A stretch of 64,000 nt of DNA from NCBI GenBank assembly GCA_965209055.1, contig OZ242374.1, forward strand, positions 2,112,001 through 2,176,000, written 5' to 3'. Positions within the stretch are counted from its first letter, which is position 1, and each line of letters begins with the position of its first letter. Below the pieces are notes generated by a model. It was not told the DNA's origin and ran no database searches. It saw only the letters and a list, made by a program, of their open reading frames with translations. The DNA comes from Acidobacteriota bacterium. GTDB lineage: Bacteria; Acidobacteriota; UBA6911; RPQK01; JAJDTT01. Positions 1 to 64,000 of the stretch are shown piece by piece. The translations under genes were made by a program, and so were the position numbers.

Positions 1-179
1 CGAACAGGCCGCGTCGTAAAGGTCATGCGTTCCCCGGTGCTGTCCGTCAGCGAGAAGGTGGAGGACACCGACGTGGCGGCGGGTGTCTGGATGCTCCCCG
101 GCTGCGAGGTCGCGGTTGGCGTTGGCGTGGTGCACCCCGCCAGCAGCAGCAGAACCCAGCCTGGGATTGCGTACTTCAT
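1..179 (-). CDS. ABC transporter substrate-binding lipoprotein (Fe-siderophore/cobalamin type), runs off window edge
   Basis: Not in the ORF track. ATG at 179 follows GAGAGAGGT; reads MKYAIPGWVLLLLAGC (lipobox), a P/T/S-rich linker, then TDSTGERMTFTTRPVR, the typical start of class III binding proteins. Confidence 0.7.
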   Translation of the reverse strand, partial: MKYAIPGWVLLLLAGCTTPTPTATSQPGSIQTPAATSVSSTFSLTDSTGERMTFTTRPV

Positions 180-277
180 AACACCTCTCTCCTGCGTGCT
201 TGCTTGATCGGTCGGCTGCAGGCTCGGCTTCTTCGTGTTCCGGCCCCGTAGCTTGGTCACAGTTCGGTCGCTCTTGG

Positions 278-381
278 TCACAAGGGAATGGCCCGCTGTT
301 GGAAGACGCCCAGGTCCGCGTACACACCCCCGGCGGCGAGCAGGGAGTTATGTGGGCTTCCCGGCAGGTGTCGCTCGTCAT
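278..381 (-). pseudogene. Stump of an ABC exporter (C-terminal tail only)
   Basis: Minus frame 367-278 reads LPGSPHNSLLAAGGVYADLGVFQQRAIPL*, resembling the G.H..LL...G.YA.L...Q tail of MsbA-type exporters. An out-of-frame ATG at 381 sits just after the upstream stop. Confidence 0.5.
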
Positions 382-385
382 CAGT

Positions 386-1249
386 TCACGAGACTGTTTC
401 GTCATTCGCAATTGAGGAGTGAGCGTGGCTCTGGAACCAATACAGGGGCCGCCCCCCGGCTCTTGCTACGCGTTCAACCCGCACCCCGAACACGGGCTCA
501 AGCACCTCCGGTAGCAGGACCGCCTCCACTGGCCCGGCCGCTTGGATGCGACCACCCTGCAACACGACGACGTGATCGCAATACTCCGCCGCCAGATTCA
601 CGTCATGGATCGACATGAGAGTGGTCACACCCACGCCACGGATGAGATCGAGAACTTCGAGTTGGTATCGGATGTCGAGGTGGTTGGTGGGCTCGTCGAG
701 GATCAGGACACGCGCCTCCTGCACGAGCGCGCGTGCGATCAGCGCCCGTTGTTTTTCTCCCCCGGACAGTGTACTGAAGGACCGAAGCGCCATCTCCACA
801 ATGCTCACGTGAGCAAGAGCTTCGTCGACGCGTGCGCGGTCCTCGGCGGACTCCCTGGCAAAGGCCGACTGGTGAGGGCTGCGTCCCATCGCAACCACTT
901 CCCTCACGGTGAACTCGAAATCGGACCGCGGCTCCTGCACCACTACGGCGATACGCCGGGCGGCCTCGGACGGCCTCAACTCCCACAGGTCGTCCTCGCC
1001 TACCACTACGCGTCCAAGTCGCGGACGCAGCACCCGGTAAACGGTGCGCAACAGCGTGGTCTTGCCGCTCCCATTCGGCCCGATGATACCCACCACTTGA
1101 CCAGCATCGACCTTCAGGCTGACCTCTGAGCAGATCTCCACGGAAGCCACTGCCACCGTCACCCCGGACAGTGACAGCGACAGCGGGGGCGGACCGGTAC
1201 CTGCAGCGGCTGGCTTAGTAGTGCCGAACTCCGGGTGATCACCGGGCAT
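386..1249 (-). CDS. Fe-siderophore/cobalamin ABC transporter ATP-binding protein (FepC/FecE-like)
   Basis: Walker A GPNGSGKT, signature LSGGEKQR, Walker B LILDEPTNHLD, H-loop HD. Confidence 0.93.
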   Translation of the reverse strand: MPGDHPEFGTTKPAAAGTGPPPLSLSLSGVTVAVASVEICSEVSLKVDAGQVVGIIGPNGSGKTTLLRTVYRVLRPRLGRVVVGEDDLWELRPSEAARRIAVVVQEPRSDFEFTVREVVAMGRSPHQSAFARESAEDRARVDEALAHVSIVEMALRSFSTLSGGEKQRALIARALVQEARVLILDEPTNHLDIRYQLEVLDLIRGVGVTTLMSIHDVNLAAEYCDHVVVLQGGRIQAAGPVEAVLLPEVLEPVFGVRVERVARAGGRPLYWFQSHAHSSIANDETVS

Positions 1250-2357
1250 GGTCAGATCCTCGCAGTCGGGATCGTAGGAGCAGGGCGAAGACCGGGGCGC
1301 CGACGAGCGCCGTGATCACCCCGATCGGCAACTCACGGGGCTGGATCACCAGCCGCGCGAGCACATCTGACCAGAGCAGGAAGAGCGCCCCAACGAGGGC
1401 TGCCAGCGGAAGGACCCGGCGATGGTCGGAGCCCACCACCATCCGCGCCGCGTGCGGAATGACGAGCCCCACGAACCCGACCCCGCCGGCCAGCGCGACC
1501 GACGTGCCAGTAAGGAGTGCAACGACCACGAACAAAACGCGACGCAGCCGGTCCGGCGACACCCCCATGCTCGTCGCGGTCTCATCGCCAAAGAGGAGCA
1601 GGTTCAATGGGCGGGCTTGGGCCAGGAGATATACCAGCCCGGCGGCGAGCAGGATCGCCGGTAGCCCGAGCTGATCCCACCGCGCGCCGCCCAGCGCGCC
1701 GAGCATCCAGAAGAGCGCGACGCGCGCCGTCTGATTATGCTCGCTGATGAAGATAAGCATACTGGTCAGGGCAGCGAACAGGTAGCTCACCGCGATTCCG
1801 GCCAGCACCAGCCGTAATGGGCTGAGGCCACCCGCCGAGTGCGCCAAAAGGAAAGCCAGTCCGTAACCGACGAGGCCACCCGCGAAGGCGGCAACCGACA
1901 GCGTGTAGATCCCAAAGAAGGCCCAGCCGAGTACAATGACGCTCACTGCTCCGGCCGCGGCTCCTGAGGTCCCGCCGAGGATTGTCGGGTCCGCCAGTGG
2001 GTTACGCACCATCGCCTGTAGCACTGTGCCAACTACGGCGAGTGTTCCCCCGACCAGCACGGCGAGGAGCGCGCGCGGGAGGCGTATGTGCCACACGATC
2101 CGCTCGTGAGCTGCCGGCCAGTTGACCGATACCAGGTCTGGCCAGAACTGGTAAATTCCGATCCGCCAAGCCGTCGCCTGGGAGATGTCCGCTGGCCCCA
2201 GGGTCACTGCCAGCATGATCGACGCGGCCAGTGCAACGCAGAGACCCCCCAACACTGCGGCGAAGCCGAGTCCGACCAGACCGCGAGGGCGCGCGACGCC
2301 TCCCGGTGAACGCTTTGCGCCGGAGCGGATCAGCCTGTTCATCAATGACGACCTCAT
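1239..2357 (-). CDS. FecCD-family ABC transporter permease
   Basis: IVWHIRLPRALLA, RNPLADP, LLFGDETATSMG, IGVITALVGAP motifs. The ATG at 2357 overlaps the upstream TGA (ATGA). Confidence 0.92.
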   Translation of the reverse strand: MRSSLMNRLIRSGAKRSPGGVARPRGLVGLGFAAVLGGLCVALAASIMLAVTLGPADISQATAWRIGIYQFWPDLVSVNWPAAHERIVWHIRLPRALLAVLVGGTLAVVGTVLQAMVRNPLADPTILGGTSGAAAGAVSVIVLGWAFFGIYTLSVAAFAGGLVGYGLAFLLAHSAGGLSPLRLVLAGIAVSYLFAALTSMLIFISEHNQTARVALFWMLGALGGARWDQLGLPAILLAAGLVYLLAQARPLNLLLFGDETATSMGVSPDRLRRVLFVVVALLTGTSVALAGGVGFVGLVIPHAARMVVGSDHRRVLPLAALVGALFLLWSDVLARLVIQPRELPIGVITALVGAPVFALLLRSRLRGSDHAR

Positions 2358-3110
2358 ATTGTCGCCACTGCTCCCTCGTCGCGGGTACCGAGGCTGTGCC
2401 CGACAAGGATGGACACCCCCGTCGAAAGAGCCCAAATCACAGTCCAGAGGATCTGCTGTACGTTTGTGACGACCTGCCTCCCGGCGATGACCGACGTGCC
2501 TAGCGAGGCGACGATCCTTAGCACGAGGACGTTGTTCATGTAATTCAGGAAGAGCATGGCGGTCTCAGGCCAACCGATCGACCAGAGCCGTGGAAGCACC
2601 CACTGGGACTGGCGCAGGTGCCCGACACGGAACAGCTCGTACGTACTCCGGAACCGTCCCCAGACGAACTGCCCCATGTAGACGCATCCCACGGCTACGG
2701 AGATTGGCGTTCCTACGCCAGCGCCCAGTAGCCCCCCAACCGACTACGAACATCAGGACGTAGTTGAGGGGGATGTTTATCGCGTTGACCAGAAACGTCA
2801 TGCGCATAACCACGCTGGTCTCCCCCATGCTGGCGTAGACGGCGCGGAACATGGCCTTTGCCGCGGCGAGTATTGCGGCGAATGCGAGCACCCGGAGATA
2901 AGGCGCGCCCTCAGCCCGCACGGCCTCGCTCCCTCCGAACACGGCGAAAAGCGAGTTCGCTCCGATGCTCAACACGAGCAGCACTATGAGGCCAGCACCG
3001 ACGCCGAGCAAGATCTGGGAGAGGTTCGCGACGCCGATCGGGTAGCTCAAGGCGAAGACGCGCCTAAGGGTGCCTCCCTTGGCTTGTTGATACAGTGCTC
3101 GTGGTTTCAT
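2354..3110 (-). pseudogene. MATE-family efflux transporter, frameshifted and truncated
   Basis: Two overlapping frames (2565-3110, 2354-2692) carry MATE motifs (LSYPIGVANLSQ, GAPYLRV, NAINIPLNYVLMF, IGWP, SILVGHSLG). About 250 codons in total versus about 450 typical. Confidence 0.8.
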
Positions 3111-3176
3111 CCAAAGGCGGTGAGTGCGCCGACGCTGGGATGACTGGGGTCTCTTCCCGGCGGCGATTGCCGCACA

Positions 3177-4286
3177 TTAGCGGGCGGCGTTCACACGGCG
3201 CACCGCCGTCGCTACCTTAATGAGGCCGTCAAGGTTCTGTGGTCCGGGTACGCTCTGAAGGAACGTCAGCGTCATGTATTGACCGTTCACGACCGCCGAC
3301 ATTCCGGACAGAGCCGGGTTGGACTCCAAGAACGTCCGGTTCGCATCCGTTCCGCCAAAGCCGTAGTCGACGAGTATGATCAACTCCGGGTCGCCGTCGA
3401 CGACGGCTTCCCACTCCACGGTGCCCCATGTACCGCTCACATCCGAGAGGATGTTCACCCCGCCGGCGCGGCTTATGATGTCCGACATCACGGAGCCCGC
3501 GAGCGCCGTGAACGGAGTCTCTTTACCCGAGTCGAAGTAGAAAACACGGACCGGCTCACCCGCCGGGAGCGCCGCGGTGACCTCTGCGATCTGCTGCTCC
3601 CACGACGCGATGAGTTCCTCTCCGCGGTCCTCGACGTCGAAGATCTGCGCTATGGCTCGCACGTCCTCAATCATCACCTCAAGGGTGACGTTGTCGGTGA
3701 AGTTTGGACAGGCCTCCGTGAACGAGAAGCTGTGCACTTCAGCGTCGCGTAGGTTCTGTCTCGTGAGGCCTGCACTTTCGTTGAAGCCGTAGCTGAACAC
3801 CAGGTCGGGCCCGGGGGCGAGAACCGCCTCCAGTGAGGGGTACGGGAAGCTGCCACCTAGGCGTTCGACCAGAGCCGCACGGGTTTGGTGCTGGGGCTGA
3901 AGCCGGTCAGGGGCGCCACCGAAGTAGCCGATGACGTGGTTCTGCAACCCGAGCGCCACCAGAACCTCAAGCGCGCTCGTGTCTTTGGCCACCACGCGCT
4001 GGGGGACTGCGTCGTAGACGGTCTCCGCACCGCAGTTGTTGATAGTAACGGCAGCCGGCTCGGGTGTGGCAGTGGCCGCAGGAATCTGGGTGGGGACGGT
4101 TGTCGCGGTCGTTTCGGGCGCGGGGGTAGCCGTCGGCGTCTCCTGGGGAGCCGCTGTCGGCTGTACTGTTGAAGCAACCGGCCGGGTGGAGGTTGCCATG
4201 TTCTCGCTTGTAGATGCCTCATCACCGCCGCAAGCGGCGACGAACAATAGCGTCAATGCAAGCATCCAGGAAAAGGTTGCCAGCAT
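3177..4286 (-). CDS. Fe-siderophore/cobalamin ABC transporter substrate-binding lipoprotein
   Basis: Lipobox VAAC-GG, P/T-rich linker, TINNCG...PQRVV, SLEAVLAPGPDLVF, GGVNI...WEAV...DPELI. The 5' end may be damaged (see findings). Confidence 0.88.
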   Translation of the reverse strand: MLATFSWMLALTLLFVAACGGDEASTSENMATSTRPVASTVQPTAAPQETPTATPAPETTATTVPTQIPAATATPEPAAVTINNCGAETVYDAVPQRVVAKDTSALEVLVALGLQNHVIGYFGGAPDRLQPQHQTRAALVERLGGSFPYPSLEAVLAPGPDLVFSYGFNESAGLTRQNLRDAEVHSFSFTEACPNFTDNVTLEVMIEDVRAIAQIFDVEDRGEELIASWEQQIAEVTAALPAGEPVRVFYFDSGKETPFTALAGSVMSDIISRAGGVNILSDVSGTWGTVEWEAVVDGDPELIILVDYGFGGTDANRTFLESNPALSGMSAVVNGQYMTLTFLQSVPGPQNLDGLIKVATAVRRVNAAR

Positions 4287-4469
4287 TGGCTTCGTCTGTG
4301 GTCTGAGTCGTGCCTGAGGTCTGATTGTGAGTCATCCTTTCCTTAGTAGATTGGGACTGTCTGATCCGTTTACGTTATCAACTTGGCTGAGAATGCGCCT
4401 TTGCGCCAATCGAGGGCGCGCTGGCGAACCAGCCAGTGCTGGCGGTAGCGACATCTTGACAACCGAGTC

Positions 4470-5351
4470 AAGCCCATCGTCGCCAGCGCCGCCTGCCTCC
4501 TGATCGAACGGGGCCTTCTGGAACTGGACCAGCCCCTTCAGGAAATCATCCCGGAAATCGCGGAAGAGCAGAACGGAATCCGCCTCATCCACCTCATGAC
4601 CCACACCTCCGGTTTCGGCTCCATCCCCCGTAACCAGGAATTCCGGGCTACTCGTCAACCCCTGGACCGGTTCCTCCGCGAGATGTTCAAGCGGAGGGAG
4701 TTCGACTTCGCACCCGGAACCGGAGTCAAGTACTGCAACGCCGGCTTTCTCCTCTTGAGCGAAGCGATCTCCCGTACCAGTGGCATGTCCACGCCGGATT
4801 TCCTGGAAAAGGAGTTCTTCCGGCCCTTGGACATGCCAGACTCTTTCCTGGGCCGGACCGATCAGGACCGGAGCCGGATCTCCGACTGTGTCCTGCCCCC
4901 CGAACTGGCGGCGGCGGTCAGCAATTGGAACACCGACTATTTCCACCGGCTGGCCAACCTCTGGGGCGGGATCTTCTCCACGGTGCGCGACTACAGCCGG
5001 TTTCTCCAGATGCTCCTCAACGGCGGAGAGTACCGGGGAGTTCGCGTCTTCAGCCCGGCCACAGTCCGGATGATGACCGGCAACCGGATCCCGCGGCTTC
5101 CCGGTCTGAGCCAGGCTCACCGGATCGCCTACGCCAAGGGGCTGGGCTGGCAACTGCGGGACAACGGAGACTTCCAATCCATGGGAAGCCTGGTCTCGCC
5201 GCGGGCCTTCGGCCACTATGGCGTGACGGGCTGCTCGGTGTGGGCCGACCCGGAGACCGGCCTCTTCATGACCCTGTTCAGCAACAAGCCGTACAGCGAC
5301 CGGGAGCTGGGGACCGTCTCCAACGCCGTCGCCGCCTCACTGGTGGGATAG
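4470..5351 (+). pseudogene. Beta-lactamase-fold (class C-like) serine hydrolase lacking its N-terminus and catalytic Ser
   Basis: Frame reads KPIVASAACLLIERGLLELDQP...LMTHTSG...YCN...FGHYG. The K at 4470 corresponds to the SxxK Lys, but upstream codons are unrelated with an in-frame TAG at 4446. Confidence 0.75.
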
Positions 5352-5370
5352 CCCACAGGATTCGCGGCGC

Positions 5371-6720
5371 CTACTGCGATGTGCCGCCCCGACCCTGCTG
5401 CGGGAGCTGCGAATAGGCTCTTTGGATCGCCGTCACCAGGGCGTGGCCGGGCCCCAGGCTCCGCTTGCCGATCTCCAGGGCCTCCCGGAGGAGCGGCTCT
5501 GCTTCCGCGTACCGTTGCTGGTCACGATAGAGGAAGCCCAGGTTCCCGAGACTCCAGGCCACCTGGGGATGTCCCGGCGCCAGAGCCTTTCTGGAAATCT
5601 CCAGAGACTGTTTGAAGAGGGGTTCGGCCTGGGCGAGCTTCCCCTGCGCCCGAAAGAGCTCGGCCAGGCCGCCGAGGCTCCGGGCCACGTCGGGATGCTG
5701 CGGTCCCAGGACCTTCTCGTAGATGGCGATGGCCCTCCGATAAAGGGGCTCGGCCTCGCCGTACCTGCCCTGGACTCGATGGAGTTCGGCCAGGGAGAAG
5801 AGGCTGGGAGCCGTCTGAAGGTGTTCCGGTCCCAGGATCTTTTCGTAGATGGCCAGGGCCTGCCGGTAGTAGGGCTCGGCCCGATCCGGTTTCCCCTGGA
5901 TCCGGTGCAGGTCGGCCAGATTTTCCAGACCCGCCGCGACTTGACGGTTCTCCCCTCCCAGCGCCTTCCGGTAGATTCCGATGGCCCGGTTGTAGAGAGC
6001 TTCAGCTTGGGCGTACCGGTGCTGATGCCGGTGCAGGAACGCCAAGTTGTTGAGGCTGGTGGCCACGTCGGGATGCTCCGGTCCCAGTTCCTTTTCGACG
6101 ATGGCCAAGGCCCGGGTGTAGAGCCCTTCCGCCTTGGAATAGTCCCCCTGGGCCCGGTGGATCAGCGCCAGGTTGTTGAGGCTGGCGGCCACGTCCGGAT
6201 GCTCCGGCCCCAGAACCCGCTCGTAGATGTCCAGCGCCCTCTGGTAGAGGGGTTCGGCCTCGGCGTAGTTGCGTTGCTCCCGTTGAATTTCGGCCAGGTC
6301 GAAGAGGCTGGTGGCCCGGACCAGGCTCTGTTCCTTGTCCTCGTTCCAGGGGTTGTCGCCGCCGCCTGCGGCTCCCAGCAACTCGGCGATCACCTTGTGG
6401 CCGGCGGCTTCCGCCATCGCCTTGGCCGTCATGCCGGTCGAGTCGGCGGCTCCCACCTCGGACCCGGCGTCGATCAGGAACAGGACCGTCTCCCGGTGGC
6501 CGTTGGCCGCCGCCAGCATCAAGGGTGTCCGGCCCTGGTCGTCCCGCGCGTTCAGATCGGCTCCTGCGCCGGTCAACACCTTGACGATGGCCGTCTGTCC
6601 CTTCCCGGCCATATTCAGGAGATCCTGGTCGAAACTGGACTGGGGGAGCACCCAAGTGGATGCCAGAAGTAGAAGAAGCGCCGTTCCCGGCCGTATTGCC
6701 AATCTCCGCATCGTGCCCAC
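5371..6720 (-). CDS. Secreted ankyrin + tetratricopeptide (42-aa KLC-type TPR) repeat protein
   Basis: Signal-like N-terminus (alternative ATG 6711), ankyrin GRTPLMLAAANGH, about 7 repeats of EAEPLY.RAL.I.E..LGPEHPDVA.SLNNLA. Confidence 0.9.
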   Translation of the reverse strand: MGTMRRLAIRPGTALLLLLASTWVLPQSSFDQDLLNMAGKGQTAIVKVLTGAGADLNARDDQGRTPLMLAAANGHRETVLFLIDAGSEVGAADSTGMTAKAMAEAAGHKVIAELLGAAGGGDNPWNEDKEQSLVRATSLFDLAEIQREQRNYAEAEPLYQRALDIYERVLGPEHPDVAASLNNLALIHRAQGDYSKAEGLYTRALAIVEKELGPEHPDVATSLNNLAFLHRHQHRYAQAEALYNRAIGIYRKALGGENRQVAAGLENLADLHRIQGKPDRAEPYYRQALAIYEKILGPEHLQTAPSLFSLAELHRVQGRYGEAEPLYRRAIAIYEKVLGPQHPDVARSLGGLAELFRAQGKLAQAEPLFKQSLEISRKALAPGHPQVAWSLGNLGFLYRDQQRYAEAEPLLREALEIGKRSLGPGHALVTAIQRAYSQLPQQGRGGTSQ

Positions 6721-7650
6721 TCAGTCTACCGCTTCAAGAGCGTGCAACAACCTCTCCGCCACTCGGCGGCAGGTGTTCCGGGCGGCCCAGCGGAATGCTC
6801 CTTGCTGGAGTTGAGCGTACTCCCCGTTACGCCGGACCTCCTCGATCTTCTCCTGCAGTTCACCGGCGGATTCGAAGGCCAGAACGTTCTCTCCGTCGAC
6901 CAGGCCGTGGGGCGCGCACCGGCGCGGCTTGCGGCTCAGGCGGAAAAAACAGGGGACCGTGTGATTGGCGGCGATCTCGTAGTGCCGCTGGCATTCCCAG
7001 CCCATCTTCTTCATGGTGACCGCGTACCGGGAACGGGCCAGGTCCCGGTAGTAGTCCTCCTCCTTTTCGAACAGATAGGACTTCCGGCAGTGCCTGCGAA
7101 TGACCTCCAACTCGTACGCCTCCTCGCACTGGACGTGCCGGGCGAAGACCTGGTCCTTCTCCAGGGGCCGGGTCCGAAGCTTGGATCCGGGGATGGAAAA
7201 GTTGATCCTTCGGGAGCGAGGGAGAGGAAGCGGCAACCTGATCTCCCGCTTGAAGTAGCGGCCGTAAGGAAGGGCCGGCAGGTAAGTCCGCTTGTGGTCC
7301 TCGCCGTCCAGGAACCCCACCCGGCGGAAACCGCGGCGCAGGTAACGCCTCGCGCGGAATTCCCGGAACTCCCGCTGTTGGCGCCAGATGTTGCCGAAGA
7401 TCAGCGTCTCGAACTCGCCGTCTTCGATCCGCCGGTTCAGGTCCCCCCGATCCAATTGGATGTCGTCCAGCAGCTTCCAGACGGTGAATCCCCGGCCGTA
7501 GAGCTCCCCGCGGGGGACCGGGCAGTTCCGGTACAGGACGCTCTTTCGGGGATAGTCTAGAACCTGCGCCCCCAGTGACTGCCGCAGTCCCAGCAGGATC
7601 TGGTCCTGGAGGTAATCTTCGCCCGGAGATGTGAGATAGAGGACTCTCAT
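6721..7650 (-). CDS. Putative glycosyltransferase (GT-B-like)
   Basis: ATG 7650 MRVLYL...; C-terminal YYRDLARSRYAVTMKKMGWECQRHYEIAA..VP and LVDGENVLAF. The longer track ORF is an upstream shadow extension. Confidence 0.65.
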   Translation of the reverse strand: MRVLYLTSPGEDYLQDQILLGLRQSLGAQVLDYPRKSVLYRNCPVPRGELYGRGFTVWKLLDDIQLDRGDLNRRIEDGEFETLIFGNIWRQQREFREFRARRYLRRGFRRVGFLDGEDHKRTYLPALPYGRYFKREIRLPLPLPRSRRINFSIPGSKLRTRPLEKDQVFARHVQCEEAYELEVIRRHCRKSYLFEKEEDYYRDLARSRYAVTMKKMGWECQRHYEIAANHTVPCFFRLSRKPRRCAPHGLVDGENVLAFESAGELQEKIEEVRRNGEYAQLQQGAFRWAARNTCRRVAERLLHALEAVD

Positions 7651-7688
7651 GCCCGACTTGAGGCACCGGCCCCGGTGAGCGACGCGGG

Positions 7689-8591
7689 TTACAGCCAGCG
7701 GGTGTACTGCCGGACGATGTCGATGCCCACCAGCTCGCTGTACGCTTCCTGAAGCTGCTGCGTCACCGGTCCCGGGATCCGGCCCGAGCCCACGACAGAC
7801 CCGTTGATGGTCGAGATCGGACAGACGCACCAACTGGTGGAGGTGATGAAGACCTCGTCCGCCGCGTAGGCGTCGTACAGGTCGATGTCCATTTGACGGA
7901 CCGGCAGATTCAGGGTTTCGGCCAGCTCGAACGTCACATTCCGGCTGATGCCGGCCAGGACGAACCGGTCCCGGGGAGTGGCCAGCTCGCCGTCCCGGAC
8001 GATGAAGATGTTGCTGCCCAGCCCCTCGCAGAGGTTGCCGTCCAGGTCCAGGAGAATGGAGAGGGCCTGGGGGTCCGCCGCCTTCACCTCCAGGTCGCCC
8101 ATCACCAGGTTCAGGTAGTTGTGGGTCTTGGCCCGCGGGCTCATGGACTCGGGCGGGGTCCGCCGCACCGAGGGGGTCCGGATCGGCAGTCCGTCCCGGA
8201 AGAAACGGGAGCGTTGCAGGAAGGGGAGGGGCAGGCAGTCGACGATCACCGTGGGATCGAATCCCCCGTCCCCGCCGGGTGTGCCCCGGGTGACCCGCTG
8301 AGTCACCCAATAGTCGTCCTCGGGGTCCAGCAGGGGCAGGTTGGCCTCCAGCACCTGCATGGTCAACTCCGCCAACCGGTCCCGGCTCATGCCCGGATCG
8401 ATGCGGGTGTAGCGGAGGGAGTCGAAGAGCCGGTCCAGGTGCTCGTCCAGACGGAAGATCTTGTGTCCGAAGGTCCGGGTCGTGTCGAACACGGCGTCGC
8501 CCCGGACGAAGCCGTGGTCGTGGATGGAGACGCTGGCCTCGCTCTCGGGGACGATCCGGCCGTTCACATACGCCACTCTTTCCTGATTCAT
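7689..8591 (-). CDS. Class IV PLP aminotransferase (branched-chain/D-amino acid type)
   Basis: AYVNG, DHGFVRGDAVFD, RLDEHLDRL, catalytic AKTHNY, EGLGSNIF, LAGISR, ADEVFITST. Confidence 0.92.
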   Translation of the reverse strand: MNQERVAYVNGRIVPESEASVSIHDHGFVRGDAVFDTTRTFGHKIFRLDEHLDRLFDSLRYTRIDPGMSRDRLAELTMQVLEANLPLLDPEDDYWVTQRVTRGTPGGDGGFDPTVIVDCLPLPFLQRSRFFRDGLPIRTPSVRRTPPESMSPRAKTHNYLNLVMGDLEVKAADPQALSILLDLDGNLCEGLGSNIFIVRDGELATPRDRFVLAGISRNVTFELAETLNLPVRQMDIDLYDAYAADEVFITSTSWCVCPISTINGSVVGSGRIPGPVTQQLQEAYSELVGIDIVRQYTRWL

Positions 8592-8807
8592 GGGAGAAAT
8601 GGAAACACATGACCGGGATACTGGCAACCAATCGCGCGACTCCCGGAATTTTTGCCCGCTGCGCGTTCCTGTCGTTGCGGAAAAACTTTCCCCGAAAAGT
8701 GGCCAAGGCGAGGGTTCGCGGCGTAAAATGGAGTTCCCTGCAACCCGCCCGCGGCAGTTACTCGGCGGGCAAAAACACTCGACAGCGGAGTCTTCAGGAG
8801 GAATCGC

Positions 8808-10148
<1,341 letters not shown>

Positions 10149-10223
10149 GCTCGCCGGACGCCGTCAAGTCCTCAAGTGCTCCATCTCCAGGCTGCCATCT
10201 TTCCTGAGTTGCTCCATCCGGAG

Positions 10224-10308
10224 TTACCAGATGGTATCGGCGCCGAGCGCTCCGATCTCCGAGTCAGGAGTCGCAACGGGGAGCGTTTCGATCAGGCTCT
10301 GGGCAGCT
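10224..10308 (-). pseudogene. C-terminal stump of a PIN (VapC) toxin
   Basis: Directly after the antitoxin stop: AAQSLIETLPVATPDSEIGALGADTIW*, the typical PIN-toxin tail. The rest of the gene is absent. Confidence 0.7.
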
Positions 10309-10548
10309 TTATTCGAGGCCTTCCCAAGCTGCCAGATCCGCCTCGTCGAGCGGGTCGAAGACCGAATCCGGTATTTCACCGTCTCGATCGCGATAGCGCC
10401 CGAGCACTCGCTGTGGCGGCGGGTCCAACGGCACGAGGCGGGCGCACGGCTTCCCCGCCTTGGCAATCACAATCTCCTCGCCTGCGCGCACACGTTCGAG
10501 AAGGCGGGAGAGTTGGGTCTTGGCTTCGTGGATGTTCACTAGATCCAT
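10309..10548 (-). CDS. Phd/YefM-family antitoxin
   Basis: VNIHEAKTQLSRLLERVRAGEEIVIAKAGKPCARLVP. Confidence 0.92.
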   Translation of the reverse strand: MDLVNIHEAKTQLSRLLERVRAGEEIVIAKAGKPCARLVPLDPPPQRVLGRYRDRDGEIPDSVFDPLDEADLAAWEGLE

Positions 10549-10599
10549 CAGATTTCCAGAATAGTCCGTGATTGGTGCTTAGTGAGCTAACTCCAGTGT

Positions 10600-10730
10600 C
10601 ATAGGCGCGGGGGCATTTCTGCCCCGTCTTCAACGCCGACCCACTGCTCGACGCTCGCCTGCTATGCCGGATCGGATGCATCGTGCCGATAAACGAATAC
10701 GTTGCTGTCAACCAAGACCGCGCCGGTCAT
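10600..10730 (-). pseudogene. PIN (VapC) toxin N-terminal remnant with nonsense codon
   Basis: ATG 10730 overlaps the antitoxin end: MTGAVLVDSNVFVYRHDASDPA then TAG at 10662-10664. The frame decays soon after. Confidence 0.7.
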
Positions 10731-10950
10731 ACAATTCCTGGCGCGTCGGCTTGCGGCCATCGGGCCTATCAAACCTCCGTGGTTTCATCGCCAAGTAGCT
10801 TTCCATCGCCTCCTGGTAGTCCTCTTCCCGGCGCCGCATTCGCTCCAACAATTCGGCGATCCATCGGGATACGCTGCGGTCGTCCCCGGCCGCCTTTAGG
10901 CGCAGCCACCGGGCCAAGCCGTCAGGCAGAGTAATCGTCAAATTCTTCAT
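10708..10950 (-). CDS. Ribbon-helix-helix/CopG-like antitoxin
   Basis: MKNLTITLPDGLARWLRLKAAGDDRSVSRWIAELL...PTRQELYDR, overlapping a PIN start. Confidence 0.8.
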   Translation of the reverse strand: MKNLTITLPDGLARWLRLKAAGDDRSVSRWIAELLERMRRREEDYQEAMESYLAMKPRRFDRPDGRKPTRQELYDRRGLG

Positions 10951-11096
10951 GGCAAGAAATCCGAATTTCAAGCTCAAGAATAGCGATGTAAAGAAACCGG
11001 GTCGAGGTGCGGAGCTGCGATTGAATGCCGTTATCAACCTGACGGTGCTGGGGGATGCCGTCCCGGTGTCATTCCGTAGTCCCGTGTGGCACCTGG

Positions 11097-11774
11097 TCAA
11101 AGCCCTTCGGAACAGGCCGGGATGAGCCCGATGGCCTCCACCCGATCATGGAGGAGAAACCGGGAATCGCCGGGATACACGACGAAGAGTTGGTCGAGCT
11201 TCATGTCGGACAACGCGGAGTGCATGGAGCGGGTCATGGCCGGGGCGCTGGTGCGCTTGAACTCGAATCCGATCCTGCGGCTACCGTCGAAGGCCAGCAG
11301 ATCCAATTCAGCCCCCTGGTACGTCGCCCAGTAATGGCATCGGCCCCAGTCGACTCCGAGGATGCGGACCATTCCCTGCATCGCGAATCCCTCCCAGGAC
11401 GCCCCCGACTTTGGGTGTCCCATGAGGGCGGACTCCGAGTCCACACCCAAAAGCGCATGCAGCATCCCGGTGTCGGCGACGTAGACCTTGGGAGCTTTGA
11501 CTTGCCGCTTCTTCAGGTTCTCGTGCCAGGGTTGGAGCCGGCGCACGATCAACGCATTGACGAGCACGTCGGAAAACGGGTTCCTGGGATCGGCGAGCCG
11601 CCTTTCGTCGGTGGGATCTTCAAGGTCGAAGACGGTGACAGGCTCCGTGGCGTCATTGATGAGATCACGGGCCAGAGTCGTCTTTCCGACCTGCCGGGCC
11701 CCGACCAAACCAACGACGGGGAACTGGTCGAGTAGTGCGCGGACCGCACTCCTGTGTGCTTGACGGGGTGTCAC
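11097..11774 (-). pseudogene. AAA_14/DUF4143-family ATPase with in-frame internal deletion
   Basis: GARQVGKTTL Walker A and DLEDP join directly to LQPWHENLKKRQVKAPKVYVADTG...GASWEG...ELDLL...GFEFK. Walker B is missing; 225 aa versus about 390 typical. Confidence 0.8.
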
Positions 11775-11954
11775 TCGGCCATCATCCAGGAAAATCAGAA
11801 GTCAACATATCTATTTTCATGTTTACCGGTTGGAACAAACCCTCCCTCGGGCTGGAGAACCGGATCGGCTGGTCTAGTTGCAGAATTCGCTCGAAGGAAT
11901 CATCCTCCGGGGTGTCTCGTGGATTGGATCGCTGCGGAAGTGCGCAACAGGAGG

Positions 11955-12032
<78 letters not shown>

Positions 12033-12048
12033 GCATTGATGACGGCGA

Positions 12049-12077
12049 ACTATATCCAAGATACCCCCTTCAATCAA
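12049..12077 (-). promoter_or_regulatory. Sigma70-type promoter of tRNA-Asn
   Basis: TTGATT-N17-TATAGT ending 16 nt upstream of the tRNA. Confidence 0.7.
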
Positions 12078-12338
12078 GAATTGCGGGCTCGCCGTCGTCC
12101 CCCCAAATCTCCCGAACGGGCTGGTATCGACGCCGGTTTCGGCCCCGCGTGGGACTTGCACCGCGGACTGCTATAGTCGAGTTGTCGTTCCGGCGGTCAG
12201 CCGGTTTCGGCGCTGCCGGGCGGTCCGCACCCGCGATGCAGTGTTCGCCGCGTGCGCGGCCCGACCTTCGCGGCTGCCGAGAGCCGGCCGGACGTTGTCT
12301 GGCGAAAACGAAGCAAACCGGCGAACAGGAGGTTTTTC

Positions 12339-12728
12339 ATGAAGAGGTTGTCCTGGATGTGGTGGATCGCTGGGTTCACGGTCCTGCAAGGCCTTTCTTT
12401 ACTGTCGACGCCGCCCGCGGCACAGAAGCAATATCGGGTTTTCGTGGCGCCGATTTCCGACTTTGCGCCGGACGACGATGAGGGACCGACCCGGTATGAG
12501 TACGTCATGAATTTTGACCGGAAAGAGTGTCTCGGTGTCTTGCCGACCTCCAGGGAGGATCTCGCAGACTTCACTGCCTGGTTCGAGTTCGAGGGGAGGC
12601 ACTTCGTGCTGCTGTGGGATGCGCAAGGCAATCTCGTGTACTCCCGTGGTGGAGTCCGCAGTTCCGGCAACATCGTCAAGGACGTGTGCGAAGCGGTTCG
12701 GGAACCGGGACCGCGAAGCCGGAATTGA
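12339..12728 (+). CDS. Hypothetical secreted protein
   Basis: AGGAGG RBS, ATG 12339, signal-peptide-like MKRLSWMWWIAGFTVLQGLSLLSTPPAA. Confidence 0.7.
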   Translation: MKRLSWMWWIAGFTVLQGLSLLSTPPAAQKQYRVFVAPISDFAPDDDEGPTRYEYVMNFDRKECLGVLPTSREDLADFTAWFEFEGRHFVLLWDAQGNLVYSRGGVRSSGNIVKDVCEAVREPGPRSRN

Positions 12729-12770
12729 AGCGAGCGGAGAGGGAGAGGGATCGTGAAGGAGGATAGGTCA

Positions 12771-13769
12771 ATGGCAACCGAATCGAGGGCAAGGGAACTC
12801 CATGAACGGTCCATCGTGATCGACGGACTCAACGTCAGCCGTTGGGGGGAGGAGGCGGTCTATCGCCATCTCCGCGAGGGCGGCCTCACCGCCATCAACG
12901 CCACGGTGGCGGTCTGGGAGGGGACCCAGGGAACCCTGCGAAATATCGCCCGCTTCTACAAGGACTTTGACACCTACTCCGGGTACATCCGGCAGGTGAC
13001 CTGTCTCGACGACATCCGGAAAGCCAAGGAGGAGGGCCGGGTGGGGGTCATCTTCGGCTTCCAGAACTCCTCCCCCATCGAGGACGACCTGGACCTGGTG
13101 GAGGTCTTCCACCGGCTCGGGGTCCGGGCCATCCAGATCACCTACAACGACCTGAACCTGGTGGGGGCCGGCTGCTACGAGCGCCGGGACGTGGGCCTGA
13201 GCCAGTTCGGGGTGGACCTGGTGGCCGAGATGAACCGCCTGGGCATGGTCATCGACCTGTCCCACGTGGGCCACCGGACCACCATGGACGCCATCGAGAC
13301 CTCCGACGACCCGGTCTGGTTCAGCCACACCAATCCCCGGACCCTGTGCGATCATCCCCGGAACAAGACCGACGAGGAGGTGAAGGCCCTGGTGGCCAAG
13401 GGAGGAATCGTCGGCGCCAACAGCTTCCCCACCTTCCTGGCCCGCGGCTACGATTCGACTCTGGAGGACGTGCTGGACGTGGTCGACTACTGGGTCGACC
13501 TGGTGGGCATCGACTCGGTGGGCATCGGCCTGGATTTCACCGAGCTGCATACCGCCGAGTGGTTCCACTGGCTCATGGCCGGCAAGCTCAAGGGCTCCAC
13601 CGTCTTTCCGCTTCCCTATCCCATTCCCCTGCCCGACGGGATCACCCGGGCCGACGAGATGCCGAACCTGACGGCGGGCCTGGTGGGCCGGGGCTACTCC
13701 GGGGAAGACGTGCAGAAGATCATGGGGCTCAACGTCTACCGGCTCTTCGAGCGGGTCTGGAAGGAGTAA
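12771..13769 (+). CDS. Membrane dipeptidase (peptidase M19 family)
   Basis: IVIDG, IFGFQN, LGVRAIQITYN, MNRLGMVIDLSHVG, SHTN, RNKTDE, VGIGLDF, IMGLN. AGGAGG RBS. Confidence 0.92.
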   Translation: MATESRARELHERSIVIDGLNVSRWGEEAVYRHLREGGLTAINATVAVWEGTQGTLRNIARFYKDFDTYSGYIRQVTCLDDIRKAKEEGRVGVIFGFQNSSPIEDDLDLVEVFHRLGVRAIQITYNDLNLVGAGCYERRDVGLSQFGVDLVAEMNRLGMVIDLSHVGHRTTMDAIETSDDPVWFSHTNPRTLCDHPRNKTDEEVKALVAKGGIVGANSFPTFLARGYDSTLEDVLDVVDYWVDLVGIDSVGIGLDFTELHTAEWFHWLMAGKLKGSTVFPLPYPIPLPDGITRADEMPNLTAGLVGRGYSGEDVQKIMGLNVYRLFERVWKE

Positions 13770-13828
13770 CGGATTTCCAGCGGCGTTCGTTAAGGAAATA
13801 GGAGTTTAATTTGGGGCCCCCGTATGGT

Positions 13829-13856
13829 CTGGCGCCCTGGCAGTCGCCGGTTTTTT
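13829..13856 (+). terminator. Possible intrinsic terminator
   Basis: CTGGCG...CGCCGG stem followed by T6, downstream of the dipeptidase. Confidence 0.35.
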
Positions 13857-13875
13857 CAACGGGCAATTTCTTGGT

Positions 13876-13904
13876 TTGTTCTGACTAGTCTGACCGGTTA
13901 TACT
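13876..13904 (+). promoter_or_regulatory. Promoter of the TA operon (probably leaderless)
   Basis: TTGTTC-N17-TATACT, 6 nt before ATG 13911, no SD. Tandem CTGAC(T/C) repeats lie in the spacer. Confidence 0.6.
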
Positions 13905-13910
13905 ATGCTC

Positions 13911-14186
13911 ATGCCGACAATCTATTCCACCTATGAAGCGAAGGCGCGCTTCTCCGAGATTCTTCGCCAAGTGCGCTCCGGTAAGACGATCATGGTCTCC
14001 TATCGAGGAAAGCCTGTGGCCGAGATTCGGCCGATCGCGCCTGAACCCACGACCATTGAGGAGCGGCTTGAAGAGCTCGAACGGCGGGGTGTCCTGGTGC
14101 GCTCGACTGCGCCGGCGGAACCGATCACGACAGTGGCCCGGCGTCCTGGTGCACTCAAACGCTTTCTGGCGGAACGGGGCGAATGA
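13911..14186 (+). CDS. Phd/YefM-family antitoxin
   Basis: YSTYEAKARFSEILRQVRSGKTIMVSYRGKPVAEIRP; ATGA overlap with the toxin. Confidence 0.9.
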   Translation: MPTIYSTYEAKARFSEILRQVRSGKTIMVSYRGKPVAEIRPIAPEPTTIEERLEELERRGVLVRSTAPAEPITTVARRPGALKRFLAERGE

Positions 14187-14587
14187 GCGTCGCTTACGTA
14201 GACACTTCCGCGGTAGCCGCCATCGCCTTAGGCGAGCCAGGCGCGTTGACCCTGGACCACCGGCTGCGAGGATTCGATCGTCTGCATTCTTCCAACCTCC
14301 TGGAGGCGGAACTGCGGTCTGTGTTCTCACGGGAGAAGGTCGAATTTTCGCCGAGTCTCATCACCCGTATCGACTGGGTTTTGCCGGAGCGGCCCTTGAC
14401 GCCGGAATACTCAACAGCCCTGCAAGCCGGTTACTTGAAGGGTGCCGATCTCTGGCACGTCGCGACGGCTCTGTATGTGGCCACCGACCCCAACCAGGTC
14501 TCTTTCGTCACACTCGACAAACAGCAAGCGTTCGTGGCAAAGACGCTTGGGTTTCGGATTCCGGATGGAACGGTATTGCGGACGTGA
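14183..14587 (+). CDS. vapC: PIN-domain toxin, apparently intact
   Basis: AYVDTSA, EAELRS, LKGADLWHVATA, FVTLD acidic residues present. Confidence 0.9.
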   Translation: MSVAYVDTSAVAAIALGEPGALTLDHRLRGFDRLHSSNLLEAELRSVFSREKVEFSPSLITRIDWVLPERPLTPEYSTALQAGYLKGADLWHVATALYVATDPNQVSFVTLDKQQAFVAKTLGFRIPDGTVLRT

Positions 14588-14633
14588 AGAGGCCCGCCTC
14601 CAAACTCTCCGTGATTGACGTGGCCCCACCTGC

Positions 14634-16127
14634 ATGACTCCCGTCCTGGACCGTTTTCAGAGCCTCCACGCCGTCGACTTTGCCGCCATCGCCGCCTACT
14701 TCGCGGTGGTGATCTGGGTCGGGTTCTACTACGGACGGCGCCAGAAGAGCACCGAGGACTACTTCCTGGCGGGACGGCGCCTGCCCTGGTTTTCCGTCGG
14801 CGTCAGCATTGTCGCCACGGTTCTCTCCACCGTCACCTACCTCTCCACGCCGGGAGAGATGATCAGGAACGGTGTCGGAGCCAACGCCCAGTTCCTCTCC
14901 TACCCGCTGGTCTTCTTCCTGGTCAGCTATCTCATCCTCCCCTATCTCATGCGGCTCCGGTTGACCACCGCCTACGAGTACCTGGAGCGGAGGTTCGACC
15001 TGGCCACCCGGCTCTTCGGCGCGTCCCTCTTCGTCTTGATCCGGACCGCCTGGATGGGGATGGTCCTGTTCACCGCCTCGCTGGCCCTGTCCAAGATCTG
15101 CGGACTCTCCTTCACCACCGTGGTCCTGGGCCTGGTGGCCATCGGCGTCTTCTACACGGTCCTGGGAGGCCTGCGGGCGGTCATCTGGACCGACGTGGTC
15201 CAGTTCTTCATTCTCCTGGGCGGCGCCATCTTCACCGTCATCTACGTGGCCGTCGACTCGGGCACCGGTCCGGCGACGTGGTGGAACGACATGATGGCGG
15301 CCGACACGCCGTCGCAACCGGTCTTCAGCTTCGACCCCACGGTTCGGCTGAGCCTGGTGGGCATGGGCTGCTGGACCCTGTTCTGGTGGCTGGCCACCGC
15401 CAGCTCGGACCAGGTGGCGGTCCAGCGGTTCCTGGCCACCGAGTCGCTTCAGGCCTCCCGCCGGGCCTTCCTGTGCAACCTGGCCGGCGGGGTCGTCCTG
15501 ACCTTGATCCTCTCCCTCTGCGGAATCGCCCTCTACTCCTACTACCAGGCCGCCATTCCCGACGACCCCGACCTGGTCTTCCCCCACTTCATCCGGCACA
15601 TCCTGCCCCGGGGGCTGGCGGGACTGGTGGTGGCTGCCCTCTTTTCGGCCGCCATGTCCAGCCTGGACTCGGGGATGAACTCCATCTCCTCGGTGGTGGT
15701 CACCGATTTCTACCGCCGGTTCAGGAGCGCCGTCCCCACACCGCGTCAGGAGCTGTTCCTGGCCCGGGTGGTCACCGCGGCGGTGGGCGGACTGGCAATG
15801 GCCCTTTGCCTGCTCCTGTACCGGATCCCCGAGGAGCAGAGGGGGAACCTGTTCGACATCCAGGGGCGGGTCACCAGTTTTCTGGTGGGAAGCCTGGGAG
15901 GACTCATGCTCATCGCCATGCTGGGGATCCGCTGCAGCGCCCGGGTGGCCATGGGGAGCGCGCTCTGCGGAATCCTGGTGGGATTTCTCTGGGCCCAGGG
16001 CCATTGGCTGTTCGGCCTTCCGGAGCTGGCCTGGATGTGGGTCATTCCGGTCTCGACCACGGTGACGGTGGGGGTGGCGGTCGGCGCCGTGGCGGTCCTC
16101 GGCCCGGCGTCGTCGAAGCGTTCCTGA
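14634..16127 (+). CDS. Sodium:solute symporter (SSS family)
   Basis: EDYFLAGR, TAYEYLERRF, GGLRAVIWTDVVQ, DQVAVQRFL, AAMSSLDSGMNS. Confidence 0.93.
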   Translation: MTPVLDRFQSLHAVDFAAIAAYFAVVIWVGFYYGRRQKSTEDYFLAGRRLPWFSVGVSIVATVLSTVTYLSTPGEMIRNGVGANAQFLSYPLVFFLVSYLILPYLMRLRLTTAYEYLERRFDLATRLFGASLFVLIRTAWMGMVLFTASLALSKICGLSFTTVVLGLVAIGVFYTVLGGLRAVIWTDVVQFFILLGGAIFTVIYVAVDSGTGPATWWNDMMAADTPSQPVFSFDPTVRLSLVGMGCWTLFWWLATASSDQVAVQRFLATESLQASRRAFLCNLAGGVVLTLILSLCGIALYSYYQAAIPDDPDLVFPHFIRHILPRGLAGLVVAALFSAAMSSLDSGMNSISSVVVTDFYRRFRSAVPTPRQELFLARVVTAAVGGLAMALCLLLYRIPEEQRGNLFDIQGRVTSFLVGSLGGLMLIAMLGIRCSARVAMGSALCGILVGFLWAQGHWLFGLPELAWMWVIPVSTTVTVGVAVGAVAVLGPASSKRS

Positions 16128-16213
16128 TCCTGGGAGCCTGGCCGGATCGTAGAGACTTTCGCCCCGACTTGTTAAGATTCGCCTCACCATCAAGAACCAA
16201 AGGAGAGTGACTC

Positions 16214-16975
16214 ATGACTGATTCGGTAGACCGGAAGCCGTTGCTCGGGGCCGTCTATCCCGACGATGCCTGGGTGGACGTTGAGGCCGACGCGGTGGTG
16301 GACGAGTTCCGGCGGTTCATGCCGCGCGGAGTTCGCCTCATGTCCAGCGCCACTCCCATCCGGGACAAGGAAGCCCATGTGCCCGCCGGAATCGAACTGG
16401 CGGAAAACGGCGACATCGAGGAATCGGCCCGGAGGCTCTCCAAGTACGATCCCGATTGCTACGCGTATTACTGCACCACCATCAGCTTCGTCCGGGGCGT
16501 GGGAGGAGATCTGGACATCTCGGATCGGATCACCCGCATGACCGGCAAGCCGGCCACCACCACCAGCACCGCCATGATCCGGGCCTTCAAGTCCCTGGGA
16601 ATTTCCAGCGTCACCCTGGCCAGCCCCTACATGCCCGACGTGGAGGGACGTTTCATCCAGTTCATCCAGGATCATGGGGTCCGGGTGTTGAACAGCCTGG
16701 CTCTGAACCTGCCGAAAGACCACTCCATTGTCCCGCCCGAGCGCATCCGGAGATTGGCCGAGACCTCCAACGTCGGGGAGTCGGACGCCGTCTTCGTCGG
16801 TTGCACCGGTCAGAAGCTGGCTCTGCACCTGGACGAGATGGAGGCCGGTCTGGGGAAGCCGGTCCTCACGGCGAATCAGGTCACCTCCTGGCACGCCTTG
16901 CAGTTGATGGGAATCGAACCCTGTCTTGAAGGCCGCGGAAGGCTCTTCGCCGGAGGCGTCCTGGCGGGGGATTGA
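16214..16975 (+). CDS. Asp/Glu racemase superfamily protein (maleate isomerase/EutA-like)
   Basis: YYCTT and VGCTG (both catalytic Cys), LASPY, LGKPVLTANQ. Confidence 0.85.
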   Translation: MTDSVDRKPLLGAVYPDDAWVDVEADAVVDEFRRFMPRGVRLMSSATPIRDKEAHVPAGIELAENGDIEESARRLSKYDPDCYAYYCTTISFVRGVGGDLDISDRITRMTGKPATTTSTAMIRAFKSLGISSVTLASPYMPDVEGRFIQFIQDHGVRVLNSLALNLPKDHSIVPPERIRRLAETSNVGESDAVFVGCTGQKLALHLDEMEAGLGKPVLTANQVTSWHALQLMGIEPCLEGRGRLFAGGVLAGD

Positions 16976-16994
16976 TTCCGGATTTGAGAGTTGC

Positions 16995-18425
16995 ATGAGA
17001 CATCCGGGCGCGGCGGTCTGCACGATCCTGCTGATCCTGGCCGCCATCCCATCGCTTCCGGGCCAGGCCGTTGTCGACGTGGGAAGCGAACGCCAGCTCT
17101 TCCTGGACGATTTCTGGTTCGACTCCCGGCAGGGGATCCGCCTCACCCGCCACCCGCCTCAACCCCGGGAGGTTTCTCTCTCCTGTGTTGAACCGTGGGA
17201 GGGCAAGGAACTCCACTACAGCAGCGTGGTCCGGGACCGGGGCCTCTATCGCATGTGGTACCGGGTCGCGGAGAAAGAGCCCCCCTATCCGGTCTGGACC
17301 TGCTACGCCGAGAGCCGGGACGGCATCACCTGGACCCGGCGGAACCTGGGGGTCTATTCCCGCAAGGGCTCGACACGGAACAACATCATCGGCGACCCCA
17401 AGGACTTCACCAACGTCAGCGTCATCGTGGATCCGAATCAGCAACCGGGCAGTTCGGCCCGTTACAAGATGATCTCCCGCGTGGGGGGGATCTCCGGTTT
17501 CGTCTCGAGGGACGGCATCCATTGGCAGCCGGTTCGCACAAATCCACTGCTCCCTCCCGGGAAGGGTCCCTTCGACAGCCACAACACGCTGCTCTGGGAC
17601 GACGAGAGGAGGCGCTTCGTCATCTATCTGAGGGGCGTCGATTCATCGGTGGAAGGCTCCTTCAAGGGGGGCCGCCGAGCCATCCGCCGGACCGAATCCA
17701 CCGACTTTCTGCACTGGTCGGAACCGGAACTGGTGGTCGCGGCCGACGAGCGGGATCCGAAGGACCTCCACTTCTATACCAATGCGGCCGTCAAGTATTT
17801 TCGTGCGGCCCGGGCCTTCCTCATGTTTCCCATGGTCTTGTACCCGGACCGCAGGGAAAACGAAGACGCGCCTCTTCCCGGACTCGCCGATATCGTGTTC
17901 GCCTCCAGCCGGGACGGGATCCGCTGGGACCGCCTATTCCGGAAGCCGTTCCTCTCTCCGGACCTGCACCCGGAAAACTGGGTGGACCGCAATCCCATCA
18001 TGGGCCACGGAGTGGTGCCCACCGGTCCAGGCGAGATCTCCATGTACTACTCGGATCTGCTCCGTTCGGAGAGAACCCGGATCCGCCGCTGCACCCTCCG
18101 GACCGACGGCTTCGTCTCGGTGCAGGGACCCGATTCCAGATTCGGCGAGTTCACCACCCGGCCCATCCGGTTCCAGGGGCGGGGTCTGGAACTCAACTAC
18201 GCCACTTCCGGCGGAGGCAGTCTCCTGGTGGAGCTGCAGGACCAGGACGGGGACCCACTGGAGGGCCTGAGTCTGGAGGATTGCGCACCCCTGGTGGGGA
18301 ACAAGATCGCCGGTATCGCCAGGTGGAGGGGAGGGATAGACCTCTCTCGGCATGCCGGCAAGACAGTGCGCCTCCGGGTCCGAATCCGTGACGCCCACCT
18401 GTACGCCTTCCGGTTCGTTCCCTGA
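16995..18425 (+). CDS. Secreted beta-propeller glycoside-hydrolase-like protein
   Basis: Signal peptide, RQLFLDD, repeated S.DGI.W blades, C-terminal LRTDGFVS...LYAFRF. Confidence 0.7.
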   Translation: MRHPGAAVCTILLILAAIPSLPGQAVVDVGSERQLFLDDFWFDSRQGIRLTRHPPQPREVSLSCVEPWEGKELHYSSVVRDRGLYRMWYRVAEKEPPYPVWTCYAESRDGITWTRRNLGVYSRKGSTRNNIIGDPKDFTNVSVIVDPNQQPGSSARYKMISRVGGISGFVSRDGIHWQPVRTNPLLPPGKGPFDSHNTLLWDDERRRFVIYLRGVDSSVEGSFKGGRRAIRRTESTDFLHWSEPELVVAADERDPKDLHFYTNAAVKYFRAARAFLMFPMVLYPDRRENEDAPLPGLADIVFASSRDGIRWDRLFRKPFLSPDLHPENWVDRNPIMGHGVVPTGPGEISMYYSDLLRSERTRIRRCTLRTDGFVSVQGPDSRFGEFTTRPIRFQGRGLELNYATSGGGSLLVELQDQDGDPLEGLSLEDCAPLVGNKIAGIARWRGGIDLSRHAGKTVRLRVRIRDAHLYAFRFVP

Positions 18426-18717
18426 AGACCGTGAGGTGTGGGATTGGGACGGCAATCGCCCGCCGTCCCGGCTCGGCGCGGTCGCGGTGACGGTCTCCCG
18501 AATCAAACCCGCCGAGCGTTGGGGCGCCCGGCGGGCTCTATGCTGACTCGTCCTGCGCCGGTGGAAAAGCCAACCGGAATCTATTCTACTCGACTCACAA
18601 TATTGTTTCAGTACCGCACGGATCTTTCTCTGACAGGGCCGCCTATGCCGGAAATGCGCGAGGAATCCGTCGGAACGAATCGTTTTCGGTTCTCGATGTT
18701 GGATTCCGAGCCCATCG

Positions 18718-19884
18718 TTGACCGTGATGCGGCCTCTCGGTCATAGTGTTGGAGTGAGGCGGCTGAGAATCGTTTTCGAATCCATTCTCTACCGCAATCC
18801 TCATCCTGGACACCAGGCCGTCTGCGCCTATCTCCCCAACGTGGTCCCCATCTCGGAACGGGAACTGCTCTGTTTCTACCGCTTGGGCCAGGCGTTCTAC
18901 TCCCTGGACGGAAGGTTGGCCGTGCTCCGCTCCCGGGACGGCGGCGAAACCTGGGTCGAGGAGGGGGACCTCTGGGACCCGCAACAGGAGAGCGCGCCCC
19001 ATTCCTACAGCGCGCCCCATGGGACGCTGCTCCGGGACGGAACCCTGCTCCTGGTGGCCCACCGGTTTCGAGCCACGCAGGATCAATTGTTCCGGTTCAA
19101 TCCCGAGACAGGAGGCCTGAAACCCTTCGAGCTGGTGCTGTTCCGGTCCTCGGACCTGGGCCGAACCTGGGCCCCTCCCCAGGCGATCCAAGTGGGAGGC
19201 GGGGGAGTGGCGGACGCTCCGTCCAATGTGATCGAACTCAATGACGGTTCCCTGTTCCTGGCGTTGGAGCGCTGGAAATCGTGGGACGACACTTCTCCTC
19301 TGCACATCAGGGGCTCTGCCCTGTTCTCCCGGGACGGCGGGTCGACGTGGGGAGAGGAGATCGATTTCCCCAGTGCTTGCGACCCGTCCCGGATGTTCTC
19401 TCACAGCCGCTACAGCCGGATGTTGGACGGCCGCGTCTGCGCCCTTCAATGGACCCAGAGCATCGGCGGGCAGGAGAATTTCCCCCTCCATTTCGTCCGC
19501 TCCGACACGGCGGGGACCCGCTGGGAGACGCCCCGGCCCACCACCATCCCGGCCCAGACCAGTTGGGCCGCGGATCTGGGAGAGGGAGTGCTGGCGGCGG
19601 CCTATTCGATTCGGGAGAGGATGAAGCCGGGTGTCCTGGTGACCCTCAGCGAAGACGGGGGCCGGAGTTGGGACCTGGATCACCAGGTCATGGTCTGGGA
19701 CGCCGTCGGCCAGGAGTTTCTGGGTGTCGATCACAAGCCGGAATACCCGGCCAGTCATGACAACATCGCCTTCGGCAAGCCCAATTTGGTTCGTCTGCCG
19801 GGAGGAGACCTCCTGGCAAGCTGGTGGTGCACCCAAGCCTGCATCACCCACATACGCTGCGCCCGGTTGACGGTGGAGGAATAA
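18718..19884 (+). CDS. Sialidase-fold / BNR (Asp-box) repeat protein
   Basis: SRDGGETW, SSDLGRTW, SRDGGSTW, SEDGGRSW. The true start may be GTG 18754. Confidence 0.8.
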   Translation: MTVMRPLGHSVGVRRLRIVFESILYRNPHPGHQAVCAYLPNVVPISERELLCFYRLGQAFYSLDGRLAVLRSRDGGETWVEEGDLWDPQQESAPHSYSAPHGTLLRDGTLLLVAHRFRATQDQLFRFNPETGGLKPFELVLFRSSDLGRTWAPPQAIQVGGGGVADAPSNVIELNDGSLFLALERWKSWDDTSPLHIRGSALFSRDGGSTWGEEIDFPSACDPSRMFSHSRYSRMLDGRVCALQWTQSIGGQENFPLHFVRSDTAGTRWETPRPTTIPAQTSWAADLGEGVLAAAYSIRERMKPGVLVTLSEDGGRSWDLDHQVMVWDAVGQEFLGVDHKPEYPASHDNIAFGKPNLVRLPGGDLLASWWCTQACITHIRCARLTVEE

Positions 19885-19889
19885 ATGCC

Positions 19890-20516
19890 ATGAGAAAATC
19901 ACTGTCCGTGGGCCCGATGTTCGTCGCCGCCCTTTTTCTGCTGTCCGGGACCGTGCAAGCGGACGAAGTGGAGATCGAGAAAGGGATCTTCATTTCGGCC
20001 GCCTCCCTGGTCCGGCGAGACCTTCCCGACGATTTCCCCTACCAGGTCTTCCACGAGGGATTTGCCGTGGTCCGGGTTCAGGTCCGCAACTCTTCTTCCG
20101 CCGATGTTTTCTCGCTGGAACCGGCACGGATGACCGTGCACGAACCCAAGGGAAAGACCATCAAACGTGTCAGCGCTGCCGAGCTCACTCCCAAGGTGGT
20201 CAAGTACTACCAGGGCGGAGGCGGCGGCCCGGGCGTCAGCCTGTCGACCTCGGCCGGCGGACCCGTCTTCAATCCCCGCCAGCGTCCTTACGGCGAGAGG
20301 CGGACCACGATCGGCGGCGGCGGTGGCCCCGGGATCATCCACGTGGGAAAGGTGAAGGAACTCCGGGAACTGTTGGAACGGTACGAGATCCAAGCGGCCG
20401 CCGTGGCTCCCGGCCAAACCATCGAGGGTTTCTTCTACCTGAAGACCAAGAAGAGCGGAAACCGCCTCATCGGCGGCCACGTCCGGCTGCCCGGAAACCG
20501 GACCGTCGGCTTCTGA
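19890..20516 (+). CDS. Hypothetical secreted protein
   Basis: GGAGGA upstream, signal peptide MRKSLSVGPMFVAALFLLSGTVQA. Confidence 0.65.
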   Translation: MRKSLSVGPMFVAALFLLSGTVQADEVEIEKGIFISAASLVRRDLPDDFPYQVFHEGFAVVRVQVRNSSSADVFSLEPARMTVHEPKGKTIKRVSAAELTPKVVKYYQGGGGGPGVSLSTSAGGPVFNPRQRPYGERRTTIGGGGGPGIIHVGKVKELRELLERYEIQAAAVAPGQTIEGFFYLKTKKSGNRLIGGHVRLPGNRTVGF

Positions 20517-20532
20517 ACACGTACAGGCCGGT

Positions 20533-22947
20533 TCAGTCTGACGCCGGCGCCACCGTGACCGAAACGGGCAGAGTCGTGTAGTCGGCCGATTCCGCCTTGG
20601 CGCCGCTCCTCCGCCTGCGGACGGCCTCGCTCTTGACCCGCCCCACGGCCAGGAGCGGGAAGGTCATGGGCTCGACCCAGGGATCCGCTCTCAGCTTCAG
20701 GGTCCGGCTTGTCTCGTCCTTCGAGATTACGATTCCGTTGGAACCGCTGTCCTCGACCCAGATTCCGGCCGGCCGGTTCTGGAGGATGAAGGGCACGTCC
20801 AATCGGAAACCGTGATTCCGTTGGATGTGAATCGTCAACCGGACGTTCTCGCCGGGCCGGATCACCGGATCGGGCGGTTCGATCCGGGGAACGATGGGAG
20901 GGCTGGGCGCCAGCGACACCAGGTTCAGCGGCTCTGCGGGGTCGGCGGCGACTCTGCTGACGGTGCGCTCCCCGATGGCGGCTTCCCCCACTACCCGGAG
21001 GTGCACCGGCTCTTCCGGCTCCCGGGCGGTTTCCACGGCCGAGAGAACCAATGTGGTGACCAACTCCTGTGGCCGGATCAGTCCCCGGGTGGCGTGAAAT
21101 CCCGGGGGCAGACCCTCTACCCGGACCCGAACAGGTCCCTCGAACCCCTCCATGCGGGCGGCGGAAACGGTCAGGGGCACGCTTCCTCCCCGGGGGACGT
21201 TGGGGTTTCTGGCGCCGGTGGCCCTCCCGTCCACATAGAGCAGGAATCCGTCGTCCAGAAAGAGCCGGAAGTCCGGCTCGGCCGGCCGGATGGTGAGTCG
21301 GTACGCATGCCGGGGTCCTCCGGCGCCCCCCAGTCCGCTCAAGTGAGCCAGGTAGGTTCCGTCTTCGGGAGGCCGGAACAGGAGGTAGGAGTCCTTCCCC
21401 CTCAGGGGGCCCCCGTCGTCGTTCCGGTAGGGGAGGGTCACGGCGGGATAGAGCTCCTCGTTCACCGGAGTGCCGGGGTCCCGCACCAGGACCTTGTGGA
21501 CGCTTCCGTTGACGGGGTGGTTCTGAGGGTCCGTCCCCAGCCAACTGATCCGCTTTCCCAGGATGCCCTGGGCCACCGAAAAGTGGTCCGCCCGGCGAAT
21601 GGAGCGCTCCAGCCGGATCAACTCCCGCCCGTCCAGGAAAACGAAATCCAGCGGGTAGTAGCGGGTGTCGTCCTTCAGTCCGAAGCGGTTCAGCAAGAGG
21701 GCGCCCGCGCCGAACTTGCTGTCGTGAAAGTCCTCGGACAACACTTCCAGGACGGCTCCGGCAACCGGCACTCCCTCCCTGTCCAGCACTTGCAGAACCG
21801 AGTCCAGAGGAGACAAGAGGCGGCGGGCCCGGACTTCCAGAACCAGGGTCTCGCCCCGGCGAGCCGGGAAAGAGAACAGGTCCCCGTCCCCGGGAACGCC
21901 GGTGCGGCCGTTCACCGTCACCGGAACCGGCACGATCTGGGCCGTTTCGGGTGCGTCGTTGGGTTCCTTCTCCCGGACCTCGGGGTTGTCCCCCAGGGCG
22001 AGAGGCAGGGTGTTGAGCGTCGGTCCCTGAGGGGTCCGGAGCCGGAGCTGGTGAGTGTCCTTCCCTGAATTCGGAGGGAGGTCTTCCCAGCGGATGGTTC
22101 TCCGGGTCCCCAGGTTGTATCCGGTGACGGCCGGTTCGTCCCGGCTCCCCCGCCTCAAACCCAAGGGGAAAACACCCGTCAGGAAGGGGAGCTCGCCCGC
22201 GGTCAGGCGATAGGCGAAGGTGCGGCCTCCCCGACCCGCCCGGTCGGAGATGCGAATCCGGTATTCGCCGTCCCGAGGGCAAGTGTAGGCCAACACCGAG
22301 TCGACGCTTCCGGGGAAGAAGTTGTCGTTTCGAGCCAGGAGCCGCCCCTCGCCGTCCATCAGCTCCAGCACCGAGTCCAGCCGCGATCCCAGGGAGGACG
22401 CTTCCACCCGGAAAACCAGTTCCTGCCCCGACTCGCCGCGAAACCGGAAGAGGTCTCCCCGGGTTCCCCGGTCGAGCCGCCCCTCGACGGTGACGGGAAG
22501 CGTGATCTCCCGGCCGCCGGCAGGTTTCTCCTCCGGCTTCATGGCTTCGATTTGGGGCAGCCCTCCCAGGGCGAAGCGCACCCAGTTGCTGGTGCCGTAA
22601 CGGGTCTGCACCCGGAATCCATGGCTTCCGATTTCCGCCTGGGGATCCACGTCCAAGCGAATCCGGACCCGTTGCCGGGGGGTTCGATAGGGAGGATTGG
22701 GAGCCGGTTCGATTTCCGTGACTGAGGCGTCAACCCCCTCTCGGCTGAAGATGAGGCGAGGCGAATCCTCCAGGTTGATCCCCTCCACGGTGATCCAGGT
22801 GGAGGCGCCGGCCTGCGCCCCCAGGGGGCTGACCCGGTAGACGATGGGGGAGGGGGAGAACTCCAGCCCGGCGGCGCGTTCTCCGGCCGGGAACCCCGGA
22901 ATCTGGAGCAGGAGACTGAGTGTCAGGCAACCGGCGTGAGTCCGCAT
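20533..22947 (-). CDS. PPC (pre-peptidase C-terminal) domain repeat protein, planctomycete type
   Basis: GSRLDSVLEL, EKEPND..ETAQ, PVTVNGR...GDGDLF; coupled to the DUF1549 gene. Confidence 0.8.
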   Translation of the reverse strand: MRTHAGCLTLSLLLQIPGFPAGERAAGLEFSPSPIVYRVSPLGAQAGASTWITVEGINLEDSPRLIFSREGVDASVTEIEPAPNPPYRTPRQRVRIRLDVDPQAEIGSHGFRVQTRYGTSNWVRFALGGLPQIEAMKPEEKPAGGREITLPVTVEGRLDRGTRGDLFRFRGESGQELVFRVEASSLGSRLDSVLELMDGEGRLLARNDNFFPGSVDSVLAYTCPRDGEYRIRISDRAGRGGRTFAYRLTAGELPFLTGVFPLGLRRGSRDEPAVTGYNLGTRRTIRWEDLPPNSGKDTHQLRLRTPQGPTLNTLPLALGDNPEVREKEPNDAPETAQIVPVPVTVNGRTGVPGDGDLFSFPARRGETLVLEVRARRLLSPLDSVLQVLDREGVPVAGAVLEVLSEDFHDSKFGAGALLLNRFGLKDDTRYYPLDFVFLDGRELIRLERSIRRADHFSVAQGILGKRISWLGTDPQNHPVNGSVHKVLVRDPGTPVNEELYPAVTLPYRNDDGGPLRGKDSYLLFRPPEDGTYLAHLSGLGGAGGPRHAYRLTIRPAEPDFRLFLDDGFLLYVDGRATGARNPNVPRGGSVPLTVSAARMEGFEGPVRVRVEGLPPGFHATRGLIRPQELVTTLVLSAVETAREPEEPVHLRVVGEAAIGERTVSRVAADPAEPLNLVSLAPSPPIVPRIEPPDPVIRPGENVRLTIHIQRNHGFRLDVPFILQNRPAGIWVEDSGSNGIVISKDETSRTLKLRADPWVEPMTFPLLAVGRVKSEAVRRRRSGAKAESADYTTLPVSVTVAPASD

Positions 22948-25388
22948 CAGTGGTTGAAGAGAAACTCCTTGCTGGTGAGAACTCCGTGGGCCAGATCCGC
23001 CAGTCCGTTCCGCTCGGCGTCCATGATCTCGCCGCTGGAGGATGGGGAAGGAGCGGGACCCAGGGTTTCCAGCAGCTCTCTCATCTCCTCATCGGTCGGA
23101 GGGCGGCTGAGAGCGGCCCAATACAGGTTCCGGATCACCTCCTGCCGGGACCGTCCTTCAGCCAGGGACCGGCTCAGAAACCCCGATTCGGACTGAAGCT
23201 TCCGGTGCAGCCCTTCCCCGTGGATCAGGTGAAGCGCCTGGTTGACCGTAGGCTCCTTGACCCGCTCGGCATGGGCGTTGATCTCCCGTGCCGGGCGGCC
23301 GAAGGTGGAGAGAAAGTTGGAGGCCACCCGGGTGTCCGGGAGCTGAAGGGCCCGGGTGCCGGAGGGGAATCCGGGGAAGCGCTCCGGGACGCCCGTCACT
23401 TGGCAGATCATGTCCAGGATCACCTCCGCGGGCAACCGGCGGACACCGAAGCGCGAGTGGTATTTCTCCGCCAGTTCGGGCGAACCGGCGCCTCCGGCGC
23501 TGGCCTGGTAGGTCGCCGAGTTCATGATGGTCCGGATCAGGTGGCGGAGGTCGAAGCCGTGTTCCGTAAAGTCCCGGACCAGCGCGTCCATCAGGTCTTC
23601 GTTGGATGCGGGGTTGGTCTGCCTGAGGTCGTCCACCGGTTCCACGAGCCCCCGACCCAGAAAGTGGTGCCAGAGCCGGTTCACGGTGGCTCGCAGGAAG
23701 TAGCGGTTCTCCGGCGAGGTCAGCCAGGCGGCGAAATGTTGGCGCCGGCTGCCGGAGGCGTTCTCGGCGATGGGGTCTCCCTCCAGAGGACGTGGCGGGA
23801 GAGGGTCTTGCCGTCCCGGGAAGGGGACTTCGCCGCTGCGGCTCTCGAAGATGATCACGTCTCCCCGGTCTCCCGGTTTGCGCCCCACCCGGGCGAAGAA
23901 GCTGGAGAGCCCGTAATAGTCCTCCTGCGTCCACTTGTCCAGAGGGTGATTGTGGCAGCGGGCGCAGGCCACGGAGATCCCCAGGAATGTGTGGGTGATG
24001 TTTTCCGTCGCCTTGGTGGCCTCGTCGTGCATCACCCAGTAGTTGGCGGCCCCGTTGCTGGTGTTGCTCCCCGCGGCCGTGACGATCTCCCGGACGAAGC
24101 GGTCCCAGGGCTTGTTCTCGGCCACGCTCCGGCGAATCCAGTCGTAGAAGATCCGGTGGGACGGGGATTTCAGCTTGCTGCGGGAGACCAGGAGCAGGTC
24201 GCACCACTTGTAGGTCCAGTAGTCCACGAACTCTGGCCGCTCCAACAGCGAATCGACCAGCCTGACCCTCTTGTCCGGGTTCGTGTCCTCGACGAACCGC
24301 CGGGCCTCCCCGGCGCTGGGCAGGACTCCGGCGGCGTCCAGGTAGGCCCGGCGGACGAAATGGTGATCGTTGGAGAGCCGGTAGGGGGGCAATCCCAGGT
24401 CTTCCAATTTTTTCAGGACCAGATCGTCGATCCGGTTGTGGCGGGGAGCCCGGGCGTAGGCTTCGGGAGCGTGCCCGTCCGTCATTGGAATGGTGACCCG
24501 GGCCGACGCCACCTGATCCAGGCACCAGACGGAGATGTGGGTCTCTCCCTGGCCCAAGGCTCGGGCCCGTCCCGTCTCGTCCACGCTGAGGATGCCCGAA
24601 TCGGTGGAGGAGAACTTGGCCCAGTGGGTCACGTCCTCCCGCGACCCGTCATCGAACACGGCCTGAACCAGGACTCCGTGCTGTTGACCGGGCTGGAGGC
24701 GAAGGTGCGAAGGGATCACCCGGAGGCTCGCGACCCGGCGGTCCGTCGGCCGCGGGGGTGCGGCGCCCGTGGCGATCCACTCCGACAGCACCTGGTAATT
24801 GCGGGACGGCACCGTCAAACGCCGGCCTCCACCGTGGGGAACCGCCAGGGTGGGCTTCAGGAGCACGAGGCTCCGGGCGGGTTCCAAGGTCAGGACTCGC
24901 CGGCCCGCTCCCTCCCGGGTGAGAGCCGCGTGGTCCGCTTCGGGAGCATAGCCCCTCAGGCTCAGCTTCAGGTAGTTCTGTCCCGAGGCCGCCCCGTGGC
25001 AGGGACCGGAATTGCATCCGGCCTTGGTCAGAGCCGGCAGCACGTGGTTTCGAAAGCTCCACCGAACGGGTTTCGCGGACCCCAGAACCCGGATGCGGGC
25101 GCTCGCCTTCCTGCCGTCCGGGAGATGGGCCAAGAGGGTGGTGCTTCCGTCCGAGACCACCGCGATGGTGGAGGTTTCCTCCACCGCCGCCACCTTTGGA
25201 TCGGAGACGGCGAAACGCGCTTCGTCCGTCCAGTCCCGGACCGACCCTCCACCCCCCGCCGGCTCCACCACCAGCAACCGTTGGGTGGTCCTGGGTCCCG
25301 AGAGGACGATCTCCTCCGGAAGCAGCTTGAGAGCCTCGGGATCGGCTTGAAGAAGCGCCCCCGCCAGGAGACAGGAAATCCAGGTCAT
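22947..25388 (-). CDS. DUF1549/DUF1553 protein with Ig-like domains
   Basis: SFRNHVLPALTKAGCNSGPCHG, RRAYLD..GVLP, FLGISVACARCHNHP, VNRLWHHFLGRGLVEPVDD, SKEFLFNH. Confidence 0.9.
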   Translation of the reverse strand: MTWISCLLAGALLQADPEALKLLPEEIVLSGPRTTQRLLVVEPAGGGGSVRDWTDEARFAVSDPKVAAVEETSTIAVVSDGSTTLLAHLPDGRKASARIRVLGSAKPVRWSFRNHVLPALTKAGCNSGPCHGAASGQNYLKLSLRGYAPEADHAALTREGAGRRVLTLEPARSLVLLKPTLAVPHGGGRRLTVPSRNYQVLSEWIATGAAPPRPTDRRVASLRVIPSHLRLQPGQQHGVLVQAVFDDGSREDVTHWAKFSSTDSGILSVDETGRARALGQGETHISVWCLDQVASARVTIPMTDGHAPEAYARAPRHNRIDDLVLKKLEDLGLPPYRLSNDHHFVRRAYLDAAGVLPSAGEARRFVEDTNPDKRVRLVDSLLERPEFVDYWTYKWCDLLLVSRSKLKSPSHRIFYDWIRRSVAENKPWDRFVREIVTAAGSNTSNGAANYWVMHDEATKATENITHTFLGISVACARCHNHPLDKWTQEDYYGLSSFFARVGRKPGDRGDVIIFESRSGEVPFPGRQDPLPPRPLEGDPIAENASGSRRQHFAAWLTSPENRYFLRATVNRLWHHFLGRGLVEPVDDLRQTNPASNEDLMDALVRDFTEHGFDLRHLIRTIMNSATYQASAGGAGSPELAEKYHSRFGVRRLPAEVILDMICQVTGVPERFPGFPSGTRALQLPDTRVASNFLSTFGRPAREINAHAERVKEPTVNQALHLIHGEGLHRKLQSESGFLSRSLAEGRSRQEVIRNLYWAALSRPPTDEEMRELLETLGPAPSPSSSGEIMDAERNGLADLAHGVLTSKEFLFNH

Positions 25389-26749
25389 CAGCCGCCGAAG
25401 AGCTCGTGAATCGGCTCCACGCCGATGTCGACGATGGGGATGGGCCGGCTCTGGGGACCGGGCAACTCGGTATGGAGGTCGATTCCCAGCGACTTGTAGA
25501 TGGTGGCCAGGACCTCCTGGGGTCCCACGGGCCGGTCGCGCGGTTCCGCCGCGATTCGATCCGAAGAACCCACCACCTGTCCGCCCTGAATTCCTCCTCC
25601 CGCCAGGATGATGGTGGAGACCGAGGGCCAGTGGTCCCGTCCCCCGGCCGGGTTGATCTTGGGGGTCCGTCCGAATTCTCCCATGGCCACCACCAGCGTC
25701 TGCTCCAGCAGGCCCCGGTCGTGGAGATCTTCGATCAGGGATGAGTAGGCGTTGTCGAACATGGGCCCCAGCTTGTCCAACTCGGTGATGGGACTGAACG
25801 GGGACGAGCCGTGAACGTCCCAGGAGACGCCGCCGCCGAAGTCGTCGAACATGTTGATGGTCACGAAGCGGACTCCCGCCTCCACCAGGCGCCGCGCCAG
25901 GAGGCAGCTCTGGCCGAACCGGTTCCGCCCGTAGCGGTCCCGCAACTGGTCTTCCTCCGACTTCAGGTCGAACGCCTCCCTGGCCCGGGCCGATGAGACG
26001 ATGCTGTAGGCCTGGTGATAAGCGGAGTCCAGGAGCCGCGTGCTGGTGCTCCCTTCCTCGAAGTTCCGGAAAGCGCGGTCGACCACGTTCCGAAACGACC
26101 GGGCGCGTTCCACCCGGATGGCGGAGACATACTCCGGCGGAACCAAATCCTGAATCCGGAAATCGTCCCGGGAGGGATCCGAGTGGATCAGGAAGGGATC
26201 GTGGGTCTTGCCCAGAAAACCGGCGGACTGTCCCTTGCGGGACGTCAGCGGGATGGGGAGGACCAGGTGGGGAGGCAACTCGGAATCGGCGCCCTTCAGA
26301 AAACCGGTGGCGGAGCCCAGATTGGGGTAGACGATTCCGGGAGAGAAGGCCTGGCCCGTCTGCACCAGGTAGTGGGCCAGGGGATGGGCGGGGACATTGT
26401 GGTGAAAGGACCGCACCAGGGCGTAGCGGTCCGCATGCCGGGCCATGCGGGGGAAGATCTCCGAGATCCGAATCCCCGGGACGTTGGTGGGGATGGGCCG
26501 GTAGGGCCCGCGGATCTCGGAGGGCGCCTCCGGCTTCATGTCCCAGGTGTCCATCTGGGAGGGGCCGCCCACCAGGAAGAGAAAGATGCAGTTGACGTCG
26601 CGGCTCTTGTCCACGGCGCCCCGGGCCTCGAGCCCGCAGAGGTCGGCGAGGCTCAGGCCCAGGCAGGACAGGGCTCCCGCATGAAGGAAGTCCCGTCGAT
26701 TCAGACCGTCACAGAAGGGGACCGCGCGCGGGGTGTCCAAGCGAAACAT
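25388..26749 (-). CDS. DUF1501 domain protein
   Basis: NRRDFL, LFLVGGPSQMDTWDMKP, CLLARRLVEAGVRFV, WDVH, GEFGRTP, GRDHW. Confidence 0.92.
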   Translation of the reverse strand: MFRLDTPRAVPFCDGLNRRDFLHAGALSCLGLSLADLCGLEARGAVDKSRDVNCIFLFLVGGPSQMDTWDMKPEAPSEIRGPYRPIPTNVPGIRISEIFPRMARHADRYALVRSFHHNVPAHPLAHYLVQTGQAFSPGIVYPNLGSATGFLKGADSELPPHLVLPIPLTSRKGQSAGFLGKTHDPFLIHSDPSRDDFRIQDLVPPEYVSAIRVERARSFRNVVDRAFRNFEEGSTSTRLLDSAYHQAYSIVSSARAREAFDLKSEEDQLRDRYGRNRFGQSCLLARRLVEAGVRFVTINMFDDFGGGVSWDVHGSSPFSPITELDKLGPMFDNAYSSLIEDLHDRGLLEQTLVVAMGEFGRTPKINPAGGRDHWPSVSTIILAGGGIQGGQVVGSSDRIAAEPRDRPVGPQEVLATIYKSLGIDLHTELPGPQSRPIPIVDIGVEPIHELFGG

Positions 26750-26788
26750 TTCTTAATTCAACAATTTAGCAGTGCCTGAAAGCGGGAG

Positions 26789-28678
26789 TCAATTGCCCCC
26801 GCCGGGGTCCAAAGGCTCCATGACCCCCAGCTTCAGATGGGTGGAGTGCCGGGCCGAGCGGTAGACCCGGTGGGTCGCCCGGATGAAGTCCTCGGCTCTG
26901 GCCTTGAATATGTTGGGAACGTACTTCTGAGGGTTCCGGTCCACGAGAGGGAACCAACTGCTCTGGATCTGGACCATGACCCGATGGCCCGCCTTGAAGG
27001 TGTGGAAGACATCCTGCAGGGGAAGCCGCACCCGGGTCGGACGGCCCGGCTCGAAGGGCTCCGGGTGCTCGTAGGAATTCCGAAAACGTCCGCGGATCAC
27101 CTCGCTCCGGATCATCATCTGGTAGCCCCCCATCCGAACCCGCCTGGGGTTGGGATCGTTGTCGGGGGCCGAGTCGGGAAGAACGTCGATGAGCTTCACC
27201 ACCCAGTCGGCGTCGCCGGCCGTGGTGGAGACCCAGAGTTCCGCCTCCAACGGTCCGGCGACGGTCAGGTCCCGCTCCAGGACCGGGGTCTGATAGGCCA
27301 GCACGTCGGGACGCCGCGCCGCGAACCTCTGGTCGTCGGTCATGTATTCCCGGGTCATTCGGGGCGAGATGTCCTGGCTAAAGGGGACCGGTTTGGCCGG
27401 GTCGCTCACGTATTCGTCAAAACCCTCCTCGCCGGTTTCGGGAGGCTGGGGAGAAAGATCCCCCTGAGCCCGGAGGTAGAGGCGGTACGGCTGCAGCGAG
27501 GGGGGAGGCCAGGAATCGAAGGTCCGCCACCGGTTGGCGCCGGTCTCGAAGACGTAGGCTTCGGGGAGGTCCGCCTTGCCCGCCTGCTTCAGGTGGTGGC
27601 GGAAGAAGGGACGGATGATCCGCTTCCGGTAGAATTCGGAGGTGTCGAAGCCGAAGCGGGCGTTGCCCAGTCCCGTTCCCGGCCGTCTCCCCCAGTCGCC
27701 GTGTGCCCACGGACCCATGACCAGGACGTTGGAGATTTCGGGATTGTTCCGCTCCACGGAACGGTAGATTTCCAGCGGACCGTAAAGGTCCTCGGCGTCG
27801 AACCAGCCCCCCACGGTCATCACGGCGCAACGAACGTTCTTGAGATGCCGGACGATCCCGCGTTTGCTCCAGAAGGCGTCGTAGCGGGGGTGCTCCATCA
27901 TCTGGTTCCAGAACTCGATCTCTCCCTTCAGGTGGACCCGGTTGATGTTCGTCAGGGGGCCCAGGTCCAGAAAAAACTGGTATCCGTCCGGCGTTCCGTA
28001 TTTGAAGGGGACCAACGGTTCGGTGGTGGGCTGGGGCCGGGGTTTGGCGTGCCGGGCGAAAAAACTGAAGGCATGGGCCAGGAAGAAGGCGCCGTGATGG
28101 TGGAAGTCGTCGAAATAGAAGTCGCCAATGGGGGCCTGCGGAGACGCCGCCTTCAAGGCCGGGTGGGTGTCGATCATTCCTGCCGCCGTGTAGAAACCGG
28201 GGTACGAGATGCCCCACTGGCCCACCCGTCCGTTGTGTCCCGGCAGGTGGGTGACGAGCCATTCGATGGTGTCGTAGGTGTCGGTGCTCTCGTCGATGTC
28301 CTGAGGAGTGCTTTTCTCAGGCAGATGGGGAGTCAATTGGACGAAGTCCCCTTCCGACATGTACCGGCCCCGGACGTCCTGGTAGACGAAGATGTATCCG
28401 TCCCGGGCGAATTGGGGCGTGGGGCCCAGGGAGGACCGGTAGCGGTCCGCCCCGTAGGGCCGGGAACTGTACGGTGTCCGGTAGAGCAGGATCGGATAGG
28501 TCCGGGAGCGGTCGTTGGGCGCGTACACCGCGGTGAAGAGCCGGACTCCGTCGCGCATGGGAATCCGGTACTCGAACTTGTTGTAGTTGGCTCGAACGTA
28601 CTCCTTCTGGTCCGGCTGTTGGCCGGAGAGGGGGAGAAGGGTCCAAATGAGGGGGACCAACAGGATCGTTTTCTTCAT
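26789..28678 (-). CDS. CocE/NonD-family hydrolase (alpha-amino acid ester hydrolase-like)
   Basis: IPMRDGVRL, RTPY, QDVRGRYMSEG, nucleophile WGISYPG, MGPWAHG; signal peptide MKKTILL. Confidence 0.92.
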   Translation of the reverse strand: MKKTILLVPLIWTLLPLSGQQPDQKEYVRANYNKFEYRIPMRDGVRLFTAVYAPNDRSRTYPILLYRTPYSSRPYGADRYRSSLGPTPQFARDGYIFVYQDVRGRYMSEGDFVQLTPHLPEKSTPQDIDESTDTYDTIEWLVTHLPGHNGRVGQWGISYPGFYTAAGMIDTHPALKAASPQAPIGDFYFDDFHHHGAFFLAHAFSFFARHAKPRPQPTTEPLVPFKYGTPDGYQFFLDLGPLTNINRVHLKGEIEFWNQMMEHPRYDAFWSKRGIVRHLKNVRCAVMTVGGWFDAEDLYGPLEIYRSVERNNPEISNVLVMGPWAHGDWGRRPGTGLGNARFGFDTSEFYRKRIIRPFFRHHLKQAGKADLPEAYVFETGANRWRTFDSWPPPSLQPYRLYLRAQGDLSPQPPETGEEGFDEYVSDPAKPVPFSQDISPRMTREYMTDDQRFAARRPDVLAYQTPVLERDLTVAGPLEAELWVSTTAGDADWVVKLIDVLPDSAPDNDPNPRRVRMGGYQMMIRSEVIRGRFRNSYEHPEPFEPGRPTRVRLPLQDVFHTFKAGHRVMVQIQSSWFPLVDRNPQKYVPNIFKARAEDFIRATHRVYRSARHSTHLKLGVMEPLDPGGGN

Positions 28679-28713
28679 GGCATTACCTGCGTGTGTTGCA
28701 GTTACTATACAGT

Positions 28714-28843
28714 GAGCGGCGAGTTTCAATCGCGCGAAAAGGAGCGGTTTTCAACCGCCGAAAAGGAACGGCGGTTTCCAACCGCCGATCTTCATAACAC
28801 CCATAGACCAGGAAAGGAGCGGGCGACCGGAATTCGCCCCTCC
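28714..28843. repeat. Cluster of REP-like GGAG-hairpin repeats
   Basis: GAAAAGGA(G/ACGG)CGGTTT(T/C)CAACCGCC x2, a degenerate upstream copy, and GGAGCGGGCGA...TCGCCCCTCC. Confidence 0.65.
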
Positions 28844-28886
28844 TGAACTGTATTCGCGGCGACGTCGCTGCTATCCTGTTGCCCCC

Positions 28887-30068
28887 ATGTCTGACTCCGA
28901 GGTGCACCGTTCCGGTCGCCATTTCCTCCAGATTCCGGGTCCCACCAACGTTCCCGAGCGGGTCCTGCGCGCCATGTCCCGCGCCACCGAGGACCATCGG
29001 GGACCGGAGCTGGCGAGTCTGACGCTGCGGGTCCTGCGCCGTCTCCGGGACGTGTTCCGGACCCGCGGCCCGGTCATCCTCTACCCCTCCTCCGGGACCG
29101 GCGCCTGGGAAGCGGCCCTGGTGAACACGCTCTCCCCCGGGGAGCGCGTGCTGATGTTCGAGACCGGTCACTTCGCGGTCCTCTGGTCCCAACTGGCCGG
29201 CCGTCTGGGGCTGGAGGTCGAGCTGGTTCCGGGAGACTGGCGCCGCGGGGTCGACCCGGCCGAAGTCGAGTCCCGGTTGTCCCGGGACGCCTCCCACCGA
29301 ATTCGGGCCGTGGGGATGGTGCACAACGAGACCTCCACCGGGGTCACCAGCGACGTGGCGGCGATCCGTCAAGCCATGGACCGCGCGGGGCACCCGGCCC
29401 TGCTCCTGGTGGACACCATCTCCTCCCTGGGCTCCATCGACTACCGCCACGACGAGTGGGGGGTCGACGTGACCGTGGCCGCCTCCCAGAAGGGGCTGAT
29501 GCTGCCGCCCGGCCTGGGACTGAACGCCCTGAGCGAAAAGGCGCTGGCCGCCGCCGGGCAGGCCCGGTCGCCGCGGTCGTACTGGGACTGGGAGCCGGCA
29601 TTGAAGGAGAACGCCAAGGGGTTCTTCTCCTACACTCCCGCATCGAATCTTCTCTACGGGCTGGACGCGGCCCTGGACATGCTCCTGGAGGAGGGTCTGG
29701 AGAACGTCTTCGCCCGTCATTCCAGGTTGGCCGAGGCCACGCGGCGGGCGGTCCAGGGCTGGGGGCTGGAACTCCAGGCGCTCGACCCGGGCGAATACTC
29801 CGATTCTCTGACGGCGGTGCGGGTCCCCGGCGGTCACGACGCGGACCGGCTGCGGAAGCTGATCCTGGAGCGTTTCGACATGTCTCTGGGGACGGGACTG
29901 GGAAAGGTGAAGGGGCGGGTCTTCCGGATCGGACACCTGGGCGACTTCAACGAGTTGATGCTGGCCGGGACCCTCTGCGGCGTGGAGATGGGTCTGGATC
30001 TGGCGGGCGTCCCCCACCGCGCGGGCGGCGTCGGCGCGGCGCTGCAGTACCTGGCCCGAACCCCTTGA
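28887..30068 (+). CDS. Class V aminotransferase (serine/alanine-glyoxylate type)
   Basis: FLQIPGPTNVP, SSGTGAWEAAL, HNETSTG, VDTISS, ASQKG, FRIGHLG. Confidence 0.93.
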   Translation: MSDSEVHRSGRHFLQIPGPTNVPERVLRAMSRATEDHRGPELASLTLRVLRRLRDVFRTRGPVILYPSSGTGAWEAALVNTLSPGERVLMFETGHFAVLWSQLAGRLGLEVELVPGDWRRGVDPAEVESRLSRDASHRIRAVGMVHNETSTGVTSDVAAIRQAMDRAGHPALLLVDTISSLGSIDYRHDEWGVDVTVAASQKGLMLPPGLGLNALSEKALAAAGQARSPRSYWDWEPALKENAKGFFSYTPASNLLYGLDAALDMLLEEGLENVFARHSRLAEATRRAVQGWGLELQALDPGEYSDSLTAVRVPGGHDADRLRKLILERFDMSLGTGLGKVKGRVFRIGHLGDFNELMLAGTLCGVEMGLDLAGVPHRAGGVGAALQYLARTP

Positions 30069-30080
30069 GCGGATAAACCC

Positions 30081-31445
30081 ATGGATCCTTCCCGGCAGGC
30101 CATCTCCGATCCCGTCCTCGCGCTAGTCGGCTTCTTCGCCGTCGTGGTGCTGCTCCTCTTCCTGGCGGCCCGCTGCAAGTGGCACGTCTTCCTGGCCCTC
30201 ATGGTCCCCCTCCTCCTGCTGGGCCTGATGCCGGGAGTAAACCGGTCCGTCTTCATCCAGGCCTTCCAGGAGGGATTCGGCAACACCCTGGGGAAGATCG
30301 GAGTGGTCATCGTTCTGGGCTCGATCATCGCCGAGTTCCTCAGGCACACCGGGGCCATCCAGGTCATCACCCGGTCCATGGTGAACCTGGCGGGAGCCCA
30401 CCGCATGCCCTTGGCCCTGACCCTGAGCGGCTTCGTGCTGGGGGTGGCCATCTTCTCGGACGTGGCCTACGTCATCCTGAACCCCCTGGTCCACTCCGCG
30501 GCCCGGGTCATGGGCGTCGGCATGGGGGTCATGTCCATCGGCCTGGTGTCCGCGATCCAGTTGACGCACGCCGTGGTTCCTCCCACGCCGGGTCCGCTGG
30601 CGGCCGCGGCCCTGGTGGGCGCCGACATCGGCCGGACCATCATCTACGGCGGCCTCGCCTGCCTGGCCGGTTCCCTGGCCGGATGGGTCTGGGGCCAGTA
30701 CCTGGTGGGACCCCGCCTCAAGACCCTTCCTTCCGAGGAGTTCTCGAAGGATCCGGCCTCGGAGGAGGAAGGCGCGGGTTATCCGGGCACCCTGCGGTCC
30801 TACGCCCCCATCGCGATTCCGGTGGTGTTGATTTCGAGCCAGAGCGTGGTCCGTTTCCTGCTGGAGGAGGGTCACCCGGCGCGCCGGATCCTGGAGTACC
30901 TGGGATGGCCCGTGATCGCCCTTTCCATCGGACTGGTCCTGGCCTGGTGGAACATCCGGAGCCCTGAAGACCGGAAGTCCGCCAGATCCGGTTGGATCGA
31001 GGATGGACTCCGGGCCTCCGCCATGATCCTGGTGGTCACCGGCCTGGGCGGATCCCTGAGCGCCATCCTCAAGGCGACGCCGGCGGTGGGAGTGCTGGCC
31101 GAGGCCTTCGCGGCGTCGGGACTGCCGGCCATTCTTCTGCCCTTCGTCATCGGCATTCTCGGGAACATGATCACCGGGTCCACGACGGTGGGCGTCATCA
31201 CGGCGGCGTCCCTGGTGGCGCCCATGCTGGACGACCTCTCGCTGTCGCCCGAAGCCGCCATGCTGGCCGGGGCCTGCGGGTCCGTGATCATCAAGTATGT
31301 CAACAGCAGCTATTTCTGGGTCTGCACGTCGTTGAGCGGGCTGCCGGTGAGAGAAGCCATCTGGGGCTACGGCGGCGGCACGCTGGTGGGAGGAGGAGTC
31401 TCCTTCGCCGTGGTCTATCTGCTGTGGGCGGTGGGGATCCTCTGA
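30081..31445 (+). CDS. GntP-family organic acid permease
   Basis: GFGNTL, IFSDVAYVIL, HAVVPPTPGPLAAA, GSTTV, VNSSYFW. Confidence 0.9.
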   Translation: MDPSRQAISDPVLALVGFFAVVVLLLFLAARCKWHVFLALMVPLLLLGLMPGVNRSVFIQAFQEGFGNTLGKIGVVIVLGSIIAEFLRHTGAIQVITRSMVNLAGAHRMPLALTLSGFVLGVAIFSDVAYVILNPLVHSAARVMGVGMGVMSIGLVSAIQLTHAVVPPTPGPLAAAALVGADIGRTIIYGGLACLAGSLAGWVWGQYLVGPRLKTLPSEEFSKDPASEEEGAGYPGTLRSYAPIAIPVVLISSQSVVRFLLEEGHPARRILEYLGWPVIALSIGLVLAWWNIRSPEDRKSARSGWIEDGLRASAMILVVTGLGGSLSAILKATPAVGVLAEAFAASGLPAILLPFVIGILGNMITGSTTVGVITAASLVAPMLDDLSLSPEAAMLAGACGSVIIKYVNSSYFWVCTSLSGLPVREAIWGYGGGTLVGGGVSFAVVYLLWAVGIL

Positions 31446-31474
31446 ACGGCCGTCGTTGACGAGGAGAGAGTTTC

Positions 31475-31891
31475 ATGCAGGCATCACGCAGAACCGTCAT
31501 CGAGCCGGAGGGGATTCCGGCGCCGGCGGGCCAGTACTCCGAGGCCATCCGTGCGCGGGGAGGTCATTTCCTGTTCATCGCCGGACAGGTGGCCCAGAAT
31601 TCCAAGGGAGAGATCATCGGCAAGGGGGACGCCGAGGCGCAGACCCGGCAGGTTTTCACCAATCTGGGACTCATCCTGAAGAGCGCGGGCGCCTCGTTTC
31701 AGGACGTGGTGGAATTCACCACCTACCTGGTGGGCGTCGAGTCGGTCCGTCCGTTCCTGAAGGCGCGGGCCGAGCTCTTCGTGGACCTCTACCCCAATGC
31801 CGACTATCCCGCCAACACCTTGATCAACATCGAGTCCCTGGGCGGCTCCGACGCCCTGGTGGAAATCAAGGCCGTGGCGGTCCTTCCTTGA
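31475..31891 (+). CDS. RidA/YjgF-family protein
   Basis: YSEAI, LFIAGQVA, QTRQVFTNL, YPANT, LVEIKAVA. Confidence 0.9.
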   Translation: MQASRRTVIEPEGIPAPAGQYSEAIRARGGHFLFIAGQVAQNSKGEIIGKGDAEAQTRQVFTNLGLILKSAGASFQDVVEFTTYLVGVESVRPFLKARAELFVDLYPNADYPANTLINIESLGGSDALVEIKAVAVLP

Positions 31892-31899
31892 CCCCCCGC

Positions 31900-34833
31900 A
31901 TGGACACCGAATCCCTGAGCAGGACCCTCGAATCGACGCTCCGCTCCGCCCTCCAGGGGGAGGTCCGCTTCGACCGGATCTCCAGGGCCATCTATTCCAC
32001 CGACGCCAGCATCTACCAGATTATGCCCCGGGGAGTGGTCGTCCCCCGGTGCGTGGAGGACGTGATCCGGACCGTCCGCACCTGCCGCCGCTACGGCGTC
32101 CCCATCACCGCCCGCGGCGGAGGGACCTCCCAGGCCGGCCAGGCCATCGGCAGCGGTCTCCAACTGGATTTCTCCAAGTACATGAACCGGATCCTGGACC
32201 TGGACGTGGAGGGCCGAACCGTGGTGGTGGAGCCGGGGATCGTCCTGGACGAGTTGAACCTCGCCCTCAAACCCCACGGCCTGGTCCTGCCGTTGGACCT
32301 CTCCACCGCGAATCGGGCCACGGTGGGAGGCGCCATGGCCAACAACTCTGCAGGAACCCGGTCCGTGGTCTACGGCAAGACCATCGACTACGTTCTGGAG
32401 CTGGACGTGGTGCTCTCGGACGGGAGCGTCGTCCACTTCGCACCCGTGGCGAAGGAAGACCTGGACGCCCGCTGCCGGAGCGGGGACCTGGAGGGTCACT
32501 GCTACCGGATGGTGCGGTACCTGGCGCGCCGCCACGCTGACGAGATCGACCGGCGCTATCCCAAGATTCTGCGCCGGGTCGGCGGCTACAACCTGGACGA
32601 CTTCGTCCCCACGGCCGAGTCCTTCAACCTCTCGCGCATCATGGTGGGGTCGGAGGGGACGCTGGGACTGGCCGTGGCGGCCAAGCTGCGCCTGGTCCCC
32701 CTTCCCAAGCGCCGGGTGCTCTGCTCGGTCCAGTTCGATGGGGTCCTGGACTCTCTGGACGCCGTGTCGCCCATTCTGGAGCACGGCCCCTCCGCGGTGG
32801 AGCTTCTGGACCGCTTCATCCTGGATACGACCAGGGGCAAGAGCGAGTATGAACCGTTGCGCGACTTCATCCAGGGAGACCCTGGAGGGGTCCTGCTGGT
32901 GGAGTTCACGGGGAACACGCTGGAAGATCTTGCGGACCGGGTCGACCGCCTGGAAGCGGACCTGGCGAGCCGGCAATTGGGCAGCCACTTTCACCGGGCG
33001 CTGGAGCCGGACGCCCAGGCCCGCATCTGGCGGCTGCGCAAGGCGGGGCTCGGCCTGTCCATGTCGCAACGGGGAGACGCCAAGGCCCATTCCTTCGTGG
33101 AGGACACGGCGGTGGCGCCGGAGAACCTCAAGGAGTACATCCGGCGCTTCATGGAGGTGTTGGAGCGCCACCAGACCCGGGCGGGGTTCTACGCCCACGC
33201 CTCGGTGGGCCTGCTTCATGTCCGCCCCGTCGTGGATCTCAAGACCGCGGACGGAGTGGACAAGTTCGCCCGCATTGCCGACGAAGTCGCGGACCTGGTC
33301 CTGAAATACGGCGGCGCCCTTTCCGCCGAGCATGGCGACGGCCTGGTCCGGAGCCCGTTTCAGGAGAAGATGTACGGCCCGGTCCTGTACCAGGCCTTCC
33401 GCCGGCTCAAGGAGGCCTTCGATCCCACCGGCGTCTTCAATCCGGGCAAGATCGTGGACGCGCCTCCCATCACCGAGAACCTCAAGTTCGGGACTCAATA
33501 CACGACGCACGAGGTGGAGACCGTCTTCGACTTCTCCGACTACGGAGGCATTTCACGGGCCGCCGAGCAGTGCAGCGGGGTCGGCGCCTGCCGGCAGAGC
33601 CTGCGAGCCACCATGTGCCCCTCCTACCGGGCCACCCGGGACGAGGTGGACGTCACCCGCGGCCGGGCCAACGCCCTGCGGCTGGCCATCTCGGGTCAAT
33701 TGGGTCCCGACGGTTTGGCCGACAAGGACCTGTATCCGGTCCTGGACCTCTGCCTGGAGTGCAAGGCCTGCAAGACCGAGTGTCCCACCGGCGTGGACAT
33801 GGCCCGCCTCAAGAGCGAGTTTCTGCACCACTACCACGCCCGCCACGGCGCTCCCCTCGGGGCTCGCGTCGCCTCCCGCATGGATCTTCTGGCGCGCCTG
33901 GGAAGCCGTCTGGCGCCGCTGTCCAACTGGCTCTCGGCCGCCTCCGTGAGCCGCTGGTTGAACGAGAAGCTGTTGGGCCTGGACCGCCGGCGCCGGCTTC
34001 CCGAATTCGCCGGCCGGACCTTTCTGGACTGGTGGACCCGCCGAAATGGAGGCTCTGCGGCCGCGGAACAAGGTGACGTGGCCATCTTCGCCGACACCTT
34101 CACCAACTACTTCGAGCCGCAGCATGGAGTGGCCGCGGTGCGGGTGGCCCGCCGCCTGGGAGCCCGGGTCGTGGTGCCGGCCCGTGTCTGTTGCGGGCGG
34201 CCCCTCATCTCCAAGGGATTCCTGCGGCAGGCGGCGCGGCAGGCCGAAGCCACGACGCGGACCCTGACCCCCTTGGCGCAACGGGGGATCCCGATCGTCT
34301 TCTGCGAGCCCAGTTGTTATTCGGCCGTCTGCGACGACCATCCGCACCTGGTGTCCGAATCCATGCGGGAACAGGCTCGAGCCGTGGCCCGGGCGGCCCG
34401 AACCTTCGAGGAATGGTGCGGTCAGGCGCTGGAGGTTCTGCCGGAACCGGAGGTCGGCAGGCTGTTGGGCAACGGAGCTTCAGAATCCCAACAGATTCTG
34501 CTCCATGGCCACTGCCATCAAAAGGCTCTGGTGGGAATGGAGGCGGCCGTCGGGCTACTGTCGAAAATCCCGGGAGTTCAGGTCACACCTTTGGACAGCG
34601 GCTGCTGCGGCATGGCCGGGATGTTCGGATACGAGAGCAAGCACTACGAGGTGTCCCGCGCGGTGGGAGAGCTGCGCCTCTTTCCAGCTCTCAGAGAAGC
34701 CGCCTCCGGCACCGAGGTGGTGGCGCCCGGTTTCTCCTGCCGGCATCAGATCGATCACTTCACGGATCGACAGGCGGTCTCCTCCATGGAACTGCTGGCG
34801 TCGCTGATGGGAGAAGCCAGGACTCGGCCCTGA
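31900..34833 (+). CDS. FAD-linked 2-hydroxyacid oxidase fused to a Fe-S domain (YdiJ/GlcD-GlcF-like)
   Basis: YSTDASIY, RGGGTS, GSEGTL, AEHGDG, CSGVGAC, CLECKACKTECP, CCG domains. The track's longer start overlaps RidA. Confidence 0.92.
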   Translation: MDTESLSRTLESTLRSALQGEVRFDRISRAIYSTDASIYQIMPRGVVVPRCVEDVIRTVRTCRRYGVPITARGGGTSQAGQAIGSGLQLDFSKYMNRILDLDVEGRTVVVEPGIVLDELNLALKPHGLVLPLDLSTANRATVGGAMANNSAGTRSVVYGKTIDYVLELDVVLSDGSVVHFAPVAKEDLDARCRSGDLEGHCYRMVRYLARRHADEIDRRYPKILRRVGGYNLDDFVPTAESFNLSRIMVGSEGTLGLAVAAKLRLVPLPKRRVLCSVQFDGVLDSLDAVSPILEHGPSAVELLDRFILDTTRGKSEYEPLRDFIQGDPGGVLLVEFTGNTLEDLADRVDRLEADLASRQLGSHFHRALEPDAQARIWRLRKAGLGLSMSQRGDAKAHSFVEDTAVAPENLKEYIRRFMEVLERHQTRAGFYAHASVGLLHVRPVVDLKTADGVDKFARIADEVADLVLKYGGALSAEHGDGLVRSPFQEKMYGPVLYQAFRRLKEAFDPTGVFNPGKIVDAPPITENLKFGTQYTTHEVETVFDFSDYGGISRAAEQCSGVGACRQSLRATMCPSYRATRDEVDVTRGRANALRLAISGQLGPDGLADKDLYPVLDLCLECKACKTECPTGVDMARLKSEFLHHYHARHGAPLGARVASRMDLLARLGSRLAPLSNWLSAASVSRWLNEKLLGLDRRRRLPEFAGRTFLDWWTRRNGGSAAAEQGDVAIFADTFTNYFEPQHGVAAVRVARRLGARVVVPARVCCGRPLISKGFLRQAARQAEATTRTLTPLAQRGIPIVFCEPSCYSAVCDDHPHLVSESMREQARAVARAARTFEEWCGQALEVLPEPEVGRLLGNGASESQQILLHGHCHQKALVGMEAAVGLLSKIPGVQVTPLDSGCCGMAGMFGYESKHYEVSRAVGELRLFPALREAASGTEVVAPGFSCRHQIDHFTDRQAVSSMELLASLMGEARTRP

Positions 34834-34955
34834 CGGGACTTCGCTAACCCGTGGCAGCTCCGCCGCCGCAATGCCCTACCATTCCCATCGATCAGCGGTC
34901 CCATGGGAACGTCAGGGAAGAGTGTGGTGGACTGTTTGATGGCAGTCCGTCCAAT

Positions 34956-35337
34956 TCACCAGAGTGTGGGTGCAGGATAGCGGGTAATTATCGGATCAGG
35001 CGTCACGATGGTCATCCCGTGGAGGATCGCCTGTGACACCAGACCCCGGTCGAACGGGTCGGAATGATACGGGGGTAGCTGAGTGTCATGTGCCGCGCAG
35101 GCTTCGTCGAAGGCCAACGATTCAATCTGCAGTTGCTCCCGTTGGTTGGCCACGTAGCGTCCGGGCGATTCGGGTAGCGGCAGCCGCCCCAGTCGATGCT
35201 TGATGGCGATTTCCCACACAGAGAGCGAGCTGAGGTAGACGGCGTTCGCCGGATTCACGAAAGCAGCACGAACCCGGGCCGTAAGACGAGGATCGTTACC
35301 CGCCAACCAGAGGAAAGTGCAGGTATCGACCTCTCAC
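34956..35337 (-). pseudogene. PIN (VapC) toxin with 5' frameshift
   Basis: GTG 35337 (overlapping the antitoxin TAG) is out of frame with VDTCTFLWLA...SVWEIAIK...HSDPFDR...TLW. An in-frame TGA lies just upstream of the first catalytic Asp. Confidence 0.75.
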
Positions 35338-35582
35338 TACGACTCGCCACCACTTCCGAAAGCCCGGAGGATGTCCTCAGGAAGCGGCTCGAAGAAACTG
35401 TCAGGCACCTTCAGGCCCGGATCGGTACCGATCGGACGTTTCTTCATGGACAGCTTTGGAAGGGGTCGGATCTCGGCAATGGGCACATTGCGTCGACACA
35501 GGACCACCGTCTCACCCCGTTCGACGCTCTGGAGGTACTCTGAGAGACGGGCTTTCGCCTGCGCGATGTTTGCCTTGATCAT
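35337..35582 (-). CDS. Phd/YefM-family antitoxin
   Basis: NIAQAKARLSEYLQSVERGETVVLCRRNVPIAEIRP...FFEPLPED. Confidence 0.9.
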   Translation of the reverse strand: MIKANIAQAKARLSEYLQSVERGETVVLCRRNVPIAEIRPLPKLSMKKRPIGTDPGLKVPDSFFEPLPEDILRAFGSGGES

Positions 35583-35595
35583 GGTCAAATACTAG

Positions 35596-36786
35596 GGAAG
35601 GTCTGATTAAGTCGAGTCAGCGTTCTGCACGATAATTCTTTCATCATCACTGCGTTGGGGGGAAAGACGATGTCGCAACGGACGTTCGCAGATCTGGAAT
35701 ACGACACCAAGAAGCGGGTGACCCGTCGAGAGAAGTTTCTGGCCCGCATGGACGGGTTGATTCCGTGGGAGCATTTGGAAGCCCGGATTGAGCCGTTTTA
35801 CCCGAAAGCGGGACGGGGCCGGCGTCCCTACCCGCTCTCGACGATGCTGCGGGTTCACTGCGTGCAGCTGTTTTACAACCTGAGCGATCCGGGGATGGAA
35901 GATCTGCTCTATGAGGTGGAATCGGTGCGGCGGTTCGTGGGCCTGAAGCTCACGGGGCCGCTGCCGGACGAGACGACGATTCTGAAGTTCCGTCATCGGC
36001 TGGAGGAGCATGGTCTGGGGGAGGCGCTGTTCGAGGAGATCGGTTCTCACCTGCAGCGGCAAGGCCTGCGGCTGAGCCGTGGGACGATCGTCGACGCGAG
36101 TATCCTGGCGGCGCCTTCCTCGACGAAAAACAAGGATCGGGCGCGGGATCCGGAGATGCACCAGACGAAAAAGGGAAAACAGTGGTATTTCGGAATGAAG
36201 GCCCACTTGGGGGTGGACGCCCAGACGGGGGTGGCGCACACGGTGGTGACGGCTCCGGCCAACGAGCATGACGTGACGCGGGCCTCCGAATTGCTGCACG
36301 GCTCGGAGTCGCAAGTTTGGGGGGATTCCGGATACCAGGGAGTGCAGAAGCGGTCGGAGAATCGAGATCGGCCGATGGATTGGCAGGTGATGATGAAGCC
36401 CGGGAAGCGTTGGCAGCTGTCGCCGGAGAGTGAGGCGGCGTTGGCCGAGCGGCGCAAGGCATCGGTTCGGGCGAAGGCCGAACATGTGTTCGGGTACCTG
36501 AAACGGCATTTCGGCTACGCCAAGGTGCGCTACCGCGGGCTGGCGAAAAACACCCAACGGATCTATCTGCTGGTGGGATTCGCCAATCTGATGATCGCCG
36601 AGCGCTCCGGTGTGACCGCCTGATCGGAATGCGGCACGGCTGTGTTTGAGGCTGGGGAAACCGTCTCGCAATCGCTTGGTCAAGACCAATTCAGGGTTGC
36701 AAATCCCACGTTACAACGCCTGGATCCGAAAAAGGCAGAGATACAAGGTCTGTTTCGCCCCGTATGAGGACTTATTCAGACCTTCC
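35596..36786 (+). mobile_element. IS5-family (IS5 group) insertion sequence, 1191 bp, complete
   Basis: Terminal inverted repeats GGAAGGTCTGA(T/A)TAAGTC; CTAG duplicated at 35592-35595 and 36787-36790. Confidence 0.96.
35670..36623 (+). CDS. IS5-family DDE transposase
   Basis: PDETTILKFRH, IVDAS, WYFGMKAHLGVD, GDSGYQG, RAKAEHVF, KVRYRGLAKN. Confidence 0.96.
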   Translation: MSQRTFADLEYDTKKRVTRREKFLARMDGLIPWEHLEARIEPFYPKAGRGRRPYPLSTMLRVHCVQLFYNLSDPGMEDLLYEVESVRRFVGLKLTGPLPDETTILKFRHRLEEHGLGEALFEEIGSHLQRQGLRLSRGTIVDASILAAPSSTKNKDRARDPEMHQTKKGKQWYFGMKAHLGVDAQTGVAHTVVTAPANEHDVTRASELLHGSESQVWGDSGYQGVQKRSENRDRPMDWQVMMKPGKRWQLSPESEAALAERRKASVRAKAEHVFGYLKRHFGYAKVRYRGLAKNTQRIYLLVGFANLMIAERSGVTA

Positions 36787-36814
36787 CTAGATCAACAATA
36801 TGACTATCAACAAG

Positions 36815-37975
36815 TTACAGATAGAGGTGGAGCTGTGCCAGAAGCGTTTTCGTGTGCAGGTCGCCGAACCGGAAGTGGTCCCGGTAGTACGACAGGCTCA
36901 CGTGCCAGTGGGTCCGCGGATAGAAGTCCAGGCCGTACACCATGCGGCGCACATCACCCCAAGGGTCCTTGTCGGTCCAGCGCACCTGCGGCGACACTCT
37001 CAGCCAGATCCCCCGGAACGCTTCCACCGACGTCTGGTTGGCGACTATGTACGCCCGATCGCTCCGGGCCAGACTTTGGAGCCGGCGGTCGGCGTGGGTC
37101 CAGGTGACCAGCCAGCGCACCGGGGCATATCCGAAGGACACGCCGGTGTGCGTGCTTCGGGGCCTGAAATCGGTCTCGCCGCGGTACAGCAGCGACCCCG
37201 CGACGACGGTGCGCGGGGTGAGGTCGAACTGGTACCGGCCGCTCACGGTGAATGCTGCCCGGCCCTTGCCGTCGATGAGCGAGTCGGCGCGGCCCGGACC
37301 GACCGACATTTGCAGCAGCGATCGATCGAGCGACAGCCCCACCTCGACCCCGTAGACCTGGTCGTCCTGCGCGAGGCCCGGGCCCTCGCGTGTAAATGAG
37401 GTGTGATCCGCGAACCGAACGCCGTAGGCCGGCAGGAAGCGCCCTCCCCGCACGCTCAGCGCATCGCTGACCTGGTAGGCCACCCAATGTTCGTAGAAGA
37501 CGAATTCACCGCCTCTTACGGGCTTTCGTCCAACGCTCCCGTAGGCTGTCCAGCGGTCCCGTTTCCAGGCGGCCTGCAGATCGAGGTTCATCAGGAAATT
37601 GCGGTCGTCGATGGCGATGCCGGGCACCGTGACGCCCACGTGCGAGGGCCGGAGGTCGAGGCCGAGTTGCAGGGGGGAGTCGCTCCCAATGGCGCCGTAC
37701 AGGAAGGATTCCTCGCTTCGGGTCCCTCCCGGGGATGCCGCGCCAGCCGCTGGGCGCCGGCCGAAAGTCGAGATCTCCTCCCGCGACAGCGACCGCCCGT
37801 AAGGCGTGAGCAATCCACCGCCCGATGGCGAGTAGTGGCAGGCCGTGCATCGCGGGTACTGCTTGGAGAGGAAAATCGGTTCGGCGGATGCAGGCGTCAT
37901 GCCCCAACCGCCGAGGAGAGCGGCGGCTGCGAGACCCGTTCCCAAGCTTCGGCGCAACGTTGCCGTACGGATCAT
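36815..37975 (-). CDS. Monoheme cytochrome c-porin fusion (Cyc2-like outer-membrane beta-barrel)
   Basis: Signal peptide then PIFLSKQYPR-CTACH-YSPSGGGLLTPYGR, amphipathic beta strands, C-terminal QLHLYL. Confidence 0.7.
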   Translation of the reverse strand: MIRTATLRRSLGTGLAAAALLGGWGMTPASAEPIFLSKQYPRCTACHYSPSGGGLLTPYGRSLSREEISTFGRRPAAGAASPGGTRSEESFLYGAIGSDSPLQLGLDLRPSHVGVTVPGIAIDDRNFLMNLDLQAAWKRDRWTAYGSVGRKPVRGGEFVFYEHWVAYQVSDALSVRGGRFLPAYGVRFADHTSFTREGPGLAQDDQVYGVEVGLSLDRSLLQMSVGPGRADSLIDGKGRAAFTVSGRYQFDLTPRTVVAGSLLYRGETDFRPRSTHTGVSFGYAPVRWLVTWTHADRRLQSLARSDRAYIVANQTSVEAFRGIWLRVSPQVRWTDKDPWGDVRRMVYGLDFYPRTHWHVSLSYYRDHFRFGDLHTKTLLAQLHLYL

Positions 37976-38643
37976 TGGGGCCCACCGGTGGAAGAGTTGT
38001 CGCTGACCGCGTCGAAGGTGACGAGGATTCCGACCTCGTCGCGCACACCGACGCCCAGATAGCGGGGAGGGGGGATGTCGAACACCTTCAGGCTCAACGA
38101 GAACGCCGCCTGCACGTGAAGCTGCCCGTCGCGCCGGCTCAGTTCCGCCTTGCCCGCTATGGCCCTTTCGACTCCGTGCAGCGACAACGTTCCCGAGAAC
38201 GGCGTCTTGTGGCGGGCGGCGTCCGGCGGGAGCGGGACAGCCAGTTCGATGCCGGTCAGGGCGGCGTGCCGGAACCGCTCACCGCGGGCCACCTCCAGAT
38301 AGGTCTCCCGCAGGTGGTTGTTGCGCAGTTCGATGCCGGTGTCGAGGGGGACGAGATCGACCCGGAGCGTGCCCGCATAGGACGCTTCGGGCCCGGTTTG
38401 CCGCAAGGTTCCGGAAATCGCCGACGTGGCGGCGTCGAAGCTGCCGCCGACGGTGAGGCGGCAGCGGACCCGCACATTCCCGGACGTAAGATTCCAGGAT
38501 TGTTCGGCACTTGCCGGCCATGCGGCGGCCAAGTCGAGGGTGGCCGGCAGAAGCGTCGTTGCGAGGGCGATCGAGACGACCCTCCGCGGAACCTTCAGGG
38601 TAAGTCCCCGGCTCGTATGAAGGACTCGCGAACACGTTGTCAT
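37972..38643 (-). CDS. YceI-family lipid/isoprenoid-binding protein
   Basis: LDTGIELRNNHL, GTLSLHGVER, FDIPPP..LGVGVRDEV; ATGA overlaps at both ends. Confidence 0.85.
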   Translation of the reverse strand: MTTCSRVLHTSRGLTLKVPRRVVSIALATTLLPATLDLAAAWPASAEQSWNLTSGNVRVRCRLTVGGSFDAATSAISGTLRQTGPEASYAGTLRVDLVPLDTGIELRNNHLRETYLEVARGERFRHAALTGIELAVPLPPDAARHKTPFSGTLSLHGVERAIAGKAELSRRDGQLHVQAAFSLSLKVFDIPPPRYLGVGVRDEVGILVTFDAVSDNSSTGGPQ

Positions 38644-39914
38644 TGCATCGGTGCAACGGGAAGGCTTGCCATATTATTTCCGGAACTTATACGCAGCACT
38701 GTAGCCGCCACCCGGCCATGTGACGGAACGACCTCCAGAACACCCTGGAAATCTGTCAAGTCGGGGACAGGATCGTCCCAATTGAACTCCTCGATGAAGC
38801 GGGCCATGTGTCCATTTCCAGCCAACGGATCTGTGGCCACTGTTCCCGTTCCTGTCTCAGCGCCATCCAGGTCGATGAGCCTCACTTGAAGGGTCTTTTC
38901 CTCGGCGTCCAGATTCATCACAGCCACACCCGTTCTGATGAACCTGTCACCGGTACGGTTTTCCGCAGGAGCTCGAAACCCGGCCAGCGGCTCACTATTG
39001 CCGACCCCGGCCACACCCAGAGTTGCGCCCTCGAACAAGACAACGCCGCTCAGCGGCCCGTCGGAATGAACAGTCAAAGATCCTGCAACGACCGGCCCCT
39101 GGCCGTCGCTTGCGTAAACTGCGCCTCCACCGCCTGCAATACTGAAGACCTCGGTTTCTCCCGAAACCATCTCCCCGTTCAGAACCACATTCAGGGGAGC
39201 CCCATCGCCGCCCCGTAGTTCCAGCTTCGCGTTGACAGCTTCCCCAATACCATTCAGAAGAGAGATCTGGCTGACAATCCCGGCCCCATTGGCGAATTGC
39301 GCGAAATGGAGCCTTTCGGTCAACTCGACGGGACTCGGGACATTGATCTCGCTGTCGGTGGGAATTGAGACAGCGAGAGTGTTGATCGCATCTCCCGTCG
39401 GCCTGTCGTTACCGTCGGCGGAATTGGACGCCACCCTCAATGTCACGCTTGTCTCTTTCGGATCCATCGGCGCCGTCCACTGAAAGTCGACCATCCCGGC
39501 ATCCAGGTTGTTGGTATGAGTCAGTATCTGCGGCCCCACTCCGTCGACCACGGTGGTGTCTCGGGTGACGGCCGTAAGGGCGCCCGCCTGCGTGCCATCG
39601 GAGAAAACAGCTGCCACCTGGAACCCGTACGTCGTGCCTCCAGTGATCGTGATCCCCAAGTCGTAAGTTTCGCCAGGAACGAAACTTTCGGGCAGATTAT
39701 TGAAGGAGACGGAACCGGCCTCGTTCAACGTGCTGCCGGAAGCAAAGTGACAGCCGGGCACGTAACAGCCGCGATCGTTGAGGACGCTGCCCGCTAACGG
39801 AATTTTCCGACCGTCAGGAAACCCTCCGATTGAGGCCACGAACAATAGGGACAGGAAGGCAAGCAGAGTTCCGAAACCGGCCAGAGCCGGCAGTCTTTCC
39901 CAGAACTTCTTCAT
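38640..39914 (-). CDS. Secreted Reeler (choice-of-anchor V-like) domain protein
   Basis: GCYVPGCH, FVPGETY.L.ITI, YGFQV, QAGAL, FQWTAP, NSADGN..TGD; beta-rich C-terminal domain (LHFAQFANG). Confidence 0.75.
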   Translation of the reverse strand: MKKFWERLPALAGFGTLLAFLSLLFVASIGGFPDGRKIPLAGSVLNDRGCYVPGCHFASGSTLNEAGSVSFNNLPESFVPGETYDLGITITGGTTYGFQVAAVFSDGTQAGALTAVTRDTTVVDGVGPQILTHTNNLDAGMVDFQWTAPMDPKETSVTLRVASNSADGNDRPTGDAINTLAVSIPTDSEINVPSPVELTERLHFAQFANGAGIVSQISLLNGIGEAVNAKLELRGGDGAPLNVVLNGEMVSGETEVFSIAGGGGAVYASDGQGPVVAGSLTVHSDGPLSGVVLFEGATLGVAGVGNSEPLAGFRAPAENRTGDRFIRTGVAVMNLDAEEKTLQVRLIDLDGAETGTGTVATDPLAGNGHMARFIEEFNWDDPVPDLTDFQGVLEVVPSHGRVAATVLRISSGNNMASLPVAPMQ

Positions 39915-40114
39915 GGTTATGATCCTCGACGAATTCTCTGATGACCGTATGTTAGCGACGGCCCGGCGTCAATTCACTTCCCTATCGCGATCAACGGGTG
40001 ACGCCGATTTTTTCCTGAAAGCTCAGACCGATGGGAGAGGATGACCGTCGGCCCTGAAGGACTGGCTCGAAACCGCACCGGTTCCCCGGCCCGTCGTCCC
40101 GCGTACAGAAGCGA

Positions 40115-41926
40115 TCAGCGATCCCAGGGAAACGCCAGCGTGGGACTCTGGGAGTAACGATCCAGAGACAAAACAAGTCGTCCGCCGCTCCCCGGCTTCA
40201 GCCGGACCCGGAAATGGGAGTCGTTCACCGGGGTCGCCCGGCCCCTGTGGTTCACCGAGAGGCATTGGTGCTCGGCGTAGCCGCCGGTTTGAACCACCAC
40301 TTCCCGTGCGTGTACGGGGCTCACGTTGACCAGCGTCAAGGTGACGGACCCTGGCCCGAGCTTTTCCACCAGTGCTCCCACGCCGGGCGGCAGGCCGGGC
40401 CGCCGGCGGTCCGGATCGAAATACCGCACCTGCGCATGGAGAGCATTCCCCGATCCCCCCGGGTAGTTGGCTCCCATCATCAGGTGCAGCAGCGAGGTGA
40501 CGGCGACGGTTCGGGCAAAACCGGTTGAGGACCGGGTGTCTCGAGTCGCTCCGTCCTCTCTCAGACGCTTCATCTGAAGGCCGATGACGGCGAAATCCTG
40601 TTGCAGAGCCTCCAGCGGGTAGCTGTCGTAGCGACCCTCCAGGTAGCGGATCCAGGGGTGGGCCGAGACCCGCCCGCGCTGGACCGGATCGACAGGATTG
40701 TCCAGAGACCAGAGATAGAGATCGACCTGCTCTTCCAGGTAGACGTTTTCGGTGTATCCGTACCAGCCGTCGTCTCCGTGCTTGTGAGGAATGAGAATCC
40801 GTCCGTTCTCCTCCCGGCCGGCCGCATACAGGTTGTCCATCTGGCGCCTGATGACGGCCGGGTATTCGCGATCTCCCGTCAATAGCAGGGCGATGCCGAA
40901 GCCGATGCGCGATCCCCGAATGAACATGTTGTTTCCCGGATTGGGTTGCCCCTCGCGATCGGGCGTGAACTCGTCGAAACGGGGACGAAAGTTCCAACCG
41001 TAGACTCCCCCGTACCACTTTCCGTCCCACTGCCCCCCGATTTGTCCGTCCAGGCCGATATTGGTGGGAATGTTGCCGCCGTTGGCCCGGGCCCTTTCCT
41101 TCCAGGCATCCACGTACTCCAGGATCCAGTTCCGGTACTTCTCCTCGTGGGTGAGCATGTAGGCCGTCATGGCCAGATGCGTGGCCATCAGGTTCAGAGG
41201 ATGGTCGCCGCTCAGGTCCACCATGTAGCCCTGGCGGGAGAACCGGAGGGTCCTTCGGGGCCGGCCCGGCCGGGAGTCGTGCCGGGGCCGGGGAGGTCCG
41301 GCCCAGTGGGCCTCGGTGGGTACTCCCAGCAGCGGCCCCCGGCTGCCGTTGAAGAGGCTCCGGATGATCTTGCGCTCCGGATCGTAGTTGGGAGCCGACG
41401 GGTCCTCGTCCATGTAGAAGGCGCTGAACCGCCGGGCGCGAATCAGGTACTGGGGATCCTTGGGGCGCGCCATCCCGTACCAGTACCAGCCCGCCATGCC
41501 TTCGCCGATGTGCTCCCAGTCGAAGGAAGGACAGAACTCCCGGTAGTACATCCCATCCCGGGTCGCCTCCACCAGCGGCTCCCGAGCCTCGGTGAACTGC
41601 TCCAGGTGCCCCTCCCAGATCTTCTTGTAGGTGGCGAGGACCGATTCGGATCCCCCCAGGATGTAGAGCAGCGGCCAGTGCCGGAACCTCTCCATGACGT
41701 CGTCGGCCCCGTCCATCCCGCCCCAGTTGGGCGTGATGGCCAGCCAGCCCCGCTCGTCCATGTACCTGTCGGCGAGCCGCCGGGCTTCTTCGGCATTGGC
41801 TTCCAGGAGAGCCCGTTGCGCCAGCGCCCACGCCGGCGGAGGCATGGGATCGTCCAAGGTGATCCGGGTCTCGGAGCGCACCGGCGTAGAGATGGCCAGG
41901 AAGAACAAAATGCCGAGTCGGCGCAT
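40115..41926 (-). CDS. Conserved hypothetical secreted protein
   Basis: GGAGG RBS, signal peptide, 603 aa with strong codon bias; motifs WGGMDGADD and DWEHIGEG. Confidence 0.75.
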   Translation of the reverse strand: MRRLGILFFLAISTPVRSETRITLDDPMPPPAWALAQRALLEANAEEARRLADRYMDERGWLAITPNWGGMDGADDVMERFRHWPLLYILGGSESVLATYKKIWEGHLEQFTEAREPLVEATRDGMYYREFCPSFDWEHIGEGMAGWYWYGMARPKDPQYLIRARRFSAFYMDEDPSAPNYDPERKIIRSLFNGSRGPLLGVPTEAHWAGPPRPRHDSRPGRPRRTLRFSRQGYMVDLSGDHPLNLMATHLAMTAYMLTHEEKYRNWILEYVDAWKERARANGGNIPTNIGLDGQIGGQWDGKWYGGVYGWNFRPRFDEFTPDREGQPNPGNNMFIRGSRIGFGIALLLTGDREYPAVIRRQMDNLYAAGREENGRILIPHKHGDDGWYGYTENVYLEEQVDLYLWSLDNPVDPVQRGRVSAHPWIRYLEGRYDSYPLEALQQDFAVIGLQMKRLREDGATRDTRSSTGFARTVAVTSLLHLMMGANYPGGSGNALHAQVRYFDPDRRRPGLPPGVGALVEKLGPGSVTLTLVNVSPVHAREVVVQTGGYAEHQCLSVNHRGRATPVNDSHFRVRLKPGSGGRLVLSLDRYSQSPTLAFPWDR

Positions 41927-42016
41927 TGGGAGTCCTCCGTACACGGCCGGAACAGGCCTAACGAAAGGGATTGACTTCTTCTTGCTTTTCCCAGCAATTG
42001 TAGTCACAAAGATCAC

Positions 42017-42349
42017 ATGGGTGAACCACTCGTCGTTGGGATCCGGGAGTTCAAGGCACGGTTGGGGACTTATCTCCGCTGGGTACGCGAAGGGCGCATC
42101 CTGACCATCACCGATCGGGGCCGGCCGGTGGCGGAAGTGACGCCGATCGAGTTTGACGGTGGTTCTGTGGAAGCACGTCTGGCTCGTTTACGGAGGCAGG
42201 GCCTGGTGACGGGCCAAGCGAAACCGATGCCGCCGATCCCCAAGCCGATCATGGGAAGAGGCCGGAGCTTCTCTGAGGCTGTCAGCGAAGATCGGGAGGA
42301 TCGAGTCCTCAGCGCATCAGGTAGTCCCAGCGGGCAGCGGCTCCCTTGA
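42017..42349 (+). CDS. Phd/YefM-family antitoxin, orphan
   Basis: VGIREFKARLGTYLRWVREGRILTITDRGRPVAEVTP...SEAVSEDREDR; no toxin follows. Confidence 0.85.
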   Translation: MGEPLVVGIREFKARLGTYLRWVREGRILTITDRGRPVAEVTPIEFDGGSVEARLARLRRQGLVTGQAKPMPPIPKPIMGRGRSFSEAVSEDREDRVLSASGSPSGQRLP

Positions 42350-44324
42350 CGACAAGGGGAACGTCCTGCGACAGCAGGTATCCCTGATCCATGAGCTGGA
42401 GGGCAACTTCGGTGACCCGGCCCAGGTACTCCTCCCGGCTATCGTACCTCTCCCGGATGGAGAGCCGGGGGTCACCCGCTTCGAGACGCTCCTCCTTGCT
42501 CCGGGCGAAGGGAATGTAGGAGCCGCGGAAGCTGCAGATTTCCGTCGGCGGACCCTGGCCGGGGCCGAAGAGGTTCCATCCCGCATACGTGGCCAGGGGG
42601 ACCGCCACTTCCGGAAGGCGGATCCCCGCCAGCTCGTTCCCGTCGGCGTCGACCTTGGGCACCAGAATCGGAAAGGGAGCGCCGACTCGCGGCGGCTGGA
42701 AGCTCACAATGCCCTCCGAACGAAACCGGGGGCCGTAATCCACCCGGTAGGCACGGTGGATTCTGGTGGGCACCCGGATGCCCGGCAACCGGGGAAACTC
42801 GAACTCGGGAAACGGGACCAGAGTGGCCTCGTCCAAGCGGGGATACCGGCTCGGCGGCGGAGTCGCTCCGTCGGCCACCCACCGATCCAGGGCCAGGAGC
42901 AGGGCGCGCATCGCCCAGCGGAAATCCAGCGGATTGTCCAGTTGCTGCCCCCTGGATCGGGAAGGAGGGAAGGGTCCCACGCCATGCTGGCTGCCCGTAA
43001 AATGGTAGTGGCGAACCTGGTCCATGAACTCCACGTCCCGGGTTCCGTCCACGGTGGTGTGAATCAGGGAAGAGGCGCGGCCCCAATATTCGTAGGAGGA
43101 GTTGGTGTAGAAGATCTTGGGGCAAAGCTCGGGCCGGGCGAAGTGGATGAGCAGTCCGTCGGTCTTCCCCGTCACCGGGTCGGTCTGGGCCCTGCCGGTG
43201 AAGGGGAAGATGTCGGTGGGATAGAAGAAGTTGGAGAAGGGCTGGGCGTCCCGCGACGGCTGTGCGAACCGGTGGTTGAAGCTGCCCCGACCGGCCCCCG
43301 CCACGTGCGGTATGAGTCCGTCGAAGACCCGCCGGTTCTGCTCGTCCGCGTTGAAACCCTGGTAGAGGAAGGTCCGCAGGAAGCGTCCGCTCTGCGAACT
43401 CCCGTACCCCAGGGCGCGGTTCAGGGCGGTCCGTGGAATGGACAGGTCCGGATCGCCTTCGTACTTGAGGTGGGAGATCATGTCTCGCACGGCCGTCGGG
43501 CCCAGTCCCACCAGGGGAGGATCCTGGCCCCGGTAGATCACTTCGTAAATCCGGCCGGGCTCGAATCCCCCTTCCAGAACGACATGAGTCGGGTCGGGCA
43601 CCGCCTGTCCCCCCTCCATTCGGGCGAACCGCCAGCGGTTCCTGGGAACGGGCTGGCGCTCACCCTCGACCTCATCCCGGACCGTCATGGAGTTCTCGGG
43701 GGCGTCGGGATCGGACACGGGGTACGGAATGTGGTTGCGGTCCGAGAGAATGTGGTGGTCGGCGCGGGTCTTGACCACGAAGTCGCATCGCACCAGGCCG
43801 GTGATGGGACGGTCCGGGTCCCGGGCGACGGCCGGGTAGACGCGAATGTTCCCCGACCGGTGGGGCGGGTCCAGTTGCCATCCCAGCCACAGCAGAGTGA
43901 AGCCCTGCCGCATGAGGAAGCCGTCTCCGAACTCCTCGCGGGTTTTGGGTGTCGGGCTGTACCGGGCCAGGTTGAAGTGTGCCACCAGGGCCTTCCCGCC
44001 CCGGTTGGAGACCTCGTAGAAAATGGCGCCGTTCCCTCGCTCCACCTGGACCGGTTTCAGCAGCGCCAGATCGGAGGAGAACTCAACCTCGCCCTGCTCG
44101 TTCCGGGGCGCCTTCCCGATGTCGGTGATGATCCGATTGGGTCCCACTTCGGGATCGACGGCGAAATGCACCCGTCCCGTGATTATTTCGTAGGGACCCA
44201 CGAGGGGATAGGGCTCGCCATCCAGGATCGGATTCCGTTCGTGGATCTCCACCCGGACGACGCGCGCCCACAGAGGGCTCAACGAAAAAAGTAGCGAAGA
44301 GATGACGATGAACAGGCGTGCCAT
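42309..44324 (-). CDS. Secreted alpha/beta-hydrolase-domain protein, copy 1
   Basis: EVSNRG, GWQ.D, YGSSQSGRFLR, YEYWGR, VDADGNE.AGIRLP; signal peptide. Confidence 0.85.
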   Translation of the reverse strand: MARLFIVISSLLFSLSPLWARVVRVEIHERNPILDGEPYPLVGPYEIITGRVHFAVDPEVGPNRIITDIGKAPRNEQGEVEFSSDLALLKPVQVERGNGAIFYEVSNRGGKALVAHFNLARYSPTPKTREEFGDGFLMRQGFTLLWLGWQLDPPHRSGNIRVYPAVARDPDRPITGLVRCDFVVKTRADHHILSDRNHIPYPVSDPDAPENSMTVRDEVEGERQPVPRNRWRFARMEGGQAVPDPTHVVLEGGFEPGRIYEVIYRGQDPPLVGLGPTAVRDMISHLKYEGDPDLSIPRTALNRALGYGSSQSGRFLRTFLYQGFNADEQNRRVFDGLIPHVAGAGRGSFNHRFAQPSRDAQPFSNFFYPTDIFPFTGRAQTDPVTGKTDGLLIHFARPELCPKIFYTNSSYEYWGRASSLIHTTVDGTRDVEFMDQVRHYHFTGSQHGVGPFPPSRSRGQQLDNPLDFRWAMRALLLALDRWVADGATPPPSRYPRLDEATLVPFPEFEFPRLPGIRVPTRIHRAYRVDYGPRFRSEGIVSFQPPRVGAPFPILVPKVDADGNELAGIRLPEVAVPLATYAGWNLFGPGQGPPTEICSFRGSYIPFARSKEERLEAGDPRLSIRERYDSREEYLGRVTEVALQLMDQGYLLSQDVPLVVKGAAARWDYLMR

Positions 44325-44331
44325 GCCGGCC

Positions 44332-44361
44332 ATTAGAGTCGGAGCGGGAGATGGGAGTCAA
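44332..44361 (-). promoter_or_regulatory. Probably leaderless promoter of hydrolase copy 1
   Basis: TTGACT-N18-TCTAAT-N7-ATG(44324); same layout in copy 2. Confidence 0.7.
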
Positions 44362-44430
44362 GAAGCCGGGAGGGTGACCTGACTTGATGGTCCGGCTGGA
44401 CGGGGTCCCTCGTTACCGGCGCCAGTATCG

Positions 44431-44466
44431 ATCGCTCAGTTCCGTCTTTGCGGGACGCTGAGCGAT
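44431..44466. terminator. Long intergenic hairpin (possible terminator)
   Basis: ATCGCTCAG...CTGAGCGAT arms with further internal pairing; no U tract. Confidence 0.3.
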
Positions 44467-44581
44467 TGCGCCGGGACCCGGCGCGACGAGCAGCCGAAAA
44501 TTCTCTTGCCGTACTCGTTCCGCGTCCTGGTGGCCACGGGTCTGCTTGGTCAGTCAAGCGTGCCCATGGCGGAAAAAGACG

Positions 44582-45007
44582 TCAGCCGAGCACAGTTTCG
44601 GCCACATCCTCTGCCTTGTTCACCAACATGATCGCAAGGACTATGACAATGACAACAGCAATCAAGAGCACCAGGATCATTCCCATGCCGCCGGCTCTGA
44701 ACTGCTCGTTCACCTGCCTGCTTTGCCGGGCCAGCTCCGCCAAAGTCTCGTTGTCCAGCGTGGGGACTGCAACCGCGACTTTCTCCAGGTCGAAAAGGTG
44801 CCCCACGTGATCTTGAACCCCCTGGTCACGGAGCAGCGTCTGGACTTCGCGAATGTTGCCGGCGCGTTCGGCCGTTAGTGCCGCGACCTGGTCCCGCAAC
44901 TCCTCGATCGATACCAGGTGAACCGTTTTCTGTGCCGGGAGGGGACCGGCCTGCAAGCTGGTATGTGAGACCAAGAGGACCGAAAGGAACAAGGATATGG
45001 CTTTCAC
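44582..45007 (-). CDS. PA2779-like exported protein with C-terminal membrane helix
   Basis: GGAGG RBS + GTG, signal peptide, VPTLDNETLAELA...AGG + hydrophobic tail. Confidence 0.65.
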   Translation of the reverse strand: MKAISLFLSVLLVSHTSLQAGPLPAQKTVHLVSIEELRDQVAALTAERAGNIREVQTLLRDQGVQDHVGHLFDLEKVAVAVPTLDNETLAELARQSRQVNEQFRAGGMGMILVLLIAVVIVIVLAIMLVNKAEDVAETVLG

Positions 45008-45228
45008 TGTCTACCTCCTCTGCATCTGAATCGCTGGCAGTATAACGCCACGGAAGTGAAACATCGTGCGCGGGTTGAGATCGAGGGCCGGGATAGGCCT
45101 CGAGATCCGGATCCAGTGATCCCAACCGGCCGATTTTTTCGCCCGGGTCCTCGTGTCCGGATGGGCTGATTGACACTCTCGGTTCAGATGAGCTATGCAT
45201 TCTTCACGTTCCCCCATTGAGAGCCGAA

Positions 45229-45600
45229 ATGAACTGGAAGCATGTCAGCATCAAGGCCTTGGTTGTCATTGGCGCGATCATGGTCTGCGGATCTGTGGCG
45301 GGCATGGTGTTGGCAAACTATATGATCCACCTTTTCGGCACGAAGCTCATTTATTCGCAGGGACTCGGCGTTGCTATGTGGGGCACGATTTGGGGGGTGA
45401 TCTGGCTCGTGGATACCCATCACCTCTCCATGTCCCGAAAGGCGCTGTCTGCAGCCGATCCCGCGACTGCGAAAAAACATCTGGGACGAATCCGAATCCT
45501 GCGTAGCAAGGAGGAGTCGATCAGGCGGGAGCATGGCTTGATACGTCCCTATTCCGACCCGGGCCGGCCCCTGGGCCTGGACTCTCGCAAGGGGGAATAA
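45229..45600 (+). CDS. Small membrane protein (two hydrophobic segments)
   Basis: Two hydrophobic stretches followed by a basic tail; no family recognised. Confidence 0.5.
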   Translation: MNWKHVSIKALVVIGAIMVCGSVAGMVLANYMIHLFGTKLIYSQGLGVAMWGTIWGVIWLVDTHHLSMSRKALSAADPATAKKHLGRIRILRSKEESIRREHGLIRPYSDPGRPLGLDSRKGE

Positions 45601-45683
45601 TGGGAGGCGGTCGCATGCAAGAATCTTGGCGCCCCTCTGAGAGAAGGTGGAATCGGCAACGCGATCAAGAGCATCGAGGTGTG

Positions 45684-46298
45684 ATGGCAGACGTGTCCCG
45701 TGGCTTGGTGCTCCTGCTGTTGTTCGGCGCGGCGAGTGCCTGGGTTCACACTCAGGATCGCTGGAGCGTCGCGGAAGAGGAGATCGTGCGCCTGGCTCCC
45801 GCGGCATTCGAAAAGGTTCCGGCGGCGATCCGGAAGGGACTTTCCGACCTGGGTTGCTCGATCCCTCAGGCCTGGGACAACGCATCAGGCAAGAACGATC
45901 ACGGCTGCTCGATCCCTCCACCCCGAGGCAGCGACCAGCCGCACAACGTCGTCTCAGGCGAATTCATGGAAGCCGGCCAGACGCTGTGGGCCGCGCTCTG
46001 CTCTCGCAATCGAACATCAGCCATCATTGTGATCGATGAAAACGGGCGAGTTCGGGCCGAACTCGCATCGGCCCCGGACCGGAGTTATCTGCAAGGTATC
46101 GGGTGCGGAAAGATCGCCTATTCGCGCTGGTTGAGCCCGGCCGGGGCTGATTTCATCCTGTCCGTCTACCATGCCTACGGAGGACGGAAGCCACCGCCGA
46201 TCGATCATCAAGGTATCGACAATGCCTTTCTCGAAAAGGCCTCCACGGTGCACTACTTCCACGAAGGAAAGTGGCTGCGGTTGGCTGGTGCGGACTGA
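45684..46298 (+). CDS. Hypothetical secreted protein
   Basis: GAGGT RBS, signal peptide MADVSRGLVLLLLFGAASA; several Cys. Confidence 0.65.
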   Translation: MADVSRGLVLLLLFGAASAWVHTQDRWSVAEEEIVRLAPAAFEKVPAAIRKGLSDLGCSIPQAWDNASGKNDHGCSIPPPRGSDQPHNVVSGEFMEAGQTLWAALCSRNRTSAIIVIDENGRVRAELASAPDRSYLQGIGCGKIAYSRWLSPAGADFILSVYHAYGGRKPPPIDHQGIDNAFLEKASTVHYFHEGKWLRLAGAD

Positions 46299-46532
46299 GT
46301 CGCCGAGACATCCCCTTTCCGGTCCCTTCGATCTGGCCGGGCCTTCCATTTGAAATCACGACACGCCGGGACGAACCTTGGACATCGCGTGCCGGCGATT
46401 CTCTTCCGGATTTCGCACGGGAGAAGGACAGCCACGTTTTCGGTCCCTCTTGCGCTGTTATACAGATTCTCAACTGCGGGCTAGATTCGATTTTTGTTCC
46501 GGAATCGAAATTTTTTTGGACATTGCTTAGTG

Positions 46533-46567
46533 GTACGACCGGATCTGGCGTATCTGCTTGCTAGACT
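46533..46567 (+). promoter_or_regulatory. DriD-type operator plus extended -10 upstream of the AAA+ ATPase
   Basis: GTACGAC-N7-GGCGTAT (46533-46553) then TGcTAGACT (46559-46567); GGAGG RBS at 46587. Confidence 0.7.
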
Positions 46568-46597
46568 CCCTCGACTCGTCGTTGGCGGAGGCAAGCG

Positions 46598-48688
46598 ATG
46601 CAGAACATCTATGAACGGCGGCTGATCCTGTCATACCTCTCGAACCTGGTTTCGCGCTGTCATCACAGTTCCCGTGCGGCCCGCAAACTGGCCGATTGCG
46701 TCGCCGAGTGGGGTGACCTGCTGGTGATCGTGGATTGCTCCGGCAGACGGACTGCAGAAAGACTCTGCACCTGTTCCCACGGAAAACTGTCAGCAACACG
46801 TTGGCAGCAGATAAAGGACATCCTCAAGGGCCAGCAAGAGGTGACGAGACGTGTACGCGGCGACCGGACGGCGGTCCGGCTCCGGCGCCTCGGGCGCGAA
46901 ATGCAGCTTTCTCGAACGGATATCGCGATTCTCGAATTTCTGCTGCGCTACGAATCGAAACCGCCCTTCGAGTCCTTCATCGACGACATTGGCCTTGCAT
47001 ACTACCGAACGTGGCGGAGTGCCTTTTCGATCGGTTGCCGTCCACTGATGGATTTTCTCGGTTTGTCGTCCGGCTCGTGTCGGGCCCGTTTTGCTACGGA
47101 CGCACCGCTCGTGAAGTCGGGCCTTTTGTCCATCACCTCCGATGGGACAATTCAACCCATCGCCCGATTGCATCGGCTCGTTTATACGCCTGGGAACGCC
47201 AGGATCGATGCGCGGAGGCTACTGTTTGACGTGGGTCCTCCGAGCGAACTTGAGTGGTCGGATTTCGAACATGTCGCTGAAAGCCGAGACCACGCCGAAC
47301 GCTTGATCAAGGGTGCGCTTCAGGCTCGCGAACCGGGCGTCAACATCTTGATCTACGGTTCGCCGGGGACCGGCAAGACCCAGTTCTGTAGAACCCTGGC
47401 CCGTCGGCTGAACGTGAAGCTCTACAGCATAGGCGAAATGGACGAGGGTGGGGACGAGCCCACTCGTGTCGAAAGGCTTCAGGAACTGCGGCTGGCGCAA
47501 CGCCTGCTGTCAAGCGGCCAAGATTCGATTCTGTTGTTCGACGAAATGGAAGATCTACTTTCCAATCCGGTTTCCAGGAGCGCGACGTTCATTATGAAGA
47601 TCAATCGGCGTCCGACTCGGCGCAATTGGCGTCAGGCATATGGTTCGAAGGTATTCATGAACCGGTTGCTGGAGCAGAATGCGGTGCCTACATTGTGGAC
47701 CTCCAACTCCGCCCGGCAGACCTGTCCCACTCTGCTCCGTCGTATGATGTTCGCCTTGGAAATGCGCCAACCCTCGCCTCGGGTCCGGGCCCGGATCTGG
47801 GCTCGTCAGCTCGCCAACCACGGTATCGAAGCGAGTCGCGAGGAGGCGAACTCTCTGGCCAGGGAGTACGACGTGCCGCCGGGTGTGGCAGCCGGAGTCA
47901 CCGCCGCCGCCCGACTTGTTGATGGAGGCGATATCGCGACGGTCCACTGCGGAGTGCGCAGCCTGTCGCGGCTGCTGGTGGGCGAAACCCCTCCTCAACA
48001 GGTACCGCACGAGTTTGAGCCCGCCCTGATTAATGCGGATATCGATCCGGCAGTGCTTGCCGATCGCTTGGCCGAGCGCGGGGCGAGGCGGGTTTCTCTT
48101 TGTCTGAATGGACCGCCCGGCACCGGGAAGAGCGCGTATGTCCGCTACTTGGCCGAGCGGGTTGGATTGGAGGTCGTGCAAAAACGTGCGTCCGACCTGA
48201 TGTCCATGTGGGTGGGGGCCACCGAGAAGCAAATCGCCACCGCCTTCGCCGAGGCGCGCGACGCAAGACAATTTCTCGTATTCGATGAAGCCGACTCGCT
48301 GCTCGCCGACCGGAGGTTTGCTCAGCGCTCATGGGAGGTGAGTCAAGTCAACGAAATGCTGACCTGGATGGAAAGTCATCCCCTGCCGTTCGCCTGCACC
48401 ACCAACTTCAGCGAGCACCTTGACCCTGCGACCTTGCGACGTTTTGATTTCAAGATCGCGCTTGACTACCTGCGTCCCAGGCAGGCGATGGCGGCCTTCC
48501 GCACCTTCTTCGGCCTCGCGCCGCCGCCGGAAATCACAGGTCTCGCCAACCTCACGCCGGGCGATTTTTCCGGGGTTCGCCGGCAGGCTGAGATACTCGA
48601 TCAGTTGGAAGACCCGGAGGTCCTCTACGGCATGCTGCGCCAGGAGTGCGAAGCCAAACCAGATCGTCCGACGGCGGTTGGTTTCTGA
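46598..48688 (+). CDS. Tandem (two-module) AAA+ ATPase
   Basis: GSPGTGKT / LLFDEME / LLRRM and GPPGTGKS / pore loop MWVG / LVFDEAD / TTNF..HLDPATLRRF. Confidence 0.93.
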   Translation: MQNIYERRLILSYLSNLVSRCHHSSRAARKLADCVAEWGDLLVIVDCSGRRTAERLCTCSHGKLSATRWQQIKDILKGQQEVTRRVRGDRTAVRLRRLGREMQLSRTDIAILEFLLRYESKPPFESFIDDIGLAYYRTWRSAFSIGCRPLMDFLGLSSGSCRARFATDAPLVKSGLLSITSDGTIQPIARLHRLVYTPGNARIDARRLLFDVGPPSELEWSDFEHVAESRDHAERLIKGALQAREPGVNILIYGSPGTGKTQFCRTLARRLNVKLYSIGEMDEGGDEPTRVERLQELRLAQRLLSSGQDSILLFDEMEDLLSNPVSRSATFIMKINRRPTRRNWRQAYGSKVFMNRLLEQNAVPTLWTSNSARQTCPTLLRRMMFALEMRQPSPRVRARIWARQLANHGIEASREEANSLAREYDVPPGVAAGVTAAARLVDGGDIATVHCGVRSLSRLLVGETPPQQVPHEFEPALINADIDPAVLADRLAERGARRVSLCLNGPPGTGKSAYVRYLAERVGLEVVQKRASDLMSMWVGATEKQIATAFAEARDARQFLVFDEADSLLADRRFAQRSWEVSQVNEMLTWMESHPLPFACTTNFSEHLDPATLRRFDFKIALDYLRPRQAMAAFRTFFGLAPPPEITGLANLTPGDFSGVRRQAEILDQLEDPEVLYGMLRQECEAKPDRPTAVGF

Positions 48689-48776
48689 AGCTCATGGGGT
48701 GCGAGCGACCTTCCCGGACGAGAGTCACGGGTCGGGCAAGGCCGAACGTCCGGGGATAGACAAAGGAATCGGCGGA

Positions 48777-49835
48777 ATGCGTTACCAACGGGTTATTGAC
48801 ATTGTGCGCTTGGCGATTCAGCTCCAGGGAACGTTGGGCGGATTGACGTTGAATGGTATTTCCGAAAGGTTCCGCGTCAGCCGCCGTACGGCGGAACGGA
48901 TGCGCAATGCAGTCGATGCAGCGTTTGGTCCGCTTCAGTTGGTGGACAGAGACGACAGGCGGCGCCACTGGCAGCTCCGATCCAGCGCCCTATGCCGGTT
49001 TATCCGAATTTCAGCGGAGGAGTTGGCGGAAATCGATTCCGCAGCTAAGTCTCTGGACCGGACGGGGCTCGTCGAACGGGCTGTCATGCTCCGGGAGCTG
49101 GCGGAAAAGCTCCGCGCCCTGCGGCGACCCCTCGCCGCAGAGGAGTTCGATGCCGACCTGGAGGTGCTTATGCGGGCTGAAGGACTCGCCATGCGCCCCG
49201 GCCCCAGACCTCACGTCGAGAAAGGGCTGCTTTCGTTGCTGCGCGATGCCATCAAGGCGAGACGCGCGGTGGAATTTGACTACTTCTCACAGTCGACGGA
49301 ACGGTGCAGTTTGCAGCGGGTCCAGCCCTACGGCGTCCTCTACGGAAACCGGGCGTTCCTGGTCGCATGGACGGATTGGGCAGACGACATGCGGCTTTGG
49401 CGGCTCGGGAACATCAGTAATGTCCGCGCGACCGGCGAAACCTTTGAGCGTGACCGGTCATTCGATTTGCGGCGCTACGCAGAGCGCTCGTTTGGCACCT
49501 TCCAAGAATCACCCGTCGAGGTGGTCTTGCGTTTCGACGCCGGGGTGGCCGGCGATGCAGCCGCATTCCTGTTTCATCCGAGCCAGTCCCTCACCAGGCA
49601 CCGTGATGGCTCGCTGACAGTGCGTTTCAAAGCCGGCGGCCTCGACGAGATGTGCTGGCATCTCTTCACTTGGGGCGACAGCGTCACGGTGGAAAACCCG
49701 GCCAGCTTGCGCCGCCGCCTGGCCCAGATGTGCGCTTCTCTCGCGGCTCACCATGATGCGCGGAGCGCCCTAAGAGACGCTCCGGCGACTGATCCGGACC
49801 TTCCCACAATTCCCAAATTTAGGAGAGAGCCATGA
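48777..49835 (+). CDS. driD: HTH-WYL-WCX transcriptional regulator, DriD-like
   Basis: GLTL...VSRRTAERMRNAV, AEELA, RPGPRP, PYGVLYG..AFLVA, SFG, FHPSQ, DGSLTVRFKAGG..EMCWHLFTWGDSV match my recollection of Caulobacter DriD. Confidence 0.85.
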   Translation: MRYQRVIDIVRLAIQLQGTLGGLTLNGISERFRVSRRTAERMRNAVDAAFGPLQLVDRDDRRRHWQLRSSALCRFIRISAEELAEIDSAAKSLDRTGLVERAVMLRELAEKLRALRRPLAAEEFDADLEVLMRAEGLAMRPGPRPHVEKGLLSLLRDAIKARRAVEFDYFSQSTERCSLQRVQPYGVLYGNRAFLVAWTDWADDMRLWRLGNISNVRATGETFERDRSFDLRRYAERSFGTFQESPVEVVLRFDAGVAGDAAAFLFHPSQSLTRHRDGSLTVRFKAGGLDEMCWHLFTWGDSVTVENPASLRRRLAQMCASLAAHHDARSALRDAPATDPDLPTIPKFRREP

Positions 49836-50905
49836 ATTCGAAGACTCCCAATCTTTTCCACTATGCCACCAAGGAACTCTCTCAGGACGCATTGATCTGC
49901 TGGTTGATCGAATGGGCTGGACAACCGCCAGGCACCAAGAAGGCGGACGAAGAAATGCGCCGTTGTGGACTCCGGTTCGTAAACGCCTTGCTTAATCATA
50001 GGAGAGACGAAGCAGATCCCATCGAGTTGAAGAGTGTGTCCAAGGTCGAAATCCTTCAGCAAGAGCGAGGCATCGACGTTCTTGCGCGTATCAATAAACG
50101 ACATGTGCTTTTGATTGAGGACAAGACCGACACGAAGGATCACAGCAACCAACTGTCGAGGTATTACCACGATGTAGTGGAGGGTCGCACCACGTTCGGC
50201 AAAGTGAAGGAGAGAGATCTCTATCCAGTCTATTTCAAGACAGGCAATCAGCCTCTCGCAGATGATCGCCGCATTGAGGAAATTGAAGACTGTACCTACA
50301 AAGTATTCAATCGAAAGGATTTTCTGACTGTCCTCAATGACTGCAAGGGTCGCAATCCGATTCTCTTGGATTTCCGGAAATATCTTCAGGAACTGGAGGA
50401 CGACACCAACGCCTACGCGGGATGGACCAGATCCCAGGGCGGTTCCCGGCTGCCCTGGGAAGGATTCTGTCGGTGCCTCGAATACGAATGGGACAGCTCC
50501 GGGCGCTGGATCTGGTGGGGCTATGTCTCAAATCGTTCAGGTGGGTTTCACTGTTTCTCATGGGCTCCGTCGGACGATACCGAGCAGTACCTTCAAATCG
50601 AGGCGCGCCTTGAGTCTGAAACGGTGGCCGAAGCCAGACTTTGCTTCAAGGTTGACGCTGGCGAAACACCCCGTGATCAGTGGCAAGACTTGAAATGGTC
50701 CTGGCACGAGCGGGTTGTAGAGGCAGGTAGAGGACGAGTGGTTAAGCCCCACCGAATGAGGGTTGGAAACACTATGACTGTTGGTTGGTGGAAAGAGAAT
50801 TGGATGGCCTTCGGCAAGGACAATAGGCTGGACTTGGCCGGCACCATCGAGAACCTGAAGCAAGCAGAGGAGGTATTGCAAGCCGCCATTTCATCGAACT
50901 CGTGA
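49832..50905 (+). CDS. PD-(D/E)XK nuclease (PDDEXK_4-like)
   Basis: NLF....KELSQDALICWL, IDVL...LLIEDK, NQLSRY; ATGA overlap with the WYL gene; visibly more AT-rich. Confidence 0.82.
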   Translation: MNSKTPNLFHYATKELSQDALICWLIEWAGQPPGTKKADEEMRRCGLRFVNALLNHRRDEADPIELKSVSKVEILQQERGIDVLARINKRHVLLIEDKTDTKDHSNQLSRYYHDVVEGRTTFGKVKERDLYPVYFKTGNQPLADDRRIEEIEDCTYKVFNRKDFLTVLNDCKGRNPILLDFRKYLQELEDDTNAYAGWTRSQGGSRLPWEGFCRCLEYEWDSSGRWIWWGYVSNRSGGFHCFSWAPSDDTEQYLQIEARLESETVAEARLCFKVDAGETPRDQWQDLKWSWHERVVEAGRGRVVKPHRMRVGNTMTVGWWKENWMAFGKDNRLDLAGTIENLKQAEEVLQAAISSNS

Positions 50906-50935
50906 GACTTCAGTTCGGACCGAATCATGGCGCCA

Positions 50936-51048
50936 GGAGCGGCGATTGCTAATTGCCGAACTCCAGAGTAACGCTGGGGCAAGAAGGGAATGGGCGATTG
51001 GAAATCGCCCTTCCAAATCGCCCTTCCAAATCGCCCTTCCAATTCGCC
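50936..51048. repeat. Inverted pair of REP-like hairpins with 13-bp tandem triplication
   Basis: GGAGCGGCGATTGCTAATTGCCG ... GGGCGATTGGAAATCGCCCTTCC; AAATCGCCCTTCC x3 at 51002-51040. Confidence 0.75.
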
Positions 51049-51179
51049 ACCATGGCTCTTGCCCCGAACCGGAGCCCTCCGGTAGCATTTTCCGTATCAA
51101 TACTTTTCGAGTCTCGGCAGTCACGTCCCCCGTCCGGTCCGGCCGCTGACCGGATTTTTCCATTGAGGAGTCGCCAGTC

Positions 51180-52466
51180 ATGAGTCAAGCATCCATTCAC
51201 CGCCGTTCCTTTCTGACCCGTTCGGCCGGAGCCGGAGCGGGCTTGGCCCTGGCCGGCTTTCCCGGCATCGTCAGCGCTCGCAACGTCAACAATCGCCTCA
51301 ACCTGGGAATCGTGGGGCCGGGAGGGCGCGGCACCGGACGACTGAAGCGGTTCTTTCAAATGAACCGGCGGTTCAACGCCCGGCTCGTCGCCGTCTGCGA
51401 CCTCTGGAACTACCGCCGCGAAAATGCCGTGGAGCTGGCAAAGGCCGAGCAGGGCTACGCCCCCAAGGCTTACCGCCATCACGAAGAGATTCTGGCCGAT
51501 GCCGAGGTGGACGCCCTGATCATCGCCACCCCCGACCACGCCCACGCTCAGATCCTGAAGTTGGCCGCCGACTCAGGCAAGGACGCCTACTGCGAAAAAC
51601 CCATGGCCAACGTGCTGGAGGAGGCCAACGCGGCCCTGGACGCGGTGCGCAAATCCGACACCATCGTCCAGATCGGGACCCAGAGACGTGCCAATCCCAA
51701 GTATCGCCAGGCCAGCCGCATGATTGCCGAAGGGTTCATCGGCGACGTGGTCAAGGCCGACTTCCATTGGAGCAAATACAGTCCTTATCGTTGGGCCCGG
51801 AAGGAAAAGGACATCCTGATGGCCAAGGAGGACGATCTGGACTGGAACACCTGGCTCATGGGACGCCCCCACCGGCCCTTCGACCCCCGGATCTTTCGCT
51901 GTTTCCGGCTCTTCAAGGACTTTTCCAGCGGCATCATCGACCAGTGGATGAGCCACGGCATCGACTTGGCGCACATGCTCACGGGTGTTACCTACCCCTC
52001 GACCGTCGTGGCCCATGGCGGGATCTACCAGTGGAAGGACTACCGGGAGAATCCGGACACTCAGGAGATCACCCTGGAGTACAAGAAGGGTGACCGGAAG
52101 TTCCTGACCGTCTACTCCACCAACTGGATCAACGGGTACGGCAGCGGCACCCGGGTCCACGGGACCCTGGGAAGTTTCAAGGGCGAGGCCATTTCCTACC
52201 GTGACGACGACTGGCATTTCACCGGCAAAGGGGTGAAGGCCGACGGCAGAGTGGCGGACATAGTTCCGGTTGAAGGGGACCCCGGAGAGACCGACCACAT
52301 GGCCAACTGGCTGGACGCCGTCCGCAGTCGAGATTCAAAGCGGCTGTATTGTCCCGTCGAGGCCGGCTACGGTCATTCCATCGCCTGCATCATGGCGACC
52401 GATTCCTACTGGAGCGGGAAACGAATGGTCTTCGACCCGGTGAAGCGAACCATCCGGGCCGGATAG
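51180..52466 (+). CDS. Gfo/Idh/MocA oxidoreductase with Tat signal
   Basis: RRSFL, GIVGPGGRG, IATPDHAH, YCEKP, QIGTQRR. Confidence 0.92.
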   Translation: MSQASIHRRSFLTRSAGAGAGLALAGFPGIVSARNVNNRLNLGIVGPGGRGTGRLKRFFQMNRRFNARLVAVCDLWNYRRENAVELAKAEQGYAPKAYRHHEEILADAEVDALIIATPDHAHAQILKLAADSGKDAYCEKPMANVLEEANAALDAVRKSDTIVQIGTQRRANPKYRQASRMIAEGFIGDVVKADFHWSKYSPYRWARKEKDILMAKEDDLDWNTWLMGRPHRPFDPRIFRCFRLFKDFSSGIIDQWMSHGIDLAHMLTGVTYPSTVVAHGGIYQWKDYRENPDTQEITLEYKKGDRKFLTVYSTNWINGYGSGTRVHGTLGSFKGEAISYRDDDWHFTGKGVKADGRVADIVPVEGDPGETDHMANWLDAVRSRDSKRLYCPVEAGYGHSIACIMATDSYWSGKRMVFDPVKRTIRAG

Positions 52467-52496
52467 GAGGGGACTTTCCTCTCCCCCCTGCTCCCC

Positions 52497-52552
52497 GGAG
52501 TCGGCGGCTGGAAGCCGCCGCTCCAGCCGCCGCTCCAGCCGCCGCTCCAGCC
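52497..52552. repeat. REP-like hairpin with 12-bp tandem triplication
   Basis: GGCGGCTGGAAGCCGCCGCTCC; AGCCGCCGCTCC x3 at 52513-52548. Confidence 0.75.
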
Positions 52553-52570
52553 GGCGGGGGAGCTTTCCTC

Positions 52571-54916
52571 TTACTTCTCCGACATCCAATTCCGGTGGCG
52601 CAGGTCGTATTCCCGATCCCCAATGAGGCTGGGAAAGCTCCAAATCTCACGCTGGATCTCTCCCGACAGGATCTTCGACCGCTCCAGCAGCGACAGCAAC
52701 TGGTAGACGCGGGACTCGACCAGCGGGAAATAGGCCCCGATGTTGTAGGAGCCCTGGGCGCCGGGCCTGGTGTTCAAGACTGGCCAGACTCCTTTCTCGT
52801 TCTGTCGAGCCAGGATTTCCCCCAACTCCCCACCGGCAAACTGGGAAACGGACTCGGCCAGTTGGGCCCGGGTCATGCGGACGGGCACGGGCCGCGGTCC
52901 GTCCCGGCGCTTTCGTAGTTCCGGCTCCAGCCGCTGCCCATCGGGCCTCTTCATGAAAACGGACCAGGGAAATTCCTCTTCCGAGATCTGATCCGGGTTG
53001 GCCCACATCGCCGAACCGGTCTTCAGGAAGGCCACCCGATCCTGAGGGTTGTCCAGGTAATAGGTCTTCCAATTCTTGAGGTCCACGGCGATGGGCCGGC
53101 CGGTCCTGTGGTCCACCAGTCGGCTCCGCATCGGCACTCTCTCTCCGCCCACGTTCACCTCAATCAGAGCGCTCTTCTCCCAGTCGAGGTAACGGGCGAC
53201 CGGATCCAGGTATTTCCGGTCACGGGTCAGGTCATAAAGGAAGAAGAGGTTCTCACAGGCGCTGACGCTGGACCCGGGAGAAAGGCCCGGAGGGTGGTAG
53301 ACGCGGGACCAGACCGGCTGGTTCCGTCCGTCGTAGGCCAGGGCCCAGCCGTAGGTCGGGGGACCCAACTGGGCCGCGAGATGCCAATCGCCGTTGCGAA
53401 CGATGGCGTCCCGGTACTTGTCCAAGCCGGTCAGGTGATGGGCCAACTGCATCACCCGAAGCTGGTTGCGCTGGTTCCCGTTGTCGAACTCGGCCCCGTG
53501 GGGGTCCTGGTTGCGGTTCTCGCTGCGGCCTTCCTTCAGGTTGTAGGTGTAGCCCCAACTGCCGTTGGGGTTCTGGGCCTTGAGGATGAAGTCGGCCGAG
53601 CGCCGGAAGCCCTCCAGCCACCGCTCCTCCCGCGTCACCAGGTAGAGCCGGGCCATGAAGAGGGCGGCCTGGCTCTGGCGGCCGTCCTGAAAAGTGGGAT
53701 AGTCGCGGTGGACGGTCCGCCGGTGGGAAGTGAGGACCTCTCGCCGGGGTGTCGGCCGACCGCCGGTGTGACGGTCGTAATGGTTGACCCAGTAGCCCTC
53801 CGGCTGCTGGGCCGACAGCAGCCATTCTCCCGCCTTCCGGGCCACTTCCAGGTAGCGCCGGTCCCCCAGCACCTGATACGCGTACAGGAAGAGTCGTCCC
53901 GCTCCCGGCGTGCCGTTCCTGCCGTGGGCCAGCTCCATGAAACGGTCCAGGCCGGGATGGAAGTAGGTGCGGTAGCTGGTTTCCCCCGGCAGCAGGTGAG
54001 GCCAGGCGTAGAGGATGGCGCTCCAGGCTCCGTCGATTTGGAGCCGGCTGATGAAATCCAGGTGGCGGCAGACGGCGTCCGTGATCCGCACCGCCGCCTT
54101 CTCCGGCAGGTGCGTTTCCCGGCCCCGAAGCGCCAGCATCTCCTGGACCGTCACGTCGCTGATCTTCAACTCGTCGAAGCGCGCCCCGGCAGTCTGCAGG
54201 ACGACCCGGGGATCGAGGCCCTCTCGGCCCACTCCCCCATAGTAGGAAGCTCCCAGAAACAGAATGTGGAAGCGGTTCACCTCCAGGGGCTTGCCCACCG
54301 AGAGACTCCGGAGCCGGCCATCCAGGGCCAGCCAGAGCCGCCCCTTCCGGTCGTCCCAGGAAAACAGCAGATGGTGCCAGTCCTCGGCCTCCAGATCGGA
54401 AACCGGAAAGTCGAGGGAGCCCACCACCTCGCCGTCTCCTTTCCAGTGGCGGCCGGCCCAGGAGAGCCGCAACCGGTTGTCGCTCGTTTTCCACAGTTCC
54501 AGGTCGCGGCGCACGGCGGCCGCTGAGAAGAGGCAGTGCCTGAGCCCGTCCCGCCAGATGTTCCGTCCCGGTTTGCTTCGGACCCAAAACTGGACGGTCC
54601 CTCGGTCCGGTCGCATGTTGCCGTGGGCCCGAAGGTTGATCTGGGCTCCCGGGATGTCGATCTCGATCCCGCCGCCGACCCTGCCGGGAACCGAAGCGTC
54701 GTAGTTGCGTCCGGCCGCGCCCATCCCGTCTCGCTCGTAGTCGGGCTGGATGCCGCCGGGTGCGTCGAAGCGGGCCAAGAGGGTGGTGTGCCGGTCCCGC
54801 TCGACGGGGGCGCTCACCCAATCGGGAAGATCGGTCGTGGTTTGAACCGGCCGGCCGCCGGCCGGAAAAGTGGAAGCCAGGAGGAGAGTTGCCGCCAGAA
54901 GATTCTTCGTCGAAAT
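52571..54916 (-). CDS. Secreted protein with LamG-like and alpha/alpha-barrel (pectate lyase-like) domains
   Basis: GTVQFWV, WHHLLFSWD, FDELKISD, then repeated AQ...G.W motifs. Open frame with a signal peptide extends from GTG 54817 up to ATT 54916. Confidence 0.7.
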   Translation of the reverse strand: MSTKNLLAATLLLASTFPAGGRPVQTTTDLPDWVSAPVERDRHTTLLARFDAPGGIQPDYERDGMGAAGRNYDASVPGRVGGGIEIDIPGAQINLRAHGNMRPDRGTVQFWVRSKPGRNIWRDGLRHCLFSAAAVRRDLELWKTSDNRLRLSWAGRHWKGDGEVVGSLDFPVSDLEAEDWHHLLFSWDDRKGRLWLALDGRLRSLSVGKPLEVNRFHILFLGASYYGGVGREGLDPRVVLQTAGARFDELKISDVTVQEMLALRGRETHLPEKAAVRITDAVCRHLDFISRLQIDGAWSAILYAWPHLLPGETSYRTYFHPGLDRFMELAHGRNGTPGAGRLFLYAYQVLGDRRYLEVARKAGEWLLSAQQPEGYWVNHYDRHTGGRPTPRREVLTSHRRTVHRDYPTFQDGRQSQAALFMARLYLVTREERWLEGFRRSADFILKAQNPNGSWGYTYNLKEGRSENRNQDPHGAEFDNGNQRNQLRVMQLAHHLTGLDKYRDAIVRNGDWHLAAQLGPPTYGWALAYDGRNQPVWSRVYHPPGLSPGSSVSACENLFFLYDLTRDRKYLDPVARYLDWEKSALIEVNVGGERVPMRSRLVDHRTGRPIAVDLKNWKTYYLDNPQDRVAFLKTGSAMWANPDQISEEEFPWSVFMKRPDGQRLEPELRKRRDGPRPVPVRMTRAQLAESVSQFAGGELGEILARQNEKGVWPVLNTRPGAQGSYNIGAYFPLVESRVYQLLSLLERSKILSGEIQREIWSFPSLIGDREYDLRHRNWMSEK

Positions 54917-54937
54917 GGTGTCCTCGGATCGAGTCGT

Positions 54938-56953
54938 TCAGCGCATCAGATAATCCCAGCGTGCAGCCGCTCCCTTGACGACTTGGGGAACATCCTGGGA
55001 CAGGAGGTATCCTTGATCCAGGAGCGCAAGGGCGACTGCGGCGACGCGGCCCAGGTACTCTTCCCGGCTCCCGTACCTTTCCTGGATGGAAAGGCGCGGG
55101 TCACCCGCCTCGAGTCGCTCCCGCTTGGTCCGGGCGAAGGGAATCCAGGAGCCGCGAAAGCTGCAAATTTCCGTCGGCGGCCCCCTTCCAGGGCCGAAGA
55201 GGTTCCATCCCGTGTAAGTGGCCAGGGGCACCGCTACTTCCGGAAGGCGAATCCCCGCCAACTCGTTGCCGTCGGCGTCGACCTTGGGGACCAGGATCGG
55301 AAAGGGTTCGCCGACTCGAGGCGGCTGGATGCTCACGATGCCCTGGGAACGAAACCGGGGACCGTAATTCACCCGGTACGCCCGGTGGATTCGGGTGGGC
55401 GCGCGAACTCCCGGCAAACGGGGAAAGTCGAACTCGGGAAAGGGGACCAGTGTGTCCTGGTCCAAGCGCGGGTAGCGGCTGGGGGGCGGGATCGTGCCCT
55501 CCGCCACCCATCGGTCCAGGGCCAGGAGCAGGGCGCGCATGGTCCAGCGAATCTCCAGCGGATTGTTGAGTTGTTCTCCCGTCGTCCGGTCGGGAGGGAA
55601 GCGTCCGGGGGAGTGTTGGCTGCCGGTGAAGAGATAGTGGCGAACCTGATCCATCGGCTCCACGTCCCCGGTTCCGTCCACGGTGGTGTGAATCAGGGAA
55701 GAGGCGCGGCCCCAATACTCGTAGGACGAGTTGGTGTAGAAGATCTTGGGGCTCAGCTCAGGCCGGGCAAAGTGGATGAGCAGCCCGTCGGTCCGGCCGG
55801 TCACCGGGTCGGTCTGGGCCCTACCGGTGAAGGGAAAGATGTCGGTGGGATAGAAGAAGTTGGCGAAGGGCTGGGCGTCCCGGGACGGCTGGGCGAAGCG
55901 GTGGTTGAAGCTGCCCCGTCCCGCACCCGCCACGTGCGGCATGAGTCCGTCGAAGACCCGCCGGTTCTGCTCGTCCTCGTTGAAACCGTGGTAGAGGAAG
56001 GTCCGCAGGAACCGGCCGCTCTGGGAGCTGCCGTACCCCAGGGCCCGGTTCAGGGCGCCCCGGGGAATGGAGAGCACCGGATCGTCCTCGTACTTGAGGT
56101 GGGAGATCATGTCCCGCACCGCCGTGGGGCCCAGTCCTACCAGGGGCGGGTCCTGGGCCCGGTAGACCACTTCGTAGATCCTGTGGGGCTCGAATCCGCC
56201 TTCCAGCAGGACGTGGGTCGGGTCGGGCACCGGCCGCCCCCCCTCCATTCGGGCGAATCTCCAGCGCTCGCGGGGAATCGTCTGGCGCTCGCCCTCGACG
56301 GCATCCCGGACCGTCATGGAATTCTCGGGGTCGTCGGGATCGGACACGGGATATGGAATATGCCTGCGGTCCGAGAGCAGGCGGTGTTCGACGTGGGTCT
56401 TGGGCACGAAGTCGCACCTCACCAGTCCGGTGATGGGGCCTGCCGGATCCCGGGCGACGGCCGGATACACACGAACGTTTCCGGGAGTGTGCGGCGGGTC
56501 CAATTGCCAACCCAGCCAGAGGAGCGTAAAACCGCGGCGCATGAGAAATCCGTCCCCGAAATCCTCGCGGACCTTGGGATCGCGCCTGAACCGGGCCAGG
56601 CTGAAGAAGCCCAGCATGTTCTTCCCGCCCCGGTTGGAGACCTCGTAGAGCAGGGCGCCGTTGCCTCGCTCCACCCGGACCGGCTTCATCATCACGAAAT
56701 CGGAGGAGAACTCCACCTCGCCCCGATCATTGCGAGGGGCTTTCCGGATGTCGGTGATGATCCGGTTGGGAACCAGTTCGGGATCGACGGCGAAGTGCAC
56801 ACGTCCAGTGATCCTTTCGTAGGGGCCCACGAGGGGATAGGGCTCACCCTCCAGCAACGGATCCCTCTCCTGGATCTCCACCCGCACGACGCGCGCCCAG
56901 AGCGGACTCAGGAAGATCAGGAATGAGGAGATGGCAATGAAGAGGCGGGACAC
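54938..56953 (-). CDS. Secreted alpha/beta-hydrolase-domain protein, copy 2
   Basis: Colinear, equal-length paralog of 42309-44324 with the same motifs. Confidence 0.85.
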   Translation of the reverse strand: MSRLFIAISSFLIFLSPLWARVVRVEIQERDPLLEGEPYPLVGPYERITGRVHFAVDPELVPNRIITDIRKAPRNDRGEVEFSSDFVMMKPVRVERGNGALLYEVSNRGGKNMLGFFSLARFRRDPKVREDFGDGFLMRRGFTLLWLGWQLDPPHTPGNVRVYPAVARDPAGPITGLVRCDFVPKTHVEHRLLSDRRHIPYPVSDPDDPENSMTVRDAVEGERQTIPRERWRFARMEGGRPVPDPTHVLLEGGFEPHRIYEVVYRAQDPPLVGLGPTAVRDMISHLKYEDDPVLSIPRGALNRALGYGSSQSGRFLRTFLYHGFNEDEQNRRVFDGLMPHVAGAGRGSFNHRFAQPSRDAQPFANFFYPTDIFPFTGRAQTDPVTGRTDGLLIHFARPELSPKIFYTNSSYEYWGRASSLIHTTVDGTGDVEPMDQVRHYLFTGSQHSPGRFPPDRTTGEQLNNPLEIRWTMRALLLALDRWVAEGTIPPPSRYPRLDQDTLVPFPEFDFPRLPGVRAPTRIHRAYRVNYGPRFRSQGIVSIQPPRVGEPFPILVPKVDADGNELAGIRLPEVAVPLATYTGWNLFGPGRGPPTEICSFRGSWIPFARTKRERLEAGDPRLSIQERYGSREEYLGRVAAVALALLDQGYLLSQDVPQVVKGAAARWDYLMR

Positions 56954-56960
56954 ACGAATC

Positions 56961-56990
56961 ATTAGAGTCCCGGCGGGAGACCGGAGTCAA
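56961..56990 (-). promoter_or_regulatory. Probably leaderless promoter of hydrolase copy 2
   Basis: TTGACT-N18-TCTAAT-N7-GTG(56953). Confidence 0.7.
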
Positions 56991-57046
56991 GAAGGGGGAA
57001 GGGCTGCGACGAGAGCCGTCGCGGCTCTAACTGCCGGCCGAATGTC

Positions 57047-58090
57047 TTAGCGGCCCGTGTGTGGCTTGACGGCATTCGGGTCGACGGAGGCGACGGCGAG
57101 GCGTGACATCCGGGCCAGGATCTCGCGGCCGGATCGGTCGCCCGGATCGTCGCTCAGGGCGAAGGCGGCGATGACCACCGGCCGGCCGGACAACTCGACG
57201 ATTCCCGTGTCGGCGGCGATCCGCCGGCTACCGCCATACTTGTTGGCCACGGGGATGCCTTCTCTGACGTACTTGGCAATGGTTCGTTTATGGGTGGAGG
57301 CGCGCATCAAGTCCAACATCTCGCCGGTATCTTCCCGGCTCGCCAATTCGCCGCCATGCAGCTTGGCCAGAAGCGATCCGATGTCGCGGGGACCGCAGAC
57401 GTTGTTGTCCAGCGAATCGGAGTAACCCAAGCCATCGTCGAACTTCCCGGCGCGCATGTGTTCCAGGATCCGGGCATCGTTTTTTCGAGAGATGGGAGCG
57501 TCAGCCAGACCGACGATCAGGTAGTGCCATCGGCCCAGCTCCATGGAAGCCCGGGTGTTTTTCAGTCCCAGTTCCCCCAGAAACCGGTTGACCGCCTCCA
57601 GCCCGACCTTGCGCATCACCAGGTCGGTGGCCATGTTGTCGCTGTGCACCATCATCAGACGGCCGTACTCGCGCAAGGTGAGGGAGACCGGCCCGTCGCG
57701 GCGTTTGAGGACGCCGCTGCCGTGGGTCGAAATGTCCTGGGGCAGAGTTTCCTTGGCGTCCAGGTCCAGCGTCCCGGCCGCCGCCTGCCGGTAGAGTTCG
57801 ATCATGACCGGCAACTTGATCACGCTGGCCGGCGGAAAACGCTGGTCGCCGTTCCAGGAATACTCGGCGCCATCGGCCAGGTTCCTGGCGAAGAAGCCGA
57901 TCCTCCCGCCGAACCGGCTCGCCATCGCATCCAGATCTTCTCGAGGGAATTGGGTCTTGGGAGGGTTGCCGGAGGCAATTGCCCCCAGGACCAGACCAAA
58001 GGTCAGCAGAAGAATGAATCTGGCCTTGCCGTCGGGAGAGGGGTGCTCCGGCGAGGTGGAAGAGGCTGTCTTTCCGGATTCCCGTCTCAA
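57047..58090 (-). CDS. Class A beta-lactamase-like serine hydrolase
   Basis: FPPASVIKL (SxxK), HSDNMATD (SDN), VANKYGG, DTGIV. Confidence 0.85.
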   Translation of the reverse strand: MRRESGKTASSTSPEHPSPDGKARFILLLTFGLVLGAIASGNPPKTQFPREDLDAMASRFGGRIGFFARNLADGAEYSWNGDQRFPPASVIKLPVMIELYRQAAAGTLDLDAKETLPQDISTHGSGVLKRRDGPVSLTLREYGRLMMVHSDNMATDLVMRKVGLEAVNRFLGELGLKNTRASMELGRWHYLIVGLADAPISRKNDARILEHMRAGKFDDGLGYSDSLDNNVCGPRDIGSLLAKLHGGELASREDTGEMLDLMRASTHKRTIAKYVREGIPVANKYGGSRRIAADTGIVELSGRPVVIAAFALSDDPGDRSGREILARMSRLAVASVDPNAVKPHTGR

Positions 58091-59535
58091 GCCAGGAGCT
58101 TCTCGATCACGTGGCCGCCGACGTCGGTAAGGCGGAAGTCGCGGCCCTGGTAGCGGTAGGTGAGCTTGGTGTGATCGATACCCAGCAGGTGAAGGATCGT
58201 GGCCTGGACGTCGTGGACCTCCACCTTGTCCTTGGTCACGAAGAATCCCAGGTCGTCCACTTCACCGATGGTCTGACCGGGCTTGATGCCGCCGCCGGCG
58301 AACCACATGGGAAAGTTGTCGATGTGGTGGTTGCGGCCGACGCTCTCCCGGAATTCCGCCATGGGGGTTCGTCCGAACTCGCCGCCCCAGATGACCAGCG
58401 TGTCCTCCAACAGGCCGCGCTGCTTGAGATCGGTGATGAGGGCGGCGGAGGGACGATCGGTCTCCATCGACACCTCGTCGATCCGCTCGCTCAGGTTCCC
58501 GTGATGGTCCCAGCCGGTGTGGTAGAGCTGGACGAAACGGACGCCCCGCTCGATCATGCGGCGGGCCAGCAGGCAGTTGGTGGCGTACGAGGGTTCCCCT
58601 GGCGTCACTCCATAGAGGTCCAGTGTGGCCTGGCTTTCGCTGCTCAGGTCCATCAACTCGGGACCGCTGGTCTGCATGCGGAAGGCCATCTCGTAGGAGG
58701 CGATCCGGGTGGCGATTTCCGGGTCGCCGTATTCCTTCTCATGCATCCGGTTCAGATCCTGGATGGCGGCCAGCTTTGCCCCCTGACGCCGGATCGAGAC
58801 ACCCTTGGGACTGGCCAGATTGGGAATCGGAACCGCCGAGCGCAGGAACTCGACGCCCTGGTACGCCGTGGGCAGGAATCCGCTGCTCCACATGAAGGCG
58901 CCGCCCATCAGGTCCGCCTCCCCCGATCGGAGGACCACGAACCCGGGGAGATCTTTTGACTCGCTGCCCAGTCCGTAACCCACCCAGGAGCCCATGCTGG
59001 GCAGTCCGAAGCGGGTCGATCCGGAGTTGCAGAAGAGCTTGGCGGGAGCATGATTGAAGTTTTCGGTCACGACCGATTGGACCAGGGCCACGTCATCCAC
59101 GACCTTGGCCATCTGGGGGAACACTTCCGAGACCCAGGTGCCCGACTGTCCGTGCCGGGCGAATTTCCGTTTTGGACCGAGCAGTTTGGGCTTCACCTTG
59201 GTGAAACGTTCCATGAACGCGAAGCGCTTGCCCTCCAGGATGGAATCGGGTGCGGTCTGGCCGTTCAGCCGGGCCAGTTCCGGCCGGTAGAGCCAGGTCT
59301 CGAACTGACTTGGCCCGCCGGCCATGAAGAGGTAGATCACCCGTTTGACCTTGGGTTCGTAGTGGGGTTGCCGGAGGGCGAGGGGGTTCCTGGCGCGGCT
59401 GTCGCCGGCGGCGAACATTTTGCCGTCGCTCAACAACTGACCCAAGGCAACGTTGGCCAGCCCGACGAAGCACCGGTCGAAGAAATGGCGCCGTGTCTGA
59501 CCGATAAGCTGGAGCCCGTAATTCGTCATTTCCAT
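58087..59535 (-). CDS. DUF1501 domain protein (second subtype)
   Basis: TRRHFF, YLFMAGGPSQFETW, SYEMAFRMQ, CLLARRMIERGVRFVQ, WDHH, GEFGRTP. Confidence 0.92.
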   Translation of the reverse strand: MEMTNYGLQLIGQTRRHFFDRCFVGLANVALGQLLSDGKMFAAGDSRARNPLALRQPHYEPKVKRVIYLFMAGGPSQFETWLYRPELARLNGQTAPDSILEGKRFAFMERFTKVKPKLLGPKRKFARHGQSGTWVSEVFPQMAKVVDDVALVQSVVTENFNHAPAKLFCNSGSTRFGLPSMGSWVGYGLGSESKDLPGFVVLRSGEADLMGGAFMWSSGFLPTAYQGVEFLRSAVPIPNLASPKGVSIRRQGAKLAAIQDLNRMHEKEYGDPEIATRIASYEMAFRMQTSGPELMDLSSESQATLDLYGVTPGEPSYATNCLLARRMIERGVRFVQLYHTGWDHHGNLSERIDEVSMETDRPSAALITDLKQRGLLEDTLVIWGGEFGRTPMAEFRESVGRNHHIDNFPMWFAGGGIKPGQTIGEVDDLGFFVTKDKVEVHDVQATILHLLGIDHTKLTYRYQGRDFRLTDVGGHVIEKLLA

Positions 59536-59563
59536 CCCGACCTTCCTCTTGGGCCTCGGCCTG

Positions 59564-62131
59564 TCATTCCCGGGTGAAAAACTCGTCTACGTTGAGCAGC
59601 ACGCTGGCCGCCATGTACCAGACCGCCTCCTCCTGGCCCTTCTTTCCGTCCGGCATGGCAAGGCTCAGAATCTCTTCCGTCTCCGCCGGATCGGCGCGAA
59701 ACTCCTGGCGCTGGGTGGTCAACAGGCGCTCCAGCCGGGCTTTCTCCTGGGGCTCCGGCGGTCGGGTCAGGCAGATTCTGAAGAGATGGTCGAGGCGTTC
59801 CGAGTCCGTGCCGTCCGGAAGCTCTCTCAGGACTCTGTAGGCCAGGCCTTGGGCGAACTCGTGAAATCCTTCGTCGTTCAGAAGCGTCAGGGCCTGCAAC
59901 GGCGTCGTCGACCGGTTTCGGCGGGTGACCGTCAACATGGCGTCCGGGCTGTCGAAGACTGCCAGAGCCGGATGGGGACTGAGTCGCCAGTAGTAGGTGT
60001 ACAGTCCTCGCCGATACCGGTCCTGCCCCTTGCTTTCCGGCCATCGCTCATGGCTCCCGTCGGGCCTGGCGCCATTCTTGATGATGACCCAGGGGGGTTG
60101 CGGCGGGTATACGCTCGGCCCGCCGATCTTCGGCGCCAGGAGGCCGCTCGCCGACAACGCCAGGTCGCGGATCACTTCCGACTCGACGCGCAGCCGGTTC
60201 TGCCGCGCCAGCAGGCGGTTGCGGGGGTCCTCCTGCCGGAGATCCGGGCGGTGCCGGGACGACTGCCGATAGGTGGCCGAGGTGGCGATGAGGCGATGGA
60301 TGGCCTTCAGGCTCCAGTCCTGAGCCACGAACTCCGAGGCCAGCCAGTCCAGGAGCCGGGCGTGGGAGGGAGGGGTGCCCTGGGTTCCGAAATCGTTGCT
60401 GGTCTCGACGATTCCAGTACCGAAATACCGCTGCCAGATCCGGTTGACGGTGACCCGCGGCGTCAGGGGATTCTTCTCGTCCACGAGCCAGTGGCCCAGG
60501 TCCAGGCGAGTGTAATTCTCACGTTCGGGCAACGGCGGCAGCACGGCCAGGGTTCCGGGCCAGACCTGAATCCCCTTCTGCAGGAAATCGCCTCCCAGCA
60601 GTACGTGGGTCGGACGGGGTTCGGGCAACTCCCGCATGACCAACGTGCTGGGGATGTCGGGCTTCAGCTCCCCGACGGTTGCCAGCGCTTTCGTTCGTTC
60701 CTGATGTCCCGCATCCTGCCGGAAATAGGCGCGCCGCGTGTACCTCTGCTGCTCCGGATGGCGTTCCGCGATGGGAATCTTCAGAGCGGCCAGATGGCCC
60801 GGGGTCAGCTTGGCGCGGGCTTCTTCGTCCAGGTTGGCCTCCCACTCCTCCTGCTTGGAAACCAACAGTTCCTCGTACTTCTCGTTTTCCTCCCGCATCG
60901 CCTTGAGCTGGGCCTGGATGGCATCACGCCGCGCAAATTGTTCGGGGGTGCCGAACTCCATGATCGGCTCGTAGGCGCGGGCGCGTCCGGCTTGGTTCTT
61001 GTACTCGCCGCTCAGCTCGTCGATGTTGTTGAAGAAGGAGAAGAACCGGTAGAACTCCCGTTGGGAGACGGGGTCGTACTTGTGGTCGTGGCAGCGGGCG
61101 CAGCCCAGGGTCAGACCCAGGAAGACGACGCCCGTGGTATGCACCCGGTCGACCACCGCCTCGACGCGGTACTGTTCGAAGTCGATGCCCCCCTCCAGAT
61201 TCAACTGGGTGTTGCGGTGAAATCCCGTGGCGATGACCTGGTCCCGGGTGGGCTCGGGCATCAGGTCGCCGGCGATCTGCTCGACCACGAACTCGTCGTA
61301 GGGAAGGTCGCGGTTCAGAGCCTCGATCACCCAGTCCCGGTATTTCCAGATCTTGCGGGGCAGGTCGTTGTTGTAGCCGTCCGAGTCGGCATATCGGGCC
61401 AGATCGAGCCAATGGCGTCCCCAGCGCTCGCCGTAGTGCGGCGACCCCAGCAGCCCGTCGATGAGCCGTTCATAGGCGTCCGAGCGCGTATCTTCCAGAA
61501 ATGCGTCCACCTCCTCGGGGCGGGGCAACAGTCCGACCAGGTCCAGATAGGCCCGGCGGATCAGGGTGGCCTTCTCCGCTTCCGGCGATGGTTTCAAACC
61601 TTGCTGATCGAGGCGGGCGAGGATGAAGCGGTCGATGGGATTGCGCACCCAGCCGGCGTCGGACACTGCCGGTTCCGCGGGACGCCGGATGGGCTGGAAC
61701 GCCCAGTGTTTCGACGGGTCCTCCATGGCCTTGGCCCGGTCCGGCGCCGGGTCGGGCCAGGGAAGCCCCATTCGGATCCAACGGACCAGCGCCGAAACCT
61801 CCTGATCGGCCAGCGCCTCCCCTGGAGGCATCTTCAAATCGCCCTGCCGCCTGATGGCGTGGACGAGAAGGCTCTCCCCGGGCAGGCCCTCGGCCACGGC
61901 TTCGCCCCGGTTTCCACCCTTGAGGAGCCCCTCCCGGCTATCGGTGGAGAGGCCGCTGGTGGGCAGCTTGTCGTTGTGACAGCCGGAACACTTGTTCCGC
62001 AGGACCGGACGGATCCGGTTTTCGAAGAACTGGATCTGGTCCGCGGAAAACCGCGCCGTCTCCGCCGCGGCGAGCAGATGGAAACTACTGCAAGCGGTGA
62101 GGATCAAGACTGTTAGGAGAGGGCGAACCAT
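59564..62131 (-). CDS. Planctomycete cytochrome c + DUF1549/DUF1553 protein
   Basis: FFENRIRPVL..KCSGCH, HWAFQP, YGERWGRHWLDLARYADS, CARCHDHKYDP, TPLQALTLLN. Confidence 0.92.
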   Translation of the reverse strand: MVRPLLTVLILTACSSFHLLAAAETARFSADQIQFFENRIRPVLRNKCSGCHNDKLPTSGLSTDSREGLLKGGNRGEAVAEGLPGESLLVHAIRRQGDLKMPPGEALADQEVSALVRWIRMGLPWPDPAPDRAKAMEDPSKHWAFQPIRRPAEPAVSDAGWVRNPIDRFILARLDQQGLKPSPEAEKATLIRRAYLDLVGLLPRPEEVDAFLEDTRSDAYERLIDGLLGSPHYGERWGRHWLDLARYADSDGYNNDLPRKIWKYRDWVIEALNRDLPYDEFVVEQIAGDLMPEPTRDQVIATGFHRNTQLNLEGGIDFEQYRVEAVVDRVHTTGVVFLGLTLGCARCHDHKYDPVSQREFYRFFSFFNNIDELSGEYKNQAGRARAYEPIMEFGTPEQFARRDAIQAQLKAMREENEKYEELLVSKQEEWEANLDEEARAKLTPGHLAALKIPIAERHPEQQRYTRRAYFRQDAGHQERTKALATVGELKPDIPSTLVMRELPEPRPTHVLLGGDFLQKGIQVWPGTLAVLPPLPERENYTRLDLGHWLVDEKNPLTPRVTVNRIWQRYFGTGIVETSNDFGTQGTPPSHARLLDWLASEFVAQDWSLKAIHRLIATSATYRQSSRHRPDLRQEDPRNRLLARQNRLRVESEVIRDLALSASGLLAPKIGGPSVYPPQPPWVIIKNGARPDGSHERWPESKGQDRYRRGLYTYYWRLSPHPALAVFDSPDAMLTVTRRNRSTTPLQALTLLNDEGFHEFAQGLAYRVLRELPDGTDSERLDHLFRICLTRPPEPQEKARLERLLTTQRQEFRADPAETEEILSLAMPDGKKGQEEAVWYMAASVLLNVDEFFTRE

Positions 62132-62244
62132 GGCCCTAGCCTACCACTGTTCCATCACCACGTTCCATCACAGCGGGGACGGGCATCCCGCCGGGAGCCG
62201 CACTCTGCCGGCTCGATGGAATCGGGGGTGACGTTCCACGAATT

Positions 62245-63465
62245 TCATCGTTCGTAACCCGCGAAATCAATCGGTGCCTCGACCAGCCACTTGTGCAGGA
62301 ACCGCTGCCAGGCCGGGTCGATGTGGTGTCCGTTGGCCGAATGTCCGTCCGGCGTGGGCACGTATTCGTATCGTTCCCGGACTCCGAGAAATTCGTAGAC
62401 TTCCGCCGAACGGTTGCAGTACCCCTCGTTGTGCAGGTCAGCCATTCGTCCGCCGATGAGCATGAAGCCCCGGGGCGCGCACATGGCCATCAGCTCGTGG
62501 TGGTTCCGCTCGAGTCCGGGACGGCCCACGTCGGGATTCAGCAGGCTCAGGACGGTGCCACGCAGGCCGTGTATTGGGTAATCGTGCGTGCGGATGCCGG
62601 GGAACCGTTTCAGCCAGTCCAGGTACCAGGGCTTGAACCAGTTGGTCCTGCCGTTGAGGGCGACTCCCGGATCGAAAGAGACCGTCGCCTTGATCTCGGG
62701 GACGAGGGCGGCGGCGTAGATGGCCGCCTTGGCGCTCAGGGAGAATCCCATGAACCCGATCCGGTCCGCGTCCACCTCCGGCAGGGAGCTCAGGTATTCC
62801 ACCTCCCGCGAGACGTCGTGGATCATCTTGCCCATGGGCAGCCAGTGTCCGAACCGGGAATAGAGTGTCTCGTGCACCCCGTTGCGAAAGCTCCGGCCCT
62901 CCCGGTACTTCTTGATGAAGGATTGGCTGGTCAGGACCACGAAGCCGCGGCGCGCCAGGTAGCTGCCCCACCATTGCTCGGGAGCATCGTAGTCGGAGCT
63001 GGTGGCAGCCCAGGCGATGACCGCGGGAAATGGGCCGGATCCCTGGTCCTTGGGTAGCAGCAGGAGGTGGTCCTGGAAAAAATCGACCTCCATGGGAAGC
63101 CCCAGGTGGATCCGTGTGTAGCCGTCATGCTCTTGGCGACTGTAAACCTGGGTCTTCGTGATGTCTCCGAACCAACGCCGGTCCTCCGGCGCGGGACTCA
63201 GCTTGCCCAGGATCCGGGTCCAGAGTTCCACCAGCTCAGGTCGCCGGCGCGCATACCAATCCTCCGCGGTCTCGACCTTCTGCCCGTCTTCAGAAACCAG
63301 AGCCGAAGGGATTTCCATCAGGTGTTGCCCTGGTTGCCTGGAAGGTCCCCGGACCCAGGGATGGTAGGTGATCCTTCCCAGGTTTCCGGTCTCCCCTGGC
63401 GCCAGCGAAGTCAGAATGAGTCCCAACAGGCCCGCGAGGACCGATTTCCTGTATTTCCGTCTCAC
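62245..63465 (-). CDS. Secreted alpha/beta hydrolase (dienelactone hydrolase/esterase-like)
   Basis: LARRGFVVL, YLSSLPEVDADRIGFMGFSLSA, HHELMAMCAPR, DGH. Confidence 0.85.
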   Translation of the reverse strand: MRRKYRKSVLAGLLGLILTSLAPGETGNLGRITYHPWVRGPSRQPGQHLMEIPSALVSEDGQKVETAEDWYARRRPELVELWTRILGKLSPAPEDRRWFGDITKTQVYSRQEHDGYTRIHLGLPMEVDFFQDHLLLLPKDQGSGPFPAVIAWAATSSDYDAPEQWWGSYLARRGFVVLTSQSFIKKYREGRSFRNGVHETLYSRFGHWLPMGKMIHDVSREVEYLSSLPEVDADRIGFMGFSLSAKAAIYAAALVPEIKATVSFDPGVALNGRTNWFKPWYLDWLKRFPGIRTHDYPIHGLRGTVLSLLNPDVGRPGLERNHHELMAMCAPRGFMLIGGRMADLHNEGYCNRSAEVYEFLGVRERYEYVPTPDGHSANGHHIDPAWQRFLHKWLVEAPIDFAGYER

Positions 63466-63621
63466 TCGGCTCCCCTTACTTGTGCAAAATATGTAGGTGC
63501 GCCCCTTGTGAGCGCCCTCGTTCGTCTGTTGAGGAGGGACGACTTTCCAGTCGATTCTTTAACCTCTCCTGCCTCTTCTCTGGTTCCTCTTTCCTCGAAT
63601 TCCCACACTCTCTCACGAGCA

Positions 63622-63888
63622 TCAGCGCTGGATTTTCTTGTACACGTCACGGCGGTGGCCGATCGCAACGACGAGGATTTCAATGCGAGATTCGATAAGG
63701 CGATAGATGATGCGGTAACGTCCGGTGCGCCAGGCACGCAAGCCCGTCAAGCCAAGGCGCAGCCGTTTGCCGTGTTCCGGGTCCTTGCTGAGTTTCTGCA
63801 GGGTGTCACGAATACGCTTTCGGACAGTTGGAACTAGTTTCTTGATCGCGCGTGCGGCACTGGGCGCATACTTGATAGTCCATGTCAA
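63622..63888 (-). CDS. relE: RelE/ParE-family toxin
   Basis: TTG 63888: TWTIKYAPSAARAIKKL...WRTGRYRIIY...VVAIGHRRDVY. Confidence 0.9.
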   Translation of the reverse strand: MTWTIKYAPSAARAIKKLVPTVRKRIRDTLQKLSKDPEHGKRLRLGLTGLRAWRTGRYRIIYRLIESRIEILVVAIGHRRDVYKKIQR

Positions 63889-64000
63889 TCCCAGACGTCC
63901 TCGTGGCTCATCAGATTGCCCGCTGCTGCTTCCGCCAAGCCCTGTCTGATCGATGTCGTCAACTCTCGGTCCGCCAGGATTTCCCAAGGTTCGATGGAAC
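63885..64000 (-). CDS. Antitoxin of the RelE module, 3' part only
   Basis: ...EILADRELTTSIRQGLAEAAAGNLMSHEDVWD*; the TGA overlaps the toxin TTG. Confidence 0.75.
   Translation of the reverse strand, partial: SIEPWEILADRELTTSIRQGLAEAAAGNLMSHEDVWD

Follow-up and report, generated by a model that had tools for sequence, protein, structure and literature searches.

A tandem AAA+ ATPase gene with a DriD-like WYL regulator gene and a putatively exchangeable nuclease gene in an accessory region of an Acidobacteriota genome

Related WYL regulators and the layout of the locus

DriD of Caulobacter crescentus is an ssDNA-activated transcriptional activator with a wHTH-WYL-WCX architecture, and for 68 of 69 alphaproteobacterial DriD homologues its box is described about 17 nt 5' of the start of the regulator gene itself (PMC10853764). 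PafBC, found in Actinobacteria at the Pup-proteasome locus, is likewise a WYL damage-response activator linked to an AAA+ unfoldase, as given in PMC9186387. The WYL regulators BrxR and CapW stand beside variable defence genes and are presented as repressors in the sources used here (PMC9122601, PMC11662680, PMC9122588), which include a report that CapW binds ssDNA.

We analysed a window of 64,000 nucleotides from an Acidobacteriota genome, in which intact ORFs on the + strand encode a tandem AAA+ ATPase (46598-48688, 696 aa), a WYL regulator (48777-49835, 352 aa) and a PD-(D/E)XK nuclease (49832-50905, 357 aa). The WYL gene starts at the ATG at 48777, although the longest ORF begins at 48420. 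The ATPase gene is preceded by a ribosome binding site, GGAGG (46587-46591, + strand), which was read directly and ends 6 nt 5' of the ATG at 46598. At 49832-35, the sequence ATGA contains both the stop codon of the WYL gene and the start codon of the nuclease gene, and AGGAGAG stands immediately 5' of it. Downstream of the nuclease gene, a consensus scan found a terminator-like hairpin and T-run (51132-51155, + strand; 8 pairs, 5 of them G-C), which is weak evidence because the scan gave 9 such sites against 4.7 expected. The three genes are predicted to be co-transcribed.

The composition and position of the block set it apart from its surroundings. The GC content is 0.604 for the ATPase gene, 0.619 for the WYL gene and 0.524 for the nuclease gene, compared with 0.655 and 0.622 for the flanking genes measured, and GC3 is 0.61-0.70 in the block versus 0.80-0.84. 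Congeners, in which the flanks match at 88-92%, lack the segment from about 45073 to 50912 at the syntenic site, and the region is thus an accessory, variable island. These results bear out a preliminary description made from the sequence, which had reported three intact co-oriented genes in a more AT-rich accessory block with the WYL and nuclease genes coupled by ATGA. That description had also failed to recognise a named system. In agreement, PADLOC 2.0.0 returned no matching system for the trio, only partial IetA and weak PDC-S26 matches, and we found no description of an ATPase-WYL-nuclease operon in the literature searched.

A DriD-like regulator and its predicted operator

The regulator matches the Pfam families WYL (2.3e-13) and WCX (7e-15), and its residues 1-322 match the DriD structures PDB 8tp8 and 9pfq with an E-value of ~3e-55, as expected for the DriD-like protein it had been taken for. 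The recognition helix of DriD recurs unchanged here, as RRTAERMR at residues 36-43. Using the DriD ssDNA-contact residues named in PMC9186387, we found that six (Y169, F194, R206, W208, R209 and F242) are kept or conservatively replaced, whereas D stands in place of K202 and R288 of DriD, and R176/R178 are offset by one residue. By homology, the protein is a full-length DriD homologue with a predicted wHTH-3HB-WYL-WCX architecture. Among the PDB matches, PafC scores weakly (E 8.4e-09); PafBC is a PafB/PafC heterodimer, whereas the regulator here is expected to form a DriD-like homodimer. No BrxR or CapW chain was present among the six PDB matches at E <= 0.01, and in contrast to these described repressors, the closest relative is an activator with an activator-type promoter geometry. 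The likely ligand is ssDNA, and the likely mode is activation rather than repression.

The palindrome that had been noted before the ATPase gene proved to be a DriD-type box, GTACGACCGGATCTGGCGTAT (46533-46553), located 65 nt 5' of the ATPase ATG with the core CGAC-N7-GGCG. It agrees with the pattern CGNC-N7-GNCG and matches both the published DriD consensus ATACGAC-N7-GTCGTAT (PMC10853764) and the didA site of Caulobacter, ATACGTCCGTTTCTGGCGCAT (PMC13004042). Of 84 loci, 60 have a near-identical box before the ATPase gene, and in 49 of these it lies 58-72 nt from the start codon. When these 49 loci were aligned on the box, a consensus GCTAG began 6 nt past it. In the window, the corresponding element is GCTAGACT (46560-46567, + strand), also 6 nt 3' of the box. 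The didA promoter carries GCCAAGGT with this same spacing, and PMC13004042 writes the Caulobacter -10 element as GCtANAWC. GCTAGACT may therefore act as a -10 element with the box-to--10 spacing of didA, and the conserved placement supports the prediction that the palindrome is a DriD-type operator. The arrangement differs from that of DriD: an ATPase gene leads the operon, the regulator gene comes second, and the box is placed before the ATPase gene.

The reach of the regulator also appears to differ. In the whole 6.08 Mb genome, a weight matrix gave two strong matches, the box at 46533-46553 and one before a paralogous ATPase gene, and a looser half-site pattern occurred 17 times against 9-27 expected. 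Because only two ATPase promoters have a strong box and half-sites occur at the expected frequency, the regulator looks local in this genome, with induction predicted at these promoters; neither scan revealed a wider box regulon of the kind known for DriD.

The ATPase, the nuclease and the recurrence of the pair

The ATPase contains two AAA modules (Pfam AAA, E 6.8e-34) behind an N-domain spanning residues 1 to ~232. Walker A and Walker B motifs are found at 254-261 and 312-319 in D1 and at 505-512 and 560-567 in D2, and the pore loop MWVG, which the preliminary description had pointed out, is at 537-540 of D2. The structural model (pLDDT 76.9) gave NVL, p97, Cdc48 and Rix7 as top Foldseek matches at E ~1e-16, and D2 matches Cdc48/p97, VAT, NVL and Rix7, which likewise have two AAA modules, by phmmer at ~2e-20. 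The D2 pore loop of p97 is M-W-F-G, which the MWVG loop parallels, and because this loop is aromatic we read the ATPase as a probable substrate-threading remodeller with unfoldase activity. Cdc48 has an N-domain with its own distinct fold, whereas the N-domain here is modelled (pLDDT 81) as helical and winged-helix-like: residues ~88-203 match winged-helix proteins or domains in 50 of the 50 VIA matches listed, at Z 5.0-7.1, which is below the tool's stated certainty level, and Pfam gives a weak WHD match. The ATPase is thus modelled as a type II (tandem), Cdc48-like protein with a winged-helix-like N-domain. Unlike Cdc48-type unfoldases, it is encoded with a transcription factor and a damage-type operator. 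The two-ring form and N-domain also distinguish it from the ATPase linked to PafBC, and no Pup ligase or proteasome genes were present among the neighbours scanned in the window.

The anti-phage system IetAS also offers a comparison, since two models of its ATPase, IetA of PADLOC (1.3e-25) and IteA_antiphage of NCBIfam, match the D2 core. The match is partial, covering profile positions ~111-254; its 90.5 bits fall short of the curated cut-off of 510, and no protease partner was detected among the neighbours scanned by Pfam.

The ATPase gene is patchily distributed, occurring in 5 of 31 related genomes and in 4 of 9 within the genus, the window's genome included. Multiple copies occur in some genomes, among them G000 and those whose contigs carry L042/L044 and L075/L077, several copies are broken by IS or stop codons, and in Rhodobacterales the pair is also located on plasmids. 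The cassette is nonetheless widespread. We compared 80 genome loci from Acidobacteriota, Alpha- and Gammaproteobacteria, Latescibacterota, Gemmatimonadota, Binatia, Nitrospirae and others, and found a cognate WYL gene 3' of the ATPase gene in 53, within 400 bp in 47 and farther away with inserted genes in 6. Another 26 lack a cognate WYL gene at >=35% identity; in six of these the sequence ends less than 1.2 kb downstream, and L082 at least encodes a more distant WYL protein. Pairwise identities of the ATPase and WYL proteins were correlated across 40 loci (r 0.95; 0 of 999 permutations as high).

This tight, phylum-spanning gene order and co-variation would suit proteins that act on each other. 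The ATPase could be a feedback device that resets the switch by unfolding or stripping ssDNA-bound WYL regulators or other DNA-bound regulators, leaving the cargo as the only outputs, and DNA or the regulator would be possible docking partners of its modelled winged-helix-like N-domain. We consider this very unlikely. Contact between the ATPase and the regulator is postulated, most loci have no cargo, so that the pair alone must have an output, and Caulobacter DriD apparently functions without such an ATPase (the one driD neighbour checked, CCNA_01150, is a 348-bp hypothetical gene).

Pfam assigns the nuclease to PDDEXK_4 (PF14281) at E 3.2e-07, its 30.9 bits exceeding the cut-off of 22.3. Its IEDK motif is at residues 95-98, and E15, Q18, D19, D82, E96 and K98 are invariant in an alignment of 18 sequences; DNA cleavage would be its expected activity. 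The C-terminal domain is conserved with no known fold assigned. One lineage of the family adjoins uvrB. PDC-S26 is a single-gene PDDEXK_4 candidate for which we know of no tested function. The window nuclease matches it weakly (E 8.6e-10) and, because only a ~54-residue stretch is covered, appears to be a more distant branch.

PDDEXK_4 genes recur at the pair in varied positions. Intact copies number only 6 within the 80 ATPase loci. PDDEXK_4 genes lie between the ATPase and WYL genes in L013, L089 and L100, past the ATPase gene in L078, and also in or beside the pair in L020, L032, L050 and L067. L101 has a distant ATPase (31% identity), WYL and nuclease genes in the window's order with a box 61 nt upstream. 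In two paralogous loci, the ATPase gene is followed by remnants of the C-terminal part of the nuclease. Clear PDC-S26 members are among the PDDEXK_4 genes (L067 full-length at 5.5e-36; L013, L020, L050 and L089 at 1e-17 to 1e-29). Other cargo includes full-length PDC-M31A and PDC-M31B genes between the ATPase and WYL genes in L063, and nuclease or nuclease-helicase domains were found in 20 of 123 co-oriented downstream ORFs. The expectation that AAA+ and WYL genes would recur with variable effectors was therefore upheld.

An independent one-gene element, similar to PDC-S26, may have landed behind the WYL gene, with the pair working alone and the coupling being only read-through. This would account for the low GC of the nuclease gene (0.52 versus 0.60-0.62 for the pair) and for the end of homology to paralogous loci at 49764-49769, as well as for the absence of the ATPase from 78 of 80 nuclease-centred metagenome loci, the lack of a PDDEXK_4 gene in most ATPase-WYL loci, and nuclease decay in G002, G004 and the G000 paralogue. 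The separate PDDEXK_4 insertions at different points (L013, L089 and L100; L078; L101) argue against it, as does the presence of WYL regulators without the ATPase beside the nuclease family in 14 of the 80 nuclease-centred loci (called by clustering, with 9 members confirmed by Pfam). Further, the ATGA overlap and our failure to find a promoter of its own tie nuclease expression to the WYL gene, to which it is predicted to be translationally coupled. We judge an independent element improbable. Instead, the data point to a horizontally spread, conserved core of ATPase and WYL regulator, with the nuclease as swappable cargo that probably arrived later as a GC-poorer insert, its junction creating the last ~21 WYL codons as an extension. 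The claim of a self-contained three-gene circuit consequently did not hold.

Proposed working and role

We propose that the operon is induced by ssDNA, activates itself and expresses an unfoldase and a nuclease together, a reading from sequence to which we give an even chance. A basal WYL dimer would pre-exist in the cell, and ssDNA from phage replication, degradation of foreign DNA or chromosome damage would occupy its WYL pocket. The wHTH domains, once released, would occupy the box at -35 and recruit RNA polymerase, as at DriD promoters. ATPase, nuclease and, through positive feedback, more activator would increase jointly, with the nuclease cassette, fused to the WYL 3' end, translated from the same message. 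The nuclease would cut DNA, and the ATPase would remove or unfold a protein target. The ssDNA induction, unfoldase activity and defence role put forward in the preliminary description thus keep their conditional standing.

The role is probably in defence or in the damage response. A DriD-like activator could sense damage ssDNA and induce the ATPase, which would clear DNA of stalled or trapped proteins, while variable nucleases and helicases process lesions or ends, in the manner of the DriD targets recJ, dnaG and bapE of Caulobacter. We regard such a repair module, separate from immunity, as possible though on the unlikely side. DriD itself activates didA, bapE (an endonuclease), recJ and dnaG in the damage response, according to PMC13004042 and PMC10853764, and PafBC is genetically tied to an unfoldase-protease system (PMC9186387). 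Repair-type neighbours of the pair include AddAB-like PD-(D/E)XK and UvrD pairs, an exonuclease I-like protein, an RNase T family exonuclease, DnaB and DUF2779, and uvrB adjoins the nuclease family as noted above; so many plausible repair neighbours argue for a damage response rather than immunity. Other neighbours are of toxin-antitoxin type or PADLOC matches, mostly to "candidate" families (Fic, RES, HEPN, PDC-M31, PDC-S01, PDC-S70). These, together with patchy carriage, multiple paralogues, broken copies, island and plasmid locations and the lack of a visible wider regulon, suggest accessory conflict genes more than core repair. Our slight preference is for an inducible module against phage or foreign DNA rather than for pure repair, and a damage-response role fits the neighbours equally well. 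On two Rhodobacterales plasmids, the gene order is AAA ATPase, WYL, ADP-ribosylglycohydrolase, (HEPN), PD-(D/E)XK and UvrD. A nuclease under a DriD-type activator also has a parallel in BapE, the DriD-induced Caulobacter endonuclease, likened here by its description in PMC13004042; bapE is a separate locus, whereas the nuclease gene in the window is joined to the regulator's operon.

A three-gene module and its promoter

The ATPase gene (46598-48688, plus strand) is intact and encodes a protein of 696 aa with two AAA modules (Pfam AAA, E 6.8e-34). An 88-nt spacer separates it from the WYL regulator gene, whose real start, an ATG at 48777 preceded by AAGGA, gives a product of 352 aa ending at 49835 on the same strand (Pfam WYL, E 2.3e-13, and WCX, E 7e-15, both above the cut-offs). 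The third gene (49832-50905, plus strand; intact, 357 aa) encodes a PDDEXK_4 nuclease (PF14281; E 3.2e-07, 30.9 bits compared with a gathering cut-off of 22.3). We found the three co-oriented intact genes of the preliminary description within the coordinates that it gave, and located all of the motifs that it had named in the ATPase and the nuclease. The ATGA coupling of the WYL and nuclease genes was likewise present as a stop/start overlap, with an AGGAGAG Shine-Dalgarno sequence upstream. The block had also been called more AT-rich, and its GC contents of 0.604 (ATPase), 0.619 (WYL) and 0.524 (nuclease) agree with this when compared with 0.655 and 0.622 in the flanking genes; GC3 is 0.61-0.70 in the module and 0.80-0.84 outside.

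The operator-like palindrome noted ahead of the ATPase gene, where that finding began, is a predicted DriD-type box of the form CGNC-N7-GNCG, GTACGACCGGATCTGGCGTAT (46533-46553), 65 nt before the ATG. DriD, the ssDNA-activated WYL activator of Caulobacter, has the consensus site ATACGAC-N7-GTCGTAT (PMC10853764). We surveyed 84 promoters, made up of the window's own, those of three paralogues or relatives, and those of 80 genome loci, with three of the 84 having less than 150 nt upstream. A box matching at least 14 of the 21 positions of the consensus ATACGTCCGAATCTGACGCAT was found in 60 of the 84 loci, and its start was 58-72 nt upstream of the ATPase ATG in 49 of those 60. A GCTAG(nn)T element beginning 6 nt past the box was common to the 49 box-aligned loci, and the window's copy of it is GCTAGACT (46560-46567, 6 nt after the box). 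The promoter of didA, a DriD-controlled Caulobacter gene on which the complex of DriD and RNA polymerase has been solved, reads ATACGTCCGTTTCTGGCGCAT, 6 nt, GCCAAGGT, and DriD sites are described as lying at one fixed distance to the -10 element and occupying the -35 place (PMC13004042). Because the box/-10 geometry is the same as at didA, it argues for activation and not repression, and we infer from this likeness that the WYL regulator would act as an activator rather than a repressor.

A box 61-64 nt upstream was also present at a locus with a distant ATPase (L101, 31% identity) and in an IMG/VR copy (L178). Second boxes occur near some neighbours, the cleanest being 76 nt ahead of a gene for an ADP-ribosylglycohydrolase fusion (L027). 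Shortly before the window's box is a weak, A/T-rich 7-bp inverted repeat (46486-46509; TTCGATT / AATCGAA, 10 nt apart) with a T-run behind it (to 46517); it resembles a weak terminator for the preceding ORF more than an operator.

We built a weight matrix for the box from related loci and scanned the 6.08-Mb genome of the window. The window's box scored 27.5 and that of a paralogous ATPase 32.3, compared with 19.1 for the next best site in the genome. A looser half-site pattern occurred 17 times, compared with 9-27 expected from a Markov model. Neither scan revealed a wider DriD-like regulon in this genome, and with no further strong boxes the regulator looks dedicated to its own operons.

Regulator and ATPase

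The WYL protein had been called DriD-like, and its closest PDB matches are DriD chains (9pfq/8tp8, E ~3e-55, residues 1-322 of 352 aligned), with the full-length wHTH-3HB-WYL-WCX architecture of DriD present. PafC was a distant second (E 8.4e-09). DriD chains and PafC alone passed E <= 0.01 in the PDB sequence search, so that neither BrxR nor CapW was recovered at that level. The recognition helix RRTAERMR (36-43) is identical in the window's regulator and DriD in the HMMER alignment, and in DriD the helix arginines R37 and R41 recognise the conserved G and C bases in its site (PMC10853764). Among the ssDNA-contact residues of DriD described in PMC9186387, Y168, R204, W206 and R207 are unchanged, F stands in place of Y192 and Y240, D stands in place of K202 and R288, and R176/R178 are shifted by one position in the alignment; F at position 240 occurs among DriD homologues (PMC9186387). 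By homology, the regulator's ligand would be ssDNA. DriD and PafBC are WYL activators of damage responses (for PafBC, PMC9186387), and BrxR and CapW are WYL repressors found beside phage-defence systems (PMC9122601, PMC11662680, PMC9122588). The literature searched made no mention of an ATPase beside Caulobacter driD; the one driD neighbour checked, CCNA_01150, is a hypothetical gene of 348 bp.

The ATPase contains two Walker A motifs (residues 254-261 and 505-512) and two Walker B motifs (312-319 and 560-567). The aromatic pore loop noted in the second AAA module is present as MWVG at 537-540 in D2, and none was seen by eye in D1. Across 12 diverse ATPase sequences, K260, D315/E316, R381/R382, K511, D563/E564 and R614/R615 were invariant, and by their position we read the paired arginines as arginine fingers. 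A full model (pLDDT 76.9) matched NVL, p97, Cdc48, Rix7 and AFG2 in Foldseek at E ~1e-16, and D2 matched VAT, Cdc48 and p97 at about 2e-20 by sequence. In its two AAA modules, its fold and its aromatic D2 loop, the protein is thus like the two-ring classical AAA+ unfoldases Cdc48 and p97. We also considered IetA and rejected it: profile NF042959 scored 90.5 bits compared with a cut-off of 510 and covered positions 114-254 of 367, and because the PADLOC IetA and NCBIfam IteA matches are confined to the AAA core, the ATPase is not an IetA.

The N-domain gave a lead toward a winged-helix-like fold. All 50 listed VIA matches to its model (pLDDT 81) were winged-helix proteins or domains, over residues ~88-203 and with Z 5.0-7.1, which is below the tool's safe level, and the Cdc48 N-domain was absent among these 50. 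Pfam WHD matched three of the four homologues examined, each weakly (E 8e-4 to 3e-3), and was the sole lead of an Atlas search, on 11% of the members in one cluster; Foldseek against the PDB gave nothing at E <= 0.001. The ATPase family is large and uniform. A search gave 1363 matches, the best 120 of which have at least 57% identity, mostly over the whole protein (~690-740 aa; range 557-890), and a profile of the N-domain only found 1374 cluster representatives, with none above 739 aa among the 150 listed.

A complex prediction for the WYL dimer and the ATPase N-domain scored 0.00 compared with a mark of 0.32, which weighs on neither side of the question of binding. A rival idea is that the ATPase is a reset device. 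We regard this as very improbable as an explanation by itself; it is nonetheless compatible with an inducible operon.

Pair, cargo and genomic setting

A scan of species-representative genomes yielded 80 ATPase loci, which came from Acidobacteriota, Gamma- and Alphaproteobacteria, Latescibacterota, Gemmatimonadota, Binatia, Thermodesulfobacteriota, Nitrospirae, Nitrospinaceae, Spirochaetia and others. We counted a WYL gene as cognate at an identity of 35% or more. Such a gene was on the same strand and at most 400 bp downstream of the ATPase in 47 of the 80 loci, further downstream with other genes inserted in six, and between two ATPase copies in one. It was not found in 26. For six of these, under 1.2 kb of sequence follows the ATPase, and at least one (L082) encodes a WYL-WCX protein of a more distant kind. 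Pairwise identities of ATPase and WYL proteins correlated with r 0.95 over the 40 loci in which both are intact, a value equalled in 0 of 999 permutations. This points to co-inheritance of the two genes, and shared host ancestry adds to the correlation, which is therefore not proof of interaction. The preliminary description had treated the trio as one unit. What stands is the ATPase-WYL pair, which recurs across phyla with variable effectors; the nuclease is cargo, and 78 of 80 nuclease-centred metagenome loci are without the ATPase.

DNA homology between the window and paralogous modules extends from 46495-46534 to 49764-49769, so the nuclease cassette (~49770-50912, GC 0.52) was added at the 3' end of the WYL gene, which thereby gained about 21 codons. 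Within the nuclease, IEDK occupies residues 95-98. E15, Q18, D19, D82, E96 and K98 are invariant in an alignment of 18 sequences in which the C-terminal half is also conserved, and D82, E96 and K98 form a predicted D...E-x-K catalytic motif. The family has 763 relatives, searching the PDB by sequence brought up nothing at E <= 1, and an Atlas search with the C-terminal domain returned unnamed clusters only. Among 401 genomes of the phylum, the nuclease was found in the window's genus only: it is intact in the window, broken in G002, and present as fragments in G004 and at the paralogous locus of the window's genome. C-terminal remnants of 48 aa (L011) and 73 aa (L014) directly follow ATPase genes, which implies that the neighbourhood of ATPase and nuclease is old in the genus and that the nuclease has been lost repeatedly.

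Related nucleases recur beside the pair. PDDEXK_4 genes are found between ATPase and WYL genes (L013, L089, L100), after the ATPase gene (L078) or nearby (L020, L032, L050, L067), and L101 has the window's order of ATPase, WYL and nuclease with distant homologues. Several clearly belong to PDC-S26, a PADLOC candidate defence family (L067 full-length, 5.5e-36); the window's nuclease matches it weakly (E 8.6e-10, residues 63-115 on profile positions 87-140 of 397). From the nuclease side, clustering placed a WYL-WCX regulator next to the nuclease in 14 of 80 metagenome loci (all nine members checked with Pfam had WYL and WCX), and a DUF2779 gene was directly beside it in eight. Five nuclease homologues share their longest-contig size with ATPase homologues (26210, 9555, 24038, 12324 and 4036827), which suggests that they are on the same contigs. 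The cassette junction and the many nuclease loci without the ATPase, on the one side, and the recurrence beside the pair, on the other, bear on the explanation that the nuclease is a hitch-hiker. We consider this unlikely as a full account, and it does not exclude the inducible-operon reading.

Fusions to Response_reg domains occur among the nuclease homologues, and in several metagenome loci a cREC_REC protein (cyclic-phosphate processing receiver) of ~96 aa is found between nuclease-family genes and WYL regulators (L174 1711-2001, L148, L159, L175-L177). At L067, a DUF1643 gene (5387-5986) followed by the PDC-S26-type PDDEXK_4 gene (3863-5377) is divergent from the ATPase, and a second DriD-type box is located 237 nt upstream of the DUF1643 start.

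We scanned 123 co-oriented ORFs located between the pair's genes or within ~2.2 kb downstream and found nuclease or nuclease-helicase domains in 20. These were DUF2779 (four; nuclease status assumed, with a weak RNase_H_2 match), RNase_H_2 with an SF1 helicase (four), PDDEXK_1 (three), PDDEXK_4 and HNH (two each), and REase-ARP, RNase T, NERD-kinase, YhgA-like and PIN (one each). Other cargo domains were Fic, RES, Phd, AAA_21, DUF4143, ADP-ribosylglycohydrolase, Nmad3 and 5'-nucleotidase, and some of the ORFs were plainly housekeeping (sulfatase, ThiC, MFS, ABC). Strong PADLOC matches among neighbours were confined to a handful of loci: L063 has full-length PDC-M31A (2e-147) and PDC-M31B (2e-68) between ATPase and WYL, and the others are PDC-S01 (L048), PDC-S08 (L059), PDC-S70 (L066), DEDDh/PDC-S48 (L026), NsnB-like (L078) and PDC-S26 (L089). 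Two plasmids of cultured Rhodobacterales are annotated as carrying, in this order and co-oriented, AAA ATPase, WYL, ADP-ribosylglycohydrolase, (HEPN), PD-(D/E)XK and UvrD helicase genes.

We then compared window positions 41000-54000 with 31 related genomes by DNA search. The flanks (41000-~45071 and ~50912-54000) matched congeners at 88-92%. The ATPase-WYL stretch matched solely at other chromosomal places, in G007, G004 (twice), G003 and the more distant G023, and also, at 78-82%, at one further site in the genome of the window itself; the nuclease stretch had a single match, at 70% in G002. The block is thus accessory, as had been proposed, with the pair absent from the congeners' matching site and present elsewhere on the chromosomes of some. 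By protein search the ATPase was in five of the 31 genomes, with four of nine in the genus (including the window's genome), none of six in the sister genus and one among the 16 other genomes of the order. Two loci of the genus have the WYL gene turned round so that it runs divergently, an arrangement reminiscent of the divergent promoter of driD in Caulobacter (PMC13004042). Damaged copies of the module are frequent. One ATPase copy of G004 (L010 7121-8281, the same place as L071) is split at about residue 290-305 by an IS605-type TnpB with OrfB_IS605 and Cas12f1-like TNB domains. Stops or frameshifts occur in eight of 60 WYL genes and in several ATPase genes, some of which may be assembly errors. 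Cultured carriers include Fuscovulum blasticum (28/5 pRsa) and Leisingera thetidis (BMJM1), in both on plasmids, and genomes of Paracoccus, Roseovarius and Roseinatronobacter. A phage origin was considered and set aside: one distant match among 50,697 phage records and six distant IMG/VR loci indicate that the cassette is not typically phage-borne. Among sequencing runs, the stretch was nearly whole in four, all from one sample, with small shares in others, and no RNA run was among those listed.

Possible roles and neighbouring genes

A DriD-type box at the activator position would lead an operon that encodes its own DriD-type regulator, an arrangement by which ligand binding should switch the operon on with positive feedback. 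This regulatory logic is the best-supported part of our reading. The outputs would be a substrate-threading AAA+ machine and, in the window, a PD-(D/E)XK nuclease. A role in conflict or defence is suggested by the patchy distribution, the multiple and decaying copies, and the island and plasmid locations, together with a cargo slot holding nucleases, toxin-like genes and PADLOC candidates and with no wider regulon visible. We put an inducible operon that leans to defence at about even chances. The known biology of DriD, and AddAB-like, exonuclease and DnaB neighbours, favour instead a role in repair or the damage response, which we hold to be possible and the less probable of the two.

The defence reading can be extended to a further, tentative proposal: the ATPase and its DriD-type activator may be an undescribed, widespread mobile immune cassette, an ssDNA-triggered platform with positive feedback in which the unfoldase would act as effector against proteins of phage or foreign DNA and nucleases or other effectors would be interchangeable. 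PDDEXK_4/PDC-S26, PDC-M31, DUF2779, AddAB-like, ADP-ribosylglycohydrolase, HEPN and Fic proteins might plug into it. If true, this would be a defence family under a WYL activator instead of a repressor.

Taken singly, DriD-family regulators, Cdc48-like ATPases and PDDEXK_4 nucleases are familiar. PADLOC 2.0.0, checked as had been proposed, has no entry for a fixed ATPase-DriD operon that combines a conserved promoter with a cargo slot, and we found no description of an AAA+ ATPase-WYL/DriD operon in the open full-text literature searched. The locus points to a third setting for WYL proteins, in many phyla, in which a DriD-type activator stands behind a two-ring AAA+ unfoldase with its own operator and exchangeable nuclease or defence-candidate cargo. 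If confirmed, it would offer a testable link in bacteria from ssDNA sensing to protein remodelling, the conserved 21-bp box and -10 element might serve as an inducible promoter module of natural origin, and the cargo slot could guide the way to new effectors.

Several further features were seen around the module and its copies. The paralogous module of the window's genome (G000:C1:3892715-3896116, equal to L011 6716-10117) has an intact ATPase of 73% identity and an inverted, divergent WYL gene ~50 bp from the box. Directly upstream of the window's module and inside the variable block, 45217-46298 holds two plus-strand ORFs (127 and 232 aa) that neither Pfam nor PADLOC matched, and the 1.3-kb stretch containing them recurs elsewhere in congeners at 84-89%, independent of the ATPase. 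The flanking genes are ordinary metabolic ones (Abhydrolase_10, a GFO/IDH/MocA oxidoreductase and a pectate-lyase-like protein). Two Abhydrolase_10 paralogues of 674 aa each, with ~84% DNA identity, flank the region (42309-44333 and 54938-56962), and more copies in congeners make the synteny around the module repetitive. A Phd/YefM-type antitoxin ORF of 110 aa lies between two large genes at 42017-42349, and a 347-aa ORF at 57047-58090 (Pfam Beta-lactamase2, E 1.4e-50) adjoins DUF1501 and PSCyt/PSD1 genes. In a lower-GC patch at 34956-36623, a PIN-domain ORF (34956-35306) adjoins a DDE_Tnp_1 transposase (35655-36623), and this patch probably represents a small insertion of a mobile or toxin-antitoxin type.
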